Below, one piece after another: positions 1-64,000 of a stretch of 64,000 nucleotides of DNA. The notes beneath the pieces are model-generated. The model made no database searches. It worked only from the letters and a program-made list of their open reading frames with translations, and had not been told where the DNA came from. Both the position numbers and the translations under genes were made by a program. The DNA is from a virus (taxonomy: Duplodnaviria; Caudoviricetes), in IMG/VR virus record IMGVR_UViG_3300005614_000001, positions 32,001 through 96,000 of that record; one strand, written 5' to 3'. The number at the start of each line of letters is the position of its first letter. Positions within the stretch are counted from its first letter, which is position 1.

Positions 1-1033
1 TATATACAGCATCTCCATCTGCTGCTCCAGCTACGGTTAAAGTCAGGTCTGAAGAAGCATTTGAAGAGGTACTTGGAAAATCAAGAGCCCCAGTAACCAC
101 TAAAGGCAGTGCAGCAGTTTCCACTCTATGGGTAGTAGAGTTTACTACTAATGCACTATCCCCGCCAGATGTGTATGGTTGAGCTTGATATAGATATAAA
201 TTTCCTTTACTTGAGAATTTAGTAAAAATATTTCCTAAAGTATCCTGGAACTGTAAAAGATCTCCAAACTGACTCACCCCTTTTCTTATTACTAAAGTGG
301 TAGTAGAAAGGGTGTCATTTGCATTTGCAGATAGCAGAACAGTATTTTTCTGTGCTATTGCCACCCACTGCCCAATGTAGAATATACCCCACCTTTGGTT
401 AGTAGCTGCATTAAATGCTTCTACAATATTAATAGTGTGAATTTGATTATTATAAGTACTTATTTGTGTACATGCTATATCATTAGTCTTTACTCCCCCT
501 GTATTTAAAGTCCCTGTCTGATCAGTTACTTGCAAATGATTAAATTCATAAAATATCTTCCCGCCTCTAAGATTTATAAAAGGAGTATTATCAGGGGAGG
601 TGAGATTAGCATTAGTCCCCAAAGTTATATAACTATTCTGTGTAGTATCCGGGGAATAATAACCTCCTTTATTCTTTACTCCTGTAAATATCCAGGGTTG
701 TGTGGTGTCTGCTGCAAATTTATTAGAAGTAAGGGTAAGGTTATACCCTGCAGTGTAAGTATTATTGTTAGTAACTTTTGTATAATGCTTTCCATCAAAA
801 GAAAGGTATAAACTACTATCCTGTGTACAATACATAGCTGCCCCTACAAATCCTGATACTATAGTATCTGTACTATGTTTTATCGGAAATGCAAAAATAC
901 TATCAACCCTTATTCTTGTAAACCAGTTCCCATAGTTACCTGCTTTATAATATACCTGGGCTTTACTATTATTTATAACAGAAAAGGTTATTAAAAAAGC
1001 AAGAACTAATTTTACATATATACTTTTAATCAT
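1..1033 (-). CDS. Tail-fibre/vertex-like protein with N-terminal signal peptide (3'-partial, runs off window)
   Basis: Absent from the ORF track. Manual translation from ATG at 1033 is open to base 1 (344 codons): MIKSIYVKLVLAFLITFSVINNSKAQVYY...LDFPSTSSNASSDLTLTVAGAADGDAVY. Thr/Asn/Gly-rich, beta-type composition. Confidence 0.75.
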   Translation of the reverse strand, partial: MIKSIYVKLVLAFLITFSVINNSKAQVYYKAGNYGNWFTRIRVDSIFAFPIKHSTDTIVSGFVGAAMYCTQDSSLYLSFDGKHYTKVTNNNTYTAGYNLTLTSNKFAADTTQPWIFTGVKNKGGYYSPDTTQNSYITLGTNANLTSPDNTPFINLRGGKIFYEFNHLQVTDQTGTLNTGGVKTNDIACTQISTYNNQIHTINIVEAFNAATNQRWGIFYIGQWVAIAQKNTVLLSANANDTLSTTTLVIRKGVSQFGDLLQFQDTLGNIFTKFSSKGNLYLYQAQPYTSGGDSALVVNSTTHRVETAALPLVVTGALDFPSTSSNASSDLTLTVAGAADGDAVY

Positions 1034-1060
1034 TTTAGTTATATTTATATCTATTAATGA

Positions 1061-1312
1061 TTAATAGAAAGTGATGGTAAAAGTTTCTCCTGTATTAAAC
1101 ATATCCGGGGAAATAAGTTGAAATCCCCCTATTGGGGAGAGGGTATAATGTACCCCTGGAACAAGGAACCCCCATATGTTCCTATGTATCAAATAATTAC
1201 GTGCAAATAAAGTTGTGTTATAATAAACACTGGTTCCTGCAGCAGGAGCTCCTGCAGTAGTCCCTATAATAAACTGTATAGGAGAGGGTAGAGGATCACA
1301 TCCACAGGTCAT
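1061..1312 (-). CDS. Small virion/fibre-associated protein, paralog of 1345..1689
   Basis: 83 aa; shares FxIG...P..G...Y.NT.L...G.LV.GV.YT...FNTGE..TI with its neighbour. Confidence 0.7.
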   Translation of the reverse strand: MTCGCDPLPSPIQFIIGTTAGAPAAGTSVYYNTTLFARNYLIHRNIWGFLVPGVHYTLSPIGGFQLISPDMFNTGETFTITFY

Positions 1313-1344
1313 AATGATAGAATTTAATGTTTTAATTTATTGTA

Positions 1345-1689
1345 TTAATACAATATAGTATATACTTCCCCGGTATTGAACACTCTGCCTCCAATAAGGG
1401 TGACTACACCAGTGGTATTATTAAAAGTATAATCTACTCCATTTACCAATGTCCCAAATCCATTTAGGAATATAATAGGGCTCTTCGAAATAAGAGCAGT
1501 ATTGGTATAGGTAGTAGAACCATTTACCGGAGTATTTGGACCACTATCTCCTATAGTGAATGTAGTGGAGTTAGTAGCAGATATACCACCAGCAGCTATT
1601 GCTGCCAGGTAGCCACTTTGAATTTGGAGTATCTGGTATATATTTTTAAACCACCTATCCTGGTTAGTTTGTACTGGAGGAGTTGCCAT
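1345..1689 (-). CDS. Small virion/fibre-associated protein, paralog of 1061..1312
   Basis: 114 aa; GVDYTFNNTTGVVTL...FNTGEVYTILY. Confidence 0.7.
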   Translation of the reverse strand: MATPPVQTNQDRWFKNIYQILQIQSGYLAAIAAGGISATNSTTFTIGDSGPNTPVNGSTTYTNTALISKSPIIFLNGFGTLVNGVDYTFNNTTGVVTLIGGRVFNTGEVYTILY

Positions 1690-1789
1690 TATATATTAAA
1701 GATTTAAAGGTATGAAAAAAACTTGAATTAATAAAATACATCATTAATGTGAGGAGCATTATATAGCATTACAGATACCTTTTCTGCTA

Positions 1790-4700
1790 TTAATGTGCTC
1801 TATTTTGTGTAGTGAACTTAATATTCATCTCTTTTGCAAAATCAGGAGATGCAAGGGCAGCATAGTTAATTAACTGATTTCCCAAAGGGAAGGATTTTAT
1901 CACATATTTCAACGGGTGAGCATTTGCTACCATTTTTTCTCCTTTAGTGGTATTCCCAAGTTCTTCTTCGGTAAGTCCAAAAGCATATCTCCCTAAATTA
2001 GAGAGTACATTTTCTGCATCAGTAACCACTCCAAATGCCGGGAGGATACTACCTCCAGCTACTTGCTGCCACTGCCAAGGATGATAATAAAAGGCCATTT
2101 CGTCTGATATTTTATCCAGCATCCTAACTCCATATATCCAATACCCTCTTTCTTCTTTAGTAGCTTCATCTGCATCCGGAATGAGGGCTTTTGCTGCCAG
2201 GAATGTAGAAAGTACCCCAATATAAGCTAATATATCCCTCATCTGTCCTCTTACATTATCCCTCATCAGATCATAGAAGTCATCTTTAGATATAGTGAGC
2301 TCCTTCCCGGTTTCTCTAAGGTATTGTTCTTTCTTCTTAGCCATAAATTCTTCCATCATCTTCAATCCTTGTTCATTACCAGCCATGATGTTTTTCATAT
2401 TCCCAATAATACGAAGAGGGTTTTGTACTAATATTTTCCCCACCATCCTCACCTTTCCATATTCATAGCTATCTGTACCAGGGATATACTTAAGACTTCC
2501 AAACCTGCTATCTGCTATAGGGACTATCCAGTTTTTAAAGGTCATCATCATCCTTGCCATAGTTCTCATAGAAGCTCTGCTCCTATCATCATCACTCATG
2601 GCACCAGTAGATTGCTTTTCTATCTGTTGTATTAACCCTCTGAGCTTCCCCATTTCCTTCCCATAAAGGTCCAGTCCATCTATCACCAGTTTATCATCTA
2701 CTATTTTAGCAAGTTTTGGGAGAGATTTTGTAGCCTTCAGGTCATCTATCTCTTTTTCCATTTTTTCTTCCAGCTCTCTATTTTGCCCAGGGGTACCGAA
2801 ATATCTTTGCCCTTCATACTTAGCCCTCACATACTGCCTGGTATTTTCTATCTTTCCATCTATAAGGACTGCATTATCCAACATGGCTATAGCTATGGGC
2901 TCCTGTACTAACTTATCACTATAACGGAATATAGAATATACAGCTTCACTCATGGAAGCATTTGCCACTTTAGATACAGATAGTTCTTTCTTTCTATCAG
3001 CAGCAGTTTGCTCTACAAATGGGACTATCTGGTTTAGAAGATAGGCATATACATTACCTTCTTTTCCTCTGAACATCCTGGTATCAGTCATTGCTTCTGC
3101 TTTCCTGAGATCTGCACCATCAAAGAAGGTTCTTTTATTTGTATAGTTCTGCAGCTTACCACCAATAAGGTTAGATAGTGGGATACCAATATTTAAAGCA
3201 AGGATCTTATTCTTATAAAACTGACTCACTCCTTCCAATAATCCATTTGCTGTAACTACTCTATCCTTCACATTTTCCGGGAGAAGTTGTGTACCCAGGG
3301 TCTTATTTATTGCTTTAAATACATTTTCAGTTCTCTCTCCAATTTTTCCTATAGTTTTCCCTTCCAGGATGTCATTTACATTCCTCTGCCCATAATATAT
3401 TCCCTGTACAAACTCATCCAGCATTTTAGCATTATATTCATTCTCGGGGGAGGTTTGTACCACACCATCCTTCCTCACTATCTTTCCAAACCTATTGGCC
3501 TGTATAGAAGATTTATTATGCTCTACATACTGCAGGGTTTTTACCAGATTCTCTATTCCAATTAGAGATTCATATCTTATAAGCTGTTCATTATAAGACT
3601 GTATTACAGAGAATAGATTAGTAGAGAATTGACTATCATCTTCTATTCCTCTATTGGAAGTAAAACTAAACGGGAGATGGTTTATCAATTTCCCGGTAAG
3701 GGGATCCTGGTATTGATAAGTATTTTCATTATCATTTATACTTATACCATTTATGAACCCATCTGCAATTTTTAAATTCCCCCCAAATGCTAATTTTTCA
3801 GCTACTCCACTTTTCATAACATATGGAAGAAAAGATCTCCTCACCTGTGGCTGAAGTATTCCAAGACTTACTCCTTTATCTACCCTCTCCTGGATATAGT
3901 TGTAGAAATCCAGTACTGGCTTATTCTCAGGGGATAAAAGCTGCTTATATTCATCAGTATGCCATTTATCTAAAGCAAATGATTTCATCTCATTATTTCC
4001 CCATCCAGGAGCCTTGTCATTAGAGAGATTGTATTTATCCTTTACTTTCTGTATTTCTTCATTTCTCCTCTTCTGGTTTTCTTCATCTACTGCATCATAG
4101 ATAGTGCTGTTTATAGCAGCTATTCTTTTTTGCTCTCTTTGGGCTATGTGTTCCCGGTATGCAGCAAGATTTATATTATCCTTATACCACTGGGTATTTT
4201 TATTCTCCTGGGCTTTTTTGAATTCTTTGAAAAAATCACTTTGTATAGTATCTATTCTTTGGTTTGTTTTCTCTCCCTTACTGTTCTTTTTGTACAGGAG
4301 GTCAAACATATTCTTTGGATTTAGCCCTCTGGCTTCACTCCATTTTAAATATTCTTCTCGGTGGTGAGCTACTATTTCCTTCTCTTTTTCCTTCAACAGC
4401 TCAGCCACCTGGAAGTTTGGATTGGTGAGTTTATATAAAGAATTAGCTGCAACAGTAGACCCTCTGCCCAATCCTCTAAACCAGTTCCCTATATTTTTAT
4501 TCTCTCTTTCTGCAGTTATAAGTCCACTTACTCCAAGTCTATCCCCAAGGAATTTATCAGCAAAATTGAATAAAGTATCATTCAAATCCTTTACAGCACT
4601 TCTTACATCTGAAGAAGTTACTTTCAAATCCTCCTGAACATCTTTATTTGTTGCTGCAGCATCTTTTAAGTGTACATCTATATCTTCATATGGAATATAC

Positions 4701-6664
4701 TTATCTAACAGATACAGGATCTTATGAGCATACAGGTTTAGACTTTCATCTGTTGGAGAAGTACTATCTACTCCTTCAAAAGTGTCTTTATAGGTATTCA
4801 CTATATCTTCTGCTTCTTTATTTAATATCTTTGCATAAGATAGTGTTGGAGAGATATTCTTCCTCACCTGAAGCTCTCTTATTGCCTTATATACAGATAG
4901 TAGTTGTTCTCTTTTCAGATGCTTTCTCCCTTCAGTTACCTTACTATCCTGGATATGACTATACAGGGCATTTAGTTTATCTATTTGCTTATCTATAGTC
5001 TCATCTCCTGTTCTTTCATCAACTGTTGGAACGGGGAGGAGATAGTCGTATTTCTCTAATGAAACATTTGCATCTCCGATCTTCACTCCATTTAAAGTAG
5101 CTTCTTTATCCTTAAAGGTAAAAGAGAACAGGATTGGGATAGCCCTTGTCATACCAAACTCCTTCACTCCATAAGCATCTTTTAATATCTTCTTATATTC
5201 TCCAATTTGTATATTGTAGGCTTCTTTCTTATAAGATGGAATGTCCTTATTCTTATTTATATCCAGGTTGACAAATTTCCAATCCAGGATATTAACCTTC
5301 CCATTAGGAGTGATAGCCATGAAATCTATAGTGCCAGCTTCATCTTTATTAGGATCATATACCGGAGTTTCTGTTAAAAATCTTGTACCTGCAGGAAAAG
5401 ACAGTAACCTTTGAGAAATGTTATCTTCTAACCCTTGATATATCCTTTCATCATTTGGAGAGAGTTGAGATACATCAGTTTTTTCTAATGGAGTGGTACG
5501 AAGAAAACCATTTTCATCTGTATACCTGGATATGATATCCTGTATATCAGCATGTCCTGCAGTACCTTTCTCTGCAAAGATATTAGCCTGACTACTCTGT
5601 TCTATATCACTTCCTGGAAATACCTTTCCATAATAAGCTTTTGCTTTATCAGTAACCCTATTCTTTACATCTACTCCATTTACCTGGTACTTCTTTCCGG
5701 TTTGGTCATAAGTTATCTTATTAGCCTGCTCCAGGATAGATTTATATACCCTTGTTTGTTCCGGGGAAAGATCTTCCTTTTCCTGCAGGGAATAAAAGCT
5801 ATCTCCTCCTCCATTTAAATCATCTACACTCCCTTCAAACCTATTATCCAATACTTGTTCTGCTACTTCTGTAAATGGATCAAACTTTCCTTTAATAAAT
5901 AAATTACGGAAGAACTCTTTTACTTTATCCCACCATGAGTCAGCTTTTGCAAGGAGTTCAGGGTTTTCTGTACCCCATTCATTCTTTTCAATAATGCGCT
6001 CTACCAGGAGTTTAGTCATAGCCTCCTCCTTTAACTTTATCACATCCAGGGTTCCATCTTCATTCCTGTAGGCTTTACCGTAAGTATCTACTGTAGATTT
6101 ATATATCTGATAACCCCCAATTTTATTTAACATCTCCTTATATAAAGGAGAGTTCTTATCTTTTAGAATTTGCACAGCTATATGCATCACTTCTTCAGCT
6201 TTAGCTATACTTTCTTTCCCTTCAGCTATATAAGCTATCCCCTTCACTGTATCTGCCAATCCTATAATAGCATCTCCTATATTCTCCCTGGATAACTTAA
6301 CCCCATTTATTACTAATTGTGATAGTGGTTTTAAATCTATTCCAACTCTTTTAGCAAACTCATCTATTTTCTTTAAAGTATCTTTATTGGCTTCAGAAGA
6401 TGGAACTGCAGATTTCTTAGATAGATAAGTGCCAGGAAGAGTTATCATTCCTAAAGTAGGCTCTCCTATTTCATTGAGTTCCCCTTTAAAAGAAGATGAC
6501 GAAGTAACCCAATCTCCCATCTTTTGTATATACTCCGGGGACAGAAGTTGTTTATATAATCTATCTGCTTCTTCCTCATTATTAGTGAGGGAGAATAGTT
6601 CACTCCATGTTCTTGAAGTCTCCTGCTTTCCTGTGATGGGGCTATTTATTAATCTACATGCCAT
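1790..6664 (-). CDS. Giant ejection/cargo protein of the virion RNAP cluster, with a PD-(D/E)XK nuclease domain
   Basis: 1624 aa; GTAGH...E...AGTIDF...ILDWK...YNIQIGEY (RecB/Cas4-type motifs); degenerate zincin-like EEVMH; synteny with crAss-like RNAP cluster. Confidence 0.75.
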   Translation of the reverse strand: MACRLINSPITGKQETSRTWSELFSLTNNEEEADRLYKQLLSPEYIQKMGDWVTSSSSFKGELNEIGEPTLGMITLPGTYLSKKSAVPSSEANKDTLKKIDEFAKRVGIDLKPLSQLVINGVKLSRENIGDAIIGLADTVKGIAYIAEGKESIAKAEEVMHIAVQILKDKNSPLYKEMLNKIGGYQIYKSTVDTYGKAYRNEDGTLDVIKLKEEAMTKLLVERIIEKNEWGTENPELLAKADSWWDKVKEFFRNLFIKGKFDPFTEVAEQVLDNRFEGSVDDLNGGGDSFYSLQEKEDLSPEQTRVYKSILEQANKITYDQTGKKYQVNGVDVKNRVTDKAKAYYGKVFPGSDIEQSSQANIFAEKGTAGHADIQDIISRYTDENGFLRTTPLEKTDVSQLSPNDERIYQGLEDNISQRLLSFPAGTRFLTETPVYDPNKDEAGTIDFMAITPNGKVNILDWKFVNLDINKNKDIPSYKKEAYNIQIGEYKKILKDAYGVKEFGMTRAIPILFSFTFKDKEATLNGVKIGDANVSLEKYDYLLPVPTVDERTGDETIDKQIDKLNALYSHIQDSKVTEGRKHLKREQLLSVYKAIRELQVRKNISPTLSYAKILNKEAEDIVNTYKDTFEGVDSTSPTDESLNLYAHKILYLLDKYIPYEDIDVHLKDAAATNKDVQEDLKVTSSDVRSAVKDLNDTLFNFADKFLGDRLGVSGLITAERENKNIGNWFRGLGRGSTVAANSLYKLTNPNFQVAELLKEKEKEIVAHHREEYLKWSEARGLNPKNMFDLLYKKNSKGEKTNQRIDTIQSDFFKEFKKAQENKNTQWYKDNINLAAYREHIAQREQKRIAAINSTIYDAVDEENQKRRNEEIQKVKDKYNLSNDKAPGWGNNEMKSFALDKWHTDEYKQLLSPENKPVLDFYNYIQERVDKGVSLGILQPQVRRSFLPYVMKSGVAEKLAFGGNLKIADGFINGISINDNENTYQYQDPLTGKLINHLPFSFTSNRGIEDDSQFSTNLFSVIQSYNEQLIRYESLIGIENLVKTLQYVEHNKSSIQANRFGKIVRKDGVVQTSPENEYNAKMLDEFVQGIYYGQRNVNDILEGKTIGKIGERTENVFKAINKTLGTQLLPENVKDRVVTANGLLEGVSQFYKNKILALNIGIPLSNLIGGKLQNYTNKRTFFDGADLRKAEAMTDTRMFRGKEGNVYAYLLNQIVPFVEQTAADRKKELSVSKVANASMSEAVYSIFRYSDKLVQEPIAIAMLDNAVLIDGKIENTRQYVRAKYEGQRYFGTPGQNRELEEKMEKEIDDLKATKSLPKLAKIVDDKLVIDGLDLYGKEMGKLRGLIQQIEKQSTGAMSDDDRSRASMRTMARMMMTFKNWIVPIADSRFGSLKYIPGTDSYEYGKVRMVGKILVQNPLRIIGNMKNIMAGNEQGLKMMEEFMAKKKEQYLRETGKELTISKDDFYDLMRDNVRGQMRDILAYIGVLSTFLAAKALIPDADEATKEERGYWIYGVRMLDKISDEMAFYYHPWQWQQVAGGSILPAFGVVTDAENVLSNLGRYAFGLTEEELGNTTKGEKMVANAHPLKYVIKSFPLGNQLINYAALASPDFAKEMNIKFTTQNRAH

Positions 6665-6682
6665 TCTATGGATTGGTTTTCT

Positions 6683-9600
6683 TTAACAGTTTCCTTTAAC
6701 TAAGTTTAATGTCTTTTCTGCATTAGCAGATGTTATATTAGGTTTAAAAGTCTCAAAAGGAGCTCTCACTTTACTGGCTATTATTTCAGAAGTGTGAATA
6801 GCCCTTGGAAGATCTGAAGTTATTATCTGTGGAATATTAGTTCCCTTCAGTTCTTCCCCTACTTTTTGAGCTTGTTCTACTCCCTTCTTTGTAAGCTGTG
6901 TTTCTGAAGTTCGGAGTAGTCCCTTTACATTATCTTCTGTTTCTCCATGCCGGGCTACTAGTAAGATTCCATTATCACTTTTGTATTTAAACACATCTCC
7001 TGTATCTGTAGTGCCTGCAAGGTAGTAATTTATATCTATTTTATTATCATTTGTCTTCCCTTCTTTTATCCAGGAGTCAAGGATTTTAATAACAGAAGAA
7101 TGAGTTACTACCAGGGTATTATCTGGAGCAGTTTGTAACAACCCTCTAAAGGCATTAATTACCCTATCTTTAAATTCATTAAAGCTCTCTCCTCTATTCC
7201 CGCTATTCCCTTGTGGTTTTTCAGAAGAGTTTTTCACCAGATTATTCACAGTCTTTCTATCTGTACTTTCTGGCCTTCCTTCTAAATCTCCAATATCCCA
7301 TGCTTTAAAGTCCTGTGAAGGTTTTATGTAGCCTCCACTATTACTTTCTACCCTATCTCTGTTTACTATAGTTATTCCTTTAGCACTCCTGTAGGCATCC
7401 AGTATTTCCTGCTGAGGTATTTCCTGTATCTTCAGATACCCATTATCCAATACAGATTGTGAAGGAGTATCATAGAATTCCTGTGCCCTGCTTCCATCTC
7501 CCCATGCATTTACAGGAGTATAGATATAATAAGGAAAGTCTGCACTCCCTTCTTTCATCGGGGTACCACTTTCATCTTCCAGTCTTTGCAACAATATCTT
7601 CCCACCACTTACCCCATTATCTGCTTCTCTTTGATCTGCAAATAAGTTCATGGTAATAAACCTGGATGAAGAAGAGCCGGAAGCTGTATATAGTTTATAA
7701 GTATTGTTCCTTATATCGTTTACATTGTATTTTTCCCTCAACCCCTTCATCCATTCCGGATAGAGTCTTTTTTTACTTTCTCCCCTGTCATTAAAGTCTT
7801 CAGTTACATTTGGAACTATATCTGTATTACTCCAGCTATTTCTAAAAAACACCCCCAGGTCATTGAATGCAGATAAATTACTCATAGAGTCCATTTTATC
7901 TACTACTGGCTTTATTACTTTAGCATAATCTTCAGATGGGAGATATTTGAAGAATGATACTGGAGATGTACTTATTCCTGACTGTAAGAATGATAACCTT
8001 ACTAAATTGTAGTATAAATCCCTTGTTTGAGGATTATCCCTCAACTCCCTGAATGCCCCGGTATAGACATCTGAAGTAATGGCATCTGATACCTTAGAGG
8101 CGATAGTTACTCCCTTAGCTGCAGAGTTTTTATTCTTCAGAAGTGGAATAAGTTGCTGTAATACAGTATTGTTATACAGATCACTTCCTTTTGGGAGGCT
8201 ATTCTTTAAAGCAGCAAGTTCTGTAGCCACTGCAGTAGACTGGTCTACCATAAGCTCCTTCACTCTATTATTCAACCTGGAAGAGGTTTGAATAGCATAA
8301 GTCATGAAGTGTTCTTCAGCAGTACGTGCAGCCTTTCTATAATCATCTTTAGATAACCCTCTGGTTTCCAATAAGTTATCTAATACCGGAGCAAGGTAAG
8401 ATTTTATTTCAGGGTTTTCTATAGCTATCAGGGACTCAGATATTGCCTTAGATGAACTAGCTACTAGGGATTGTAAATTCCCAAGATGTGATTTATCTAA
8501 TAGGGTATCTACTGTATTCCAGATATTTGCCTCCCTGGCCTTATCTGTCTTGTATTGTTTCCTGTATTGCATAACAGGATCTCCACTGCTATCTGTATCA
8601 TAGTTAGTGCCTTGAGTAATATCAAACAGGTTTTGGGACATTACTCCATACTTCAAAAACTCTGAAAGTATTTGCTGCTGCTGGGTGTTTTCTTCCTGGT
8701 TTAATACCCCACCGGAATAGAAAGTTTCTATATTACTTTTTAATACAATATTAGATACATTTAAAGCAGAGGTTATCTTTCTGCTTCCTTTGGGGAATAG
8801 TTGTCTGATAGCTTCTACATTTCTATTATCATATAACCATGTAGTATTCTTCTTAGCCAGGAGCTTCATATATTCCCTTATAATAGGCTGGTTCATGAAA
8901 TACACCACTGTACTTGTAGGAGTGCCAGCTTTCTCTAGCATCAGGAAGGTACCAGTGAGGGATGGAGATTGTATGATCTGAGCTATGAACGGGTCTTTAG
9001 CTACATCTACAAATCCATTTATGTATTGTGATATCTTATCAGATATATACCTACCATCAACATCTTTATTATTGGAGAGAGTTGCTACATCTCTTCCATC
9101 TATAGATATACTATTATGCGGGAGAGCTATTTTTCCATCTCCTATGTACTCCTGCTGGTATTTTGGGAGAGAAGATGCTTTATCAATATCTAAATATATC
9201 TCTCCAAGCTGGTTGAGGGAATTATTAGTTTGAGCTACTGCTGCTATCCCAACTCCACCTTTCCCCATAATAAATGTATGTCTTGTATTGGACATATATA
9301 ATCTATTCAGTGGGGATCTGTCATCACTGCTACCAAATTCTTCAGGGGCAAGTTTTACTAGGTTATCCCTTAAACTCATTAACTCCTTACTGTTATTTGC
9401 AGCTATAAGACGTTCATAGTTTTCCGGGAGAAGGATAAGATCTTCCAGGGAGTTGAAATATTCATTCTCCAGGGATTTACTATACATATCCTCCACCTGT
9501 TTATTTAGCTTTTCTTCCTCCTGCAGGAAATCAAAGTCTGCAAGGGCATCAAATGCCTTCACTGCTTCTCCCGGGAGGAGGTTATCTATTAACTCTTCCT

Positions 9601-12600
9601 TACTATTTAATCCATTCAGAAGGTCCTTAAATTTAGATTTAGCCTCTTCCCCTGTTCCAAAATAAGGAATTTCAGCTATTTCTCCATCATTTGTTATATA
9701 AATATTCTTTAAATAAGTATTTAGTTTATCCACATCAAAATCCGAACCAGCCTTAGTGGTAATAGCTTCAGGCACTACTATACTATCTCCGGTCCATGAT
9801 GGAGTAAATGCTTTTACTGTAAATGCTTCTACTGAGTTCAGTTCCTGTGTAGGGATACGAAAACCAACACCATTAAGTATTTTCTTCCCGCTATCTGTAC
9901 TATTCAGATGTTCTATTAGTTCATCATCTGAAAGCTTAGATAATTTGTTATTGCTGCTTTTAAGTTTCTTTGCAAACCAATTAGGGAGCATTACTTCCAT
10001 CCTGGATACGGAAGTTCTCTTACCACTTTCATCATAGGTAGCTTCATAAAACTTCAATCCATTAGAAACATATATCAGGTTTCCTTTACTATCTTTTCCT
10101 GCTTCTACCCTCTTTCCTTTTACTTCAAATCCTACTCCGGATAACTGTATTTTCTGTCCACCATTTACTTTTGGTTTAGCTATCAGTTTATCTATATAAG
10201 AGAATAAGATACTCTTTATCTGGTTATAGTTTATAGCTGCTTCAAATGGAATGAGGAAATTACCTTCTTCATCTAACTGAAGTATATCCTTTAGGTTTTG
10301 TGGAGCTTCTCTTCTAAAGAGTTCATCTTGTAAAATAGCAGCTACCTTTGTTTTATCCGGGATGGAAAAGCTTTCTCCATCATCTACTATTCCAAACTTA
10401 CTTAGCAATTTATCATACCCGTTATTCTGCAGGTTTTGTAAAGCATCTATGTTTCTCCTCACCTTATCTCCCATCTCTTCACTAATTGGAGTACCTGCAT
10501 TATACAGGTTTACATAAGCAAGTTTAGATAACTGGCTACCAAGAGTTCCTTTATCTTTCTCTGCTCCTGTTTCTACCTGTATCCCATAATACCTGAAGGG
10601 AATATTTAACTTTGCACTTTCCTTGAATGGAGCATCAGAATAGATATCATCTTTATTATCATTTCCCTCTATTATCCCAATCTTTCTCCCGGATTCCACT
10701 ATTGCATATCCTACCCCTTCTTTATGCATTTTTACATAGATGCTCTCCAGGTTAGTTCCCCTTACCCTGGCATAGGAAAGTGGTGCAACTGAGGTTTTAT
10801 CCAGGAAGGTATTTCCATCCATAGTAAATCCACTACCTATAGGTTTTAAGATCTGCATTACTGCAACTTTTGGATCACCTTTCTTTAGAAGATTAGTGTC
10901 ATGTTCCTTTAGTTCGGGAGAAGAATAGATATAATGTCCGTCTTCAGCCATCAGGTTTCTATCCTGGGCCATAAGATATTGAAACTGCTGTTCTTGCTGT
11001 GTACTCCACCTTGCCCCTGATTTCCACATAATTTCCCTGTAAGCTGGAAGAGGGGTCCATGATTGAGCATCTGCACCATTAGAAGCCTCATAAGGAGAAC
11101 GTAATTCTTCAGGGAGGTGTTTATCTCCAGTAATAGATTTCTCTTCAGAAAGGATATCTGATAGAGAAACAGTAGGGATATAATCCTTATGTTCCCAATA
11201 CCCAGGATCTGTAGGGGAGAGCTTAATATTCCCGGCTTTATTTAACTCTTCATTTAATTTATTATTGAATTCAGGAGTGTTGTATACAGAAGTCTCTCTT
11301 GGAGAGAGGAAGGATTTATATCTTTTTAAAGGGTCTTTGATTCCTCCATAATCCCCAAAGAACAGCTTATGCATTTCTACATTGTTTATCATGTAGTTCA
11401 CTTCTGTGAAAGTAAATAGCTTCCTTAGTTCATTTTCTGTAAGGAGTTTTCCTTCATATCCCTCTATTCCATTAAGCTTATATTTTGTTACTGTTTCCCC
11501 GGTAGCATTCTTGGTAGTTTGCTCTGTTATGACATCATTCTTCTTCAGATAATCTGTTAGGTTAGAAACTCTTGTTTCTATATAATCCTTTAGCTTATCT
11601 GTATTTAATTCCTCTTGACTATAACTGTCAGTTATATCTGCCAGTAGCCCATCATACTTCTTCCCCTCTGCTTTTGTTTTACTATCTGCTATAGACTTTT
11701 CTGTCACATAGTAAGAAGAGAATATATTATTTATTCTGTTCCAGGCAATAGATGTATCAAAAGCAGAGAGTTCTATTGGATGTTCCATTTTAAGCATCCA
11801 TTCAGTTTTGCTATCTGCCGGGACTAATATATAGTAGTTCTTATTTAAGTTTTGGTTTAGTTCAGTAACTACCCTGGTAAGAGGATCTACTTTAGAGAGA
11901 GGCTTTACATCTCCTGTCTTTACATCTGCTATACCATCTATATAAGAAATGTCCAGGGTTTTGTCATTCTTTTCTCCATTTTCATCAAATAGGTTTTTCA
12001 AATACCAGCTATCCTGTGAATAGAGAGATAATAGGTGAGGAGTGCTATTTAAGAGTTCATCTTTATCTACTGCACTATTTATATCATTGGTGATATTAGA
12101 GATAGTATTATTCTGCAGGTATTGTTGTACTCTCTCTCCACTTACATTTGTAAATGTGCTCTCCCATCCTTCCCCTTTTGCTTTAGTGTATAGTTCAGCC
12201 AGCTTTTGGAAATTACCCTTTTCTCCCAGGTTAGAAATGTCCACACTTCCCTTCCTACTTAAGAAAGTTCTGATACTTCCAATAGTAGAAGACAAACTAT
12301 CTTTGTCTTTTTTGGATAAGTTAGAGAGCATAAAGGAATCAAATTCTACCCCTAAAGCAGAAAGTAAGCCACTATCTGTCTTTGGTACTGCTGCTCCATT
12401 AAAGTTATAATTCCCTTCTTTATCTACATTTACTATCTTCCCAGGTCCTGCATTTACCTTTAAGTTATCTATCCAGCTTTGTGACAGTACCCTTGCAGCA
12501 GTATTTAAATTAGCAGGAGCAGAGTAGGTTTTATCTCCATCTTTATATTGGATAACGGCCTCTGGCCTTTGTTTACTAAAGGTATTTAGCCATGAGACAG

Positions 12601-15600
12601 CCATTTTCCAGTCACTGATAGATAGATCAGAAAGAGAGGTATTAAATTTAAGCCTGTTTATAAGACGTACATAATCTGGGTTAGTATTAGCTACTTCTTT
12701 TAAAGCATCTATTTTCTGCTCCAGGGAGTTATATTTAAATACCTGGGAAAGGGTATAGTTCATAGATTTTGACATCTGTAATGCTTTTTGCATATAGATA
12801 TCTGTATCTACTTTACTAATTACCCCTGAAGGAGAGGTTTTATCAAACAGGGTTTCTGTAAGGGTTGCATACAGCATCTTTACCCTTGCTGGTGCATTCT
12901 TCTTAAAATCAAAGGTGAGGTAGTTCTGCAGGTAAGAGTCTGCACTCTTTCCTCCATCATAATTGCTCTCCTCTCCTTCTTTATCCTGTGTACTTATTCC
13001 TTCAAATACCCCTTCAGGATTTTCAATTATTTCTGTCAACCCTTCATTAGATAGCTTTACTACTACTCCAAAGGTGTTTAGGTATTCATTTGTAAGCTCT
13101 ACTGCAGTTCCCCAGTTATTAGATATATTATCCCACAGTGTAGAATAAGCTTTATATTGAAATTCATTTATATCTCCTCTCCTGTACATTTCCGGGATAG
13201 AGTCTGCTATTTCCCCTGTAGAGGTAAATGCCTGCTTCAGCCCTGCATACACTTTCTGGTATATCTGCTTGGGATCATAATTCCCTTCTTCCAGATCTAC
13301 TATATTCTTATTTTCCCTAAATACCTGCTGGAGTATCTCTACTGCATTTCCCCGAACAAAATTATATGAATTGCTTACAGATAGCCCAGGAATGGTCCTG
13401 TAATCCACTTCTCCATTATAAGCACTCTTAATAGGAGAGGTTTTATAATACCCTGAATTTATCCTTTTAAATAAAGAGTCTATGGTGTTAACAGATGGAG
13501 AGAATAATCTTTGTACAAAGTTTACTATATCCCTGAACAGCCTTTGAATGAAATTACCTGCAGGTTTCTGGTTCTGCAGTACATAATCCCTGAATTCTTC
13601 AGCTAACTGTTCCACTGTTTGTTTACCGGAAGCAGAGTTATATGTAGTAACTGTCCCGGTCTCCCTATCTATAAAGCTTCCCTCTCTTTGCTTAAATTCA
13701 GAGAGAATGGATTGCTTTTCTTTTAGATCAGTGAACATACTCCATACAGCATGAAAAGCCTCATGGTAAGTAGTTCCGGTTTCTGCATTCTGAGATACAA
13801 ATACTATAGCATCTTTAAACTGTCCATATGCATATCCACTCCCTGTAGTAGCTATTAAATTTTTAACTCTCTGGAATGGGATAGATGAAGAGATGTTATC
13901 TTTAAACCACTTTTCTTCTTTATCAAGATCTGCAGTAATAACTCCATACTTTTCCTTCACTATTCTGTAGTCAGAAGTAAACCTGCCAGAATTTGGGAGA
14001 GATGCTCCAACTTTAGTTTCCTTTGGAAGTTCTTTTTCTACTTTAGCTTCTTGTTCTACAGTCTGCTCTATCTTTGGGAGCTTTGAAGCAACTATGGACC
14101 TAAGTGTATCTAAAGCTTCTTCATCAGTTTTACCAAGACTCTTAAGATTAGTAACCAACCCATCTAAAGCTTCAGATTGAGGGAAGGCTATCAACCATCC
14201 TTCAGGGGTATTTTCAGCAGTATATTTTAACTCCCCAAACTTACTTGGGAATGTTTTTACTTCATTTATTACTTGTGTTTCAGGTACTCCGGGTACTTTA
14301 ATACCTGGTACAGAAGGTGATGGTGTACTTTCTTTACTTTGTACTTTTGGTTCTATTTCCTTTGGAGAGAATATAGTAGCCCCTTCCTGGTTAGTGGTGA
14401 GTACTGCTGATTTATAATAAAAGTTAGTATCTAAAGGGTTAGTTTTACTTACCTCTCTTATAGATGTAGTAAGTGGAATACTGTTTACATTCCTTGCAGT
14501 GCCTTTTAATTCTGAAGGATCATCTTCTAATAGATCATGGGTATCCGATATAAGAAAGTGCTGGTATGACTTCCAGGAGATAGTTTTTAACTTATCTCCA
14601 TCTACTCCAATTATCTCTTCAAATGGAAGACCATCTACCAGTTTCTTATTATTGATATTCTGGAAGGTATCCTTAAGATAATCTTTTATTTTCTGCTGGT
14701 TCTCTTCTATTCCCTTAGCAGAGAATGGAACTCCTTCAGTTCTATTTCCAAAATACAAAAACCCATCTTTTAAGTATACCTGATTAGAGCTGGTAGGTTT
14801 ACCTTGCTGAGGTTGGGTGAAATACAGCACTCCCTGCAGGTAGTTTTCTATCTGAGGGTCTATTTCTCCCTTATTCTGCTCACTCCGTACAGCCAGAAGA
14901 TGCAGATTATCATACAAATTATCCACTTCATGGGAAGAGAATTTTCTATTGTTTAACCATTGTAAAGTACTTCCATACTGTAATACTGGTCTGCCATTTG
15001 GAAAAGATATATTCTCTCCCTGGTGAGTGATAAAACCCTTTGTAACTACCTGTACTACTCCTTTCTTCCCTATATCTTTTTTATCAATAATAGATTTAGA
15101 TACAGGGGTTTGATAGAAGTTTCCTTCACTATCCTTACCATTATATTCTCCCCTTCCTCTCGTTACATAGAAAGAGTAGACATTATCTCCATCTCCGTGT
15201 TCCAGGATTTGGTTTCTCCTTTCTTCCCAGGCTTTACTATAAGCTACTGCTTCTTCCGGAGTACCTTGAGAATACCTTGTTTCATTTGGGGAAGTTCTCC
15301 AGGAGAGGTCTGCTGTAGGCATTACTCCATACACAGCATTTTCTATATTGGTTTGTTCGCCAACCCTTCCAATTCTCTTTCCATCTACTCCTACAAAATG
15401 GTTTTCTCCTCCAGTAGAGTCGATAAATACAGTAGCTATGATAGTAGATTTATCTCCATCAAATCCTTTTGCTACATCATCTATCAATCCCTTCAACCCT
15501 AAAGACTCTTCAGTCTTTTGAGTTACCAGGATGACCCTTATATTATCTTTATTCCCTATACTATTCAGTGCTGAGAAGAACTTCTGTTGTCTTTGTGTAT

Positions 15601-18600
15601 AGGGTTTATCATCCTTTCTATTATAAGTAGTGGATTTAAATAGAATAGGGAGGGGTTTCTTTTGAGTTTCAAAAGCCTTATCTGCAGGAGCTTCTTCATG
15701 TACATTATTTTCCCCTGTAGGAAATGAAGATGCGCTCTTGGAAGAAAGCTCCTTTAGGCTATCCTCCAGCTTTTTATTAAAGTCTGTCCTTTGTTTTACT
15801 ATCTCTGCTTCTGATAGAACAGGAGAGTAACTATCTAACACTCCAGGTTCTACTTCCTGAATGTTACCTGTAGCATCTTCTACCCTTATTTTTCCACTAT
15901 CTGTTTTTTCAAGTATTTTTAACTTAGAGAGTTTTTCAGCTTGTATGTTCTGATAGTCTTTTTGCTTATCAGCTTCACCCTTATCTGTAAAAGTTTCGAT
16001 AACATTCCCTGTAGGGGAAATAAGATTATATTTATCTCCATCTTGCTGTACTTTATATTCTCCCGGTGTTTCTGTTATATATTCTCTGTTTAATTCAAAT
16101 GGTTTACCATTTACTTCAACTGTCGGAGCAGTAGTATTATCAGTTTCTTTATTTTTTGTACTATCCGTATTATCTTCCCCAATAGAGAGAGAATTTCTCC
16201 ATTCATTGTAGTTCTTTACAAAGTCCTCATATCCTTCCTGGGTAAATAAATGATCAAAAGCTGCAGAAGCATATTTCTTTCCTTTATTTATCTGGTTAAT
16301 ATCATAACCCTTTTGTATAAGGTCTACTGTATGTTCTTTAGGAAAGGATATACTATCTAAGGTTCTTTGTTCTTCCGGAGTGCGGTTATTTAATTCAAAG
16401 TCTAAAAGGGATGGAAATAGCTTAGTATATTCTGCACTTTTGAAATCTGCAGACTTAGTGATGGAAGCTATCTTTTCAGAAAGAGTATTAAGGGTATTTA
16501 TCTGCTGCTGGGCTTTTATCCTATCATCTCCACTCACTAACTTTTCATCTATCTGCTTCTGCAGGTCTTCTGATTTATCTTTATATACTTCTCTTAAGTT
16601 ATTGAGCCCTGTAGGAGAGGTTAGTTTAGCTATTAATTCATTAGTGATGGCAGGGTGTATCTTAGTAATACCCCCTTGTATTTCCTGCAGCCTGTTATTA
16701 AAATCCTTCCCGTTATAAGATAACTTTACAAGAGATGATTTATAATCTTCAAATATATTGTATGCTTCATTACTCCTCGCCTGGTCTTCAGTTTTTGCAT
16801 TCCCAAAGTACTGGTAAGGATTTTGAAATATATTAGAAATGGCATCATGAGCATCTTTTATACTCTGTGCTTTCTGTATTAAAGCATCTATATACTGATG
16901 ATTGCTTGTTCTATCCCAATCCTTTATCCCAAATAAAGTATTGATTTCTGATTCCGGGAGTTCTTTTAAAAGTTTTAATTGTTCCAACCTTACTTCAAAC
17001 CTATTAGCTTTTATCCCACTATCTACAAAGTTAAAGAACTGGTCCTTCTGTAAATTCTTGAATTTAAATATATCATTATTTTTTACAGCATCAGCTATAT
17101 CAGTTTTAGCCTGTAGGGTAGACGCAGTAGCATCATAGTTATTTTCCATAACTCCCAGTACCCCTCTTGAGTTGAGGGAATTTACAGCATGGGCAGCAGC
17201 CTGTTCTGGGGTAAATACTCCAGCCCTTGCTTTCTGTATACTTTCTACCTTATGCTCTATAGGTCCAAATAATACCCCCGTTAGTCCACCAAGGAGCATA
17301 TTTTCATACCCCTCCTGAGTACCAAATTGCCCTATTAATCCCTGTCCTGTAGCCTGTATAATAGCATCTAAATCTCCTTTGGTCTTCTTGTTATATTTAT
17401 CTTCATAGTAATTCTGAGTACCAACCTGGGCAGCATACTGTCCACCTTCTTCATATACACCTTCTGCTAATATATTAGGAATGGCAGGTTTTACATACTT
17501 CTGAAATCTTGTTTCAGGGGTGAGTTTAAGTTTATCTATATCTGCTGCTGTTGATATTTTATCTGCTGCCAGTCCAATAGTACCAGCCTGTTCTTCTGTT
17601 GCTGCCTCTACTCCTGATTTAAGGCTTTGTTTAAAAGAGTTCCATGGTTTTAATATATGCTCAAACTGAATAGCATTGGATGCCATCAGAAGTGCCATAT
17701 TCACCCCATACCGAACATTACCAGAAGCTGTTGCAATTTTATCAATGTCTTCAAGGTCCTTCCCTGTAGGATTGTAACCGTTTTTTTCATAATAGCTTTG
17801 TATTAGGTCTTTTTTAACCTGCTCATATCCCTGCCTTGCTTCCATCCCTGCTTCAGCATGAGAGGCACCCCAAAGAGTAGAAAGGTATTCAGCACCCCTC
17901 CCTATTTTCTGCCCTGCAGCAATAGCAGAGAGTTGCTTCATAGAAGCTATAGACTGAGTAGATTGTTCTATTTCTGAAGTAGCCGCAAGAACTTTTTCCA
18001 GGTCATTTGTTCCTGTAAATGCTTTATTAAGCCATAGAGCTGCCTTCCCTACTTGTTCAGAGATGAGGGGAGCTTCTCCTATACCTTCACTTATTGCTCC
18101 TATAGTAACATCTGTGAGGGCAGCACTTCCTATTGCACCTATTGTAAAACCTGTATTCTTTAGTACCTTATCACTCCAGAAGTTTGCAGCACCACCAGAG
18201 AATGGAATAGCACTCAAAAATGGATGATCCTGTTCCCACTTGGTGTAATAGTTAGGGAATTTATCCTCCAGGTTTGTCTGCCAGTTATCTAAAGACTGTT
18301 CCCATGAGTTCTTATATACATTACCTCCGGACAATCCTCTTATAGTATCCGGGATAGCCAATAATCCATCAGCAAAAGCAGATACAGCTATAGCCCCTGT
18401 TTTAACAAGAGCATTACCAAATTTACTCCATGCAGATTGGTTTTTTGCAAAGTTCTCTTCATTGTCTACAAATGGATTAAAGTTATCTCCATATCTCCTT
18501 GTTTGATTCTCTGCAGTATATATTGGTTCATCTGCTGCATCCAACCCTGATTTATCCGGGATAGATGCCAGTATATCAGATGCCTTCATAGTGCGAAGAT

Positions 18601-18742
18601 CAACCGGAGGGGCTTGGTATACAGCAGGATTAGCTACAGATGGTACTATAGGGTCAGTTTGTGGTCTTGGTCCTGTACTAATATCTGAACTGAATACCGG
18701 AGTATTTTGTATTGGAGAAGTAGGGATAGTTGGATCTGGCAT
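6683..18742 (-). CDS. Virion-packaged two-barrel RNA polymerase protein with zincin and C-terminal histidine-phosphatase domains
   Basis: 4019 aa; GFRIPTQ and GSDFDVDKL (DFDxD catalytic loop, 9728-9742); HEAFH...EQLAEEF zincin motif (13751-13765); RHGET motif (6944-6952); N-terminal hydrophobic Gly/Ala-rich helices. Confidence 0.88.
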   Translation of the reverse strand: MPDPTIPTSPIQNTPVFSSDISTGPRPQTDPIVPSVANPAVYQAPPVDLRTMKASDILASIPDKSGLDAADEPIYTAENQTRRYGDNFNPFVDNEENFAKNQSAWSKFGNALVKTGAIAVSAFADGLLAIPDTIRGLSGGNVYKNSWEQSLDNWQTNLEDKFPNYYTKWEQDHPFLSAIPFSGGAANFWSDKVLKNTGFTIGAIGSAALTDVTIGAISEGIGEAPLISEQVGKAALWLNKAFTGTNDLEKVLAATSEIEQSTQSIASMKQLSAIAAGQKIGRGAEYLSTLWGASHAEAGMEARQGYEQVKKDLIQSYYEKNGYNPTGKDLEDIDKIATASGNVRYGVNMALLMASNAIQFEHILKPWNSFKQSLKSGVEAATEEQAGTIGLAADKISTAADIDKLKLTPETRFQKYVKPAIPNILAEGVYEEGGQYAAQVGTQNYYEDKYNKKTKGDLDAIIQATGQGLIGQFGTQEGYENMLLGGLTGVLFGPIEHKVESIQKARAGVFTPEQAAAHAVNSLNSRGVLGVMENNYDATASTLQAKTDIADAVKNNDIFKFKNLQKDQFFNFVDSGIKANRFEVRLEQLKLLKELPESEINTLFGIKDWDRTSNHQYIDALIQKAQSIKDAHDAISNIFQNPYQYFGNAKTEDQARSNEAYNIFEDYKSSLVKLSYNGKDFNNRLQEIQGGITKIHPAITNELIAKLTSPTGLNNLREVYKDKSEDLQKQIDEKLVSGDDRIKAQQQINTLNTLSEKIASITKSADFKSAEYTKLFPSLLDFELNNRTPEEQRTLDSISFPKEHTVDLIQKGYDINQINKGKKYASAAFDHLFTQEGYEDFVKNYNEWRNSLSIGEDNTDSTKNKETDNTTAPTVEVNGKPFELNREYITETPGEYKVQQDGDKYNLISPTGNVIETFTDKGEADKQKDYQNIQAEKLSKLKILEKTDSGKIRVEDATGNIQEVEPGVLDSYSPVLSEAEIVKQRTDFNKKLEDSLKELSSKSASSFPTGENNVHEEAPADKAFETQKKPLPILFKSTTYNRKDDKPYTQRQQKFFSALNSIGNKDNIRVILVTQKTEESLGLKGLIDDVAKGFDGDKSTIIATVFIDSTGGENHFVGVDGKRIGRVGEQTNIENAVYGVMPTADLSWRTSPNETRYSQGTPEEAVAYSKAWEERRNQILEHGDGDNVYSFYVTRGRGEYNGKDSEGNFYQTPVSKSIIDKKDIGKKGVVQVVTKGFITHQGENISFPNGRPVLQYGSTLQWLNNRKFSSHEVDNLYDNLHLLAVRSEQNKGEIDPQIENYLQGVLYFTQPQQGKPTSSNQVYLKDGFLYFGNRTEGVPFSAKGIEENQQKIKDYLKDTFQNINNKKLVDGLPFEEIIGVDGDKLKTISWKSYQHFLISDTHDLLEDDPSELKGTARNVNSIPLTTSIREVSKTNPLDTNFYYKSAVLTTNQEGATIFSPKEIEPKVQSKESTPSPSVPGIKVPGVPETQVINEVKTFPSKFGELKYTAENTPEGWLIAFPQSEALDGLVTNLKSLGKTDEEALDTLRSIVASKLPKIEQTVEQEAKVEKELPKETKVGASLPNSGRFTSDYRIVKEKYGVITADLDKEEKWFKDNISSSIPFQRVKNLIATTGSGYAYGQFKDAIVFVSQNAETGTTYHEAFHAVWSMFTDLKEKQSILSEFKQREGSFIDRETGTVTTYNSASGKQTVEQLAEEFRDYVLQNQKPAGNFIQRLFRDIVNFVQRLFSPSVNTIDSLFKRINSGYYKTSPIKSAYNGEVDYRTIPGLSVSNSYNFVRGNAVEILQQVFRENKNIVDLEEGNYDPKQIYQKVYAGLKQAFTSTGEIADSIPEMYRRGDINEFQYKAYSTLWDNISNNWGTAVELTNEYLNTFGVVVKLSNEGLTEIIENPEGVFEGISTQDKEGEESNYDGGKSADSYLQNYLTFDFKKNAPARVKMLYATLTETLFDKTSPSGVISKVDTDIYMQKALQMSKSMNYTLSQVFKYNSLEQKIDALKEVANTNPDYVRLINRLKFNTSLSDLSISDWKMAVSWLNTFSKQRPEAVIQYKDGDKTYSAPANLNTAARVLSQSWIDNLKVNAGPGKIVNVDKEGNYNFNGAAVPKTDSGLLSALGVEFDSFMLSNLSKKDKDSLSSTIGSIRTFLSRKGSVDISNLGEKGNFQKLAELYTKAKGEGWESTFTNVSGERVQQYLQNNTISNITNDINSAVDKDELLNSTPHLLSLYSQDSWYLKNLFDENGEKNDKTLDISYIDGIADVKTGDVKPLSKVDPLTRVVTELNQNLNKNYYILVPADSKTEWMLKMEHPIELSAFDTSIAWNRINNIFSSYYVTEKSIADSKTKAEGKKYDGLLADITDSYSQEELNTDKLKDYIETRVSNLTDYLKKNDVITEQTTKNATGETVTKYKLNGIEGYEGKLLTENELRKLFTFTEVNYMINNVEMHKLFFGDYGGIKDPLKRYKSFLSPRETSVYNTPEFNNKLNEELNKAGNIKLSPTDPGYWEHKDYIPTVSLSDILSEEKSITGDKHLPEELRSPYEASNGADAQSWTPLPAYREIMWKSGARWSTQQEQQFQYLMAQDRNLMAEDGHYIYSSPELKEHDTNLLKKGDPKVAVMQILKPIGSGFTMDGNTFLDKTSVAPLSYARVRGTNLESIYVKMHKEGVGYAIVESGRKIGIIEGNDNKDDIYSDAPFKESAKLNIPFRYYGIQVETGAEKDKGTLGSQLSKLAYVNLYNAGTPISEEMGDKVRRNIDALQNLQNNGYDKLLSKFGIVDDGESFSIPDKTKVAAILQDELFRREAPQNLKDILQLDEEGNFLIPFEAAINYNQIKSILFSYIDKLIAKPKVNGGQKIQLSGVGFEVKGKRVEAGKDSKGNLIYVSNGLKFYEATYDESGKRTSVSRMEVMLPNWFAKKLKSSNNKLSKLSDDELIEHLNSTDSGKKILNGVGFRIPTQELNSVEAFTVKAFTPSWTGDSIVVPEAITTKAGSDFDVDKLNTYLKNIYITNDGEIAEIPYFGTGEEAKSKFKDLLNGLNSKEELIDNLLPGEAVKAFDALADFDFLQEEEKLNKQVEDMYSKSLENEYFNSLEDLILLPENYERLIAANNSKELMSLRDNLVKLAPEEFGSSDDRSPLNRLYMSNTRHTFIMGKGGVGIAAVAQTNNSLNQLGEIYLDIDKASSLPKYQQEYIGDGKIALPHNSISIDGRDVATLSNNKDVDGRYISDKISQYINGFVDVAKDPFIAQIIQSPSLTGTFLMLEKAGTPTSTVVYFMNQPIIREYMKLLAKKNTTWLYDNRNVEAIRQLFPKGSRKITSALNVSNIVLKSNIETFYSGGVLNQEENTQQQQILSEFLKYGVMSQNLFDITQGTNYDTDSSGDPVMQYRKQYKTDKAREANIWNTVDTLLDKSHLGNLQSLVASSSKAISESLIAIENPEIKSYLAPVLDNLLETRGLSKDDYRKAARTAEEHFMTYAIQTSSRLNNRVKELMVDQSTAVATELAALKNSLPKGSDLYNNTVLQQLIPLLKNKNSAAKGVTIASKVSDAITSDVYTGAFRELRDNPQTRDLYYNLVRLSFLQSGISTSPVSFFKYLPSEDYAKVIKPVVDKMDSMSNLSAFNDLGVFFRNSWSNTDIVPNVTEDFNDRGESKKRLYPEWMKGLREKYNVNDIRNNTYKLYTASGSSSSRFITMNLFADQREADNGVSGGKILLQRLEDESGTPMKEGSADFPYYIYTPVNAWGDGSRAQEFYDTPSQSVLDNGYLKIQEIPQQEILDAYRSAKGITIVNRDRVESNSGGYIKPSQDFKAWDIGDLEGRPESTDRKTVNNLVKNSSEKPQGNSGNRGESFNEFKDRVINAFRGLLQTAPDNTLVVTHSSVIKILDSWIKEGKTNDNKIDINYYLAGTTDTGDVFKYKSDNGILLVARHGETEDNVKGLLRTSETQLTKKGVEQAQKVGEELKGTNIPQIITSDLPRAIHTSEIIASKVRAPFETFKPNITSANAEKTLNLVKGNC

Positions 18743-18745
18743 TAA

Positions 18746-21292
18746 CTATTGGTTTGTAGCAGTTTTTATTATTTCTTCAGCAGTCATTGGTTTCCCTGTA
18801 GCAGGATTTACAGTTTTAGTCCATTGTTCTATCTGGTATTGTATACCACCGGGAGTTTGTGCAGCTCCAGTTGGAAGAGGAACAGCTATTGGGTTTTGCC
18901 CACTAAGAATGTATAGTTGATACCCACCACCTAGGAGAGGTTCTCTTTTTCCTATAGCATATCTTATCTTTCCATCATAAGAAGCAAGTACACCATCCCC
19001 TTTCAAAGGGGTGCGTTTATCTGGAGATGTTTCTATAGCCCTCACCAACCATTGGTCGGAAGGGGCTGGGTTAGTTACATTCTTATCTGTAGGTACTACT
19101 ATATCCTGGAACTTCTTATCATCTCCGGTATTATAAACTATGTGCAACTCCCCTGTAATGGGATCTGTATAAGTACTGTTTGGATGAATTTTATCTACAT
19201 CTATTGAGGTGTTGTTAATTTTACCCCCGGCATTCAAATTAATAGCCTGTGCCACTAAATTCTTTTGCTGTTCCATGTATTCTTTATCTCCCGATATAAC
19301 AGAATACTTAGGGTTCCAATTCACTCCCTTTTCATTATATTGTTTATTTATATAATCTGTCTTTGTATTAAGTAACTGTTCCACAGGGTGAACTAACTTA
19401 TTTAAAGTCTCCTGCCTTTTTTGTGTAAGGAGAGCTTTTAATACAGTATAGTCTGGACTATTTTTATATTCATCTAAAGCCTGCATTACAGGATCTATAT
19501 TATTTGAATTTGGGGCAGAGCTCACTATACCGGTAGTAGAGGATACACCTGCACCATTATTGGCTTCAGTTCTATATTGATTGGATTTTGCTAATATAGA
19601 ACTTAGCTCAGTCATGAAATGAGTGTCTTTTGCAGGGTTTACTACCACTCTATTTGCACTCCCTATACTCCCATCTGTTCTGTGAGCTCCTTCTACATGG
19701 ACTCCTTCTATTACTATTGGTTGATTTAAAGTGTTAGCTATAGAGTATTTAGACTCTGCATCCTTATTTATATCATCTCTTAATTGTCCAAGTACTCCAA
19801 GCTGTACTGTATTCTCCCTGGACATTTGTTTATAATTCAAATATTCAGGGTCTACATTACCAGTTTGGTTTTGGAATGCATTTTCCTGCAGGGCTTTCCA
19901 CTGCTTGTAAGAATTTACAGCATCAGGCCCTGGAGTGAGGTTATTCTTCTTATAATACTCTCTTTTTAAAGCTTCATCCAGGTCTGTCCCCTTCTTAACC
20001 AAGGAGTTAATATTATCTTCATTTTTCTGAAAACTGTATTCTCCTGTACTACCTCCCTTTCCAACTAATTGCTGTTCATCTGTTGCAGCAGTTCCATCTG
20101 CATTCTTCTTAGCTCCTTTTACTTTATTTAAATACAGGCCATAATATGGATTATTAATATCCATTGGTTTCCCTGTATCCGGATCTATTCCTGCATTTAT
20201 ATTTTCTATCCTTACTTTTTGTGCTTCTAAAGTAAACTTAGTGGTATTGATGGCATTTTCATTTGCCTTCAATTCCAGTTCATGATTATTCTTCTGGTAG
20301 TTGATAACATATTTATCAGAGAAATGATCCCTATAGTATGCCTGCTTTACAGCATCCATATTCCCATTATCTATAGCATCAAAATATTCTTTATTGTTAC
20401 TTTTAATACCGTCTATCTTATTCTTATTAAAGGCTATCTGGTTATCATACTGAGCTGCAGCTATAGGGTCATTTCCCAATTTAAGCTTTTCAGCAGCCAG
20501 TTCATTATTTAACTGCTCCAGGTTAGATACTTTATTTCCATTATAGATAGCTATATTTCTCTTAAGGTCTGTAGGGGAATAGTTCTTATAGTTATAGTTT
20601 GCATCTATAGCAAGCTGTTGTCCTATCCTTGGGTCTTGAGAGATAGTCTCCCTTACTAAAGCATCTATATCTTCCGGTCTTATTTTAGAAGATTTATCTA
20701 TTGCTATCTGGTACTGTCCATCCGCATTTAACTTATAACTTACTTCCGGACCCAGTTTACTTACTTTATCTACTATTGGTTTTTCAGGGTCATAGTATTT
20801 AGTAGCCTGAGTTGGACCATTATAGTTAGCTCCTACATCTGGGTTATTTAAATATGCCTGTACAGCAGAATTATCATAAGCTTCATTTTGAGGAGCATAT
20901 TGATCTGGAGATTTATCCTTTAGTTGCTTCTGGGAAGCCATAAGGGATTTTATCTGTGAGGCTGAAGCCACAGCATTTTGTATAGTTGGGTCTTTGTATA
21001 TCTGTCCTGCAAGTGCCCCCACCTGGTTTAACATAGCGGGGTTGCTCCAATCAGCTCCTGCTACAGATTGTAACTTAGAGGTTAGATCATCTACTTTAGA
21101 TTGTACATATTGTTTCCTGTGGTCTCCATAAACCTCCAGTCCACCAACAGAATCTAATACTCCTTGTACTCTTTGTACCCCCTGGTTATACTGCTGCTGC
21201 TTTTCCATCCCTGCCTGTACATAGGCATTTACATCATATTTGCCAATATAAGGAGTTAGGGGAAGTGGTTGATTATCAAGGTATGAGGCCAA
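18746..21292 (-). CDS. Ejection/cargo protein, first gene of the RNAP cluster (TTG start)
   Basis: 848 aa, N-terminus MASYLDNQPLPLTPYIG; in-frame stop 8 codons upstream with no ATG, so the start is TTG; synteny. Confidence 0.7.
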   Translation of the reverse strand: MASYLDNQPLPLTPYIGKYDVNAYVQAGMEKQQQYNQGVQRVQGVLDSVGGLEVYGDHRKQYVQSKVDDLTSKLQSVAGADWSNPAMLNQVGALAGQIYKDPTIQNAVASASQIKSLMASQKQLKDKSPDQYAPQNEAYDNSAVQAYLNNPDVGANYNGPTQATKYYDPEKPIVDKVSKLGPEVSYKLNADGQYQIAIDKSSKIRPEDIDALVRETISQDPRIGQQLAIDANYNYKNYSPTDLKRNIAIYNGNKVSNLEQLNNELAAEKLKLGNDPIAAAQYDNQIAFNKNKIDGIKSNNKEYFDAIDNGNMDAVKQAYYRDHFSDKYVINYQKNNHELELKANENAINTTKFTLEAQKVRIENINAGIDPDTGKPMDINNPYYGLYLNKVKGAKKNADGTAATDEQQLVGKGGSTGEYSFQKNEDNINSLVKKGTDLDEALKREYYKKNNLTPGPDAVNSYKQWKALQENAFQNQTGNVDPEYLNYKQMSRENTVQLGVLGQLRDDINKDAESKYSIANTLNQPIVIEGVHVEGAHRTDGSIGSANRVVVNPAKDTHFMTELSSILAKSNQYRTEANNGAGVSSTTGIVSSAPNSNNIDPVMQALDEYKNSPDYTVLKALLTQKRQETLNKLVHPVEQLLNTKTDYINKQYNEKGVNWNPKYSVISGDKEYMEQQKNLVAQAINLNAGGKINNTSIDVDKIHPNSTYTDPITGELHIVYNTGDDKKFQDIVVPTDKNVTNPAPSDQWLVRAIETSPDKRTPLKGDGVLASYDGKIRYAIGKREPLLGGGYQLYILSGQNPIAVPLPTGAAQTPGGIQYQIEQWTKTVNPATGKPMTAEEIIKTATNQ

Positions 21293-21316
21293 AGGAATTA
21301 GTATTTGAAAGGTTTA

Positions 21317-21348
21317 CAAAGGTATTACTTATTTTAATTATATACAAC
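21317..21348 (-). promoter_or_regulatory. Bacteroidota sigmaA-type promoter for the RNAP cluster
   Basis: GTTG-N20-TACCTTTG on the minus strand, about 25 nt before the TTG start. Confidence 0.5.
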
Positions 21349-21378
21349 TTCTTAAGTTATATTGTTTAACAGTTTAGA

Positions 21379-23352
21379 TTATTTCTTAGCCTTCTTTTTC
21401 AGCTTGATGGGGGTTTTACCACCATACTTCTGTATATTAGTTTGCATGGCTTTCTTTCTATCTATTTCTGCCTGGTATTGTTCTTTAGCATCTCTATATC
21501 CACCATAGTGTATTTCCTTGCTTCCTATAATATTTCCTGAAGGATCTCTTTCTATTTCAGTTCTTATATTACTGCTATTTCCACTGGCTCCCAGACCAAT
21601 ATTAGACCCTGGTGCAAAATTAGCATCTGGCCCCTGGTATTGCAGGTTCATATTCTGGTCTGGTCTATAATTAAACCTGTTTTCTTCCAGGCGGATAGTA
21701 TTATTCTCTCTCCTGTTTTGGGCTATTTTAGAAGCCAGGGATGCAAGTGCTTCTCTCTGGTGCTGTTTAGTGTAGGTTTCTGCAGCAGTTTGTCTTTGGT
21801 TCTCTGTATCTGCAAATTGCAGGTTCTTTAATTTAGCATCATTTAGCAATCCAATATTCTTATTGGTTACTTCATTCTGTATTCCCTGGTTAGTTCTAAA
21901 CTGTTCAGCCTGAACTGCGTTATCTGCACTGTACTTCTGGGCAGCAAGAGCAGCTAAAGCTGAAGGATTACTATGTACCTGGTCTTCTACTGCTTTAAAA
22001 GTAGCATTGTTTTGATTTAGCCTATCCTGGAAAGATACATTATAAGGAGTGAAGAGCTGAGGGTTATACTGCTGGTGAGGAACAGGAGTAGGTCTTTCAG
22101 CTAACCCTGCAAGTTCCGGGAGAATATCTGATATCCCCAGTTTATTTCTATCTGCCAGGGATGTCATCTTTTTAGCCTGTGGTGTTACAAAGCCAGGATC
22201 TGGTTTATACCTGCTTACCATCTCATTTACATCTACAGGATTGAGATTACCTGGGGCATTTCCAGCGGGCTGAATTGGGGAAATGGTATCTCTTACAGGA
22301 ATTGGTTGTATATCCTGGTATGGAAGAGGTTTTATAGGAGCTGTACTAACTGGAGTATTATCATAATACTTTCCATCTTCTCCATAAGTTATAGTATTTT
22401 TCAGCTTTCCAAATTCATCAGGAGCTAATTCTCCTACCTTCTTATTAGCTATATCACCAAGACTAATATTATATCCACTTCCACCAGTCCATTTCTTTAT
22501 GGCATCTTTTACCGGGAGGTTTTTATAAGTAGGGGATTTTAACAATGCCTGCATGGCATTTAACCCTGAAGTAGTATCTGGGAATTTAGCAAACCTTCCA
22601 CCATCAGTAGAAGGATCTCCAGGAACTGCACCATATTTTTGCTGCCATGGAGCATACTTTAAATTACCTGGATTGTTATGCCTTACAGCTACTGAAGAAG
22701 AGGAGGTTGTATTATCTCCACTTCCATCCCCTTGGCTACCACCATCTGCATAGATAGGAATAGAACCACCATTTTTAAGCATCTTAGATAACTCTTTTGG
22801 CTTCACCCCAGTTTTATCAGCAGTTTCCAGCATCCAGTTCTGTATAGTGGAGAGATCTTCTTTCTGTTGGGCTAAATCCTTCTGTTTTATATTGGCCCCT
22901 TCCTGCATTACTCTCCCTGAATTGAAAGCAAATGCCTGGAACTTATTATATGGATCCTGGGTATTTATTAGCCCTGAAGCTGTATCTAACTGCTTTCCGG
23001 CTTTAGCCTCCTGCTCCCCAATCTCCTTCCCAACAGTTTTAAATTTCTTATCCATTGTAGGAACTTTCATGTTCCCTAAAATATTTAAGTTGTTATCTCT
23101 CCCTATAAAAGCAGTCTCCGAGCCCTCTACTTCCAGAGGATTTTCTCCATAAGACATTTTAATTCCCCCCTGGTCATGAGAGTTACCATGAAATTGCATC
23201 ATTCCCCCATTATACGGGTTATGAGAGATTGGAACTACTCCTCCTCCATCATATATCTGTATACCATTTTCAGCTTGTGGAATTCCGGTAACTCTTACCT
23301 TACTTATTCCACCATCTTCCATTTTTGGTATACCTTTTACTTTTACTTTCAT
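21379..23352 (-). CDS. Cargo protein with lysozyme-like peptidoglycan-hydrolase domain
   Basis: 657 aa; RHNNPGNL...FAKFPD..SGL.AM..LL...Y......AIKKW; repeated xDGG/xYGG motifs; GNSHDQGGI...EVEGSE. Confidence 0.7.
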   Translation of the reverse strand: MKVKVKGIPKMEDGGISKVRVTGIPQAENGIQIYDGGGVVPISHNPYNGGMMQFHGNSHDQGGIKMSYGENPLEVEGSETAFIGRDNNLNILGNMKVPTMDKKFKTVGKEIGEQEAKAGKQLDTASGLINTQDPYNKFQAFAFNSGRVMQEGANIKQKDLAQQKEDLSTIQNWMLETADKTGVKPKELSKMLKNGGSIPIYADGGSQGDGSGDNTTSSSSVAVRHNNPGNLKYAPWQQKYGAVPGDPSTDGGRFAKFPDTTSGLNAMQALLKSPTYKNLPVKDAIKKWTGGSGYNISLGDIANKKVGELAPDEFGKLKNTITYGEDGKYYDNTPVSTAPIKPLPYQDIQPIPVRDTISPIQPAGNAPGNLNPVDVNEMVSRYKPDPGFVTPQAKKMTSLADRNKLGISDILPELAGLAERPTPVPHQQYNPQLFTPYNVSFQDRLNQNNATFKAVEDQVHSNPSALAALAAQKYSADNAVQAEQFRTNQGIQNEVTNKNIGLLNDAKLKNLQFADTENQRQTAAETYTKQHQREALASLASKIAQNRRENNTIRLEENRFNYRPDQNMNLQYQGPDANFAPGSNIGLGASGNSSNIRTEIERDPSGNIIGSKEIHYGGYRDAKEQYQAEIDRKKAMQTNIQKYGGKTPIKLKKKAKK

Positions 23353-23361
23353 ATAATATTT

Positions 23362-24768
23362 TTATTCAAATGAATATCCCATTGCTTGATAATGTGCAAT
23401 TTCTTCCGGTGTAAGTTCTAATTCCTGCCCTACAGAAAGCCCATTTTCTCCATGTTTCCAGTGGCTGGCGTTTTGAGCAAATATTGCACGTTTCCTGGTA
23501 AGAGGATTTTTAGAATGAGTTAATTCTTCTGTACTTTTACCAGTTTTTTTCTTCAGAGCATTAAATTTTCCCTTGTTCTTTGGGTTTATATGTATACCGC
23601 TTGCTGCTTCAGGTATCTCCATACCATCTTCTGCTTTTCCGCCTCCTGCTATAAAACCAAAATATTTCTTTTGTTTAGGGGTAAGAGGATGCCCTTGTGC
23701 AGTTCCATCTCTTAGTATCTCTTTTGCTTTTTCAGGACTTAAAGAGCCTCCATTTGCCATTGTTCTATCATCATGTGTATCTGGTGCATAAGTTCTGTTA
23801 GCTACCTGACCCATCCACTTCCCACCAGTTTGACCCCCATATTCAAATGGCATATAATCCTGTATTGGGATTTGTTGGGAATAGTCGTGTCTTATATTCC
23901 CCAGTATCTGGGTATTTGATTGAGGGTGAAAGTTTTGTCTCTCCTCTCTGAACTGATCATAACTTCTATTCACCGGAAAACCATTGTAAGTTTCCGGAAG
24001 AGAGTTCAGTAGTTGGGGAATTTGCGAGCTATTGTACCCATAAGGATCAATAGAATAAGAATCAGGCTTACCATAGCTATTATAGGTTGGAACATAATTA
24101 AACCCCCGCATAGGGTATTGCTTTTCTCTGTTCACCGGAGTAGCTACTGTAGCTCTGTTTATTCTATTACCATATATATCTACTTCCGGGAGGGTATTAC
24201 TCGCGGGAGGATTATATATTGGTTGATTTGGAATATCTTCTGTTACCTGTATATTATGCTTTCTATAGCTTCTTTGTGTATAGTCATCTGCTACTCCACC
24301 ATCTGCATATATTTCCCCACCATATTTGAATATAGCCTGGCTTCCTGTACCTTGAGAGTATTGGGAGTCTGTTAACTGGTTATAAGGTCTTATTCTCCTT
24401 GACTGGTGTTCTGGTATCATTGCATCTGCAAACTGTAAACCTGCAGCAAGTAAATCGCCAGTACCTGGGGTAGTAAAGGAAAAACCTTTCTTCTTTGGAG
24501 TTTGTTTATTTCCATCTATAGGTTGAAAGTTTGTTTGTTGATTTTGGTCCTGCATTCCTTGCATCTGGTTATTATCCTGTATTCCTTGATTGATAGCCAT
24601 AGGAGAATGCCAGTTAGGATCTTGTTGATACTGGTTTTGATATTGCTGCCATGGATAGAGACTATATCCATTATCTGCTATAGGCATCATATTACTATCA
24701 GGGGGAAGAGTTGGAATTTGCATTTTTGCACTGCCTCTTTTCTTTGGTTTAATCTTTTTACTTTTCAT
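23362..24768 (-). CDS. Low-complexity virion cargo protein
   Basis: 468 aa, Gln/Pro/Asn-rich; GIHINPKNKGKF...RKRAIFAQNASHWKH module; repeated ADGG/YGG motifs; follows muzzle gene. Confidence 0.65.
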   Translation of the reverse strand: MKSKKIKPKKRGSAKMQIPTLPPDSNMMPIADNGYSLYPWQQYQNQYQQDPNWHSPMAINQGIQDNNQMQGMQDQNQQTNFQPIDGNKQTPKKKGFSFTTPGTGDLLAAGLQFADAMIPEHQSRRIRPYNQLTDSQYSQGTGSQAIFKYGGEIYADGGVADDYTQRSYRKHNIQVTEDIPNQPIYNPPASNTLPEVDIYGNRINRATVATPVNREKQYPMRGFNYVPTYNSYGKPDSYSIDPYGYNSSQIPQLLNSLPETYNGFPVNRSYDQFREERQNFHPQSNTQILGNIRHDYSQQIPIQDYMPFEYGGQTGGKWMGQVANRTYAPDTHDDRTMANGGSLSPEKAKEILRDGTAQGHPLTPKQKKYFGFIAGGGKAEDGMEIPEAASGIHINPKNKGKFNALKKKTGKSTEELTHSKNPLTRKRAIFAQNASHWKHGENGLSVGQELELTPEEIAHYQAMGYSFE

Positions 24769-24772
24769 ATTA

Positions 24773-27700
24773 TTATTTATATGATGTTTGTGTAGGGAAT
24801 AATGTAAACTGTGACAATAGCTTTACATCACTTTTATTATCCAGGATATGTCTTACTTTTGCATTCTTACCCCTGATAGTATCTTTCCTAAAGCTCCTGG
24901 TACTATAATCCAGGTTATCTGTATTCAGCACTTTATTAGTCATAGATAGATCACAACTATCTGAAAAGAATGCCTCTGTATTTCCATTACTTATATTCCA
25001 GAAGGTGTTATACTGGTAGATATTATCTGTCTTGGTAACTAATATATCCTTTGAATCACTATTGAATTTAGGGTATTTTAAATATGCTGATAAGTCATTC
25101 TGTGGTTTTGGGATAAGATTTAATACCCCGGTACACTGATAATCATTAGAGATGATGGACTTATTAAAGTAGTCATTAGTACTATAATAATTATTCAAAC
25201 TTGTATACTTCCTGGATACACAATAATCTCTTACAGATTGCAGGATTTGATCTTCTGCACCTTGGAACACCAAAGGGTATTCTAATATGTATGGATATTG
25301 TTTACCATAGAAGTTATTAAATACAGAGAATGTTTGATTATGGTTCCATAATGTAGCACCTGTAGCAGTATTATTTCCACTCTGGAAATAGTTAGCAAAT
25401 GGCACATAATAGTTTGGGAGATAACTATGATAAGCTATCCATCCCCCTGTTTTAAAACTATAAGATATGCTCCAGCTTTTATTACAGAAGTACTTAGGGT
25501 CTGTAAGCTGTATTTCTATTAAAGGTTGATTACATATTACATTTCCTTGTGCTAACTGGTTAGTTGGGGTGTCATTTAAAGAAGTATATGGATTAAAATA
25601 GAACTTTCCATTATCATAAGTAATAGCATCAGAAAGTGGAATATAATCCAGTTTGGTGATGATAAGCCTTTGATAGAACATATCATATACTCCATGTAAC
25701 CCTACACCAGAAAAGTGATTATCTATATCTACTGCCGGGAAGTATTTGTTTATATTAAATGGAAGGAATTGAGAGAACCACTTATCCATCCCATTACTTG
25801 TGATGTCGGTTACTTTACTTCCCTGTAGCAGTAATACTTCTCCTCTTACTGCATCTATAAATATATGTCCAAACTCTGTCCTTAAAAGAAATTTATGCTG
25901 GCTCCCTGCATATCCTATATCTGTTTCAGATAGGTCTATTGGTTGCTGAGAGAATAGTTCAGAGTTCCCAAGATATGCCTGTTGTGGGAGAGATGTATTT
26001 ACTACTGTAAGAGCATTATATATCTGGCTCTTATTATCAAATCTAACCAACACTTCTCTGTTCTCTATAGTATCTATTGCAGTAAGCCCGCCGTAAGCTT
26101 TTGGAAAATCATGGTATGCTGCAGGTTTATACACCAACCAGTTATTCTTTGTTTCCTCCAGGGTGCTCTGGTCACTCCATATAGCTCTATTAGGGAAGTT
26201 AGTGAGACAAGGTTTATTAGGGTCATAATCTTCCCTTAAATGTCCAAAATAGTCTTCTTTATTTTGCTTAGAATAGCTTTGGTTATAGTTATAAGTATTA
26301 TCATTTGCTATAGAAACAAATGCCTCCTGTACCCATTCATCTGGAATGGTGGAGGATACATGTGGGTAGAAATCTCCTTCCTTGCTATTAGTTGCCTGGC
26401 GATAATCTACATTTACTTCACTTTCTACAAAGAAATAAGGAATGCCGTATACAAATAAATACATCAACCCTTGTTCATATAACTCTTTACTTTTGAAGTT
26501 ATCCAGGTTGAGGTTCCTTACCCCAAGGTTATTGAGTATCTCTTTTAGAATATCGAAGGTTATTTCCATTGCCACTACCCCTGCATACATCACCTGTACT
26601 GCATTAGCATCTATATTAGTGGTGATGGCCCCAACCTTACTTTGAATTATTTTAGCTATATCACTCCCTATCTTAACTGGTCTGGTAGAAAACCAGAACA
26701 TCGGGTAGGTGAAATTGGCTATTTGATCATATTCTATATCCGTCTGGTCTGCATCCAATACTGTATTTTCATCAAATATTGGAAGCTTTGTTTTCAGTGC
26801 AAACCTGTTAATGAATATATCTCCTCCAAATACTGTAGGGATAGATGTAAATGGAGTTCCGTCACTTTGATAAAGAGGTGAATAATACCCTGTACTTATA
26901 GTTTCATAAGAATATATCTGCCCCCATTGGTTAAGGAGCTGTCTTTTTATACTACCATAGTAAGAGGATATATTAGACTTCCTTACAGTCTCCGGGATAC
27001 GGTTTATACTATTATCCTCCTGGTATGCTGCATAGCTATCCAGATAGGCATTATAAGCCACCACCTTATCAAAATCCTCTATTGTAGATGGTGAAGATAC
27101 ATTTAGGGCCTCCAGGTCTGCTTCTGTATTTATGCCGCTATAAATATTTTTAACCTCATTATTTGCAGTAATAAAAGCACCAATATTACCTGCTATGTAC
27201 ACCTGATAAGACTCTTGTTTTAATGAGTCAAAAGTTATATAAACAGGGGTTCCGTGAACAGATGTATTTACTTTTAATTTATTATTTAATGGGTCACGAG
27301 TGGCAGCATCGAAGTTATTATATTCAAATATAACTGAAGTCCCACCAGCCTGTGTGCTGGAAAAGAACTGGAGTGAATTTGTTATATCTTGTTGATTACC
27401 ACTTATTAATAGAAATGTATAAGTTCCACAATCAAAGGTGGTGGAGGGAACCCCCGTAGTTGGATCTATACAGGGAGACATATTTATGTCCATTAACTGC
27501 AGTGTACCAAGCTTTACCCCAGTTGCATCCAGGTAGTCATATGTATCACCTATAGTAGGGAGTACTTTAAACTGATTAGTGCAGTTAAATATATATACCT
27601 GTGGTCCTGTATAAGAGGAATTCAGTAATTCTGTAGATATAGAACTATCAGATACAGTAGTTGTTTTTGCAGAAAGGAAGAGATTAAAATAAGTATCCCA

Positions 27701-30256
27701 CAAATCTGCATTTGTATAAGAGGAGATATTATACCTGGATGTATCTTTCTTTATACTGCTGTCATACTCATGCGGGTAGGGAAGAATATCAGTGCTTTTA
27801 GTTACTGCAGTATTTAAATATACACTGCTCTCCCTCTGAAAGTTATTTATTACATTAGTACCCTCTATCTGGTTATAACCATCATTTAAATACTTCCCAA
27901 AATTTATAGCTCTTTGCTTTGTTCCTGCATTTGGAACAGGGAAATACTTATTATAAAGCCCATAGGAGTTAAAAGAGTACCCGAAATTACTATAGGGGAG
28001 GATCTTATTTAAGATATCTAAAGTTGCCTGGAAAGATGGAGCAAAATTCTCTGGGGCAAAGTTAGCACCTACTCCATAATCCCATGGAGTAGTGTAGGTT
28101 ACTGTTCCGTTTATAGTAGACGCAACACCTCCACCATAGGCTACATTATACCCATTTTTATTTAAAAATAGATAGTTTGCATTCTGGTTTACAGATACAA
28201 AGTGTCCATAACTCTCTCCGTACTCTATAGTTTCTACTTTGAGTATCCCACTATCTATCCCTGTGGGTTGATAGAAATGTGTATCCGGGGAATGAAAAGA
28301 AAACCTACTTCTACTATCATTATCTGCAAAACCATTTAATTGTTTATCAGGGCGAAAACCTCCATGATTTTGAATTAAAGTAGTGGTAAAGAAAGGATCC
28401 TCCCTTAAATCATTATATGGATAGTTGGGAAAGTAATAAGTCTGGCTATCTTCTGTGGTAACTGTTACATCTTCACTTACTGGGGTATAGGTATACTTCC
28501 CCACATTGTTAAATATTCCTTTAGCTATTACTGATTTATTAGAAGCTCTGTTCCCCCTGGCTATTTCAAATCCAGCTATCTGGTCTATTATACTTTGATC
28601 TATTCCACTTTCTTTTAAAGCAGAATAAATACTTCCAATATCAACCCTCACCCCTATAGGGAAGATAGAATGTGTGTAGTTTGGATCTTCTCCAGTGTTG
28701 TTATCATGAATGTGTGTAATAAGACTATCTGGGAATTTATGGTGCCTTATATTGGTGTTAGCTAATTCTCCCCATATAAGTGGATTATTTGGGTAGGTGT
28801 TTGTAGATTGCCAGTAGGCCATATCTCCATATTGATACTTCCCTACATAGCAATTATCTGCTACTGTTCTGTTCTTATATTCATCTGCAAAGTCTATTAA
28901 TGTTCCGGTATTATAAACTTCCCACCTCTTTTTGTCAGTTGGAGTATCACAAGGGTTTTGAAGAATAGATGCGCTATCAGGGTTATCTTCTGCTACTACC
29001 GGGAGAAGATCATAAGCATTTATAGCTCTCCCAGGTATGTGAAAACTCTTGGTTTTCATACCATTCTTAAATATAAATCTTCCCTCAAGAGCATACACTT
29101 CATCCCTCATATATCCTCTATACAAAGAGGTATTAAGACCATTATTGTACCCTTCAAAGTTATTGTAAGGGATTTTATAAGTTTCCCATTGCAGCTTTAC
29201 CTTACTCCATACTGGCTGGAAGTTTATATCTTCTGCAGAAGTAAGCCCATACCATCCAAGAACATTATCTACCTGAAATACCCCTTCTGCTGTATTATAG
29301 TAAGGAGAGGTTTCAAATATATCAGCTATTGTTAACTGTATACTACTCTTTTCAGTCCCTGTATAAGTATATTTATACTCCGTTCCCACTACCGGAAAGG
29401 TACCAACCAGGTCTACAGATGTAATATTGTTTATAGTCTTTATTACAGCTATATTGAAATAATCGTACAGGCCAGTGGTATCCAGGTCTGTAATCTTTAA
29501 ATCTATAGCTTTTGAAGTAGGGAGGTTAAAATCAGGGGTAGTTTCCTGCTGATATATACCAAGAGGGTTTGTTATATTATAATACGAAGTATATCCTTCT
29601 CCCAGGATGTTAGAGTATTGTATGGCAAACTGGTAAGTCCCCATCACTAACTCTCCTCCCACATGTACTTCTGTAGGTTCTATTACAGGGAGTGAGAAGT
29701 TTGGTTGTACCAGGAGTTTGTTACAATCTACCAACCCAACCTGCTGTAATGGTTTAAATGCATTATCCGGATTTGGAACATCCACCCACGGGAGATTATC
29801 TAAATCTAAATACCTTCTTGGATTATAATTATCAGTCCAGTATATTTGTGTAGAGCAATTAGTGGTTTTAACCACAGCCTCTCTTATTGGAGAAGAGAGA
29901 TTAAAAGAAAGGCATTTTGAAGAAATGATAGTCGTATACTGGCAATTTCCATCAAATACATACCCTATTTCACAGTCCCTTGTATCAGGATTTACTAACC
30001 AGAAGACGATCTTATTTATCTGCTGTATATTAGCAACTCCAATAACCCTCATTCCTGCAGGGAAAGTAACACATAAAGTATTTCCTCCTTCATTCTGATA
30101 AGTTATGCTATTACCATCAAAGTTCTCCACTAATCCATTCAAAGCGTAGAGGATCTGCCCCGGCTTAAGAGATAAAGGATAACTATCCGTATTCATGCCT
30201 GTAGTGGCATAATTTACGGTAATGTTTGGATTATTATTTGATTGCTGATCAGCCAT
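24773..30256 (-). CDS. Tail stabilisation/muzzle protein
   Basis: 1827 aa; GMNTD...YALN start, GYMRDEVY, IRHHKFPD, FHSPDTHF, FGGDIFINRF, WSISYS motifs; position after ring protein. Confidence 0.8.
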   Translation of the reverse strand: MADQQSNNNPNITVNYATTGMNTDSYPLSLKPGQILYALNGLVENFDGNSITYQNEGGNTLCVTFPAGMRVIGVANIQQINKIVFWLVNPDTRDCEIGYVFDGNCQYTTIISSKCLSFNLSSPIREAVVKTTNCSTQIYWTDNYNPRRYLDLDNLPWVDVPNPDNAFKPLQQVGLVDCNKLLVQPNFSLPVIEPTEVHVGGELVMGTYQFAIQYSNILGEGYTSYYNITNPLGIYQQETTPDFNLPTSKAIDLKITDLDTTGLYDYFNIAVIKTINNITSVDLVGTFPVVGTEYKYTYTGTEKSSIQLTIADIFETSPYYNTAEGVFQVDNVLGWYGLTSAEDINFQPVWSKVKLQWETYKIPYNNFEGYNNGLNTSLYRGYMRDEVYALEGRFIFKNGMKTKSFHIPGRAINAYDLLPVVAEDNPDSASILQNPCDTPTDKKRWEVYNTGTLIDFADEYKNRTVADNCYVGKYQYGDMAYWQSTNTYPNNPLIWGELANTNIRHHKFPDSLITHIHDNNTGEDPNYTHSIFPIGVRVDIGSIYSALKESGIDQSIIDQIAGFEIARGNRASNKSVIAKGIFNNVGKYTYTPVSEDVTVTTEDSQTYYFPNYPYNDLREDPFFTTTLIQNHGGFRPDKQLNGFADNDSRSRFSFHSPDTHFYQPTGIDSGILKVETIEYGESYGHFVSVNQNANYLFLNKNGYNVAYGGGVASTINGTVTYTTPWDYGVGANFAPENFAPSFQATLDILNKILPYSNFGYSFNSYGLYNKYFPVPNAGTKQRAINFGKYLNDGYNQIEGTNVINNFQRESSVYLNTAVTKSTDILPYPHEYDSSIKKDTSRYNISSYTNADLWDTYFNLFLSAKTTTVSDSSISTELLNSSYTGPQVYIFNCTNQFKVLPTIGDTYDYLDATGVKLGTLQLMDINMSPCIDPTTGVPSTTFDCGTYTFLLISGNQQDITNSLQFFSSTQAGGTSVIFEYNNFDAATRDPLNNKLKVNTSVHGTPVYITFDSLKQESYQVYIAGNIGAFITANNEVKNIYSGINTEADLEALNVSSPSTIEDFDKVVAYNAYLDSYAAYQEDNSINRIPETVRKSNISSYYGSIKRQLLNQWGQIYSYETISTGYYSPLYQSDGTPFTSIPTVFGGDIFINRFALKTKLPIFDENTVLDADQTDIEYDQIANFTYPMFWFSTRPVKIGSDIAKIIQSKVGAITTNIDANAVQVMYAGVVAMEITFDILKEILNNLGVRNLNLDNFKSKELYEQGLMYLFVYGIPYFFVESEVNVDYRQATNSKEGDFYPHVSSTIPDEWVQEAFVSIANDNTYNYNQSYSKQNKEDYFGHLREDYDPNKPCLTNFPNRAIWSDQSTLEETKNNWLVYKPAAYHDFPKAYGGLTAIDTIENREVLVRFDNKSQIYNALTVVNTSLPQQAYLGNSELFSQQPIDLSETDIGYAGSQHKFLLRTEFGHIFIDAVRGEVLLLQGSKVTDITSNGMDKWFSQFLPFNINKYFPAVDIDNHFSGVGLHGVYDMFYQRLIITKLDYIPLSDAITYDNGKFYFNPYTSLNDTPTNQLAQGNVICNQPLIEIQLTDPKYFCNKSWSISYSFKTGGWIAYHSYLPNYYVPFANYFQSGNNTATGATLWNHNQTFSVFNNFYGKQYPYILEYPLVFQGAEDQILQSVRDYCVSRKYTSLNNYYSTNDYFNKSIISNDYQCTGVLNLIPKPQNDLSAYLKYPKFNSDSKDILVTKTDNIYQYNTFWNISNGNTEAFFSDSCDLSMTNKVLNTDNLDYSTRSFRKDTIRGKNAKVRHILDNKSDVKLLSQFTLFPTQTSYK

Positions 30257-30278
30257 TTATATTTTATATCACTATAGA

Positions 30279-31217
30279 TTACCACCATTTTAAACCTCTT
30301 CCACCTTTCCATCTGCTTTGATCTCCAGGGAGAGTGTATTTATTATTTCTATTGTATGAGCGAATAATTCCATGATTCTTCTGCTCAATGGTTTGTTTCT
30401 TAAGTTCAGTTTCTGCCAGAATAAATGCTTCTCCCTGCTCCTGGTCTGCTCTCTGCAGTTTCATTTGTATCTGGTTAAATGTTTCATCGGTTACCTGGTT
30501 AGACATTTGCTCAAATATTTTGAACTTTAAAAACTTCCTGATAAAATCCTGTACCCAGTAATCTTCTGGTACCAGTTGATCTCCATTTGCATCTGTAGGG
30601 TTGGCATAATATATGAGGAGAACCTGCCCAAATGGACAGTTGAGTATCATCTTTCCATCCCGGATATCATAAGTCCTTTCTCCTGCACCATACATATTAT
30701 TTAAACAAGGTTGCCCCCCATATTCTACTGCATTTATATTTCCTGGACGAAGGAGGAATTTCCTGGTAAACCTATAAATAGAAGCACCATTTATTTTATT
30801 TATTACTTCAAATTCTTCATTGCTATTGCAACATCCATCTGGTCCTACTATTTCACATGTTGGAGAGTTAGTAAAACAAGCATTACAACTATCTGTTATA
30901 TTTGATATCCTGCAGTCTGTTTGGTAATAAATAGATGATGCATCCCTTACAGGGTTGGAGAAAGTAGTTTCACATAACCATGCCTCTCTCACTGAATTAA
31001 AATCATCCGGGAGACAGGTTGTATAATCTTCCACATCCATTACTACAGGTTCTATCTTATAAGCAGACATTCTAAATCTCCTAAGACATTGCTCTGTCCA
31101 TATAGGAAACATCATATCATCTACTGCCCCTGTATCAAAGTAACTCCTTAAAGTTTCCTTGACCTCTGCATAAAGAGGAGATGGAGAAGTGAATTTCATT
31201 TGGTAGTACCAACTCAT
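30279..31217 (-). CDS. Tail ring (tubular) protein
   Basis: Likely start MSWYYQ (ATG 31217); CLPDDF..VREAWLC; synteny upstream of muzzle. Confidence 0.65.
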   Translation of the reverse strand: MSWYYQMKFTSPSPLYAEVKETLRSYFDTGAVDDMMFPIWTEQCLRRFRMSAYKIEPVVMDVEDYTTCLPDDFNSVREAWLCETTFSNPVRDASSIYYQTDCRISNITDSCNACFTNSPTCEIVGPDGCCNSNEEFEVINKINGASIYRFTRKFLLRPGNINAVEYGGQPCLNNMYGAGERTYDIRDGKMILNCPFGQVLLIYYANPTDANGDQLVPEDYWVQDFIRKFLKFKIFEQMSNQVTDETFNQIQMKLQRADQEQGEAFILAETELKKQTIEQKNHGIIRSYNRNNKYTLPGDQSRWKGGRGLKWW

Positions 31218-31257
31218 AGTGGAGTATAAAAGTATCCTCAAATATGAGGACAGTGAA

Positions 31258-31755
31258 TTAATATTTTCTTTTCACCCATTCCTTGTAAATATCTTTATAG
31301 ATAGAGGATGGTGTTTTAAGGTAGGAGGCAAGAAGCCTGGATGGTATCCTTGCTATTTCAAATTTCCAGATGAAGGAACACTTTATCCTGGCATCTTTAT
31401 ATAACCAGGCCCAGTAGTAGTTATATCCATCTGTATGATAGTTGAGGTGATAAACTCTCACCCCTTCTTCTTTACTTCTTTTATAATCTACAGAAAGAGC
31501 AATTATCTCCTCTCCTGTAGTTTTATTTATCTTTCTTTTCTTCTTCTTATATTTATTGATAGTAATACAACCAAGTCCAAAAGGGAGTTTTATTTTATCC
31601 CCTGTATCCAAAATATGCTTTATTATCAGTTCATTATAGGTATAGAGGATCTTCTTATACTCTTCAAAAGATATTTTCACATCTTTATTACTCTTACAAA
31701 ATAGTTTGTAGTTTTCCCTGGATGCTGTTCTGAACTCTAGTTTTGGTCTGGGCAT
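31258..31755 (-). CDS. IHF/HU-like DNA-binding protein
   Basis: 165 aa, basic; GDKIKLPFGLGCITI, VDYKRSK, YHLNYHTDGY; position between ring genes typical of crAss-like phages. Confidence 0.7.
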   Translation of the reverse strand: MPRPKLEFRTASRENYKLFCKSNKDVKISFEEYKKILYTYNELIIKHILDTGDKIKLPFGLGCITINKYKKKKRKINKTTGEEIIALSVDYKRSKEEGVRVYHLNYHTDGYNYYWAWLYKDARIKCSFIWKFEIARIPSRLLASYLKTPSSIYKDIYKEWVKRKY

Positions 31756-32423
31756 TATTCTTCTTTATCATCAACCTGCCTGTTCTCTTTTGTTCTTTCA
31801 AAAGTTTCCAGAAGGGTTTTATATGTCTCCTGTACCACTCCTGATTCTAAAAACCCTGGGCATTTAAATTCCAGATCTAATGGATTAGTGGGGCATGGAG
31901 GAGGATTATCACAAGTATATAATTGAAAATCTACATCATCTTCAAATAGAGCTATAATAGACACTAACTCTATATTTGGATCAGTTATGTACAGATATTT
32001 ATCTGTGCCCACCCAAAAGTATTTGTCAACATTTTTCATCCCCAACTGTAGCATATTCACATATCTGTTAGGAGAGGTCTGTTTAAAAGATACTCTTTTA
32101 TCCACTGAGTATACCCCCTGTACTAATACTCCATATATTCCTTCTGCAAGCTTTGGAAGTGGTTCTTTTGACTTTGCCATCATACAGTCAGACTGATAAC
32201 TACAGCAAGAGGATACAGGAACTTCTTCCATTTCTATACATGAAAGAGTAGTAAAGATATTAGGAGAAGCAAGAAGTCTTCTCCTATCAGTTTGTTGCTT
32301 TATAAACTTAAGAGCAGTGGAACGAAGTTCAGCAGCAATAGCCCTGTCAGATATAAGAATATCCATGCTATTTAACTTTAGCATACTCCTTACTCTACTA
32401 CAATTATCTCTTAGTGTTGGCAT
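31755..32423 (-). CDS. Tail ring protein
   Basis: 222 aa; ISDR, CIEMEEV..S.CC, PLPK, YLYI motifs; synteny. Confidence 0.65.
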   Translation of the reverse strand: MPTLRDNCSRVRSMLKLNSMDILISDRAIAAELRSTALKFIKQQTDRRRLLASPNIFTTLSCIEMEEVPVSSCCSYQSDCMMAKSKEPLPKLAEGIYGVLVQGVYSVDKRVSFKQTSPNRYVNMLQLGMKNVDKYFWVGTDKYLYITDPNIELVSIIALFEDDVDFQLYTCDNPPPCPTNPLDLEFKCPGFLESGVVQETYKTLLETFERTKENRQVDDKEE

Positions 32424-33659
32424 TTATAAAACTTCTTTATATATATCTGTCATCCCTGCTTTTTCTTCTATCAGAAATGCAGTCATTTCTGCTTTAGTGG
32501 TGGTATATCCATTACGGCTATCCCACCATGATTTACTTTTTGACAGTGCCGGAACCTGATAGAATTTTATTCCTCCTATACTTTTACTTAATTCTACATG
32601 TTTATCTCCTGTAAAAACAAAGTAATGGTCACAACTACTCCAGTGTTCTTTAAACTCTATTGGAAAGTTCTGTGCTAATTTCTCTGGTTTCATCTCATCA
32701 CCATGATTAAACATCATAGCTGTATTAGAGAATTTTACATATTTTGTATAAGATGGAGAAATATCTATTTCTATATTCTTTTGGTCTTTATAATATACTC
32801 TTAACCAAGATGCTATGTGCCAGCCAGAGAAATTATCATGATTGCCCGGTATATAAATAACTTCTATACTATCACTGTATTTTAGTAGTTGATTTATAAC
32901 ATTTACTTCATGATAACACACAGCCTGGAAAGAAGTCTGATACCCTAATATATTCTGCTGTGGAGTACCTTTTGTAGTAGTTTCTGTCCACTCACTGTTT
33001 AATTCATCACTACCTATTATATAAATAAGCTTTTGTAAATTACTCCCGGTAGCTGCTTTCTTGAGTATCTTCTCGACTTTACCTTCTACTTCTGAAAATC
33101 TTTCTGTAATATCATTATTACCATTTATATCATATTTATTATAGTGTGCATCCTGTTTATTTATAACAAGACAACTATTTGTAGATATAGATGATAACTT
33201 CTTCTTTTCTATTACTTTATGTGGAGACTTCCAACTATCCAGAAATTCTATGAACTCTGTCTGGAAAACCTGTGTCTTTGTTATTTTGGTGAACCAGGCA
33301 CTTACTAACCAACCTTTTGCTTTTCCTTTACTCCAGTAACTACTTAATCTCCATAGTTCTGTGTCTATCTTATGATCTGCTATTACTTCCTCTGGCTGTG
33401 GAGGGTGGTCATAATAAGCCTGTATCTCTATACTTCCTTTCTCCAGGTTATGCCTTATTATAGTTCCATCTATTGTGCTATCCTCTTTATCTATTTCTTC
33501 ATCAACTTCTTCTGTTTCTTTTATTTCCCTAAGTTCTTTCTTTAATTGTTCTACTTCTGTTTCTGTCACCCCCAGTATCTGTGCATAATATCTATTGCTC
33601 TTCTTTCGCTTTAACAGAGCTTTAAGCTCCACTAGTAACCCATCATTGGAATTCTGCAT
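32424..33659 (-). CDS. Calcineurin-like metallophosphoesterase with N-terminal HTH-like segment
   Basis: DAH, GSD, PGNHD, NHGD, GDKH motifs. Confidence 0.8.
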   Translation of the reverse strand: MQNSNDGLLVELKALLKRKKSNRYYAQILGVTETEVEQLKKELREIKETEEVDEEIDKEDSTIDGTIIRHNLEKGSIEIQAYYDHPPQPEEVIADHKIDTELWRLSSYWSKGKAKGWLVSAWFTKITKTQVFQTEFIEFLDSWKSPHKVIEKKKLSSISTNSCLVINKQDAHYNKYDINGNNDITERFSEVEGKVEKILKKAATGSNLQKLIYIIGSDELNSEWTETTTKGTPQQNILGYQTSFQAVCYHEVNVINQLLKYSDSIEVIYIPGNHDNFSGWHIASWLRVYYKDQKNIEIDISPSYTKYVKFSNTAMMFNHGDEMKPEKLAQNFPIEFKEHWSSCDHYFVFTGDKHVELSKSIGGIKFYQVPALSKSKSWWDSRNGYTTTKAEMTAFLIEEKAGMTDIYKEVL

Positions 33660-33680
33660 ATTAAAGGTTTGGATATTATG

Positions 33681-33711
33681 TAAAAATAATGAATAGTTCT
33701 AATATGTCAAA
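33681..33711 (-). promoter_or_regulatory. sigmaA-like promoter variant (TTTG-N19-TAnnTTTA)
   Basis: TTTG-N19-TATTTTTA upstream of the metallophosphoesterase. Confidence 0.45.
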
Positions 33712-33772
33712 ATCTTTTATAACTAAAATGATGATAGACTGTTAGTTTTGTTAACTACTTTAATTATAATAC

Positions 33773-33802
33773 AAAAAGGGCTGCTATTACTGCAAGCCCT
33801 TT
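33773..33802 (-). terminator. Intrinsic terminator after holin
   Basis: AAAGGGCTTGCAGTAATAGCAGCCCTTTTT. Confidence 0.7.
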
Positions 33803-33824
33803 ATTATTTTATCTATTTATATAC

Positions 33825-34187
33825 CTACTGTTTAGTTGGGGTATCATCTGCACTTCCAGCACTGCCTGATAGAGTATCTGTTAGTTTATCTGCTTTCTTC
33901 ATGAACTTATAAAGGATGCTCTGCCCCATATAACCAATAGCTATATATGCTAATCCTGCCCAATCCCCTATTTGCTGTATAGTAGCTATTTTTTGGGAGA
34001 ATGGGATGAGAACAGATACCACTATAATAGATATAAGGGTTGGGATCCATTCCATTACCAGGAATGATTTGAAGTTTATCTTACCGGGAGATTGCTTATT
34101 TACATCATCCATTTTCATGAGGAGATGTAAAACAACTCCAGCAAATCCCATAAGGAATAAAAAAGACATAGAGAGTGTGGTATTCAT
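33825..34187 (-). CDS. Putative holin (3 TM helices)
   Basis: 120 aa, three hydrophobic segments, charged C-terminus. Confidence 0.6.
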   Translation of the reverse strand: MNTTLSMSFLFLMGFAGVVLHLLMKMDDVNKQSPGKINFKSFLVMEWIPTLISIIVVSVLIPFSQKIATIQQIGDWAGLAYIAIGYMGQSILYKFMKKADKLTDTLSGSAGSADDTPTKQ

Positions 34188-34243
34188 ATTAAATAATTTG
34201 TTATTTATAAATCGTTAATTAATGGTTTAAAGTGAGAATAAGA

Positions 34244-34302
34244 GGAATAAGAGGGTTGTTTAGACCCTCTGTTATTCCCTGGAGGAAAACCAATAAACCT
34301 CC
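34244..34302 (-). ncRNA. Tandem intergenic hairpins (candidate structured RNA)
   Basis: GGAGG-TTTATTGGTTTT-CCTCC followed by GGAATAAC-AGAGGGT-CTAAACA-ACCCTCT-TATTCC. Confidence 0.45.
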
Positions 34303-34313
34303 TATTAGCTTAT

Positions 34314-36059
34314 TTATCTTGAAAGGGTTATAATTAACTTATAGTTACTTGGAGAAGTACCGTAAGTAAAAGGATTAGTGGTGAGGGCGGCTGTGGTTGC
34401 CAGGGTACCAGAAAGTGTAGTACTACCAGGAACCGGGTTATTTAAACTATCCACTACTGTTACATTATAGGTAAGAGTTGTTTGGTTATTATTTTTCATA
34501 ACTAAAGTACCAGTTACTGGAGTAGATGCTGTTATAGTGTATGCACCTGTAGTAATAGATGCTCCATTTGCTATAACTGTAGCCCCACTGTCAAACCATG
34601 CTACTGTAGGAGAAAGTTGTGTAAACGATATTTCTACCGCCATATCATGACCACTTCCTGAAGTATTTTGTATAGAGGCAGATAAAGTAGCTGCTGGAAC
34701 CCCGGTAGTAGTAGAAGTTGTTGTGGTGCATGGCTGGCAATTACAAGCCATAGCACAGAACATTGCCAGTAGTGAAGGGTCTCCTAAAATAGTATTTAAT
34801 ACATTTGTAGCCTGGGTAACACTATTTATTACAGGGGTTACATCCAGTTTATGTGTACTTGAATTATAGAATTCACTCCATGATATAATATTACTTACAT
34901 CAGGGACCATATTGAGTTTATCTATTAGGTACCCAGAAACTGTATCCCCGGTAGCTGCTAATACTTTTCCATCAGGGCCTGCAGCAGTTATGGTCATCAT
35001 CCCTGCATTCAATACTCCATTATCCAGGGTGATATTGTTCCCTGCAGCTAATTTCTGTACTAATGTTCCTGGAGATGAATCTGTATTATTTAAAGCTACT
35101 AGTCTATCCTGGTTTAAAGTACCGGTAAAAGATAGCTTCTTTCCTGCACAAGGATCATCACTTGCTACTGCTGTTAAAGTAAAATTACCATCTACCTGGG
35201 TTATTGCATTTTCTGTATCTGCATTCAGGTCTGTGATGATATTTTGTATAGTGCTTTGCAGATCTGTACCTGGAGTTACACAGCCAAAAGTAATAGCTGT
35301 ATGATCGAAGGTTGGAAGAGTACAAAGAAGAGTGCGTATCTTTATTACTGTATCTGATAAGGTATCTGAAGTGCCTGGAGAAGATAGACAGCTCCCTACA
35401 TTATTAAATGTTGGAAGGGTAACTGCACTTGGAATAGATGCCTTTACCTGGCATATCTGGTCCAGGAGGGTATTTACTGCAGCCAGTAGGGTGGTAGGAT
35501 TGCTCCCTACAGATAAACACTGACTCCAGTTGGCTGTTGCCAGGTTTGTAGTGATGTCTGTATTTACTGTACAAAGATTAGAAAGTATCTTTGTAAGGGT
35601 ACCATTTAGTGTATCAGTATTTATAACTCCTACAGTGCTACAGGATGTAAGGCCGGGGTTATTTATTGCATTTATCTGGGTGTTTATACTTGCTATTGCT
35701 GCAGGGTAAACCACCCCTGTAAAATTAGTATAGGCAGTATTTAAATTACAGAACTGTGCAGATACAGCTTCAGCAAATGTCTGTGCTGAGTTTATAGTAC
35801 AATTACATAATGCTGGGATACAAGAATAGTTAAAGCTTCCCCAGTTTATAGATATTCCAGCACAAATAGCTGTATCTAATGCCTGTAGTGCTGCCTGTAA
35901 AGTAGAGCTACTTGGAACATTGGAACAAGTAAGAGCCGGGCCTGAATATACTATACAGGAAGCATCTGTAGTATTTATACAGTTTCCGGGGTATGAGGTG
36001 CAGGGAGAATAGGGGCTGAGATAATTATATACAGTTCCTGAACAAGAGGTACAAGACAT
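34314..36059 (-). CDS. Cys/Thr-rich tail structural protein
   Basis: 581 aa; repeated C..(T)L...L..I...LC helical units; Thr-rich linker; beta-rich C-terminal domain. Confidence 0.6.
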   Translation of the reverse strand: MSCTSCSGTVYNYLSPYSPCTSYPGNCINTTDASCIVYSGPALTCSNVPSSSTLQAALQALDTAICAGISINWGSFNYSCIPALCNCTINSAQTFAEAVSAQFCNLNTAYTNFTGVVYPAAIASINTQINAINNPGLTSCSTVGVINTDTLNGTLTKILSNLCTVNTDITTNLATANWSQCLSVGSNPTTLLAAVNTLLDQICQVKASIPSAVTLPTFNNVGSCLSSPGTSDTLSDTVIKIRTLLCTLPTFDHTAITFGCVTPGTDLQSTIQNIITDLNADTENAITQVDGNFTLTAVASDDPCAGKKLSFTGTLNQDRLVALNNTDSSPGTLVQKLAAGNNITLDNGVLNAGMMTITAAGPDGKVLAATGDTVSGYLIDKLNMVPDVSNIISWSEFYNSSTHKLDVTPVINSVTQATNVLNTILGDPSLLAMFCAMACNCQPCTTTTSTTTGVPAATLSASIQNTSGSGHDMAVEISFTQLSPTVAWFDSGATVIANGASITTGAYTITASTPVTGTLVMKNNNQTTLTYNVTVVDSLNNPVPGSTTLSGTLATTAALTTNPFTYGTSPSNYKLIITLSR

Positions 36060-36090
36060 TTAAATAAATTTAGTTTTTTGAGATAGTATC

Positions 36091-37230
36091 TTAAGATAAC
36101 CTTATGATCCATACACCATAAATAGTAGGCTGTCGGTTTTCGTGAGGGGTACCAGAAGGAGTATTTACTCCCATAGTAACTCCGGTATAACTTATGTCTG
36201 TTGCTACAGAGGCATTAAATGCTCCTGTATTATCAGTATTAGCCAGGTTCCCACCAGTAATAGTTTGTGGAGATTTACTAAACACTCCATGGGTGTGTCC
36301 ATTATCTGTTAATGGATGAGTGTGAGGTGCTTCTTCATTAGCTACCAGTTTATGCTTTACTTCCCCTTTCTTTGCCCCAATAGTGGTAGCATAATCAGGG
36401 TCATTATTATATACAGGATCTACTCTATTATCCAGTGCCGGGCCTGTAATCCCTATGGAAGTGGCACCTGCAAACCCATAACCTCTCATATCAGGAGTAC
36501 CGTTATTACCATTGGCAACATACCATCCACAATAACCTTTGGAAGCCAGCCCAATTCCCGTAGCATCGAAGTTACTCATATCTCCAAGGTATGGGATGGG
36601 ACACATTGGAGGGACCATTGCATTAAACTGTACAATAGTATTACCATTACTATCTACAGAAGTACTCCTACCCTTATTACCACAACTAACTACATTAGTT
36701 CCTAAGAAGTTAGATATGATGTTATTTATCTGAGTTATTATAGTTGGAGTAAGAGTTGGCCCTGCATCTACAGTTGTAGTAAGCTGCCCCACCTGAGTAG
36801 TGAGGGAACAAAGCTGGTTGATAGTGGCTTGCAGCACCCCAGGAGTAGTAATCACAGAGGGCATTGTAAGACACCCTGGATTAGTATAGGTAACGGGGGC
36901 GTTTACTGTAGCAGTTAAAGTAGCAATATTAGTTACGTTACTGCATACAGTGGAGATAATTGCATTTAGAAACTGGTTAAGGTTTGGTTCTGCCAGCCCT
37001 GCAAGCTGAGAGGTAATAGCTGTACATGAAGCTATGACTGCAGGGGTGATGGCTAGTCCATCTATTATATTTAACAGGTTATTTGCTATCTCTTGTATTA
37101 CTTCTGTTCCTGTATCATTGGTACATATACCAAGTGATGAGTATGGACTCCCTACATACTGAGTACAATCAGAAGAAGTTATAGTAGTACACTTATTAGA
37201 ATTTGGGGTAGAGTTACAGCCGGAGCCCAT
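36091..37230 (-). CDS. Tail collar/short fibre protein
   Basis: GWYVANGNNGTPDMRG...GEVKHKL...E..PHTH...HENRQP tail-collar-type motifs. Confidence 0.75.
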   Translation of the reverse strand: MGSGCNSTPNSNKCTTITSSDCTQYVGSPYSSLGICTNDTGTEVIQEIANNLLNIIDGLAITPAVIASCTAITSQLAGLAEPNLNQFLNAIISTVCSNVTNIATLTATVNAPVTYTNPGCLTMPSVITTPGVLQATINQLCSLTTQVGQLTTTVDAGPTLTPTIITQINNIISNFLGTNVVSCGNKGRSTSVDSNGNTIVQFNAMVPPMCPIPYLGDMSNFDATGIGLASKGYCGWYVANGNNGTPDMRGYGFAGATSIGITGPALDNRVDPVYNNDPDYATTIGAKKGEVKHKLVANEEAPHTHPLTDNGHTHGVFSKSPQTITGGNLANTDNTGAFNASVATDISYTGVTMGVNTPSGTPHENRQPTIYGVWIIRLS

Positions 37231-37231
37231 T

Positions 37232-37513
37232 TTAACAGATTGAGTTAGTGAGGTTTTTTATTTTAGCAATTATCTGATCTATAGATATATCACATAGACA
37301 ATAATCGCAATATAATTTTGCAGTTAATATCTCCCGGTAGATAGTAAGGTCTTCATAAGCATCAAAGTTTACATTTGTGTTAAACCCATATCTTATATTA
37401 TCCAAAAGATACCCTGCATACTGGTATATCTTATTGTCTATATCCTCCAGTATCTTTGAGTAAGGAATAGCCTGGTGATCATAGAAATCAGTAGATATGA
37501 AGAATTGAGACAT
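37232..37513 (-). CDS. Small tail (hub-like) protein
   Basis: 93 aa; synteny; TAATG coupling. Confidence 0.5.
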   Translation of the reverse strand: MSQFFISTDFYDHQAIPYSKILEDIDNKIYQYAGYLLDNIRYGFNTNVNFDAYEDLTIYREILTAKLYCDYCLCDISIDQIIAKIKNLTNSIC

Positions 37514-37665
37514 TATTGACCTGTAGTTTGTGGAGGAGGAGTTTGTGCTGCTTTAATTGCCTGCTGTTGTTTAGAGTAACAGGACGGACACATCCCATTT
37601 ATAAGCTGGCATGATTGCATCTTATTTACACATTCCGGGATTTTACATTTTACTATTGCACACAT
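37513..37665 (-). CDS. Unlisted 50-aa Cys-rich (Zn-ribbon-like) protein
   Basis: Manual translation MCAIVKCKIPECVNKMQSCQLINGMCPSCYSKQQQAIKAAQTPPPQTTGQ; fills the gap; TAATG overlap with next gene; AAAAACCAAT leader. Confidence 0.7.
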   Translation of the reverse strand: MCAIVKCKIPECVNKMQSCQLINGMCPSCYSKQQQAIKAAQTPPPQTTGQ

Positions 37666-37676
37666 ATTATTGGTTT

Positions 37677-38204
37677 TTATTTACAGTTGCATTGGCACTT
37701 AGATAACTTGTCCAACAGAGAGTTGGCCTTCTTGTACATATCCATACTATCTACTGTATTGCAGTTATTAGAAGCTGCTACACTTCCTTCTATTAGAAGT
37801 CTTATATTACGAAGCTCATCTTTTAATCTCCCGTAGTATGCACCATTACATGAACAATGCAAGTCTATTGCCAAAAATGTTCTTTGATATTTACACATTA
37901 TTTGTGCAGTCCTCATAAACATCTTCTGCACCCAGGTAGTGTCATTTGGATAGACAGAATATTTCACTGTATAAAGCCCATCCGGTAGTTCAGTATCAGG
38001 AGCACATCCTATATTAAATACCTGGGCATTGTATATATTAACTGATTTGGGGGTAAATATAGTAGATACTTTATTAAACCCTGGAGCAGTAATTTCTATA
38101 GTTGCATTACTTATAGCTAAATGTGGGTCATATGCCGAAATGTCAGCAAGGGCCATTGAACTAAGACTATAAGTATCTACTAAGTTTAAATTAAGATTGT
38201 GCAT
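37677..38204 (-). CDS. Tail hub-like structural protein
   Basis: 175 aa; IEIT.PGF, LPDGLY.VKYSV.P; synteny. Confidence 0.6.
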   Translation of the reverse strand: MHNLNLNLVDTYSLSSMALADISAYDPHLAISNATIEITAPGFNKVSTIFTPKSVNIYNAQVFNIGCAPDTELPDGLYTVKYSVYPNDTTWVQKMFMRTAQIMCKYQRTFLAIDLHCSCNGAYYGRLKDELRNIRLLIEGSVAASNNCNTVDSMDMYKKANSLLDKLSKCQCNCK

Positions 38205-38206
38205 GA

Positions 38207-38659
38207 TTATATTTTACAAAACAAATTCCATTCATTTTGTCTTCTTGTAACTAATCCAGGGATAGATTTATGATTATCGAAATGCCACTGCAACCAATGA
38301 GGTTTTATAGTATCTAAATAACCTTTTGCATTTATTGCTTTAGCCAGAGATGATGAAGCAAAAGCTCCTCCTCCTATATTATATATCAAACTCCCCAAAG
38401 CATCTAATTGGTTCTGTGATAAAGGAACATGAATAACTTTCTGTACTATTGGGAGAACTATTTTATTTAAATGAAATAGGAGAAGTTCAGCAGCCCTATC
38501 CTTAGTTATCGGAGGATCATGTAAAGTAACTTTAGTTCCATCTTCATAGTAAGTACTACCATAACCTATTGTCGGTACTTGATTTTCATCAGGATATGGA
38601 GATGACTTAAATCCTTCAGAGAACTTTATAAGGGAGATACAGTTATTAGAGAAAGTCAT
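38207..38659 (-). CDS. Endolysin, GH24 lysozyme
   Basis: IK.SEG....PY.D....PTIGYGST; LSQNQ.DAL.SL.YNIG; GLV.RR..E..LF. Confidence 0.92.
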   Translation of the reverse strand: MTFSNNCISLIKFSEGFKSSPYPDENQVPTIGYGSTYYEDGTKVTLHDPPITKDRAAELLLFHLNKIVLPIVQKVIHVPLSQNQLDALGSLIYNIGGGAFASSSLAKAINAKGYLDTIKPHWLQWHFDNHKSIPGLVTRRQNEWNLFCKI

Positions 38660-38665
38660 TATGGT

Positions 38666-39391
38666 TTATTCAGTTTTAATCTTTCTTGCTTCTTTTAAAG
38701 CCTTTCCCATTATAAGCATTTGCTCATATGTGAAATTATTAAGTTTTAAAGTATTACATTCCCAGCAGCATGGTACACAGTTATCTTTAGTATGACCTTT
38801 TGTATTATCTTTTCTATCCAGGCCAGAAGCTTGTTCTCCACAATATTCACAAGGTTGTATAAACTTATCTACTACAAAATCCAGGGTTATATCACAATCA
38901 TAACCTTTCTTCTTGTCATATGCTTTATAAGATTGTAGCTTTGTTCTGGCTGCATCTACTATATTCCTGGGTTTTACAGCTAATTCTCTTGCTTTTATTT
39001 TTTCTTCAGGAGTTGCAGTTCTTGCAGCTTTTCTCTTTTTATTATAACATATTTTACAATCTGTTAAAAATGCAGATATTCCTGTGTGATAGTAAAACTC
39101 CTTAAGAGATTTTTCTTCTTTACATGAAACACATTGTCTTACTTCATTATTTATTTCTGGAGCTGGAGTTTTTTCTTTCTTAGCAAACTTCTCTCTCCTT
39201 TTTATATTCTTACAATCTTTACAGGTATTTGAAAAACAGTTATGTATTTTATGATAATAAAAATTATCCATTAACGGCTTTTCTATTTTACATTCTTTAC
39301 AAGTTCTAACTTCCTCTTTAGAAGTTTCTCTTTTATCAAAGGGAACCTGAGCTTCTGATAGTTGTGTTTGAAAACTTTCTTTGTTGTACAT
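38666..39391 (-). CDS. Free-standing HNH homing endonuclease with tandem Zn fingers
   Basis: Two CxxC...CxxC repeats, then CEYCG...GLDRKDNTKGHTKDNCVPCCWECN. Confidence 0.85.
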   Translation of the reverse strand: MYNKESFQTQLSEAQVPFDKRETSKEEVRTCKECKIEKPLMDNFYYHKIHNCFSNTCKDCKNIKRREKFAKKEKTPAPEINNEVRQCVSCKEEKSLKEFYYHTGISAFLTDCKICYNKKRKAARTATPEEKIKARELAVKPRNIVDAARTKLQSYKAYDKKKGYDCDITLDFVVDKFIQPCEYCGEQASGLDRKDNTKGHTKDNCVPCCWECNTLKLNNFTYEQMLIMGKALKEARKIKTE

Positions 39392-39415
39392 TATAGTAAT
39401 TTTGGTTAACTACAA

Positions 39416-39445
39416 CAAAGATAAATAAAATTAATTAAAAACAAA
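39416..39445 (-). promoter_or_regulatory. sigmaA-type promoter of the HNH gene
   Basis: TTTG-N18-TATCTTTG. Confidence 0.5.
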
Positions 39446-39472
39446 ACTTTATTTAAAATATTTATGGAAATT

Positions 39473-39515
39473 AAAAAGGGTAGAAGGTTTAGGTTGAACC
39501 CTCCTTCTACCCCTT
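39473..39515 (-). terminator. Intrinsic terminator after auxiliary capsid gene
   Basis: GGGTAGAAGG...CCTTCTACCC followed by TTTTT. Confidence 0.75.
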
Positions 39516-39547
39516 CAGGTATAAGCTTTAATGTATTAGATTTAATT

Positions 39548-40675
39548 CTATGGGATGAAAATTGTTGTGGTGCTACTTGTTGAGGTCGTACTTGTTGAGG
39601 TAGAAGTGGTTGTAGTAAAGTTATTACCAGTTTCATCTACCGGAGTACCGAAGAATGCTGTAAGGACAGCTATAGTACCTGCATTCTGACCTGTTGGGTT
39701 GAATATCAGAACTTCTTCATCTAATGGAACACCCATGCTCCAGTTGATATTTTCAGGAGAGTCAAACTTAAGATAGTATTGATCGTAGAAAGTACCTGCT
39801 GTTACATAGCTAACTGTATTAGGGTTAGCATTGTTGAAGATATCCCATTTGAATAGTTCTTTACCCTGGGCACCTTGGTTATAAGACCACAAGTTACGTT
39901 CTACCTGTGCTACCTGACCAGACTCACCACTTAAGAAAGTAGCACGTTGGAGGATAGTTACAGTAGCTGCCTGGTTACAGTTATCCCATACATTGTAATC
40001 CTGGGTTGTTTCAGGACCTGCATAGCAGAATGCCCAGAAGTCCATACGATCATATTCATAAGGGAATGCTGAAGGATCACAACGAGTACCATCTTTTGCA
40101 AGAGGGATACCTACCAGACTGAGTACTGAGTTAGTACCTGTACCTGTACGTGAAGCAAATATAAACTGTGATACTAAAACATCAGCATTTATCTTTGCTA
40201 CAAATTCATCTACTAGTGCTGTAGGGTCAAGTTCTGTACATGGTGAAGTACCACATGCACAACATGGAGCCTGTACAGTGTATGAACGTGTAAGGCCATT
40301 GAAGAAACCTGTACGTATATAGAATGATGTAAGACGCAGAGATACTGTTATGGTTTCACCACAAAGAATATTGAAGTTACCTATGGTAGTAATCTGTACC
40401 TGTGCTGTACTGTGAGCTGTCATTTTATACCAGTCACGTACATTTTTCAGATATATTTTATCCGATTTCTTACTGCCAACTCCCGGCAGTGATTCTATTC
40501 TACCTTGAGCAAGGTATACATATGGTTGAGCTGCCACATTAGCTGCAGTAGCCGGAGTAAAATCTGGTTTAAACACCCCAAATTGAGCTGCTGTCAGATC
40601 TGCAGTACTACCTGTTGTAGGAAGGGTATTGCTGGTAGGGAGAATAAAAAGTGTAGGCAGTGAGAATCCACTCAT
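39548..40675 (-). CDS. Conserved crAss-like structural (auxiliary capsid-type) protein
   Basis: 375 aa; third gene after MCP; CGT-rich codon usage like MCP; Thr/Ser tail. Confidence 0.65.
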   Translation of the reverse strand: MSGFSLPTLFILPTSNTLPTTGSTADLTAAQFGVFKPDFTPATAANVAAQPYVYLAQGRIESLPGVGSKKSDKIYLKNVRDWYKMTAHSTAQVQITTIGNFNILCGETITVSLRLTSFYIRTGFFNGLTRSYTVQAPCCACGTSPCTELDPTALVDEFVAKINADVLVSQFIFASRTGTGTNSVLSLVGIPLAKDGTRCDPSAFPYEYDRMDFWAFCYAGPETTQDYNVWDNCNQAATVTILQRATFLSGESGQVAQVERNLWSYNQGAQGKELFKWDIFNNANPNTVSYVTAGTFYDQYYLKFDSPENINWSMGVPLDEEVLIFNPTGQNAGTIAVLTAFFGTPVDETGNNFTTTTSTSTSTTSTSSTTTIFIP

Positions 40676-40700
40676 TTTAAAGTTTATTTAAGGCGTGATG

Positions 40701-41429
40701 TTATTCATTATTTTTATTTCTTATCTGGTCATATTGCACTACAGGAATATTTCCTGTATCCATTGCCAGTTCCAGAACAGTCAAGTCAAGCAGTTCATCT
40801 GCTAAATATTCAACAAGTTCACAGTCCTGTGTGGATGATGGAGTACCATCGAAATGTATATAACCTTCAAAGTCTATTTTCTGTGGGTATCTTAAGTAGT
40901 TCAGATAAATATTATCTACTACAAAATCCCCTGCAGGGTCATTACTATATACTATTATATTGTTTGAAGAAATGATTGCCATTGTCTCCTGGTATAAGAA
41001 TGATGGTACAAAGTGATTGTTAGCCATCATAGTGAATAAATCACCATGCCTTATTACCCTTTCAATATATATAGTTCTGTTTGTACAATTTCCCCTACTG
41101 CATTCTGCATACATTTCCAGGGGAATAAAGTACTCATGTTTTAAAGTACTTATATCTGCCTGGTAGCTGGTGTGGGTTTCATCTGTTTTTTGAACCCCCA
41201 TCTTTTCAAATGGCACTGCAAGATTTTGTACATCTTCATACCTTTTCTTGAAGCCATCCAGCCCAATCCCCAATGTATTGTTTGGGTCCAGCTTTTTCTT
41301 TACCAGTTTTATCTGCCCTTCATTTAATGCAAGGACTTTATTTTCAAGAGGTATGCTCTGGAAATCATTTGAGGACAATTTATTTAGCCTCATATCTAAC
41401 TTATAGAGCAGCTCTGTTACTGCTATCAT
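40701..41429 (-). CDS. Ring/neck protein (conserved gene downstream of MCP)
   Basis: 242 aa; LNK..S..., LNE.Q, YLRYP, CEL motifs; synteny. Confidence 0.6.
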   Translation of the reverse strand: MIAVTELLYKLDMRLNKLSSNDFQSIPLENKVLALNEGQIKLVKKKLDPNNTLGIGLDGFKKRYEDVQNLAVPFEKMGVQKTDETHTSYQADISTLKHEYFIPLEMYAECSRGNCTNRTIYIERVIRHGDLFTMMANNHFVPSFLYQETMAIISSNNIIVYSNDPAGDFVVDNIYLNYLRYPQKIDFEGYIHFDGTPSSTQDCELVEYLADELLDLTVLELAMDTGNIPVVQYDQIRNKNNE

Positions 41430-41432
41430 ACT

Positions 41433-42401
41433 TTATGCATCTGCTAACTTAGCTGTTTTTACTTTCTCTTCCAGGGCTATGAGGTCCTCCTGTCTGCGTG
41501 GAGATGATAGGATCCCAATCCATTCTTCTTCATCTTTAGCTATTTCATTTTGACCTTCATAAAGCAAGCCATTCTTTAACCTATAGATGTTGTAATGGAA
41601 TGCTTCCTTCACCAGGTAGCGAATATTTAGGTTTTCATCTGCCATAGAAACTACTTTATTAAACAGATCCAGGTTACGGGATTTATTACCGTCCCTTTGT
41701 GTAGATTCTTTTATAAAGGTATCTATGGTGTTGTATACTACAGATTCTTTTGTATTATGGGAAACCGGGAGTCCAAGAAGTTTAGCTACTTTTTTCTGCC
41801 TGTCAGGGTTCATGCCATCCAGGGTTGCAATAGCTTTATTTATAAGTGTTTTTTGCTTATAAGCTATTTCTGTTTCAAAGTCTTCATCATCTATAAAGTG
41901 CTGAACTTTATCAACATTCTTTATCCTTCCCGAAAGATAGGCTTGATGTGAAGGTGCTATTTCCGGGTGGACCCTAAGCCATGCATAAGTGATTGCATCC
42001 TGCAGATCATCAAAGCGGAATATATTTACTCCATCTAGCATCTTATAAAGCTTTGCCCTTGTTGGTTGACCAAACTCATCATCATACATCTTTGTATAAT
42101 AATCACTGCGAGGTCCAAGATCAAAACCAGCCATAGCTTCTAATTCAGCTTTGAGGTCTGTAACCCTTGCTTTCTCCTGCTCTGCTTCTTCCGGGTGGAG
42201 TTTTTCCAACTGTTTGATATATAGAGCATTAGGATCTAAACCAGTACGATATTCACCATTCTTTTCTTTATAAGGAACAAATGTCTTCCCTGTTCCCGGA
42301 ATGCGTGTATACCCTTCTCTTGCAAGGCTACCTACAAGTGTCTGAGCCATACTTGAGCTATACTCATGCTTAATGGAAGTGATCTTTCCAACTTTTCCCA
42401 T
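41433..42401 (-). CDS. Conserved protein immediately downstream of MCP
   Basis: 322 aa; YRTGLD, WLRVHP.IA; synteny. Confidence 0.6.
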   Translation of the reverse strand: MGKVGKITSIKHEYSSSMAQTLVGSLAREGYTRIPGTGKTFVPYKEKNGEYRTGLDPNALYIKQLEKLHPEEAEQEKARVTDLKAELEAMAGFDLGPRSDYYTKMYDDEFGQPTRAKLYKMLDGVNIFRFDDLQDAITYAWLRVHPEIAPSHQAYLSGRIKNVDKVQHFIDDEDFETEIAYKQKTLINKAIATLDGMNPDRQKKVAKLLGLPVSHNTKESVVYNTIDTFIKESTQRDGNKSRNLDLFNKVVSMADENLNIRYLVKEAFHYNIYRLKNGLLYEGQNEIAKDEEEWIGILSSPRRQEDLIALEEKVKTAKLADA

Positions 42402-42562
42402 AATGTAGTTCTTTACTTTGGTTTTTTATTTACTAGTTCCTACTACAGTCTCACTCTGCACGGAGATTACTATTCGATAGCTCTCTGTAGGATTGGATAT
42501 TTCTTACTGAATAGTTTTACTACTATTGGCTTACTCTATCCTGAATTTATTTAAATAAAGTT

Positions 42563-42609
42563 GAAAAGGGGCCCTCAAGAGAGGGAGGTGTAAGAGGGCT
42601 ACCCTTTTC
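42563..42609 (-). terminator. Terminator/attenuator hairpin after MCP
   Basis: GAAAAGGGTAGCCCTC-loop-GAGGGCCCCTTTTC. Confidence 0.6.
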
Positions 42610-42619
42610 GATGGTATTA

Positions 42620-44170
42620 TTAGTCTGTTGGCAGTTCTTCGATTATTACTGTACGAGAGAGATCTTCTACGAATAGATCACAGCGATCTTCCATCCACAG
42701 TTTATAACCAGGGAACATATTAGCTGAACTCATACCCTGAGAAGCAGCAAAACCTAAGTGATGGGCACGACCATCTACATAACCCCAAGTCATTGATGGA
42801 GCTGCTTCATGGCGTACTTCACGAATGTTATTTTTAGGAGTACCATCACCTTCAGGAGAGATGTCAAATACCAGGTAGAGAGGAGCAGATTTTTTGTTCT
42901 GACCATATTCTACGTTAGTCTGTGGTTCATCTAATTCACGAAGATGTATAAGTTCTATCCTACCAGTTTCCATGGTTACTGCACCTTCAAAGGCATAGTC
43001 TACTACCATGTTCTGACCACTGCCCTGGATAAAGCGATTATCCATTATGATGGTGAAACCTGAGTTTAATGCATCTTTCTTTAAAGCCTGGCGGAAAGTT
43101 TCTATACCACTTTCATTAGTGTATACTTTAACTCTACGATCTTTAATATCTACACGACGATAGAACAAGTCACCATAAACATTACGCATAATGTTGATAG
43201 AGAACTCACCACGGTTATACTGTACCAGATTACCATTATTACGCATCTTGTAGTACAAACCTTCTACTGCTTTTTTCAGTTCCTGTTTGCCACCATGATC
43301 TTTACCATAACCAGGTTTACCCCAGATCATACGAGATACACGAAGGTCTAACATTTCCTTACGCATCTCCTGTTCTACAAATGGCTCCCAGCGAACATCC
43401 AGAATTTGTGGTTTAGCCATTTCATTGTTACGGTATTTTGCATATACCATTACATCTAGTGGTTTACCATCTTTACCATACCTCATCTGGCGATGATCTG
43501 CCCATTTAGTGATGGTATGTTCTTTACCATATGCTGCAGAAAGGGATTCATACAGGGTAATTTTCTGACCTAATTCACGCAGACCAGATAGCTGTTCTGT
43601 GAATTCACCAACCAGGGTATCAATATAGATAAGGTTCAGACCTACCTGCAGCCATTGAGGAGCTACATATTCTGTTAGTGGGGTCTTTGATAAAAGAGAG
43701 CAAGTGTATAACCAGCCATTATATACTGGTTTTGGATCACCTATTATGTAAAAGTTCTGACCATAACGACGATCTGAAGTTATTACATCATTAGCAAAGA
43801 ATGATTTACGACTAACTATTATCTCAAATGTCTGACCATCTATACCTGGCTTGGTAAGGGAAAGTGTAGACTGAGGTATTTCTACTATTGTAGGAAAGGT
43901 ATAAGGTACATTGATGTCCCATTGCCAATAGTCAGAGTTACCCTTCAGGAAATAAGGAGTGGAGTTGTCTATCATCTGCAGAAAGTCATTAGAGTATAAT
44001 GCTGTCTGAGTGTAGAGACTAATGATCTTTTTATCATAATCATTAGGCTCCATCTGGTGAAGGGAAGAAAGGTGATTTGTATCAGTTAGCTTGCCGATAG
44101 CCCTTGAGTCCAATGAGGATACACGGGTAGCTTCATAACCTACAAAGCCAGGTACTTGAGATAAGGCCAT
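42620..44170 (-). CDS. Major capsid protein
   Basis: 516 aa; LTDTNHL, PGIDGQ.F, order portal-scaffold-MCP, strong codon bias. Confidence 0.85.
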   Translation of the reverse strand: MALSQVPGFVGYEATRVSSLDSRAIGKLTDTNHLSSLHQMEPNDYDKKIISLYTQTALYSNDFLQMIDNSTPYFLKGNSDYWQWDINVPYTFPTIVEIPQSTLSLTKPGIDGQTFEIIVSRKSFFANDVITSDRRYGQNFYIIGDPKPVYNGWLYTCSLLSKTPLTEYVAPQWLQVGLNLIYIDTLVGEFTEQLSGLRELGQKITLYESLSAAYGKEHTITKWADHRQMRYGKDGKPLDVMVYAKYRNNEMAKPQILDVRWEPFVEQEMRKEMLDLRVSRMIWGKPGYGKDHGGKQELKKAVEGLYYKMRNNGNLVQYNRGEFSINIMRNVYGDLFYRRVDIKDRRVKVYTNESGIETFRQALKKDALNSGFTIIMDNRFIQGSGQNMVVDYAFEGAVTMETGRIELIHLRELDEPQTNVEYGQNKKSAPLYLVFDISPEGDGTPKNNIREVRHEAAPSMTWGYVDGRAHHLGFAASQGMSSANMFPGYKLWMEDRCDLFVEDLSRTVIIEELPTD

Positions 44171-44183
44171 GTTTCTTTATTAT

Positions 44184-45386
44184 TTATTTTGAAGTATCAA
44201 AAAATGAACCTGATGCAGGGAAAGTTTTCTGTGTTTTCTTTACAGTCTTCTCTGAACGGGTGAGATTATTAAATAGTTGTTCGTTCTTTTGGGAAATTGC
44301 TTTGGTCTTTATCTTTGAGAAATCCCAGTTGTTATGTGCCAGGAGGGCAATCTTAACTTTGGTTTCATGATTTTCAGGTTTACGTAAATCCAGGATCATT
44401 TTATCAAAGTCTGTAAGTAGTTCCCCTGAAGGTAGCTTCCACTTTTCTGTGGTGAGCATATCGAAGGTTTCTCTGGCTACTTTATCTGTTACCGGGATAC
44501 CATCAAAATCTTTAGCTTTTAGTTTTGCAGAAAGGATGTTATTAAAAGATTGTGTTGTCTGCTGCTTCATTTTTAATTTCTGCTGCTGTTCAATCTTCGC
44601 CTGCTCCTGCATTTCCTGTAGTTCTTCTTCTTCTTGTTCTACTAATTTCTCATGAACAACTGAAGCTTCATCTTCCAGGTCTGCTGTATTCTTTAAGTTT
44701 TCTATTTTCTTATCTATCCTTTCTTTCTTCCAGCCAAGGCGAGTATAGTATTCTTTTACTATCTTCTCCTGGTTATCTTCAGTAGAAAGGTCCAATCCTT
44801 TTACAGATTCTAATTCTAAGAACTGGGAAATATAATCCTGTGGTTTTACACCATCTACAAAAATGGCCTGGAAGGCTTCTGCTCCAAGTTCGCCATGGGT
44901 ATTAGAGATTATATCATATATCCCCTGCCATTTAGCTTTTTGTTTTTCTTTATTCCACCTTTCAGCAAACTGTTCAGGAGTAGTGATTTCAGCTTCTTCC
45001 TCTCCTTCTGTTTCTGTGAATATTCCAAGATCAGAAAGGTCCTTTGCTAAAGATGAAAAGTTAGTGCCTGTAGAGGTATCTATATTTTCAGTTTGCTCCT
45101 GGCTTTCCTCACCTTCTTCTGTTTCAGATTCTTCAGCATCTTCTTCATTTAAAAGAAGAGAGGTGATAACTTCCTCACTTTGTTCCTGTGAAAGAGTAGC
45201 AGTTTCCTTTGCAGCTTCTTCAGGTTTAGCACCTTTTGGAGCTTTCTTTTTTGTATCAGGAGTTTCTGCTATAGGAGTAACCTCTGCAGGATTTTCTGTA
45301 CCAGTCCCTGAATCACCCAAGATAAGATCAGTGATGTATTCAGTTTCCACGATACCAAAGGTGTTCTGTGGAACTTCATTTCCCAT
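44184..45386 (-). CDS. Acidic coiled-coil protein upstream of MCP (putative scaffold)
   Basis: 400 aa, Glu-rich N-terminus, coiled coil; synteny. Confidence 0.6.
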   Translation of the reverse strand: MGNEVPQNTFGIVETEYITDLILGDSGTGTENPAEVTPIAETPDTKKKAPKGAKPEEAAKETATLSQEQSEEVITSLLLNEEDAEESETEEGEESQEQTENIDTSTGTNFSSLAKDLSDLGIFTETEGEEEAEITTPEQFAERWNKEKQKAKWQGIYDIISNTHGELGAEAFQAIFVDGVKPQDYISQFLELESVKGLDLSTEDNQEKIVKEYYTRLGWKKERIDKKIENLKNTADLEDEASVVHEKLVEQEEEELQEMQEQAKIEQQQKLKMKQQTTQSFNNILSAKLKAKDFDGIPVTDKVARETFDMLTTEKWKLPSGELLTDFDKMILDLRKPENHETKVKIALLAHNNWDFSKIKTKAISQKNEQLFNNLTRSEKTVKKTQKTFPASGSFFDTSK

Positions 45387-45416
45387 ATGTAATTGGATTA
45401 GATTGGTTTGTAATGG

Positions 45417-45447
45417 TAAAGCTATGTAAATAATTTATATTTACAAA
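45417..45447 (-). promoter_or_regulatory. sigmaA-like promoter variant for the capsid operon
   Basis: TTTG-N19-TAGCTTTA. Confidence 0.5.
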
Positions 45448-45469
45448 ACTTTTAATAGGTAATGAGTTG

Positions 45470-45509
45470 AAAAAAGGGCGATTATATAGCATTAATATAA
45501 TCATCCCTT
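45470..45509 (-). terminator. Terminator hairpin containing the TAATGCTATATAAT motif
   Basis: AAGGGATGATTATAT-TAATGCT-ATATAATCGCCCTTTTTT. Confidence 0.55.
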
Positions 45510-45516
45510 AATTTTA

Positions 45517-45819
45517 TTATAATATTTTTTCATCTTCTTCATTATCGGGGAGAATTACCATCCCTGGAAGGTCATCATAGTCTGCATGTTCTATCTTTTG
45601 AAAGAACTCCTGCAGTGATTCCTTTATTACCATGTTAGTCCTCTCATCATAGAATGAAAGAATTGTCTTTGAGTTATTCATTTTATAGAACTCTTTTACA
45701 TCTTCACTCCTGATGAATGTCTCCGCCCAATAGAAGTCTTCTTCTTTAGGATCTACCCCGAGTGCTATGAGCTTTTCATCCTGGTCTACTCTATAGGCTT
45801 TACAGCTTATCCACGGCAT
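45517..45819 (-). CDS. Hypothetical protein
   Basis: 100 aa, in operon context. Confidence 0.65.
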   Translation of the reverse strand: MPWISCKAYRVDQDEKLIALGVDPKEEDFYWAETFIRSEDVKEFYKMNNSKTILSFYDERTNMVIKESLQEFFQKIEHADYDDLPGMVILPDNEEDEKIL

Positions 45820-45837
45820 AATTTTATATTTAATAGT

Positions 45838-48429
45838 TTACTTTTTTGGTTTTTGTTGTGCTTTCTGCTTTGCAATCTTCAGTTGTGCGGCAGTTCTTTT
45901 GGCTTCTTCCTCCAGCTTTTGTTTCTCCAGGGATAGTTTCTGTTGATTTATACTCTGGTCATGTATTAATTTCTGCTGTTCCTGCTGCAATTTTTGCATC
46001 TTCATCTGATAATCTCTATCTGCTTTCTCTCTCTCCAGGTCAAACTTTGTTTGCTCCAGGGCACTTTCATCTCCCGGTATAATCTCACTACCTCCTTTGG
46101 CTGAGGCCATTATCAGGGCTATCTTTTCCTTAGATTGTCTATCCAGCTCTTTATTATAGTTCTCAGTATCCACTTGTGCCTGGTGCTGCTGCATTTGTAA
46201 CTGCTGCTGTTGCTGGAACTGTTGTTGCTGCTGCTGTAATTCCTGTTGCTTGGTTTGTTGTTCCTGTTGGAACTTAGCATCTATATCATCCTTAGCATCT
46301 TTTAAAGTCTTAAGGATTTTTCTCATCGACTTAGTGTTTTGCATTACTGCTACATCATATGGAGAAGCACCATTCTGAAGCATAGCCTGGGATAGTGACT
46401 CCAACTGCATAAAAGCTTTAGCATCTTCTGCCCTGGATGTTACATATACTCCAAGTTCTTTTAATTTTATTTCACTGCCATTCACCTGTACAAAACTCTT
46501 CTCTCCTTCTGTGGAAATATTTGATATAGTAGATACGGGCTTTTGAGATTCTATATATAATGCTACATCTAATAATGCCTGATATAATTTGTTTAATACA
46601 TATTCATGTGTTGCAAACCATGATTCAGTCTGGGCATATGATTGAGTAATGGCAGTATTAGTGCCTGTAGCTGTTTCTGTAGCTGCTACTCCCCCAAGCC
46701 TTTGTTCATTTAATCCTACAAGTTTCCAGCATTCCTCCCTCATCCTTACTGCCAGTTGATAGCGGGATTCTATTTCCTGTGTCCTGGATAGATCCTGTCT
46801 TGCAAACTGGTTGAATGATGATGGTCCTTTGGTATTTTCAGGACTGTCATCTACAAATACTATCCCTTTTTCTCTAGCCTCTTCCTCCCATATCTCTATT
46901 GCATCCTGGTAAGAACCATCTTTTGGTACCGGGATATGTCTTATAGATGAAACAAATACTACCCCTATTTCCTTTTCCAGGAGGCGGAATAGTTGGTTCA
47001 TGGCTATGTTATACAACACCTGGAAAGGTTTCATTAGATCAACTAATGATCTTGGTTCATCTATATTCTTATTTTCAAATACTGCCCCTATTACCGGACA
47101 GTAATCCAGGATCTCCAGTGGTTTTACATAGTATACATCCTGTCCTATTTTTAGTCCCTGGTACCATTGGTTTATCCAACTCCATTCCAAAGATATTTGC
47201 CCAGGATGAGATTTATTTTTATAGTTTTCGTCTACCAGTGTTATTTCTTCCTCTCCCTGCTCATTGATGAAAGTCAGCTTCCCTATCTTCTTCTTGGAAC
47301 ACCAATAAGCCCTTACTACCATATACTTCTGCCCGAATACACCAACATTATTAGTAATCCCCAGAAAGTCTGCCAGCTCCTCATTATTCTCCTTCAGTTC
47401 TGCTTCCATTAGCAACCTGGTCTGTAGTACTAATGGGTCATATGTCTGGTAGGTAACTGAATTATGACCAGTTACTCCAGGCTTTACAAGGTTAGATTCA
47501 TTTGGAGAAAGAAGGTACGCTTGTTGTGTTAACTTTCTTAAGTGCTCTACTTCTTCTTCTGTAAGTTCATACTTACGCATAATCTCACTTATCTCCAGTA
47601 TTTCTATAGTCCCTGCAGCATATGCTCCTATTGTTGGGTTCATTGGGTCTGAGATATACTTCTCATCAGGAGTTGTAAGCCACCATACATTCTTTGGATT
47701 TACTACTTCTACATTAAACCCAAATGGAGAATTGTCTTCATATATATGATAGAACTCTTTCCCGGATATAAGAAGGTCCCTGAATGCATCTTCAGATTTC
47801 TCTTTCATAGAGAACCTTACTTTCATTGCTTCCAGTACTCTGCTTCCCCACATCTCTGCAGTAGAAGTATAGTCTGTCATATACTCCTTGACTTTCTCCT
47901 GGGTCATCTGCTCCAGTTCATCAGGACTATCTATCTGTGTCCCCTGTTGAGCCAGCATTCCCTGAAGTCTTTGCTTTGCATTATCTAATATATACTGCTG
48001 AAGAATTTGGGTTTTGAATTCCAATTCTTCACTTTTACTATCATCATCAAATGCTTTTACATATACATTATCCGGCCTTTTTGTCATCTCCCCCACCATA
48101 GTATTAATAGGAGGAGTTAGAATAGAATAATGCTTTACATACCCCGGTAGGTCATCACTTTGCAGAATGGTGTCTGTAAATGATTTTACTTCCGGTTCCA
48201 TGTAGAAGTCACTGCGGCGCAGTATTCCCTTCACTAGTTCATAGTTTGGGACCACTGTTCTTTTATTCTTTGCAAAATGGTTTATAGCTACAATAAAGAA
48301 ATAATCCATATTGCGCTTTATAAACTCATCTCCACTCTTTTCTTTATCTGTAAGAAACTGATTTGGATATAGGTTGAGCCATTGTTCTGCAGGGGTTTTA
48401 AACCCAGGAGATGTAGTAATAATTGGCAT
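45838..48429 (-). CDS. Portal protein
   Basis: 863 aa directly after TerL; HYSI..P.IN..VGE..KRP, SLVDLMKPFQ.LYNI.MN; Gln-rich C-terminal coil. Confidence 0.85.
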   Translation of the reverse strand: MPIITTSPGFKTPAEQWLNLYPNQFLTDKEKSGDEFIKRNMDYFFIVAINHFAKNKRTVVPNYELVKGILRRSDFYMEPEVKSFTDTILQSDDLPGYVKHYSILTPPINTMVGEMTKRPDNVYVKAFDDDSKSEELEFKTQILQQYILDNAKQRLQGMLAQQGTQIDSPDELEQMTQEKVKEYMTDYTSTAEMWGSRVLEAMKVRFSMKEKSEDAFRDLLISGKEFYHIYEDNSPFGFNVEVVNPKNVWWLTTPDEKYISDPMNPTIGAYAAGTIEILEISEIMRKYELTEEEVEHLRKLTQQAYLLSPNESNLVKPGVTGHNSVTYQTYDPLVLQTRLLMEAELKENNEELADFLGITNNVGVFGQKYMVVRAYWCSKKKIGKLTFINEQGEEEITLVDENYKNKSHPGQISLEWSWINQWYQGLKIGQDVYYVKPLEILDYCPVIGAVFENKNIDEPRSLVDLMKPFQVLYNIAMNQLFRLLEKEIGVVFVSSIRHIPVPKDGSYQDAIEIWEEEAREKGIVFVDDSPENTKGPSSFNQFARQDLSRTQEIESRYQLAVRMREECWKLVGLNEQRLGGVAATETATGTNTAITQSYAQTESWFATHEYVLNKLYQALLDVALYIESQKPVSTISNISTEGEKSFVQVNGSEIKLKELGVYVTSRAEDAKAFMQLESLSQAMLQNGASPYDVAVMQNTKSMRKILKTLKDAKDDIDAKFQQEQQTKQQELQQQQQQFQQQQQLQMQQHQAQVDTENYNKELDRQSKEKIALIMASAKGGSEIIPGDESALEQTKFDLEREKADRDYQMKMQKLQQEQQKLIHDQSINQQKLSLEKQKLEEEAKRTAAQLKIAKQKAQQKPKK

Positions 48430-51400
48430 CTAAAATAATTTGTTCTTTTTCTGAGTGAATAAGTTAAACCCGGAAGCAAATAAATTCCTTGCTCCTTGTT
48501 TCTTCTCTTTATTGAAATAATATTTGAACCTTGGATCTGTTTCCAATGTCGTAACCTTCCCCATAGGAGCTAAGTGATCTGCCATAGCTATAGCAAGTGA
48601 TGCGGCTACACAATTATGAGAAACTATATCATTTACTGTATATGAATGATCTTCTTCTACTTCTATATTATAAACTTCTTCAGATGAGGAATAGACATCT
48701 ATTGATTTTATAGGAATTATTATTCCTTCATCTATAACTCTATAGTTTTTTCTCTGAGATCTTTCCTTAAGATTTTTAAACTTCTTAGAACTACCTGGTA
48801 TAGAATTCAATATTTTATTTATACCTTCTATATTTTGAATGTCCAGTCTATACTGTTCTTTTGAGTTTGGATTTTTCTGTTTATTAATATTTCCAGAACA
48901 CCATATACCCTCGTCAAACATTAATCTCCTTATTTGTTTTATCAGATGTGTATATATACCAGATACCTCTATTGTTTCTCTGAAATTTATAGACCCTGGT
49001 GCCTTAGTTGATTTTTGATGACCATCTCCTTCTAAAAATCCTAATATTAATGGTAAAAGTCCTTTTGAGTTAAATAGAGGATCTTTTATAATTTTCTCCC
49101 CTCCCACTTTAATACTTATATTTTCATTTATTATATTATTAAATGTAGTGCAATTAAACTCTAAGTTGTAAGCAAATTTATCTTTCACCTTATATATTCT
49201 TGGGAGTTTTCTCTTTGATTTACATATAATATTATCTTTTTTTAAGTGATTATAAGAGGAATATGTAATTGGAGAAAAATCATCCACTTCTTCTAAAAGA
49301 GATTTTATATATTCTGCTATATGCAACTGATTCCCCTGAAAAGTTATTCTTACAGTATTTTTATGTTTATGCCCATCAGATAAATACCATCCTAATATAT
49401 ATAAGTATCTCCAGTTTAAATTACACTTTTTTAAATCTTTTCTAAATGGAATTAAAAGATAATCATTCTTATTTATATCTTTTGCCTCTTTCCATTTGAG
49501 ATCTCCTATTGTAAAATTTTTAAAGTAATTTTTACCGTTACCTTTTTTTATCTCACTTATTAATAAAGGGTGATTTTCTGTACATGTAAATTCCTCAATA
49601 CCTAATGGTTTAATTATATATTTATCTTTTTTGGAAACAGAGTTAAAAATATCCGTCACATTTTTGTATTTACCAGTATGTGTTAATACTCTATCCCCTA
49701 TTTTTAAATTTTCTATACATTTATATCCATCAATACAAAGAACTTTTGCCCCCTTTGTAAAACATCTATCAAAGTTCCCTGTATCATTAAACTTAATAAT
49801 CTCTTCCAGGAGCATTGCATCCAATACCCTGGTTACACCAGTAACTTCTTTTATAATAGAACCTTCTTCATCCTTTTCCTGGTATATTACCTGGTCCAGG
49901 TATCTCTTTAAGCAATTATTTAAATGATCTATTATCTTCTGTGATGAACGATGTACTCCATATTCCCTGGTAACTTGTGAATGAGGAACTACTTCTTTCA
50001 ACCATTCAGGTTGACGTTCCAGGTATCTTGCATCCCCTTTTGCCTTCATATAATCTATGAAAGATATTTCATCATTTTCACATAGAGTCCTGGCATTATA
50101 AAATTTTATAAGTAATCTTGCCTGTTCATGCCAGGTATCTTTACTATCTGGTCTTGCTACATATGAGGCTACAAACATATCCTGGAACTTATCTCCGGCT
50201 ATATCATGCATTCTCTTATAAATATATACTGCCCCAAGAGAGTCTGAATACTCTGACTTTCCCTGTCTATAAGGATCTACTCCGGCAACATACAGGCCAA
50301 ATGGAGGGTTCTGCATTGGCATCTCATATATTACTATTGGAGCATTCTTATTATCATTTGGTTTTGTTGGGAAGGAACCAACCGGGAGAGCATCTGTATG
50401 TTCAAAGATTATCTTCTCCCCATCATGTGCCAATAATACCGGGATGCCAGTTCTTCCATTTGCAAATATCCTGCCCTTCTGTGCAAGTGCTGCCTGGGTA
50501 TTGAATATATTAAAAGATGCTGTAAGAAAACATTCGTCTGGAGTATAAGGATAATACATTACAGCCTTAAGATATGCCTCTTGGTCATTGGCATCTTTAG
50601 CTGTTTTACGTTCCTCATCTATTATCTTCTTAGCTTTTTCAAGATCACTCTTCTGAAAGTTAAGATTATAAAGTTCACTTTCTTCCGGGATATCTATTTG
50701 TTTTTCTTCCTTTAACCATTCCCCAAGCTTACAGTCTACTTTTGCCTCCATTCTATAACTACCTGGAAGGAATAATCCATACTTCTTTTTCTCTTCTCCA
50801 AACTCTACTGCTAAGAAATTGTAAGCTTCTGGATTATAAAATATCTTTTCTGCATCACTTCCTTTTTCAAATGCACCACCTGTACCAACCAGTAGGGGTG
50901 AGCATCTCCACCCATATGGAGATGTGAACGCCGGGATGGCTGCCTCAAGACATCGTAGGAAAAGAAACTTTCCTATTTCATCAATTATGAATTCAGTTGC
51001 AGTAACCCCTGCTACTGCTTCTGTATTTTTACCATCATCTAAGTTACGTGGTAAAATAGTGGACCATGGTATACGATTGCCACTTTTATCTTTTATTCCT
51101 AAAGTAACCTGTCTCTTCCAATCATTTTCTATTCTACCCCATTTAAAATATGGGTGAACATTATTTAATCCTTTATCTATCTTATCAGCTATAAGTTTTA
51201 AATCCTTATCGTTACCTGCAGAGATAATACTTTCAGACCCCTCAAGTATTGTAGCTGCTCTCCCTATAATGGATGATTCAATCTCACTTTTGGAAAATCT
51301 TCGACTACCTACAGCGCACAACCCCTTTTTCTCTCTCCTGGCTTTTAACCTATATTCTGCAAGTTGCCATTCATTGTCTCTGAGAAGGGGCTTTCCTAAT

Positions 51401-51621
51401 ATTCTTTTTATGAACCCTGTATTTTTATTCTCAAGATCCATATGTATATTCCAATGATTGGTATGCCAGTATAACCATCCATCTATGTACACTCCATTTA
51501 CAAAGAATCCATTTTCTATTTTGTCTATTTCATTCTGAAAAAAGGCATCATACTCCTCTGACTTTTCATCAGGGATGGATTTCATATTTATAAAGAACTC
51601 TTGTGTAGTTGTAAAGTCCAA
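48430..51621 (-). CDS. terL: Terminase large subunit containing an intein (679-aa extein)
   Basis: YWHTNHW, RDNEW, GSRRFSKS, IIDEIGK (Walker B), GTGG, AGVDPY (RNase H Asp), NFDR. Confidence 0.92.
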   Translation of the reverse strand: MDFTTTQEFFINMKSIPDEKSEEYDAFFQNEIDKIENGFFVNGVYIDGWLYWHTNHWNIHMDLENKNTGFIKRILGKPLLRDNEWQLAEYRLKARREKKGLCAVGSRRFSKSEIESSIIGRAATILEGSESIISAGNDKDLKLIADKIDKGLNNVHPYFKWGRIENDWKRQVTLGIKDKSGNRIPWSTILPRNLDDGKNTEAVAGVTATEFIIDEIGKFLFLRCLEAAIPAFTSPYGWRCSPLLVGTGGAFEKGSDAEKIFYNPEAYNFLAVEFGEEKKKYGLFLPGSYRMEAKVDCKLGEWLKEEKQIDIPEESELYNLNFQKSDLEKAKKIIDEERKTAKDANDQEAYLKAVMYYPYTPDECFLTASFNIFNTQAALAQKGRIFANGRTGIPVLLAHDGEKIIFEHTDALPVGSFPTKPNDNKNAPIVIYEMPMQNPPFGLYVAGVDPYRQGKSEYSDSLGAVYIYKRMHDIAGDKFQDMFVASYVARPDSKDTWHEQARLLIKFYNARTLCENDEISFIDYMKAKGDARYLERQPEWLKEVVPHSQVTREYGVHRSSQKIIDHLNNCLKRYLDQVIYQEKDEEGSIIKEVTGVTRVLDAMLLEEIIKFNDTGNFDRCFTKGAKVLCIDGYKCIENLKIGDRVLTHTGKYKNVTDIFNSVSKKDKYIIKPLGIEEFTCTENHPLLISEIKKGNGKNYFKNFTIGDLKWKEAKDINKNDYLLIPFRKDLKKCNLNWRYLYILGWYLSDGHKHKNTVRITFQGNQLHIAEYIKSLLEEVDDFSPITYSSYNHLKKDNIICKSKRKLPRIYKVKDKFAYNLEFNCTTFNNIINENISIKVGGEKIIKDPLFNSKGLLPLILGFLEGDGHQKSTKAPGSINFRETIEVSGIYTHLIKQIRRLMFDEGIWCSGNINKQKNPNSKEQYRLDIQNIEGINKILNSIPGSSKKFKNLKERSQRKNYRVIDEGIIIPIKSIDVYSSSEEVYNIEVEEDHSYTVNDIVSHNCVAASLAIAMADHLAPMGKVTTLETDPRFKYYFNKEKKQGARNLFASGFNLFTQKKNKLF
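48613..49764 (-). mobile_element. 384-aa intein with LAGLIDADG homing endonuclease
   Basis: Starts CFTKGAKV (C1); CTENHP block B; LGWYLSDG and LGFLEGDG; ends VYNIEVEEDHSYTVNDIVSHN/C; AT-richer than flanks. Confidence 0.95.
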
Positions 51622-51626
51622 AGTTG

Positions 51627-51953
51627 TTATTCTCCTCCTTCTATTTTTCTTTTCATCATACCACCAACACTTTGCCCACCTCTGGCTTCTATTTTCTTTT
51701 CCTCTGCTTCTCTTAATTTCCCTATAGCTTCTATCAGAAAGGAGTAATCTTTAAGTGCTTCTCTCCTTGCTTTCTGTTGTGCCTCTTTATTAGAAACTAC
51801 TTTTTCAGATGGCCCTTTTGCTCCCTCCAGCATAACTATTCTGTCTGACAAAGAGTTGTAAGGATTTGTTTCTACCTCTTCTTTTATTTCATTTGCTCTT
51901 TGTTCAAGCCAATCTAACTCCTCTGTTATATAGTTATTCTTCTTTGTAGCCAT
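51627..51953 (-). CDS. Conserved helical protein upstream of TerL (possible small terminase)
   Basis: 108 aa; position only. Confidence 0.5.
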   Translation of the reverse strand: MATKKNNYITEELDWLEQRANEIKEEVETNPYNSLSDRIVMLEGAKGPSEKVVSNKEAQQKARREALKDYSFLIEAIGKLREAEEKKIEARGGQSVGGMMKRKIEGGE

Positions 51954-52732
51954 TATAGAAAATTTTGTGCAAAAGGAGATAACTCTATAAAATGTTTATA
52001 GCATGTAGAGTAGTGATTATTAAGTTCTGTGTTTACAGGTTCATCAAATTGCTTACAACTATATTCAAGTTTATACCCTAACTTCTTTAACAAAAATATA
52101 GTAGAAGATTTTATAGTTACTTTATCATTTCCTACTATCATTCGTATAGGTATATCATCTTTGATATGATCTGCCCATACTTTCCCGTAAAATAAAGTAA
52201 TTTCTATTTTACAAATTAGCTCCCCTCTATCTAAAGATTCCTGTATCCTTTCAAAGATATAGTTAGCATCTTCTGTATAGAAACTACATGAATGATATTC
52301 ATATAGATTCTCCCTATAGGTACGTGCATTTATTGGCTCGCACTTATATAGAAACTCTTTTACTTGTGGTTGGAGATCTATGAAATTTTCATCTGTCATT
52401 TTTACTATAAATCCTATTATAGAATAGTCGTCAAATCCATAACTATATAGTGGTGATATTTTTCTTTTATCAATACTTAAGTCTATCCCAAGAAGTTCAT
52501 ACATTTTCTCTGTTATAATCATCCCATCATTTAAATTTCTTACTTCTTTTTTATCAAGAAATTCCTTGCAAACTTCATCAAATGATTCATCAGGAACTTG
52601 AATACTATCTATCACCTTAAAATCTTTAACACTACTGGCAAAAGATTTAGATCTAGTTGGATAGTATACAATTACTGGTTGACCAGTAGAACTTATATTA
52701 TCTTCTTCAAAGAAGCCAATTTGATTTTCCAT
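51953..52732 (-). CDS. Hypothetical protein
   Basis: 259 aa; TAATG coupling to next gene. Confidence 0.65.
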   Translation of the reverse strand: MENQIGFFEEDNISSTGQPVIVYYPTRSKSFASSVKDFKVIDSIQVPDESFDEVCKEFLDKKEVRNLNDGMIITEKMYELLGIDLSIDKRKISPLYSYGFDDYSIIGFIVKMTDENFIDLQPQVKEFLYKCEPINARTYRENLYEYHSCSFYTEDANYIFERIQESLDRGELICKIEITLFYGKVWADHIKDDIPIRMIVGNDKVTIKSSTIFLLKKLGYKLEYSCKQFDEPVNTELNNHYSTCYKHFIELSPFAQNFL

Positions 52733-52772
52733 TATGTAGTTATTTTAATGTATTGGTTTAATCTACTTCTAT

Positions 52773-53069
52773 TTAGAAGTCCTCCTCTGTACTTCCCAGG
52801 ATATCATCACAGAGTTTATCGAAGTTTGTTCCTTCTTCTATAATTCTTCTGATATCACTTGAATGTGGGATATCTATATCTAACTCTTTCTGACACTTGT
52901 ATTTATCCAGGATGAAGGCAAATTCCTTATTACTTATCCCATCAAAGTTATCATAGTCACTTAGTGCCATTGATAGGTGTGTTGACACCGGAAGGTTTGG
53001 AGATAATTTTAGTATCTCTTTTATACTATTCAGGATAGAGTTAACGTGGTTTTTCTTGCTGCTCTGCAT
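52773..53069 (-). CDS. Hypothetical protein
   Basis: 98 aa in operon. Confidence 0.6.
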   Translation of the reverse strand: MQSSKKNHVNSILNSIKEILKLSPNLPVSTHLSMALSDYDNFDGISNKEFAFILDKYKCQKELDIDIPHSSDIRRIIEEGTNFDKLCDDILGSTEEDF

Positions 53070-53388
53070 CTTCTATGGCTTTTTGTATATCAAGATCCTC
53101 TTGTTCAGTAGAAACTGCAAACCATTTTAAAGGACGCTGATCATTTGGGTTATATTTATTGTGCATCTCCAATCCACAATTACTGGAAAGGGAAGCTGTT
53201 TTTAATTTAAGGAAGCAACCACATGAGGAACATTTACTGAATGTATCTATCTCTCCTGGAGTAGTGTTCATTTCACACCCTATACAGATAGCCATTCTCT
53301 CCTTCTGTGTCTGCTCTATTAAGCTCTTTAGTTCCTTTGGGGGAAAGGTGCTATTCCTCACTCCCTCAAGTATCTTCTTAAAGTCCAT
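53041..53388 (-). CDS. Zn-finger protein
   Basis: R..IC.GC...C..CGC.L..KT......C...KW. Confidence 0.7.
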   Translation of the reverse strand: MDFKKILEGVRNSTFPPKELKSLIEQTQKERMAICIGCEMNTTPGEIDTFSKCSSCGCFLKLKTASLSSNCGLEMHNKYNPNDQRPLKWFAVSTEQEDLDIQKAIEDAEQQEKPR

Positions 53389-53716
53389 TTGTTTTGGTTT
53401 TTAAATATTCTATTTCTGAAGTGGCAGATTCCAGTTTCTTTATAAGGGTGGTTCTTTTTATATCCCCTTCTTCTAAAGATTCCAGCCTGGAGAGGTAAGA
53501 AGAGATAAACTTTTCTAATAGTTCTATTCTCCTGTTTACTTTCCCCATCCTTATTTTAAACTTTCCCAGCCCTGACACTTCTATACTACTGGTAGATGAC
53601 ATATTATCATATACACTTTTCCATTGCCACCTTATAACTGCATCCACTACTTCTTCCGATAGAGACAGTAGCTTTGCTGTTTGTTTAGCTTTCTGCTCCA
53701 GGGTTGAGGGTGTCAT
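53378..53716 (-). CDS. HU/IHF-like protein
   Basis: A..L.LS...V..VI.......SIEVSGLGKF.I. Confidence 0.6.
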   Translation of the reverse strand: MTPSTLEQKAKQTAKLLSLSEEVVDAVIRWQWKSVYDNMSSTSSIEVSGLGKFKIRMGKVNRRIELLEKFISSYLSRLESLEEGDIKRTTLIKKLESATSEIEYLKTKTNGL

Positions 53717-54065
53717 TTATTATAGTTATTTCTATTTTAAAAGATGGAGAGGAGAAATCCGGGAGTATGATAGGATTGACCTTTATCTTTCCTTCTTTCT
53801 TTACCAGGATGTTTAACTTCTGCAGCCGGGAGCTCATATTATTAAATGAGAACTTACTGCTTTGGAATGTTCTTATAAACTCTTCCCTCACCGGGGGAGT
53901 AGTGATGGTACCATTAATTGCAGAGAAAGCAACCAGGTCTATCTCAAGTGGTTTAACCTTTATATTGTTTACTTTAAACAGTACTCCATAATACCTTTTG
54001 GCTACTTCAAACTTTGAAGGAACCTGTATTTGTATCTTCTCTGGAGAATACTTTACTTCTTTCAT
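53685..54065 (-). CDS. Winged-helix DNA-binding protein
   Basis: FNNMSSRLQKLNILVK..GKIKVNP wing motif. Confidence 0.55.
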   Translation of the reverse strand: MKEVKYSPEKIQIQVPSKFEVAKRYYGVLFKVNNIKVKPLEIDLVAFSAINGTITTPPVREEFIRTFQSSKFSFNNMSSRLQKLNILVKKEGKIKVNPIILPDFSSPSFKIEITIINDTLNPGAES

Positions 54066-54153
54066 ACAAAAGTACTAATAAATATAGGAAATATATATGT
54101 GTTTATTACTTTATTTCCATAAGTAATGCTATATCATAGCAAAGTTTTTCATC

Positions 54154-54507
54154 CTATCGTGGAGAAACAGGGGTTTCTGTAACCAATTTATTATACTTCT
54201 CCAGCTCCTTTTTGAACTTATCAAATGTACAGTTTAGGTTAAGACTTTCCCCAGTAGTAAGAGTTACCTGTACCTGGTTCATCTTGGGATTCTCAAGGTT
54301 ATAGTGGGATTCTTCCAGGCTATAGCACTCTGAGAAGTTAGATATTTCTTCCGGATTGATGGCTATCTTAGATATTATTGGGATTGGGGTATGTTCAGGG
54401 CCAGGGGCTGGAAATTCACTTTCAAACTGCTTTTCCAGTTCACGCTGATACTCAGCCATTTCCTTTGCATTGTATATATTAGTCGTAAACTCTATGAATC
54501 TTTTCAT
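54154..54507 (-). CDS. Hypothetical protein
   Basis: 117 aa with its own promoter. Confidence 0.65.
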   Translation of the reverse strand: MKRFIEFTTNIYNAKEMAEYQRELEKQFESEFPAPGPEHTPIPIISKIAINPEEISNFSECYSLEESHYNLENPKMNQVQVTLTTGESLNLNCTFDKFKKELEKYNKLVTETPVSPR

Positions 54508-54529
54508 TAATTATACATCATTTATTATA

Positions 54530-54560
54530 CAAATATATAACTTATTATGTTATTTCCAAA
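54530..54560 (-). promoter_or_regulatory. Bacteroidota sigmaA promoter
   Basis: TTTG-N19-TATATTTG, exact consensus. Confidence 0.7.
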
Positions 54561-54582
54561 TATATTTTATATTATTTTTTAT

Positions 54583-54816
54583 TTATAAATCTAACCTGGC
54601 TCTTTCTCCTTTCTCTTCACTGCCCCTGAATGCTTTCTTAATTAAATATTTCCCCCCATTCTGTAAGTTTACCAGAACTTCTCCGCTCTGTAGTACATTA
54701 TCTTTCATACCTGGATAGATATCTTCATGTGCTATATCATCTACAAAAGATTGAAACTCAAGTTCATCCAGGTAATATATTCCTTCCGGGCGATTGTATA
54801 GATCTTCTAATTTCAT
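54583..54816 (-). CDS. Hypothetical protein (MKLEDLY family, copy 1)
   Basis: 77 aa; paralog directly upstream. Confidence 0.65.
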   Translation of the reverse strand: MKLEDLYNRPEGIYYLDELEFQSFVDDIAHEDIYPGMKDNVLQSGEVLVNLQNGGKYLIKKAFRGSEEKGERARLDL

Positions 54817-54861
54817 GGTATAAATTTTAATTTGTAGATGCGTCCCATATAAGATTCTGTT

Positions 54862-55020
54862 TTAAGCACCCTGTCTTTTTTTTACTTTATCTATAAGTTT
54901 ATTTATAAATTCTGAATGTATATCAGATTCATTTATTAAATCTGCAAAGAACTCTCTAAATGCAGTGTCATTAAAATAATATGTTCCTGGCTTACTTTTA
55001 TACAAATCCTCTAATTTCAT
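54862..55020 (-). pseudogene. Unlisted MKLEDLY paralog, apparently frameshifted in an A8 tract
   Basis: MKLEDLYKSKPGTYYF...KVKKRQGA* (52 aa); removing one A at 54876-54883 gives KDRVLKT..., ending in an ATGA overlap with copy 1. Confidence 0.55.
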
Positions 55021-55092
55021 AATTATAGTTTTAAAAATAAAAGCTGATGTAGAAACACCAGCTCTGAATAGTCTATTTGAAATGAAACAATA

Positions 55093-55446
55093 TTAGTCTA
55101 CTTTAATGACAAAAGATGACTCTACATTATGTACCCTTGTGAACCAATTCCCAATATCTCCATAAGCTGGATCGTAGGGTTTTGATATCTCTACATCATA
55201 GGATACACAGCATTCAGAAAAGTGGACCTTAATAACCTTACAGTCTGTAATCTGTTGATCTCCAAACTTTAAAATCACTTCATCTCCAACCTGATGAGCT
55301 GCCGGAAGAAGTCTTAAGGTAATCATTTTCTCCTTAAAGAACTCGGCACCTTTAAGAAATTCTCCATCATGTAGTAGTGAAACAGAATCCATTAGATTAT
55401 CTAATGCATTATCCCACATCCTTTTTTCTCGTTTTACTTTTGACAT
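55093..55446 (-). CDS. Hypothetical protein (SH3/KOW-like beta barrel)
   Basis: HQVGDEV......C.V.KVHF....VSYDV...TRVHNVES. Confidence 0.6.
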   Translation of the reverse strand: MSKVKREKRMWDNALDNLMDSVSLLHDGEFLKGAEFFKEKMITLRLLPAAHQVGDEVILKFGDQQITDCKVIKVHFSECCVSYDVEISKPYDPAYGDIGNWFTRVHNVESSFVIKVD

Positions 55447-55487
55447 ATTGTTTATGTTCAGCTTACTCTGTCCCCAGTTTTTATATT

Positions 55488-55841
55488 TTAAACAGGTTTT
55501 ACTATAATATCTCCATCATGTATAACAGGAGGATTGTATATATAATCTGTTACCTGAGTATCTACTATATTAGCTTTCTTTATCTCCAGTTCTTCCTTTG
55601 CTATCATCTCCCCTAATACATTATATGCCCATTTCAAGGCAGTAATGTCATAATTATTTATAGGGCGAATCTTTGTATTGCCACCTTCATCTTTATTGGC
55701 AAAACAGAATCCTCCAGTTGCTGGAATATAAAGTCCAAACTTCTGCACCAGCTTATCCCGAACATCATCAGAATGTTCATAATCCAACTGTACTACAGGA
55801 AGGTTATCATAATCAACGTCAATCCTTACTTTTGATTTCAT
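55488..55841 (-). CDS. Hypothetical protein
   Basis: 117 aa, first gene of leftward arm. Confidence 0.65.
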   Translation of the reverse strand: MKSKVRIDVDYDNLPVVQLDYEHSDDVRDKLVQKFGLYIPATGGFCFANKDEGGNTKIRPINNYDITALKWAYNVLGEMIAKEELEIKKANIVDTQVTDYIYNPPVIHDGDIIVKPV

Positions 55842-55907
55842 AAATGTTTGTTTTTAAATGTTTAAATAAATGAATAAATTATAGGCTTAATTAGTCACTA
55901 TATATTA

Positions 55908-55938
55908 CAAAGATATACAATATATAATATCTTCCAAA
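55908..55938 (-). promoter_or_regulatory. Bacteroidota sigmaA promoter
   Basis: TTTG-N19-TATCTTTG. Confidence 0.7.
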
Positions 55939-56078
55939 TTTATTTTTTATTTTCTAATTTTTTTTCCAATTTTTAAAATCTTTTATATGGCTTTTAGAAT
56001 ACCTCTATTGAAGGTGGGCTTAAATTAAAACAGCCGCAGATTAGCGGCTGTAAATGTTTTAGTCGTCGGCGGCTAAAG

Positions 56079-63934: not shown

Positions 63935-64000
63935 CTAAAAACTAATAATTATATGAAACATACTATAAAAAATGACTTAAAGAAAGCGGATACAGGATGT

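What the first reader, a model, noticed from the sequence alone, without database searches (positions are those of the whole stretch)
6740..7330. Circularly permuted histidine phosphatase fused to the C-terminus of the virion RNA polymerase protein
Seen: motif order is WDIGDLEG - GESF..F..RV - LVVTHSSVI, then RHGET..N - LT.KG..QA - TSDL.RA..T. Known: the canonical His-phosphatase (PGM-like) order starts with RHG and ends with the second His, so the two halves are swapped. The R, H, R and H catalytic residues are intact; the usual proton-donor Glu position reads Ala. Inference: an enzyme injected with the RNAP that could dephosphorylate host defence proteins, nucleotide signals or RNA/DNA ends at the start of infection, possibly released by the zincin protease.
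Basis: partly seen in the sequence, partly recalled or inferred. Interest (0 to 1): 0.8.

Follow-up and report, generated by a model that had tools for sequence, protein, structure and literature searches.

The report
Circularly permuted phage histidine phosphatase module
The last ~190 residues of this phage's 4019-residue virion RNA polymerase protein are a complete histidine phosphatase whose two halves are in swapped order; this rewired form is a large family found in giant phage proteins, I found no paper describing it, and its target is unknown.

Summary
In the 4019-aa ORF (window 6683-18742, minus strand), aa 3806-3895 match His_Phos_1 profile positions 71-159. Aa 3927-3998 match positions 1-73.

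The host protein is a crAss-type virion RNA polymerase: it matches phi14:2 gp66 at E 1.4e-19, with the DFDxD motifs aligned. The record is a complete 116.9-kb virus genome with terminal repeats, so misassembly is unlikely.

This is not a one-off. 129 of the 152 best protein clusters in a 1.84-billion-protein library carry the same swapped order in one colinear match. Most are giant phage proteins, and the module sits at N-terminal, internal or C-terminal positions.

AlphaFold gives one compact domain (pLDDT 89, pTM 0.83). Its helices and strands are an exact cyclic rotation of those of a normal-order relative. The join is a hairpin from strand 5 into the RHG strand.

Arg, His, Arg and His are near-invariant. 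The usual Glu is Thr or Ala family-wide and also in the nearest normal-order relatives, so that loss predates the permutation.

The substrate is unknown. Earlier reports of this scan noted the same family in five other genomes. I found no paper describing it.

The parts
6683..18742 (-). 4019-aa giant ORF (stop included): N-terminal region, HExxH block, crAss-type virion RNAP region, C-terminal permuted phosphatase
   Evidence: ORF list, translation, Pfam and PDB sequence matches.
13751..13765 (-). HEAFH motif (aa 1660-1664), a candidate zincin-like metallopeptidase site
   Evidence: Motif position. The block 'YHEAxH ... LAEDF' is conserved in 6 of 7 homologous giant proteins. No Pfam family matched, so this is motif-level evidence only.
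8867..11095 (-). Region homologous to the phi14:2 gp66 virion RNA polymerase (aa 2550-3292)
   Evidence: phmmer against PDB: 6VR4 chain A, E 1.4e-19, query 2550-3292 against chain 951-1672.
9728..9742 (-). DFDVD catalytic motif of the RNAP (aa 3001-3005)
   Evidence: 'TKAGSDFDVDKL' aligns with gp66 'TKTGSDFDIDKM'.
6767..7327 (-). Whole permuted histidine phosphatase module (aa 3806-3992)
   Evidence: Colinear HMMER matches of query residues ~12-198 in 129 clusters. AF2 core pLDDT is above 90.
6977..7327 (-). First half, equal to the canonical C-terminal half (strand 3, helices, GES..R, strand 4 with T-H3881-S-S, strand 5)
   Evidence: His_Phos_1 profile positions 71-159, E 1.2e-12. VIA-align places model 5..~165 on chain ~65..205 of 16 histidine phosphatases.
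6767..6976 (-). Second half, equal to the canonical N-terminal half (strand 1 with R3931-H3932-G, LTxKG helix, strand 2, S-x-L-x-R3980-A helix)
   Evidence: His_Phos_1 profile positions 1-73, E 2.1e-17. Model 131..201 superposes on residues 1..72 of SixA-type chains at rmsd 1.8-2.9 A.
7301..7303 (-). Codon of Ala3814, at the position of the canonical general-acid Glu
   Evidence: Alignment to PhoE. This family column is Thr in 107 of 130 and Ala in 17. Normal-order relatives read LRTWDxG.
6686..6766 (-). 27-residue C-terminal tail, poorly conserved, modelled at low confidence
   Evidence: pLDDT 52-62 for model residues 201-225. These family columns are mostly gaps.
6665..6685 (-). TAA stop plus 18-nt spacer. 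The next ORF is in the same reading frame.
   Evidence: Sequence read. Frame arithmetic: (18742-6664) is divisible by 3.
1790..6664 (-). Next gene, 1624 aa, unannotated. Its homologues in other phages carry the permuted module at their own N-terminus.
   Evidence: BLASTP to P0142 (E 1e-124), P0051 (E 1e-47), and P0031, P0005, P0022, P0096, P0026, P0007 and P0023.

Best explanation
Window 6767-7327 (minus strand) encodes one complete branch-1 histidine phosphatase (PGM-like) domain in circularly permuted order.

**How it is rewired**
- The chain starts at canonical strand 3.
- It runs through the GES..R helix, strand 4 (with the second His, H3881) and strand 5.
- It then turns through a two-residue hairpin straight into canonical strand 1 (R3931-H3932-G).
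- It ends after the helix that carries R3980.

**Likely chemistry (inferred)**
- It most likely uses ordinary histidine-phosphatase chemistry. H3932 would take the phosphate as a phospho-histidine intermediate. R3931, R3980, H3881 and N3938 would hold the phosphate.
- The usual Glu general acid is absent (Thr or Ala family-wide). This suggests either a substrate with a good leaving group or a relocated acid; D3816 and D3937 are candidates.

**What it belongs to**
- It is one copy of a self-contained module of about 187 residues that has been shuffled among giant phage proteins.

**Delivery (inferred from phi14:2 gp66)**
- Here the module is the C-terminal end of the crAss-type virion RNA polymerase protein. 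It would then be packaged in the capsid and enter the host with the DNA, before any phage gene is expressed.

**Target (not shown)**
- My ranking: phosphorylated nucleotide or other small molecule ~45%; phospho-protein (His~P, Asp~P or Ser/Thr-P) ~25%; nucleic-acid 3'/5' ends ~15%; other or none ~15%.
For: - **Permutation:** each half matches the complementary part of His_Phos_1 and of PhoE/CobC chains.
- **One domain:** the AF2 model has pLDDT 89.1 and pTM 0.83, with the junction blocks at pLDDT 97-98.
- **Same elements, rotated:** the element order (strand 3, two long helices, strand 4, helix, short helix, strand 5 | strand 1, short helix, helix, strand 2, helix) is an exact cyclic rotation of the model of the normal-order relative P0101. 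Element lengths are nearly identical.
- **Fold assignment:** the top 16 VIA-align hits are all histidine phosphatases, aligned half by half.
- **Family:** 346 clusters match at E<1e-10. 129 of the top 152 are colinear with the permuted order.
- **Conservation among 130 copies:** R3931 129, H3932 130, R3980 130, H3881 126, R3944 128, N3938 123.
- **Glu loss is older than the permutation:**
- **Host protein is a vRNAP:**
- **Genome is sound:** complete, with terminal repeats, and a phage structural block around the gene.
- **Viral bias:** the RHGETEDN-coding pattern hit the permuted form in 9 of 12 IMG/VR loci and in 0 of 120 prokaryote-genome loci.
- **Hints towards nucleotides:** the best-scoring curated families are CobC-type ribazole-5'-phosphate phosphatases, below cut-off. 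Two normal-order relatives are fused to NUDIX.
Against: - No activity or substrate has been measured.
- The tools do not give model coordinates. The distances between the four catalytic residues were therefore not measured, and the single active site rests on AF2 confidence and topology.
- VIA-align Z scores are only 5.3-6.7, as expected for half-domain sequential alignments but not decisive alone.
- Without the canonical Glu the enzyme could be slow or specialised.
- Virion packaging and injection are inferred from a homologue about 24% identical.
- The nucleotide-substrate hints are weak: all curated families score below cut-off, and the NUDIX fusion occurs in only two relatives.
Confidence: 0.75

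Rival explanations
1. The module is a phospho-protein phosphatase. It would remove phosphate from phospho-histidine or phospho-aspartate (two-component, phosphorelay or PTS proteins) or from Ser/Thr-phosphates made by host defence kinases, and so blunt host signalling at the moment of injection.
For: - The RHG half superposes best on SixA-type phosphohistidine phosphatases (rmsd 1.8-2.9 A over 66-68 residues).
- Loss of the general-acid Glu fits labile P-N or acyl-phosphate substrates (inference).
- Relatives co-occur with Kinase-PolyVal (Ser/Thr/Tyr kinase) in 3 of 25 scanned proteins.
Against: - SixA TIGR00249 scores 27 bits against a cut-off of 74.5.
- The domain keeps the full C-terminal half that SixA lacks.
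- The best sequence scores go to small-molecule phosphatases (CobC, PhoE).
Confidence: 0.25
2. The module serves nucleic-acid chemistry. It would remove 3'- or 5'-phosphates from RNA or DNA ends, either to help the fused RNA polymerase start or to heal host-inflicted breaks, possibly together with a kinase.
For: - The module is fused with the vRNAP in 14 of the top clusters, in either order.
- In P0004 it lies directly before a Zeta-toxin/AAA_33 P-loop kinase, a layout like kinase-phosphatase end-healing enzymes.
Against: - Most copies lie in proteins that showed no BLAST similarity to this protein's RNAP region.
- A Walker A motif lies within 395 aa in only 3 of 103 downstream and 3 of 100 upstream flanks.
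- To my knowledge no branch-1 histidine phosphatase is an established polynucleotide end-healing enzyme.
Confidence: 0.15
3. The domain is a catalytically dead binding or structural module that has merely kept histidine-phosphatase motifs.
For: - The canonical general-acid Glu is missing.
- No function is known for any family member.
Against: - The nucleophile His is invariant (130 of 130). Both Arg and the second His are kept in 126-130 of 130 copies that share only 31-51% identity. That pattern is expected under selection for catalysis.
- The Glu is also absent in free-standing normal-order relatives.
Confidence: 0.07
4. The swapped order is an artefact: a misassembly, a frameshift, or two decayed tandem copies rather than one domain.
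For: None found. Permutation by tandem duplication followed by loss of the outer halves is the likely evolutionary route, and P0039 carries several partial RHG halves.
Against: - The ORF is continuous over 12 kb in a complete virus record with terminal repeats.
- The same order and the same boundaries recur in 129 independent clusters from several data sources.
- The total size is that of one domain (~187 aa), and AF2 folds it as one.
Confidence: 0.02

Closest known systems
Branch-1 histidine phosphatases of the PhoE / CobC (alpha-ribazole-5'-phosphate phosphatase) / iPSP1 group (PDB 1H2E, 1EBB, 6E4B, 6NRU, 3HJG, 4IJ5); Pfam PF00300
   Same: - Same motifs: RHGxT..N, LT.xG..QA, S.L.RA..T, G.xEG, GES...R, (V)THS.
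- Same set of helices and strands.
- Best sequence matches (E 1e-10) and best structural matches.
   Different: - The chain order is cyclically rotated. It starts at strand 3 and ends after the helix following strand 2, with a strand-5-to-strand-1 hairpin as the new join.
- The general-acid Glu is replaced by Thr or Ala.
- There is an extra near-invariant Arg (R3944) and an Asp before the phosphate-binding Asn.
- The edge strand that follows strand 5 in canonical enzymes (from my knowledge of the fold) is absent from both models.
- It sits inside giant phage proteins rather than being a ~200-aa metabolic enzyme.
Normal-order 'LRTWDxG' relatives found here (P0101, P0107, P0140, P0150, P0145; NUDIX-fused P0036 and P0060)
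   Same: - 31-41% identical to each half.
- Same Thr at the Glu site.
- Same end of the fold at strand 5.
   Different: - They keep the canonical order.
- Foldseek finds 307 PDB matches for the P0101 model (best E 1e-13, TM 0.70-0.75) and none at E<=0.001 for the permuted model.
Virion RNA polymerase gp66 of Cellulophaga phage phi14:2 (PDB 6VR4) and the gp65-gp66-gp67 polyproteins of crAss-like phages (bioRxiv 10.1101/2020.03.07.982082)
   Same: - The host protein shares the RNAP core and the DFDxD site.
- It has an HExxH block upstream, as in the gp65 zincin.
[quoted passage not shown]
   Different: - gp66 has 2194 residues in the PDB entry. The only region of P0002 that matched it is aa 2550-3292, so the phosphatase did not match it.
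- The preprint text does not contain the word 'phosphatase'.
Polyvalent proteins of phages and conjugative elements (Iyer, Burroughs, Anand, de Souza, Aravind 2017, PMC5512222)
   Same: - Giant multi-enzyme proteins thought to be delivered with the DNA and cut by a zincin-like peptidase.
- Relatives of this module sit beside Kinase-PolyVal, ddrB-ParB, Zeta toxin, PD-(D/E)XK and GNAT domains.
   Different: - The main text of that paper contains neither 'phosphatase', 'PGM', 'phosphoglycerate mutase' nor 'permut'. This module is therefore not named under any of these words in the paper's main text.
- Its supplements were not available.

Membership tests
Histidine phosphatase superfamily, branch 1 (Pfam PF00300 His_Phos_1) | Sequence match above Pfam's gathering score | tested here: met
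   106.9 bits against a cut-off of 21.7, E 1.4e-30, in two stretches. Each half alone also passes, at 48.3 and 63.9 bits.
Histidine phosphatase superfamily, branch 1 (Pfam PF00300 His_Phos_1) | RHG motif with the nucleophilic His, a second Arg and a second His | tested here: met
   R3931-H3932-G3933, R3980 and H3881 are present. They are kept in 129, 130, 130 and 126 of 130 family copies.
Histidine phosphatase superfamily, branch 1 (Pfam PF00300 His_Phos_1) | General-acid Glu after strand 3 (E83 of PhoE, E89 of dPGM) | tested here: not met
   Ala3814 aligns with that Glu. The family column is Thr in 107, Ala in 17 and Ser in 2. The nearest normal-order relatives also lack it.
Histidine phosphatase superfamily, branch 1 (Pfam PF00300 His_Phos_1) | Canonical chain order (RHG strand first, second His near the C-terminus) | tested here: not met
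   Profile positions 71-159 come before positions 1-73. The AF2 element order is a cyclic rotation of that of P0101.
Histidine phosphatase superfamily, branch 1 (Pfam PF00300 His_Phos_1) | Alpha/beta/alpha fold that brings the four catalytic residues into one pocket | tested here: inconclusive
   The model is one compact domain (pLDDT 89, pTM 0.83). The top 16 VIA-align hits are all family members, aligned half by half at Z 5.3-6.7. Coordinates are not exposed, so residue distances were not measured.
Histidine phosphatase superfamily, branch 1 (Pfam PF00300 His_Phos_1) | Phosphatase or mutase activity through a phospho-histidine intermediate | not testable with these tools
   Needs enzyme assays.
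CobC alpha-ribazole phosphatase (NCBIfam TIGR03162) | Score above the equivalog cut-off | tested here: not met
   76.8 bits against a cut-off of 162.9. This is the best-scoring curated family but far below membership.
SixA phosphohistidine phosphatase (NCBIfam TIGR00249) | Score above the equivalog cut-off | tested here: not met
   27.3 bits against a cut-off of 74.5. Only the RHG half superposes on SixA chains.
crAss-like phage virion RNA polymerase (phi14:2 gp66 type); applies to the host protein | Homology to gp66, with the DFDxD catalytic loop aligned | tested here: met
   6VR4, E 1.4e-19 over aa 2550-3292. SDFDVDK aligns to SDFDIDK.
crAss-like phage virion RNA polymerase (phi14:2 gp66 type); applies to the host protein | Present in the virion and ejected into the host | not testable with these tools
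   Inferred from phi14:2 and from the gene's place in the structural gene block.
Polyvalent proteins (Iyer et al. 2017) | Several unrelated enzymatic domains in one giant phage polypeptide | tested here: met
   RNAP core plus histidine phosphatase plus an HExxH block in 4019 aa.
Polyvalent proteins (Iyer et al. 2017) | Zincin-like metallopeptidase domain that processes the polypeptide | tested here: inconclusive
   HEAFH at aa 1660 lies in a block conserved in 6 of 7 homologues. No Pfam family matched at E<=0.01 or E<=1.

The most novel reading that the evidence does not exclude
The permuted histidine phosphatase is a widespread, virion-delivered counter-defence or host-takeover enzyme. It would be pre-loaded in the capsids of crAss-like and other large phages and would destroy a phosphorylated host signal within seconds of injection. 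Candidate signals are an immune or alarmone nucleotide, or a phospho-relay intermediate. To my knowledge it would be the first histidine phosphatase shown to have such a role, and the first natural circular permutant of this fold.
Probability: 0.3. Interest if true: 0.8.

Novelty: new variant of a known kind. Interest (0 to 1): 0.6.

Why it matters
The histidine phosphatase (PGM-like) fold is one of the best-studied enzyme folds. I found no description of a natural circular permutant of it in the held literature.

The permuted form is a large family: 346 clusters at E<1e-10. It appears confined to giant phage proteins known from metagenomes.
- It is absent from 50,697 GenBank phage records.
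- It has no colinear match in the PDB or BFVD.
- It was absent from a (pattern-limited) sample of prokaryote genomes.

The permutation hides the fold from Foldseek, so structure-based annotation pipelines will miss it.

Because the module rides on virion cargo proteins such as the crAss-type RNA polymerase, it is a candidate for an enzyme that acts in the host before any phage gene is expressed. The family-wide loss of the general-acid Glu points to unusual substrate chemistry. The domain is small and self-contained, and free-standing copies of 190-270 aa exist, so activity and structure are directly testable.

Tried and rejected
**Searches that found nothing**
- Foldseek of the permuted model against the PDB gave nothing at E<=0.001.
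- Against BFVD it gave only one weak, non-colinear hit. A control with the normal-order relative gave 307 PDB hits, so the miss is caused by the permutation and not by model quality.
- megablast of the ORF against GenBank phages found no match.
- tblastn of the module against GenBank phages found only three partial RHG-half matches.
- Literature: no paper holds 'circularly permuted' with 'histidine phosphatase', or 'crAssphage' with 'histidine phosphatase'. Five papers hold 'circular permutation' with 'phosphoglycerate mutase'. Their titles are unrelated, and in the one I read (PMC6957218) the two terms occur in unconnected passages.
- The main text of the polyvalent-protein paper has no phosphatase term, and its supplements were not held.

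- The search for related loci with alignment A1 failed because no stretch was conserved enough. With the single protein it gave only 3 weak loci.

**Ideas tested and dropped**
- A ParB-like domain as the usual upstream neighbour: only P0040 of 100 upstream flanks matched.
- A P-loop kinase as the usual neighbour: a Walker A motif occurs in 3 of 103 downstream and 3 of 100 upstream flanks.
- Read-through of the stop between the vRNAP ORF and the next ORF: the stop is TAA and the window has no tRNA genes, so nothing supports it.

**Unresolved**
- A single origin of the permutation. In a tree of re-ordered halves the normal-order sequences form two pure clades (support 0.92 and 1.0). They are not separated from all permuted ones by one split.
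Full report
**1.

The window carries a 4019-aa ORF on the minus strand (6683-18742).

Each half was scanned against Pfam on its own:
- aa ~3806-3895 match His_Phos_1 profile positions 71-159 of 194 (E 1.2e-12);
- aa 3927-3998 match positions 1-73 (E 2.1e-17).

The two matches are complementary and reversed, which is the signature of a circular permutation. Solved PhoE and CobC chains give the same picture: query 133-196 against chain 4-68, and query 19-101 against chain 81-164. In that alignment Ala3814 faces the Glu of PhoE's 'REIHLGDWEG'.

**2. The setting**

The window is part of an IMG/VR virus record of 116,928 bp. It has direct terminal repeats and is rated 100% complete.

- Portal, large terminase, major head protein and virion structural proteins lie on the same strand.
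- The portal is only 25-29% identical to those of crAss-like phages and a Leptolyngbya phage. This is therefore a distant crAss-type phage.
- The giant ORF matches the virion RNA polymerase gp66 of phage phi14:2 (PDB 6VR4) at E 1.4e-19 over aa 2550-3292.
- 'TKAGSDFDVDKL' aligns with gp66 'TKTGSDFDIDKM'.
- An HEAFH motif at aa 1660 lies in a block conserved in 6 of 7 homologous giant proteins. No Pfam family matched it, so 'zincin' stays at motif level.
- The phi14:2 preprint states that gp65 (zincin), gp66 (RNAP) and gp67 are virion proteins and are fused into one polyprotein in some phages.

**3. The domain is not a one-off**

A full HMMER search of 1.84 billion representative proteins gave 4272 hits at E<=0.001, 346 at E<=1e-10 and 41 at E<=1e-30.

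- Of the 152 best hits, 129 match query residues ~12-198 in one colinear stretch. They therefore carry the same permuted order with the same boundaries.
- Position in the host protein: 80 internal, 19 N-terminal, 14 C-terminal, and 16 in proteins under 400 aa.
- Fourteen share the RNAP region with this protein, with the module before or after it.
- Pfam or PHROG domains found in relatives include Kinase-PolyVal, ddrB-ParB, ParB, Zeta toxin, PD-(D/E)XK, GNAT and NUDIX.
- About 50 clusters share unannotated flanks on both sides.
- In IMG/VR, 9 of 12 loci holding the RHGETEDN-coding pattern carry the permuted module in large ORFs. Three of them show vRNAP homology.
- In GTDB prokaryote genomes, 0 of 120 such loci do.
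- GenBank phages hold no permuted copy.

**4. Structure**

AlphaFold2, run with 24 short family members as the alignment, gave pLDDT 89.1 and pTM 0.83. The core is above 90, and only the first ~10 and last ~25 residues are weak.

- Element order in the permuted model: strand 12-15, helices 31-44 and 60-77, strand 83-86 (THS), helix 88-99, short helix 110-115, strand 123-128, then strand 131-137 (RHG), short helix 142-146, helix 158-170, strand 179-182, helix 185-198.
- Element order in the normal-order relative P0101 (pLDDT 92.2): strand 17-23 (RHG), short helix, helix 45-58, strand 65-69, helix 72-85, strand 89-93, helices 109-122 and 134-151, strand 157-161, helix 163-174, short helix, strand 198-203, end.

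The two lists are the same elements, with almost the same lengths, rotated by one cut. The cut lies in the loop between the R3980 helix and strand 3.

The new join is a two-residue hairpin from strand 5 into strand 1. From my knowledge of the fold (SCOP: sheet order 324156, strand 5 antiparallel), strands 5 and 1 are antiparallel neighbours, so the join needs no rearrangement. The normal-order relatives P0101 and P0107 end right after strand 5, which makes that step short.

Structure searches:
- VIA-align against 48,161 PDB representatives put 16 histidine phosphatases on top (Z 5.3-6.7). Model 5..~165 aligned to chain ~65..205. Model 131..201 aligned to residues 1..72 of SixA-type chains at rmsd 1.8-2.9 A.
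- Foldseek found nothing for the permuted model but 307 PDB matches for the normal-order relative (best E 1e-13, TM 0.70-0.75).
- Coordinates are not exposed, so I could not measure the catalytic geometry. The single active site is a confident prediction, not a measurement.

**5. Catalytic residues**

Counts among 130 permuted copies:

| Residue | Kept in |
|---|---|
| H3932 | 130 |
| R3980 | 130 |
| R3931 | 129 |
| R3944 | 128 |
| R3860 | 127 |
| H3881 | 126 |
| N3938 | 123 |
| E3852 | 121 |
| D3937 | 119 |

- The Glu position is Thr in 107 copies and Ala in 17.
- D3816, two residues on, is Asp in 94, Asn in 20 and Glu in 8.
- The nearest normal-order relatives also read LRTW(D/N)xG. The Glu was therefore lost before the permutation, and this protein's Ala is a minority variant of Thr.
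- No curated NCBIfam family is reached. The best is CobC at 76.8 bits against a cut-off of 162.9.

**6. A local detail**

- The next gene (1790-6664, 1624 aa, unannotated) is homologous to proteins that carry the module at their own N-terminus in other phages. The best are P0142 (E 1e-124) and P0051 (E 1e-47), plus seven more.
- The order RNAP - phosphatase - this protein is thus kept, while the ORF boundary moves.
- Here the two ORFs are in the same frame, separated by one TAA and six codons.
- There is no sign of read-through: the stop is TAA and the window has no tRNA genes.

**7. Mechanism**

- Shown: a permuted but complete branch-1 histidine phosphatase domain, under strong conservation of its catalytic set, fused to a crAss-type vRNAP, and a member of a mobile phage module family.
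- Inferred: catalysis through phospho-H3932; packaging and injection with the RNAP; action at the very start of infection.
- Unknown: the substrate.
- I rank a nucleotide or other small phospho-ester first (~45%). The reasons are the CobC/PhoE-like sequence, the NUDIX-fused relatives, and the fact that the module works in many contexts. Phospho-protein follows at ~25%, nucleic-acid ends at ~15%, and other or none at ~15%.
- Release by the zincin was not tested.

**8. Novelty**

- The held literature gave no paper on a permuted histidine phosphatase.
- The polyvalent-protein paper does not name a phosphatase in its main text.
- The phi14:2 preprint does not contain the word 'phosphatase'.
- Earlier reports of this scan described the same permuted family in five other genomes. 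I reached the same family-level result independently before reading them.
- New here: the evidence that the Glu loss predates the permutation, the strand-5-to-strand-1 join, the Foldseek control, the IMG/VR versus GTDB contrast, and the boundary shift with the next gene.

Noticed in passing
window 6664-6685 and 1790-6664 (minus strand): The 1624-aa ORF after the vRNAP gene is in the same reading frame as the vRNAP ORF, separated only by TAA plus six codons. Its homologues in other phages carry the permuted phosphatase at their N-terminus. This looks like a moved ORF boundary inside an ancestral polyprotein.
   Followed up: partly
window 48430-51621 (minus strand): The large terminase ORF has 1063 aa. 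The terminase match covers residues 11-622. Residues ~616-725 match two PHROG families of unknown function, so there is an unexplained C-terminal extension.
   Followed up: no
L011:6532-7092 (IMG/VR contig IMGVR_UViG_2651869516_000092): A permuted module in this viral contig is interrupted by two in-frame TGA codons (L011 6943-6945 and 6832-6834). They fall where the family has Phe or Trp. This suggests that TGA is read as Trp in that phage.
   Followed up: partly
proteins P0039 and P0124 (relatives, not in the window): P0039 (1161 aa) holds four partial matches, including three extra RHG halves. In P0124 the two halves are about 200 residues apart. These are possible intermediates of, or insertions into, the permuted module.
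   Followed up: no
proteins P0133, P0130, P0153, P0114, P0143 (relatives, not in the window): Normal-order 'LRTWDxG' phosphatases of 497-692 aa share a C-terminal extension. It contains a conserved block (e.g. '...GMTRDAVAG...') that I think looks like a helix-turn-helix.
   Followed up: no
window ~56000-64000: GC skew and AT skew change sign at about 56 kb, and the listed ORFs of 150 aa or more switch from the minus to the plus strand. This is probably the border between the late/structural gene block and another gene block.
   Followed up: no
window 1790-6664, 18746-21292 and 21379-23352 (minus strand): Three large ORFs flanking the vRNAP gene (1624, 848 and 657 aa) have no Pfam or PHROG match at all.
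   Followed up: partly
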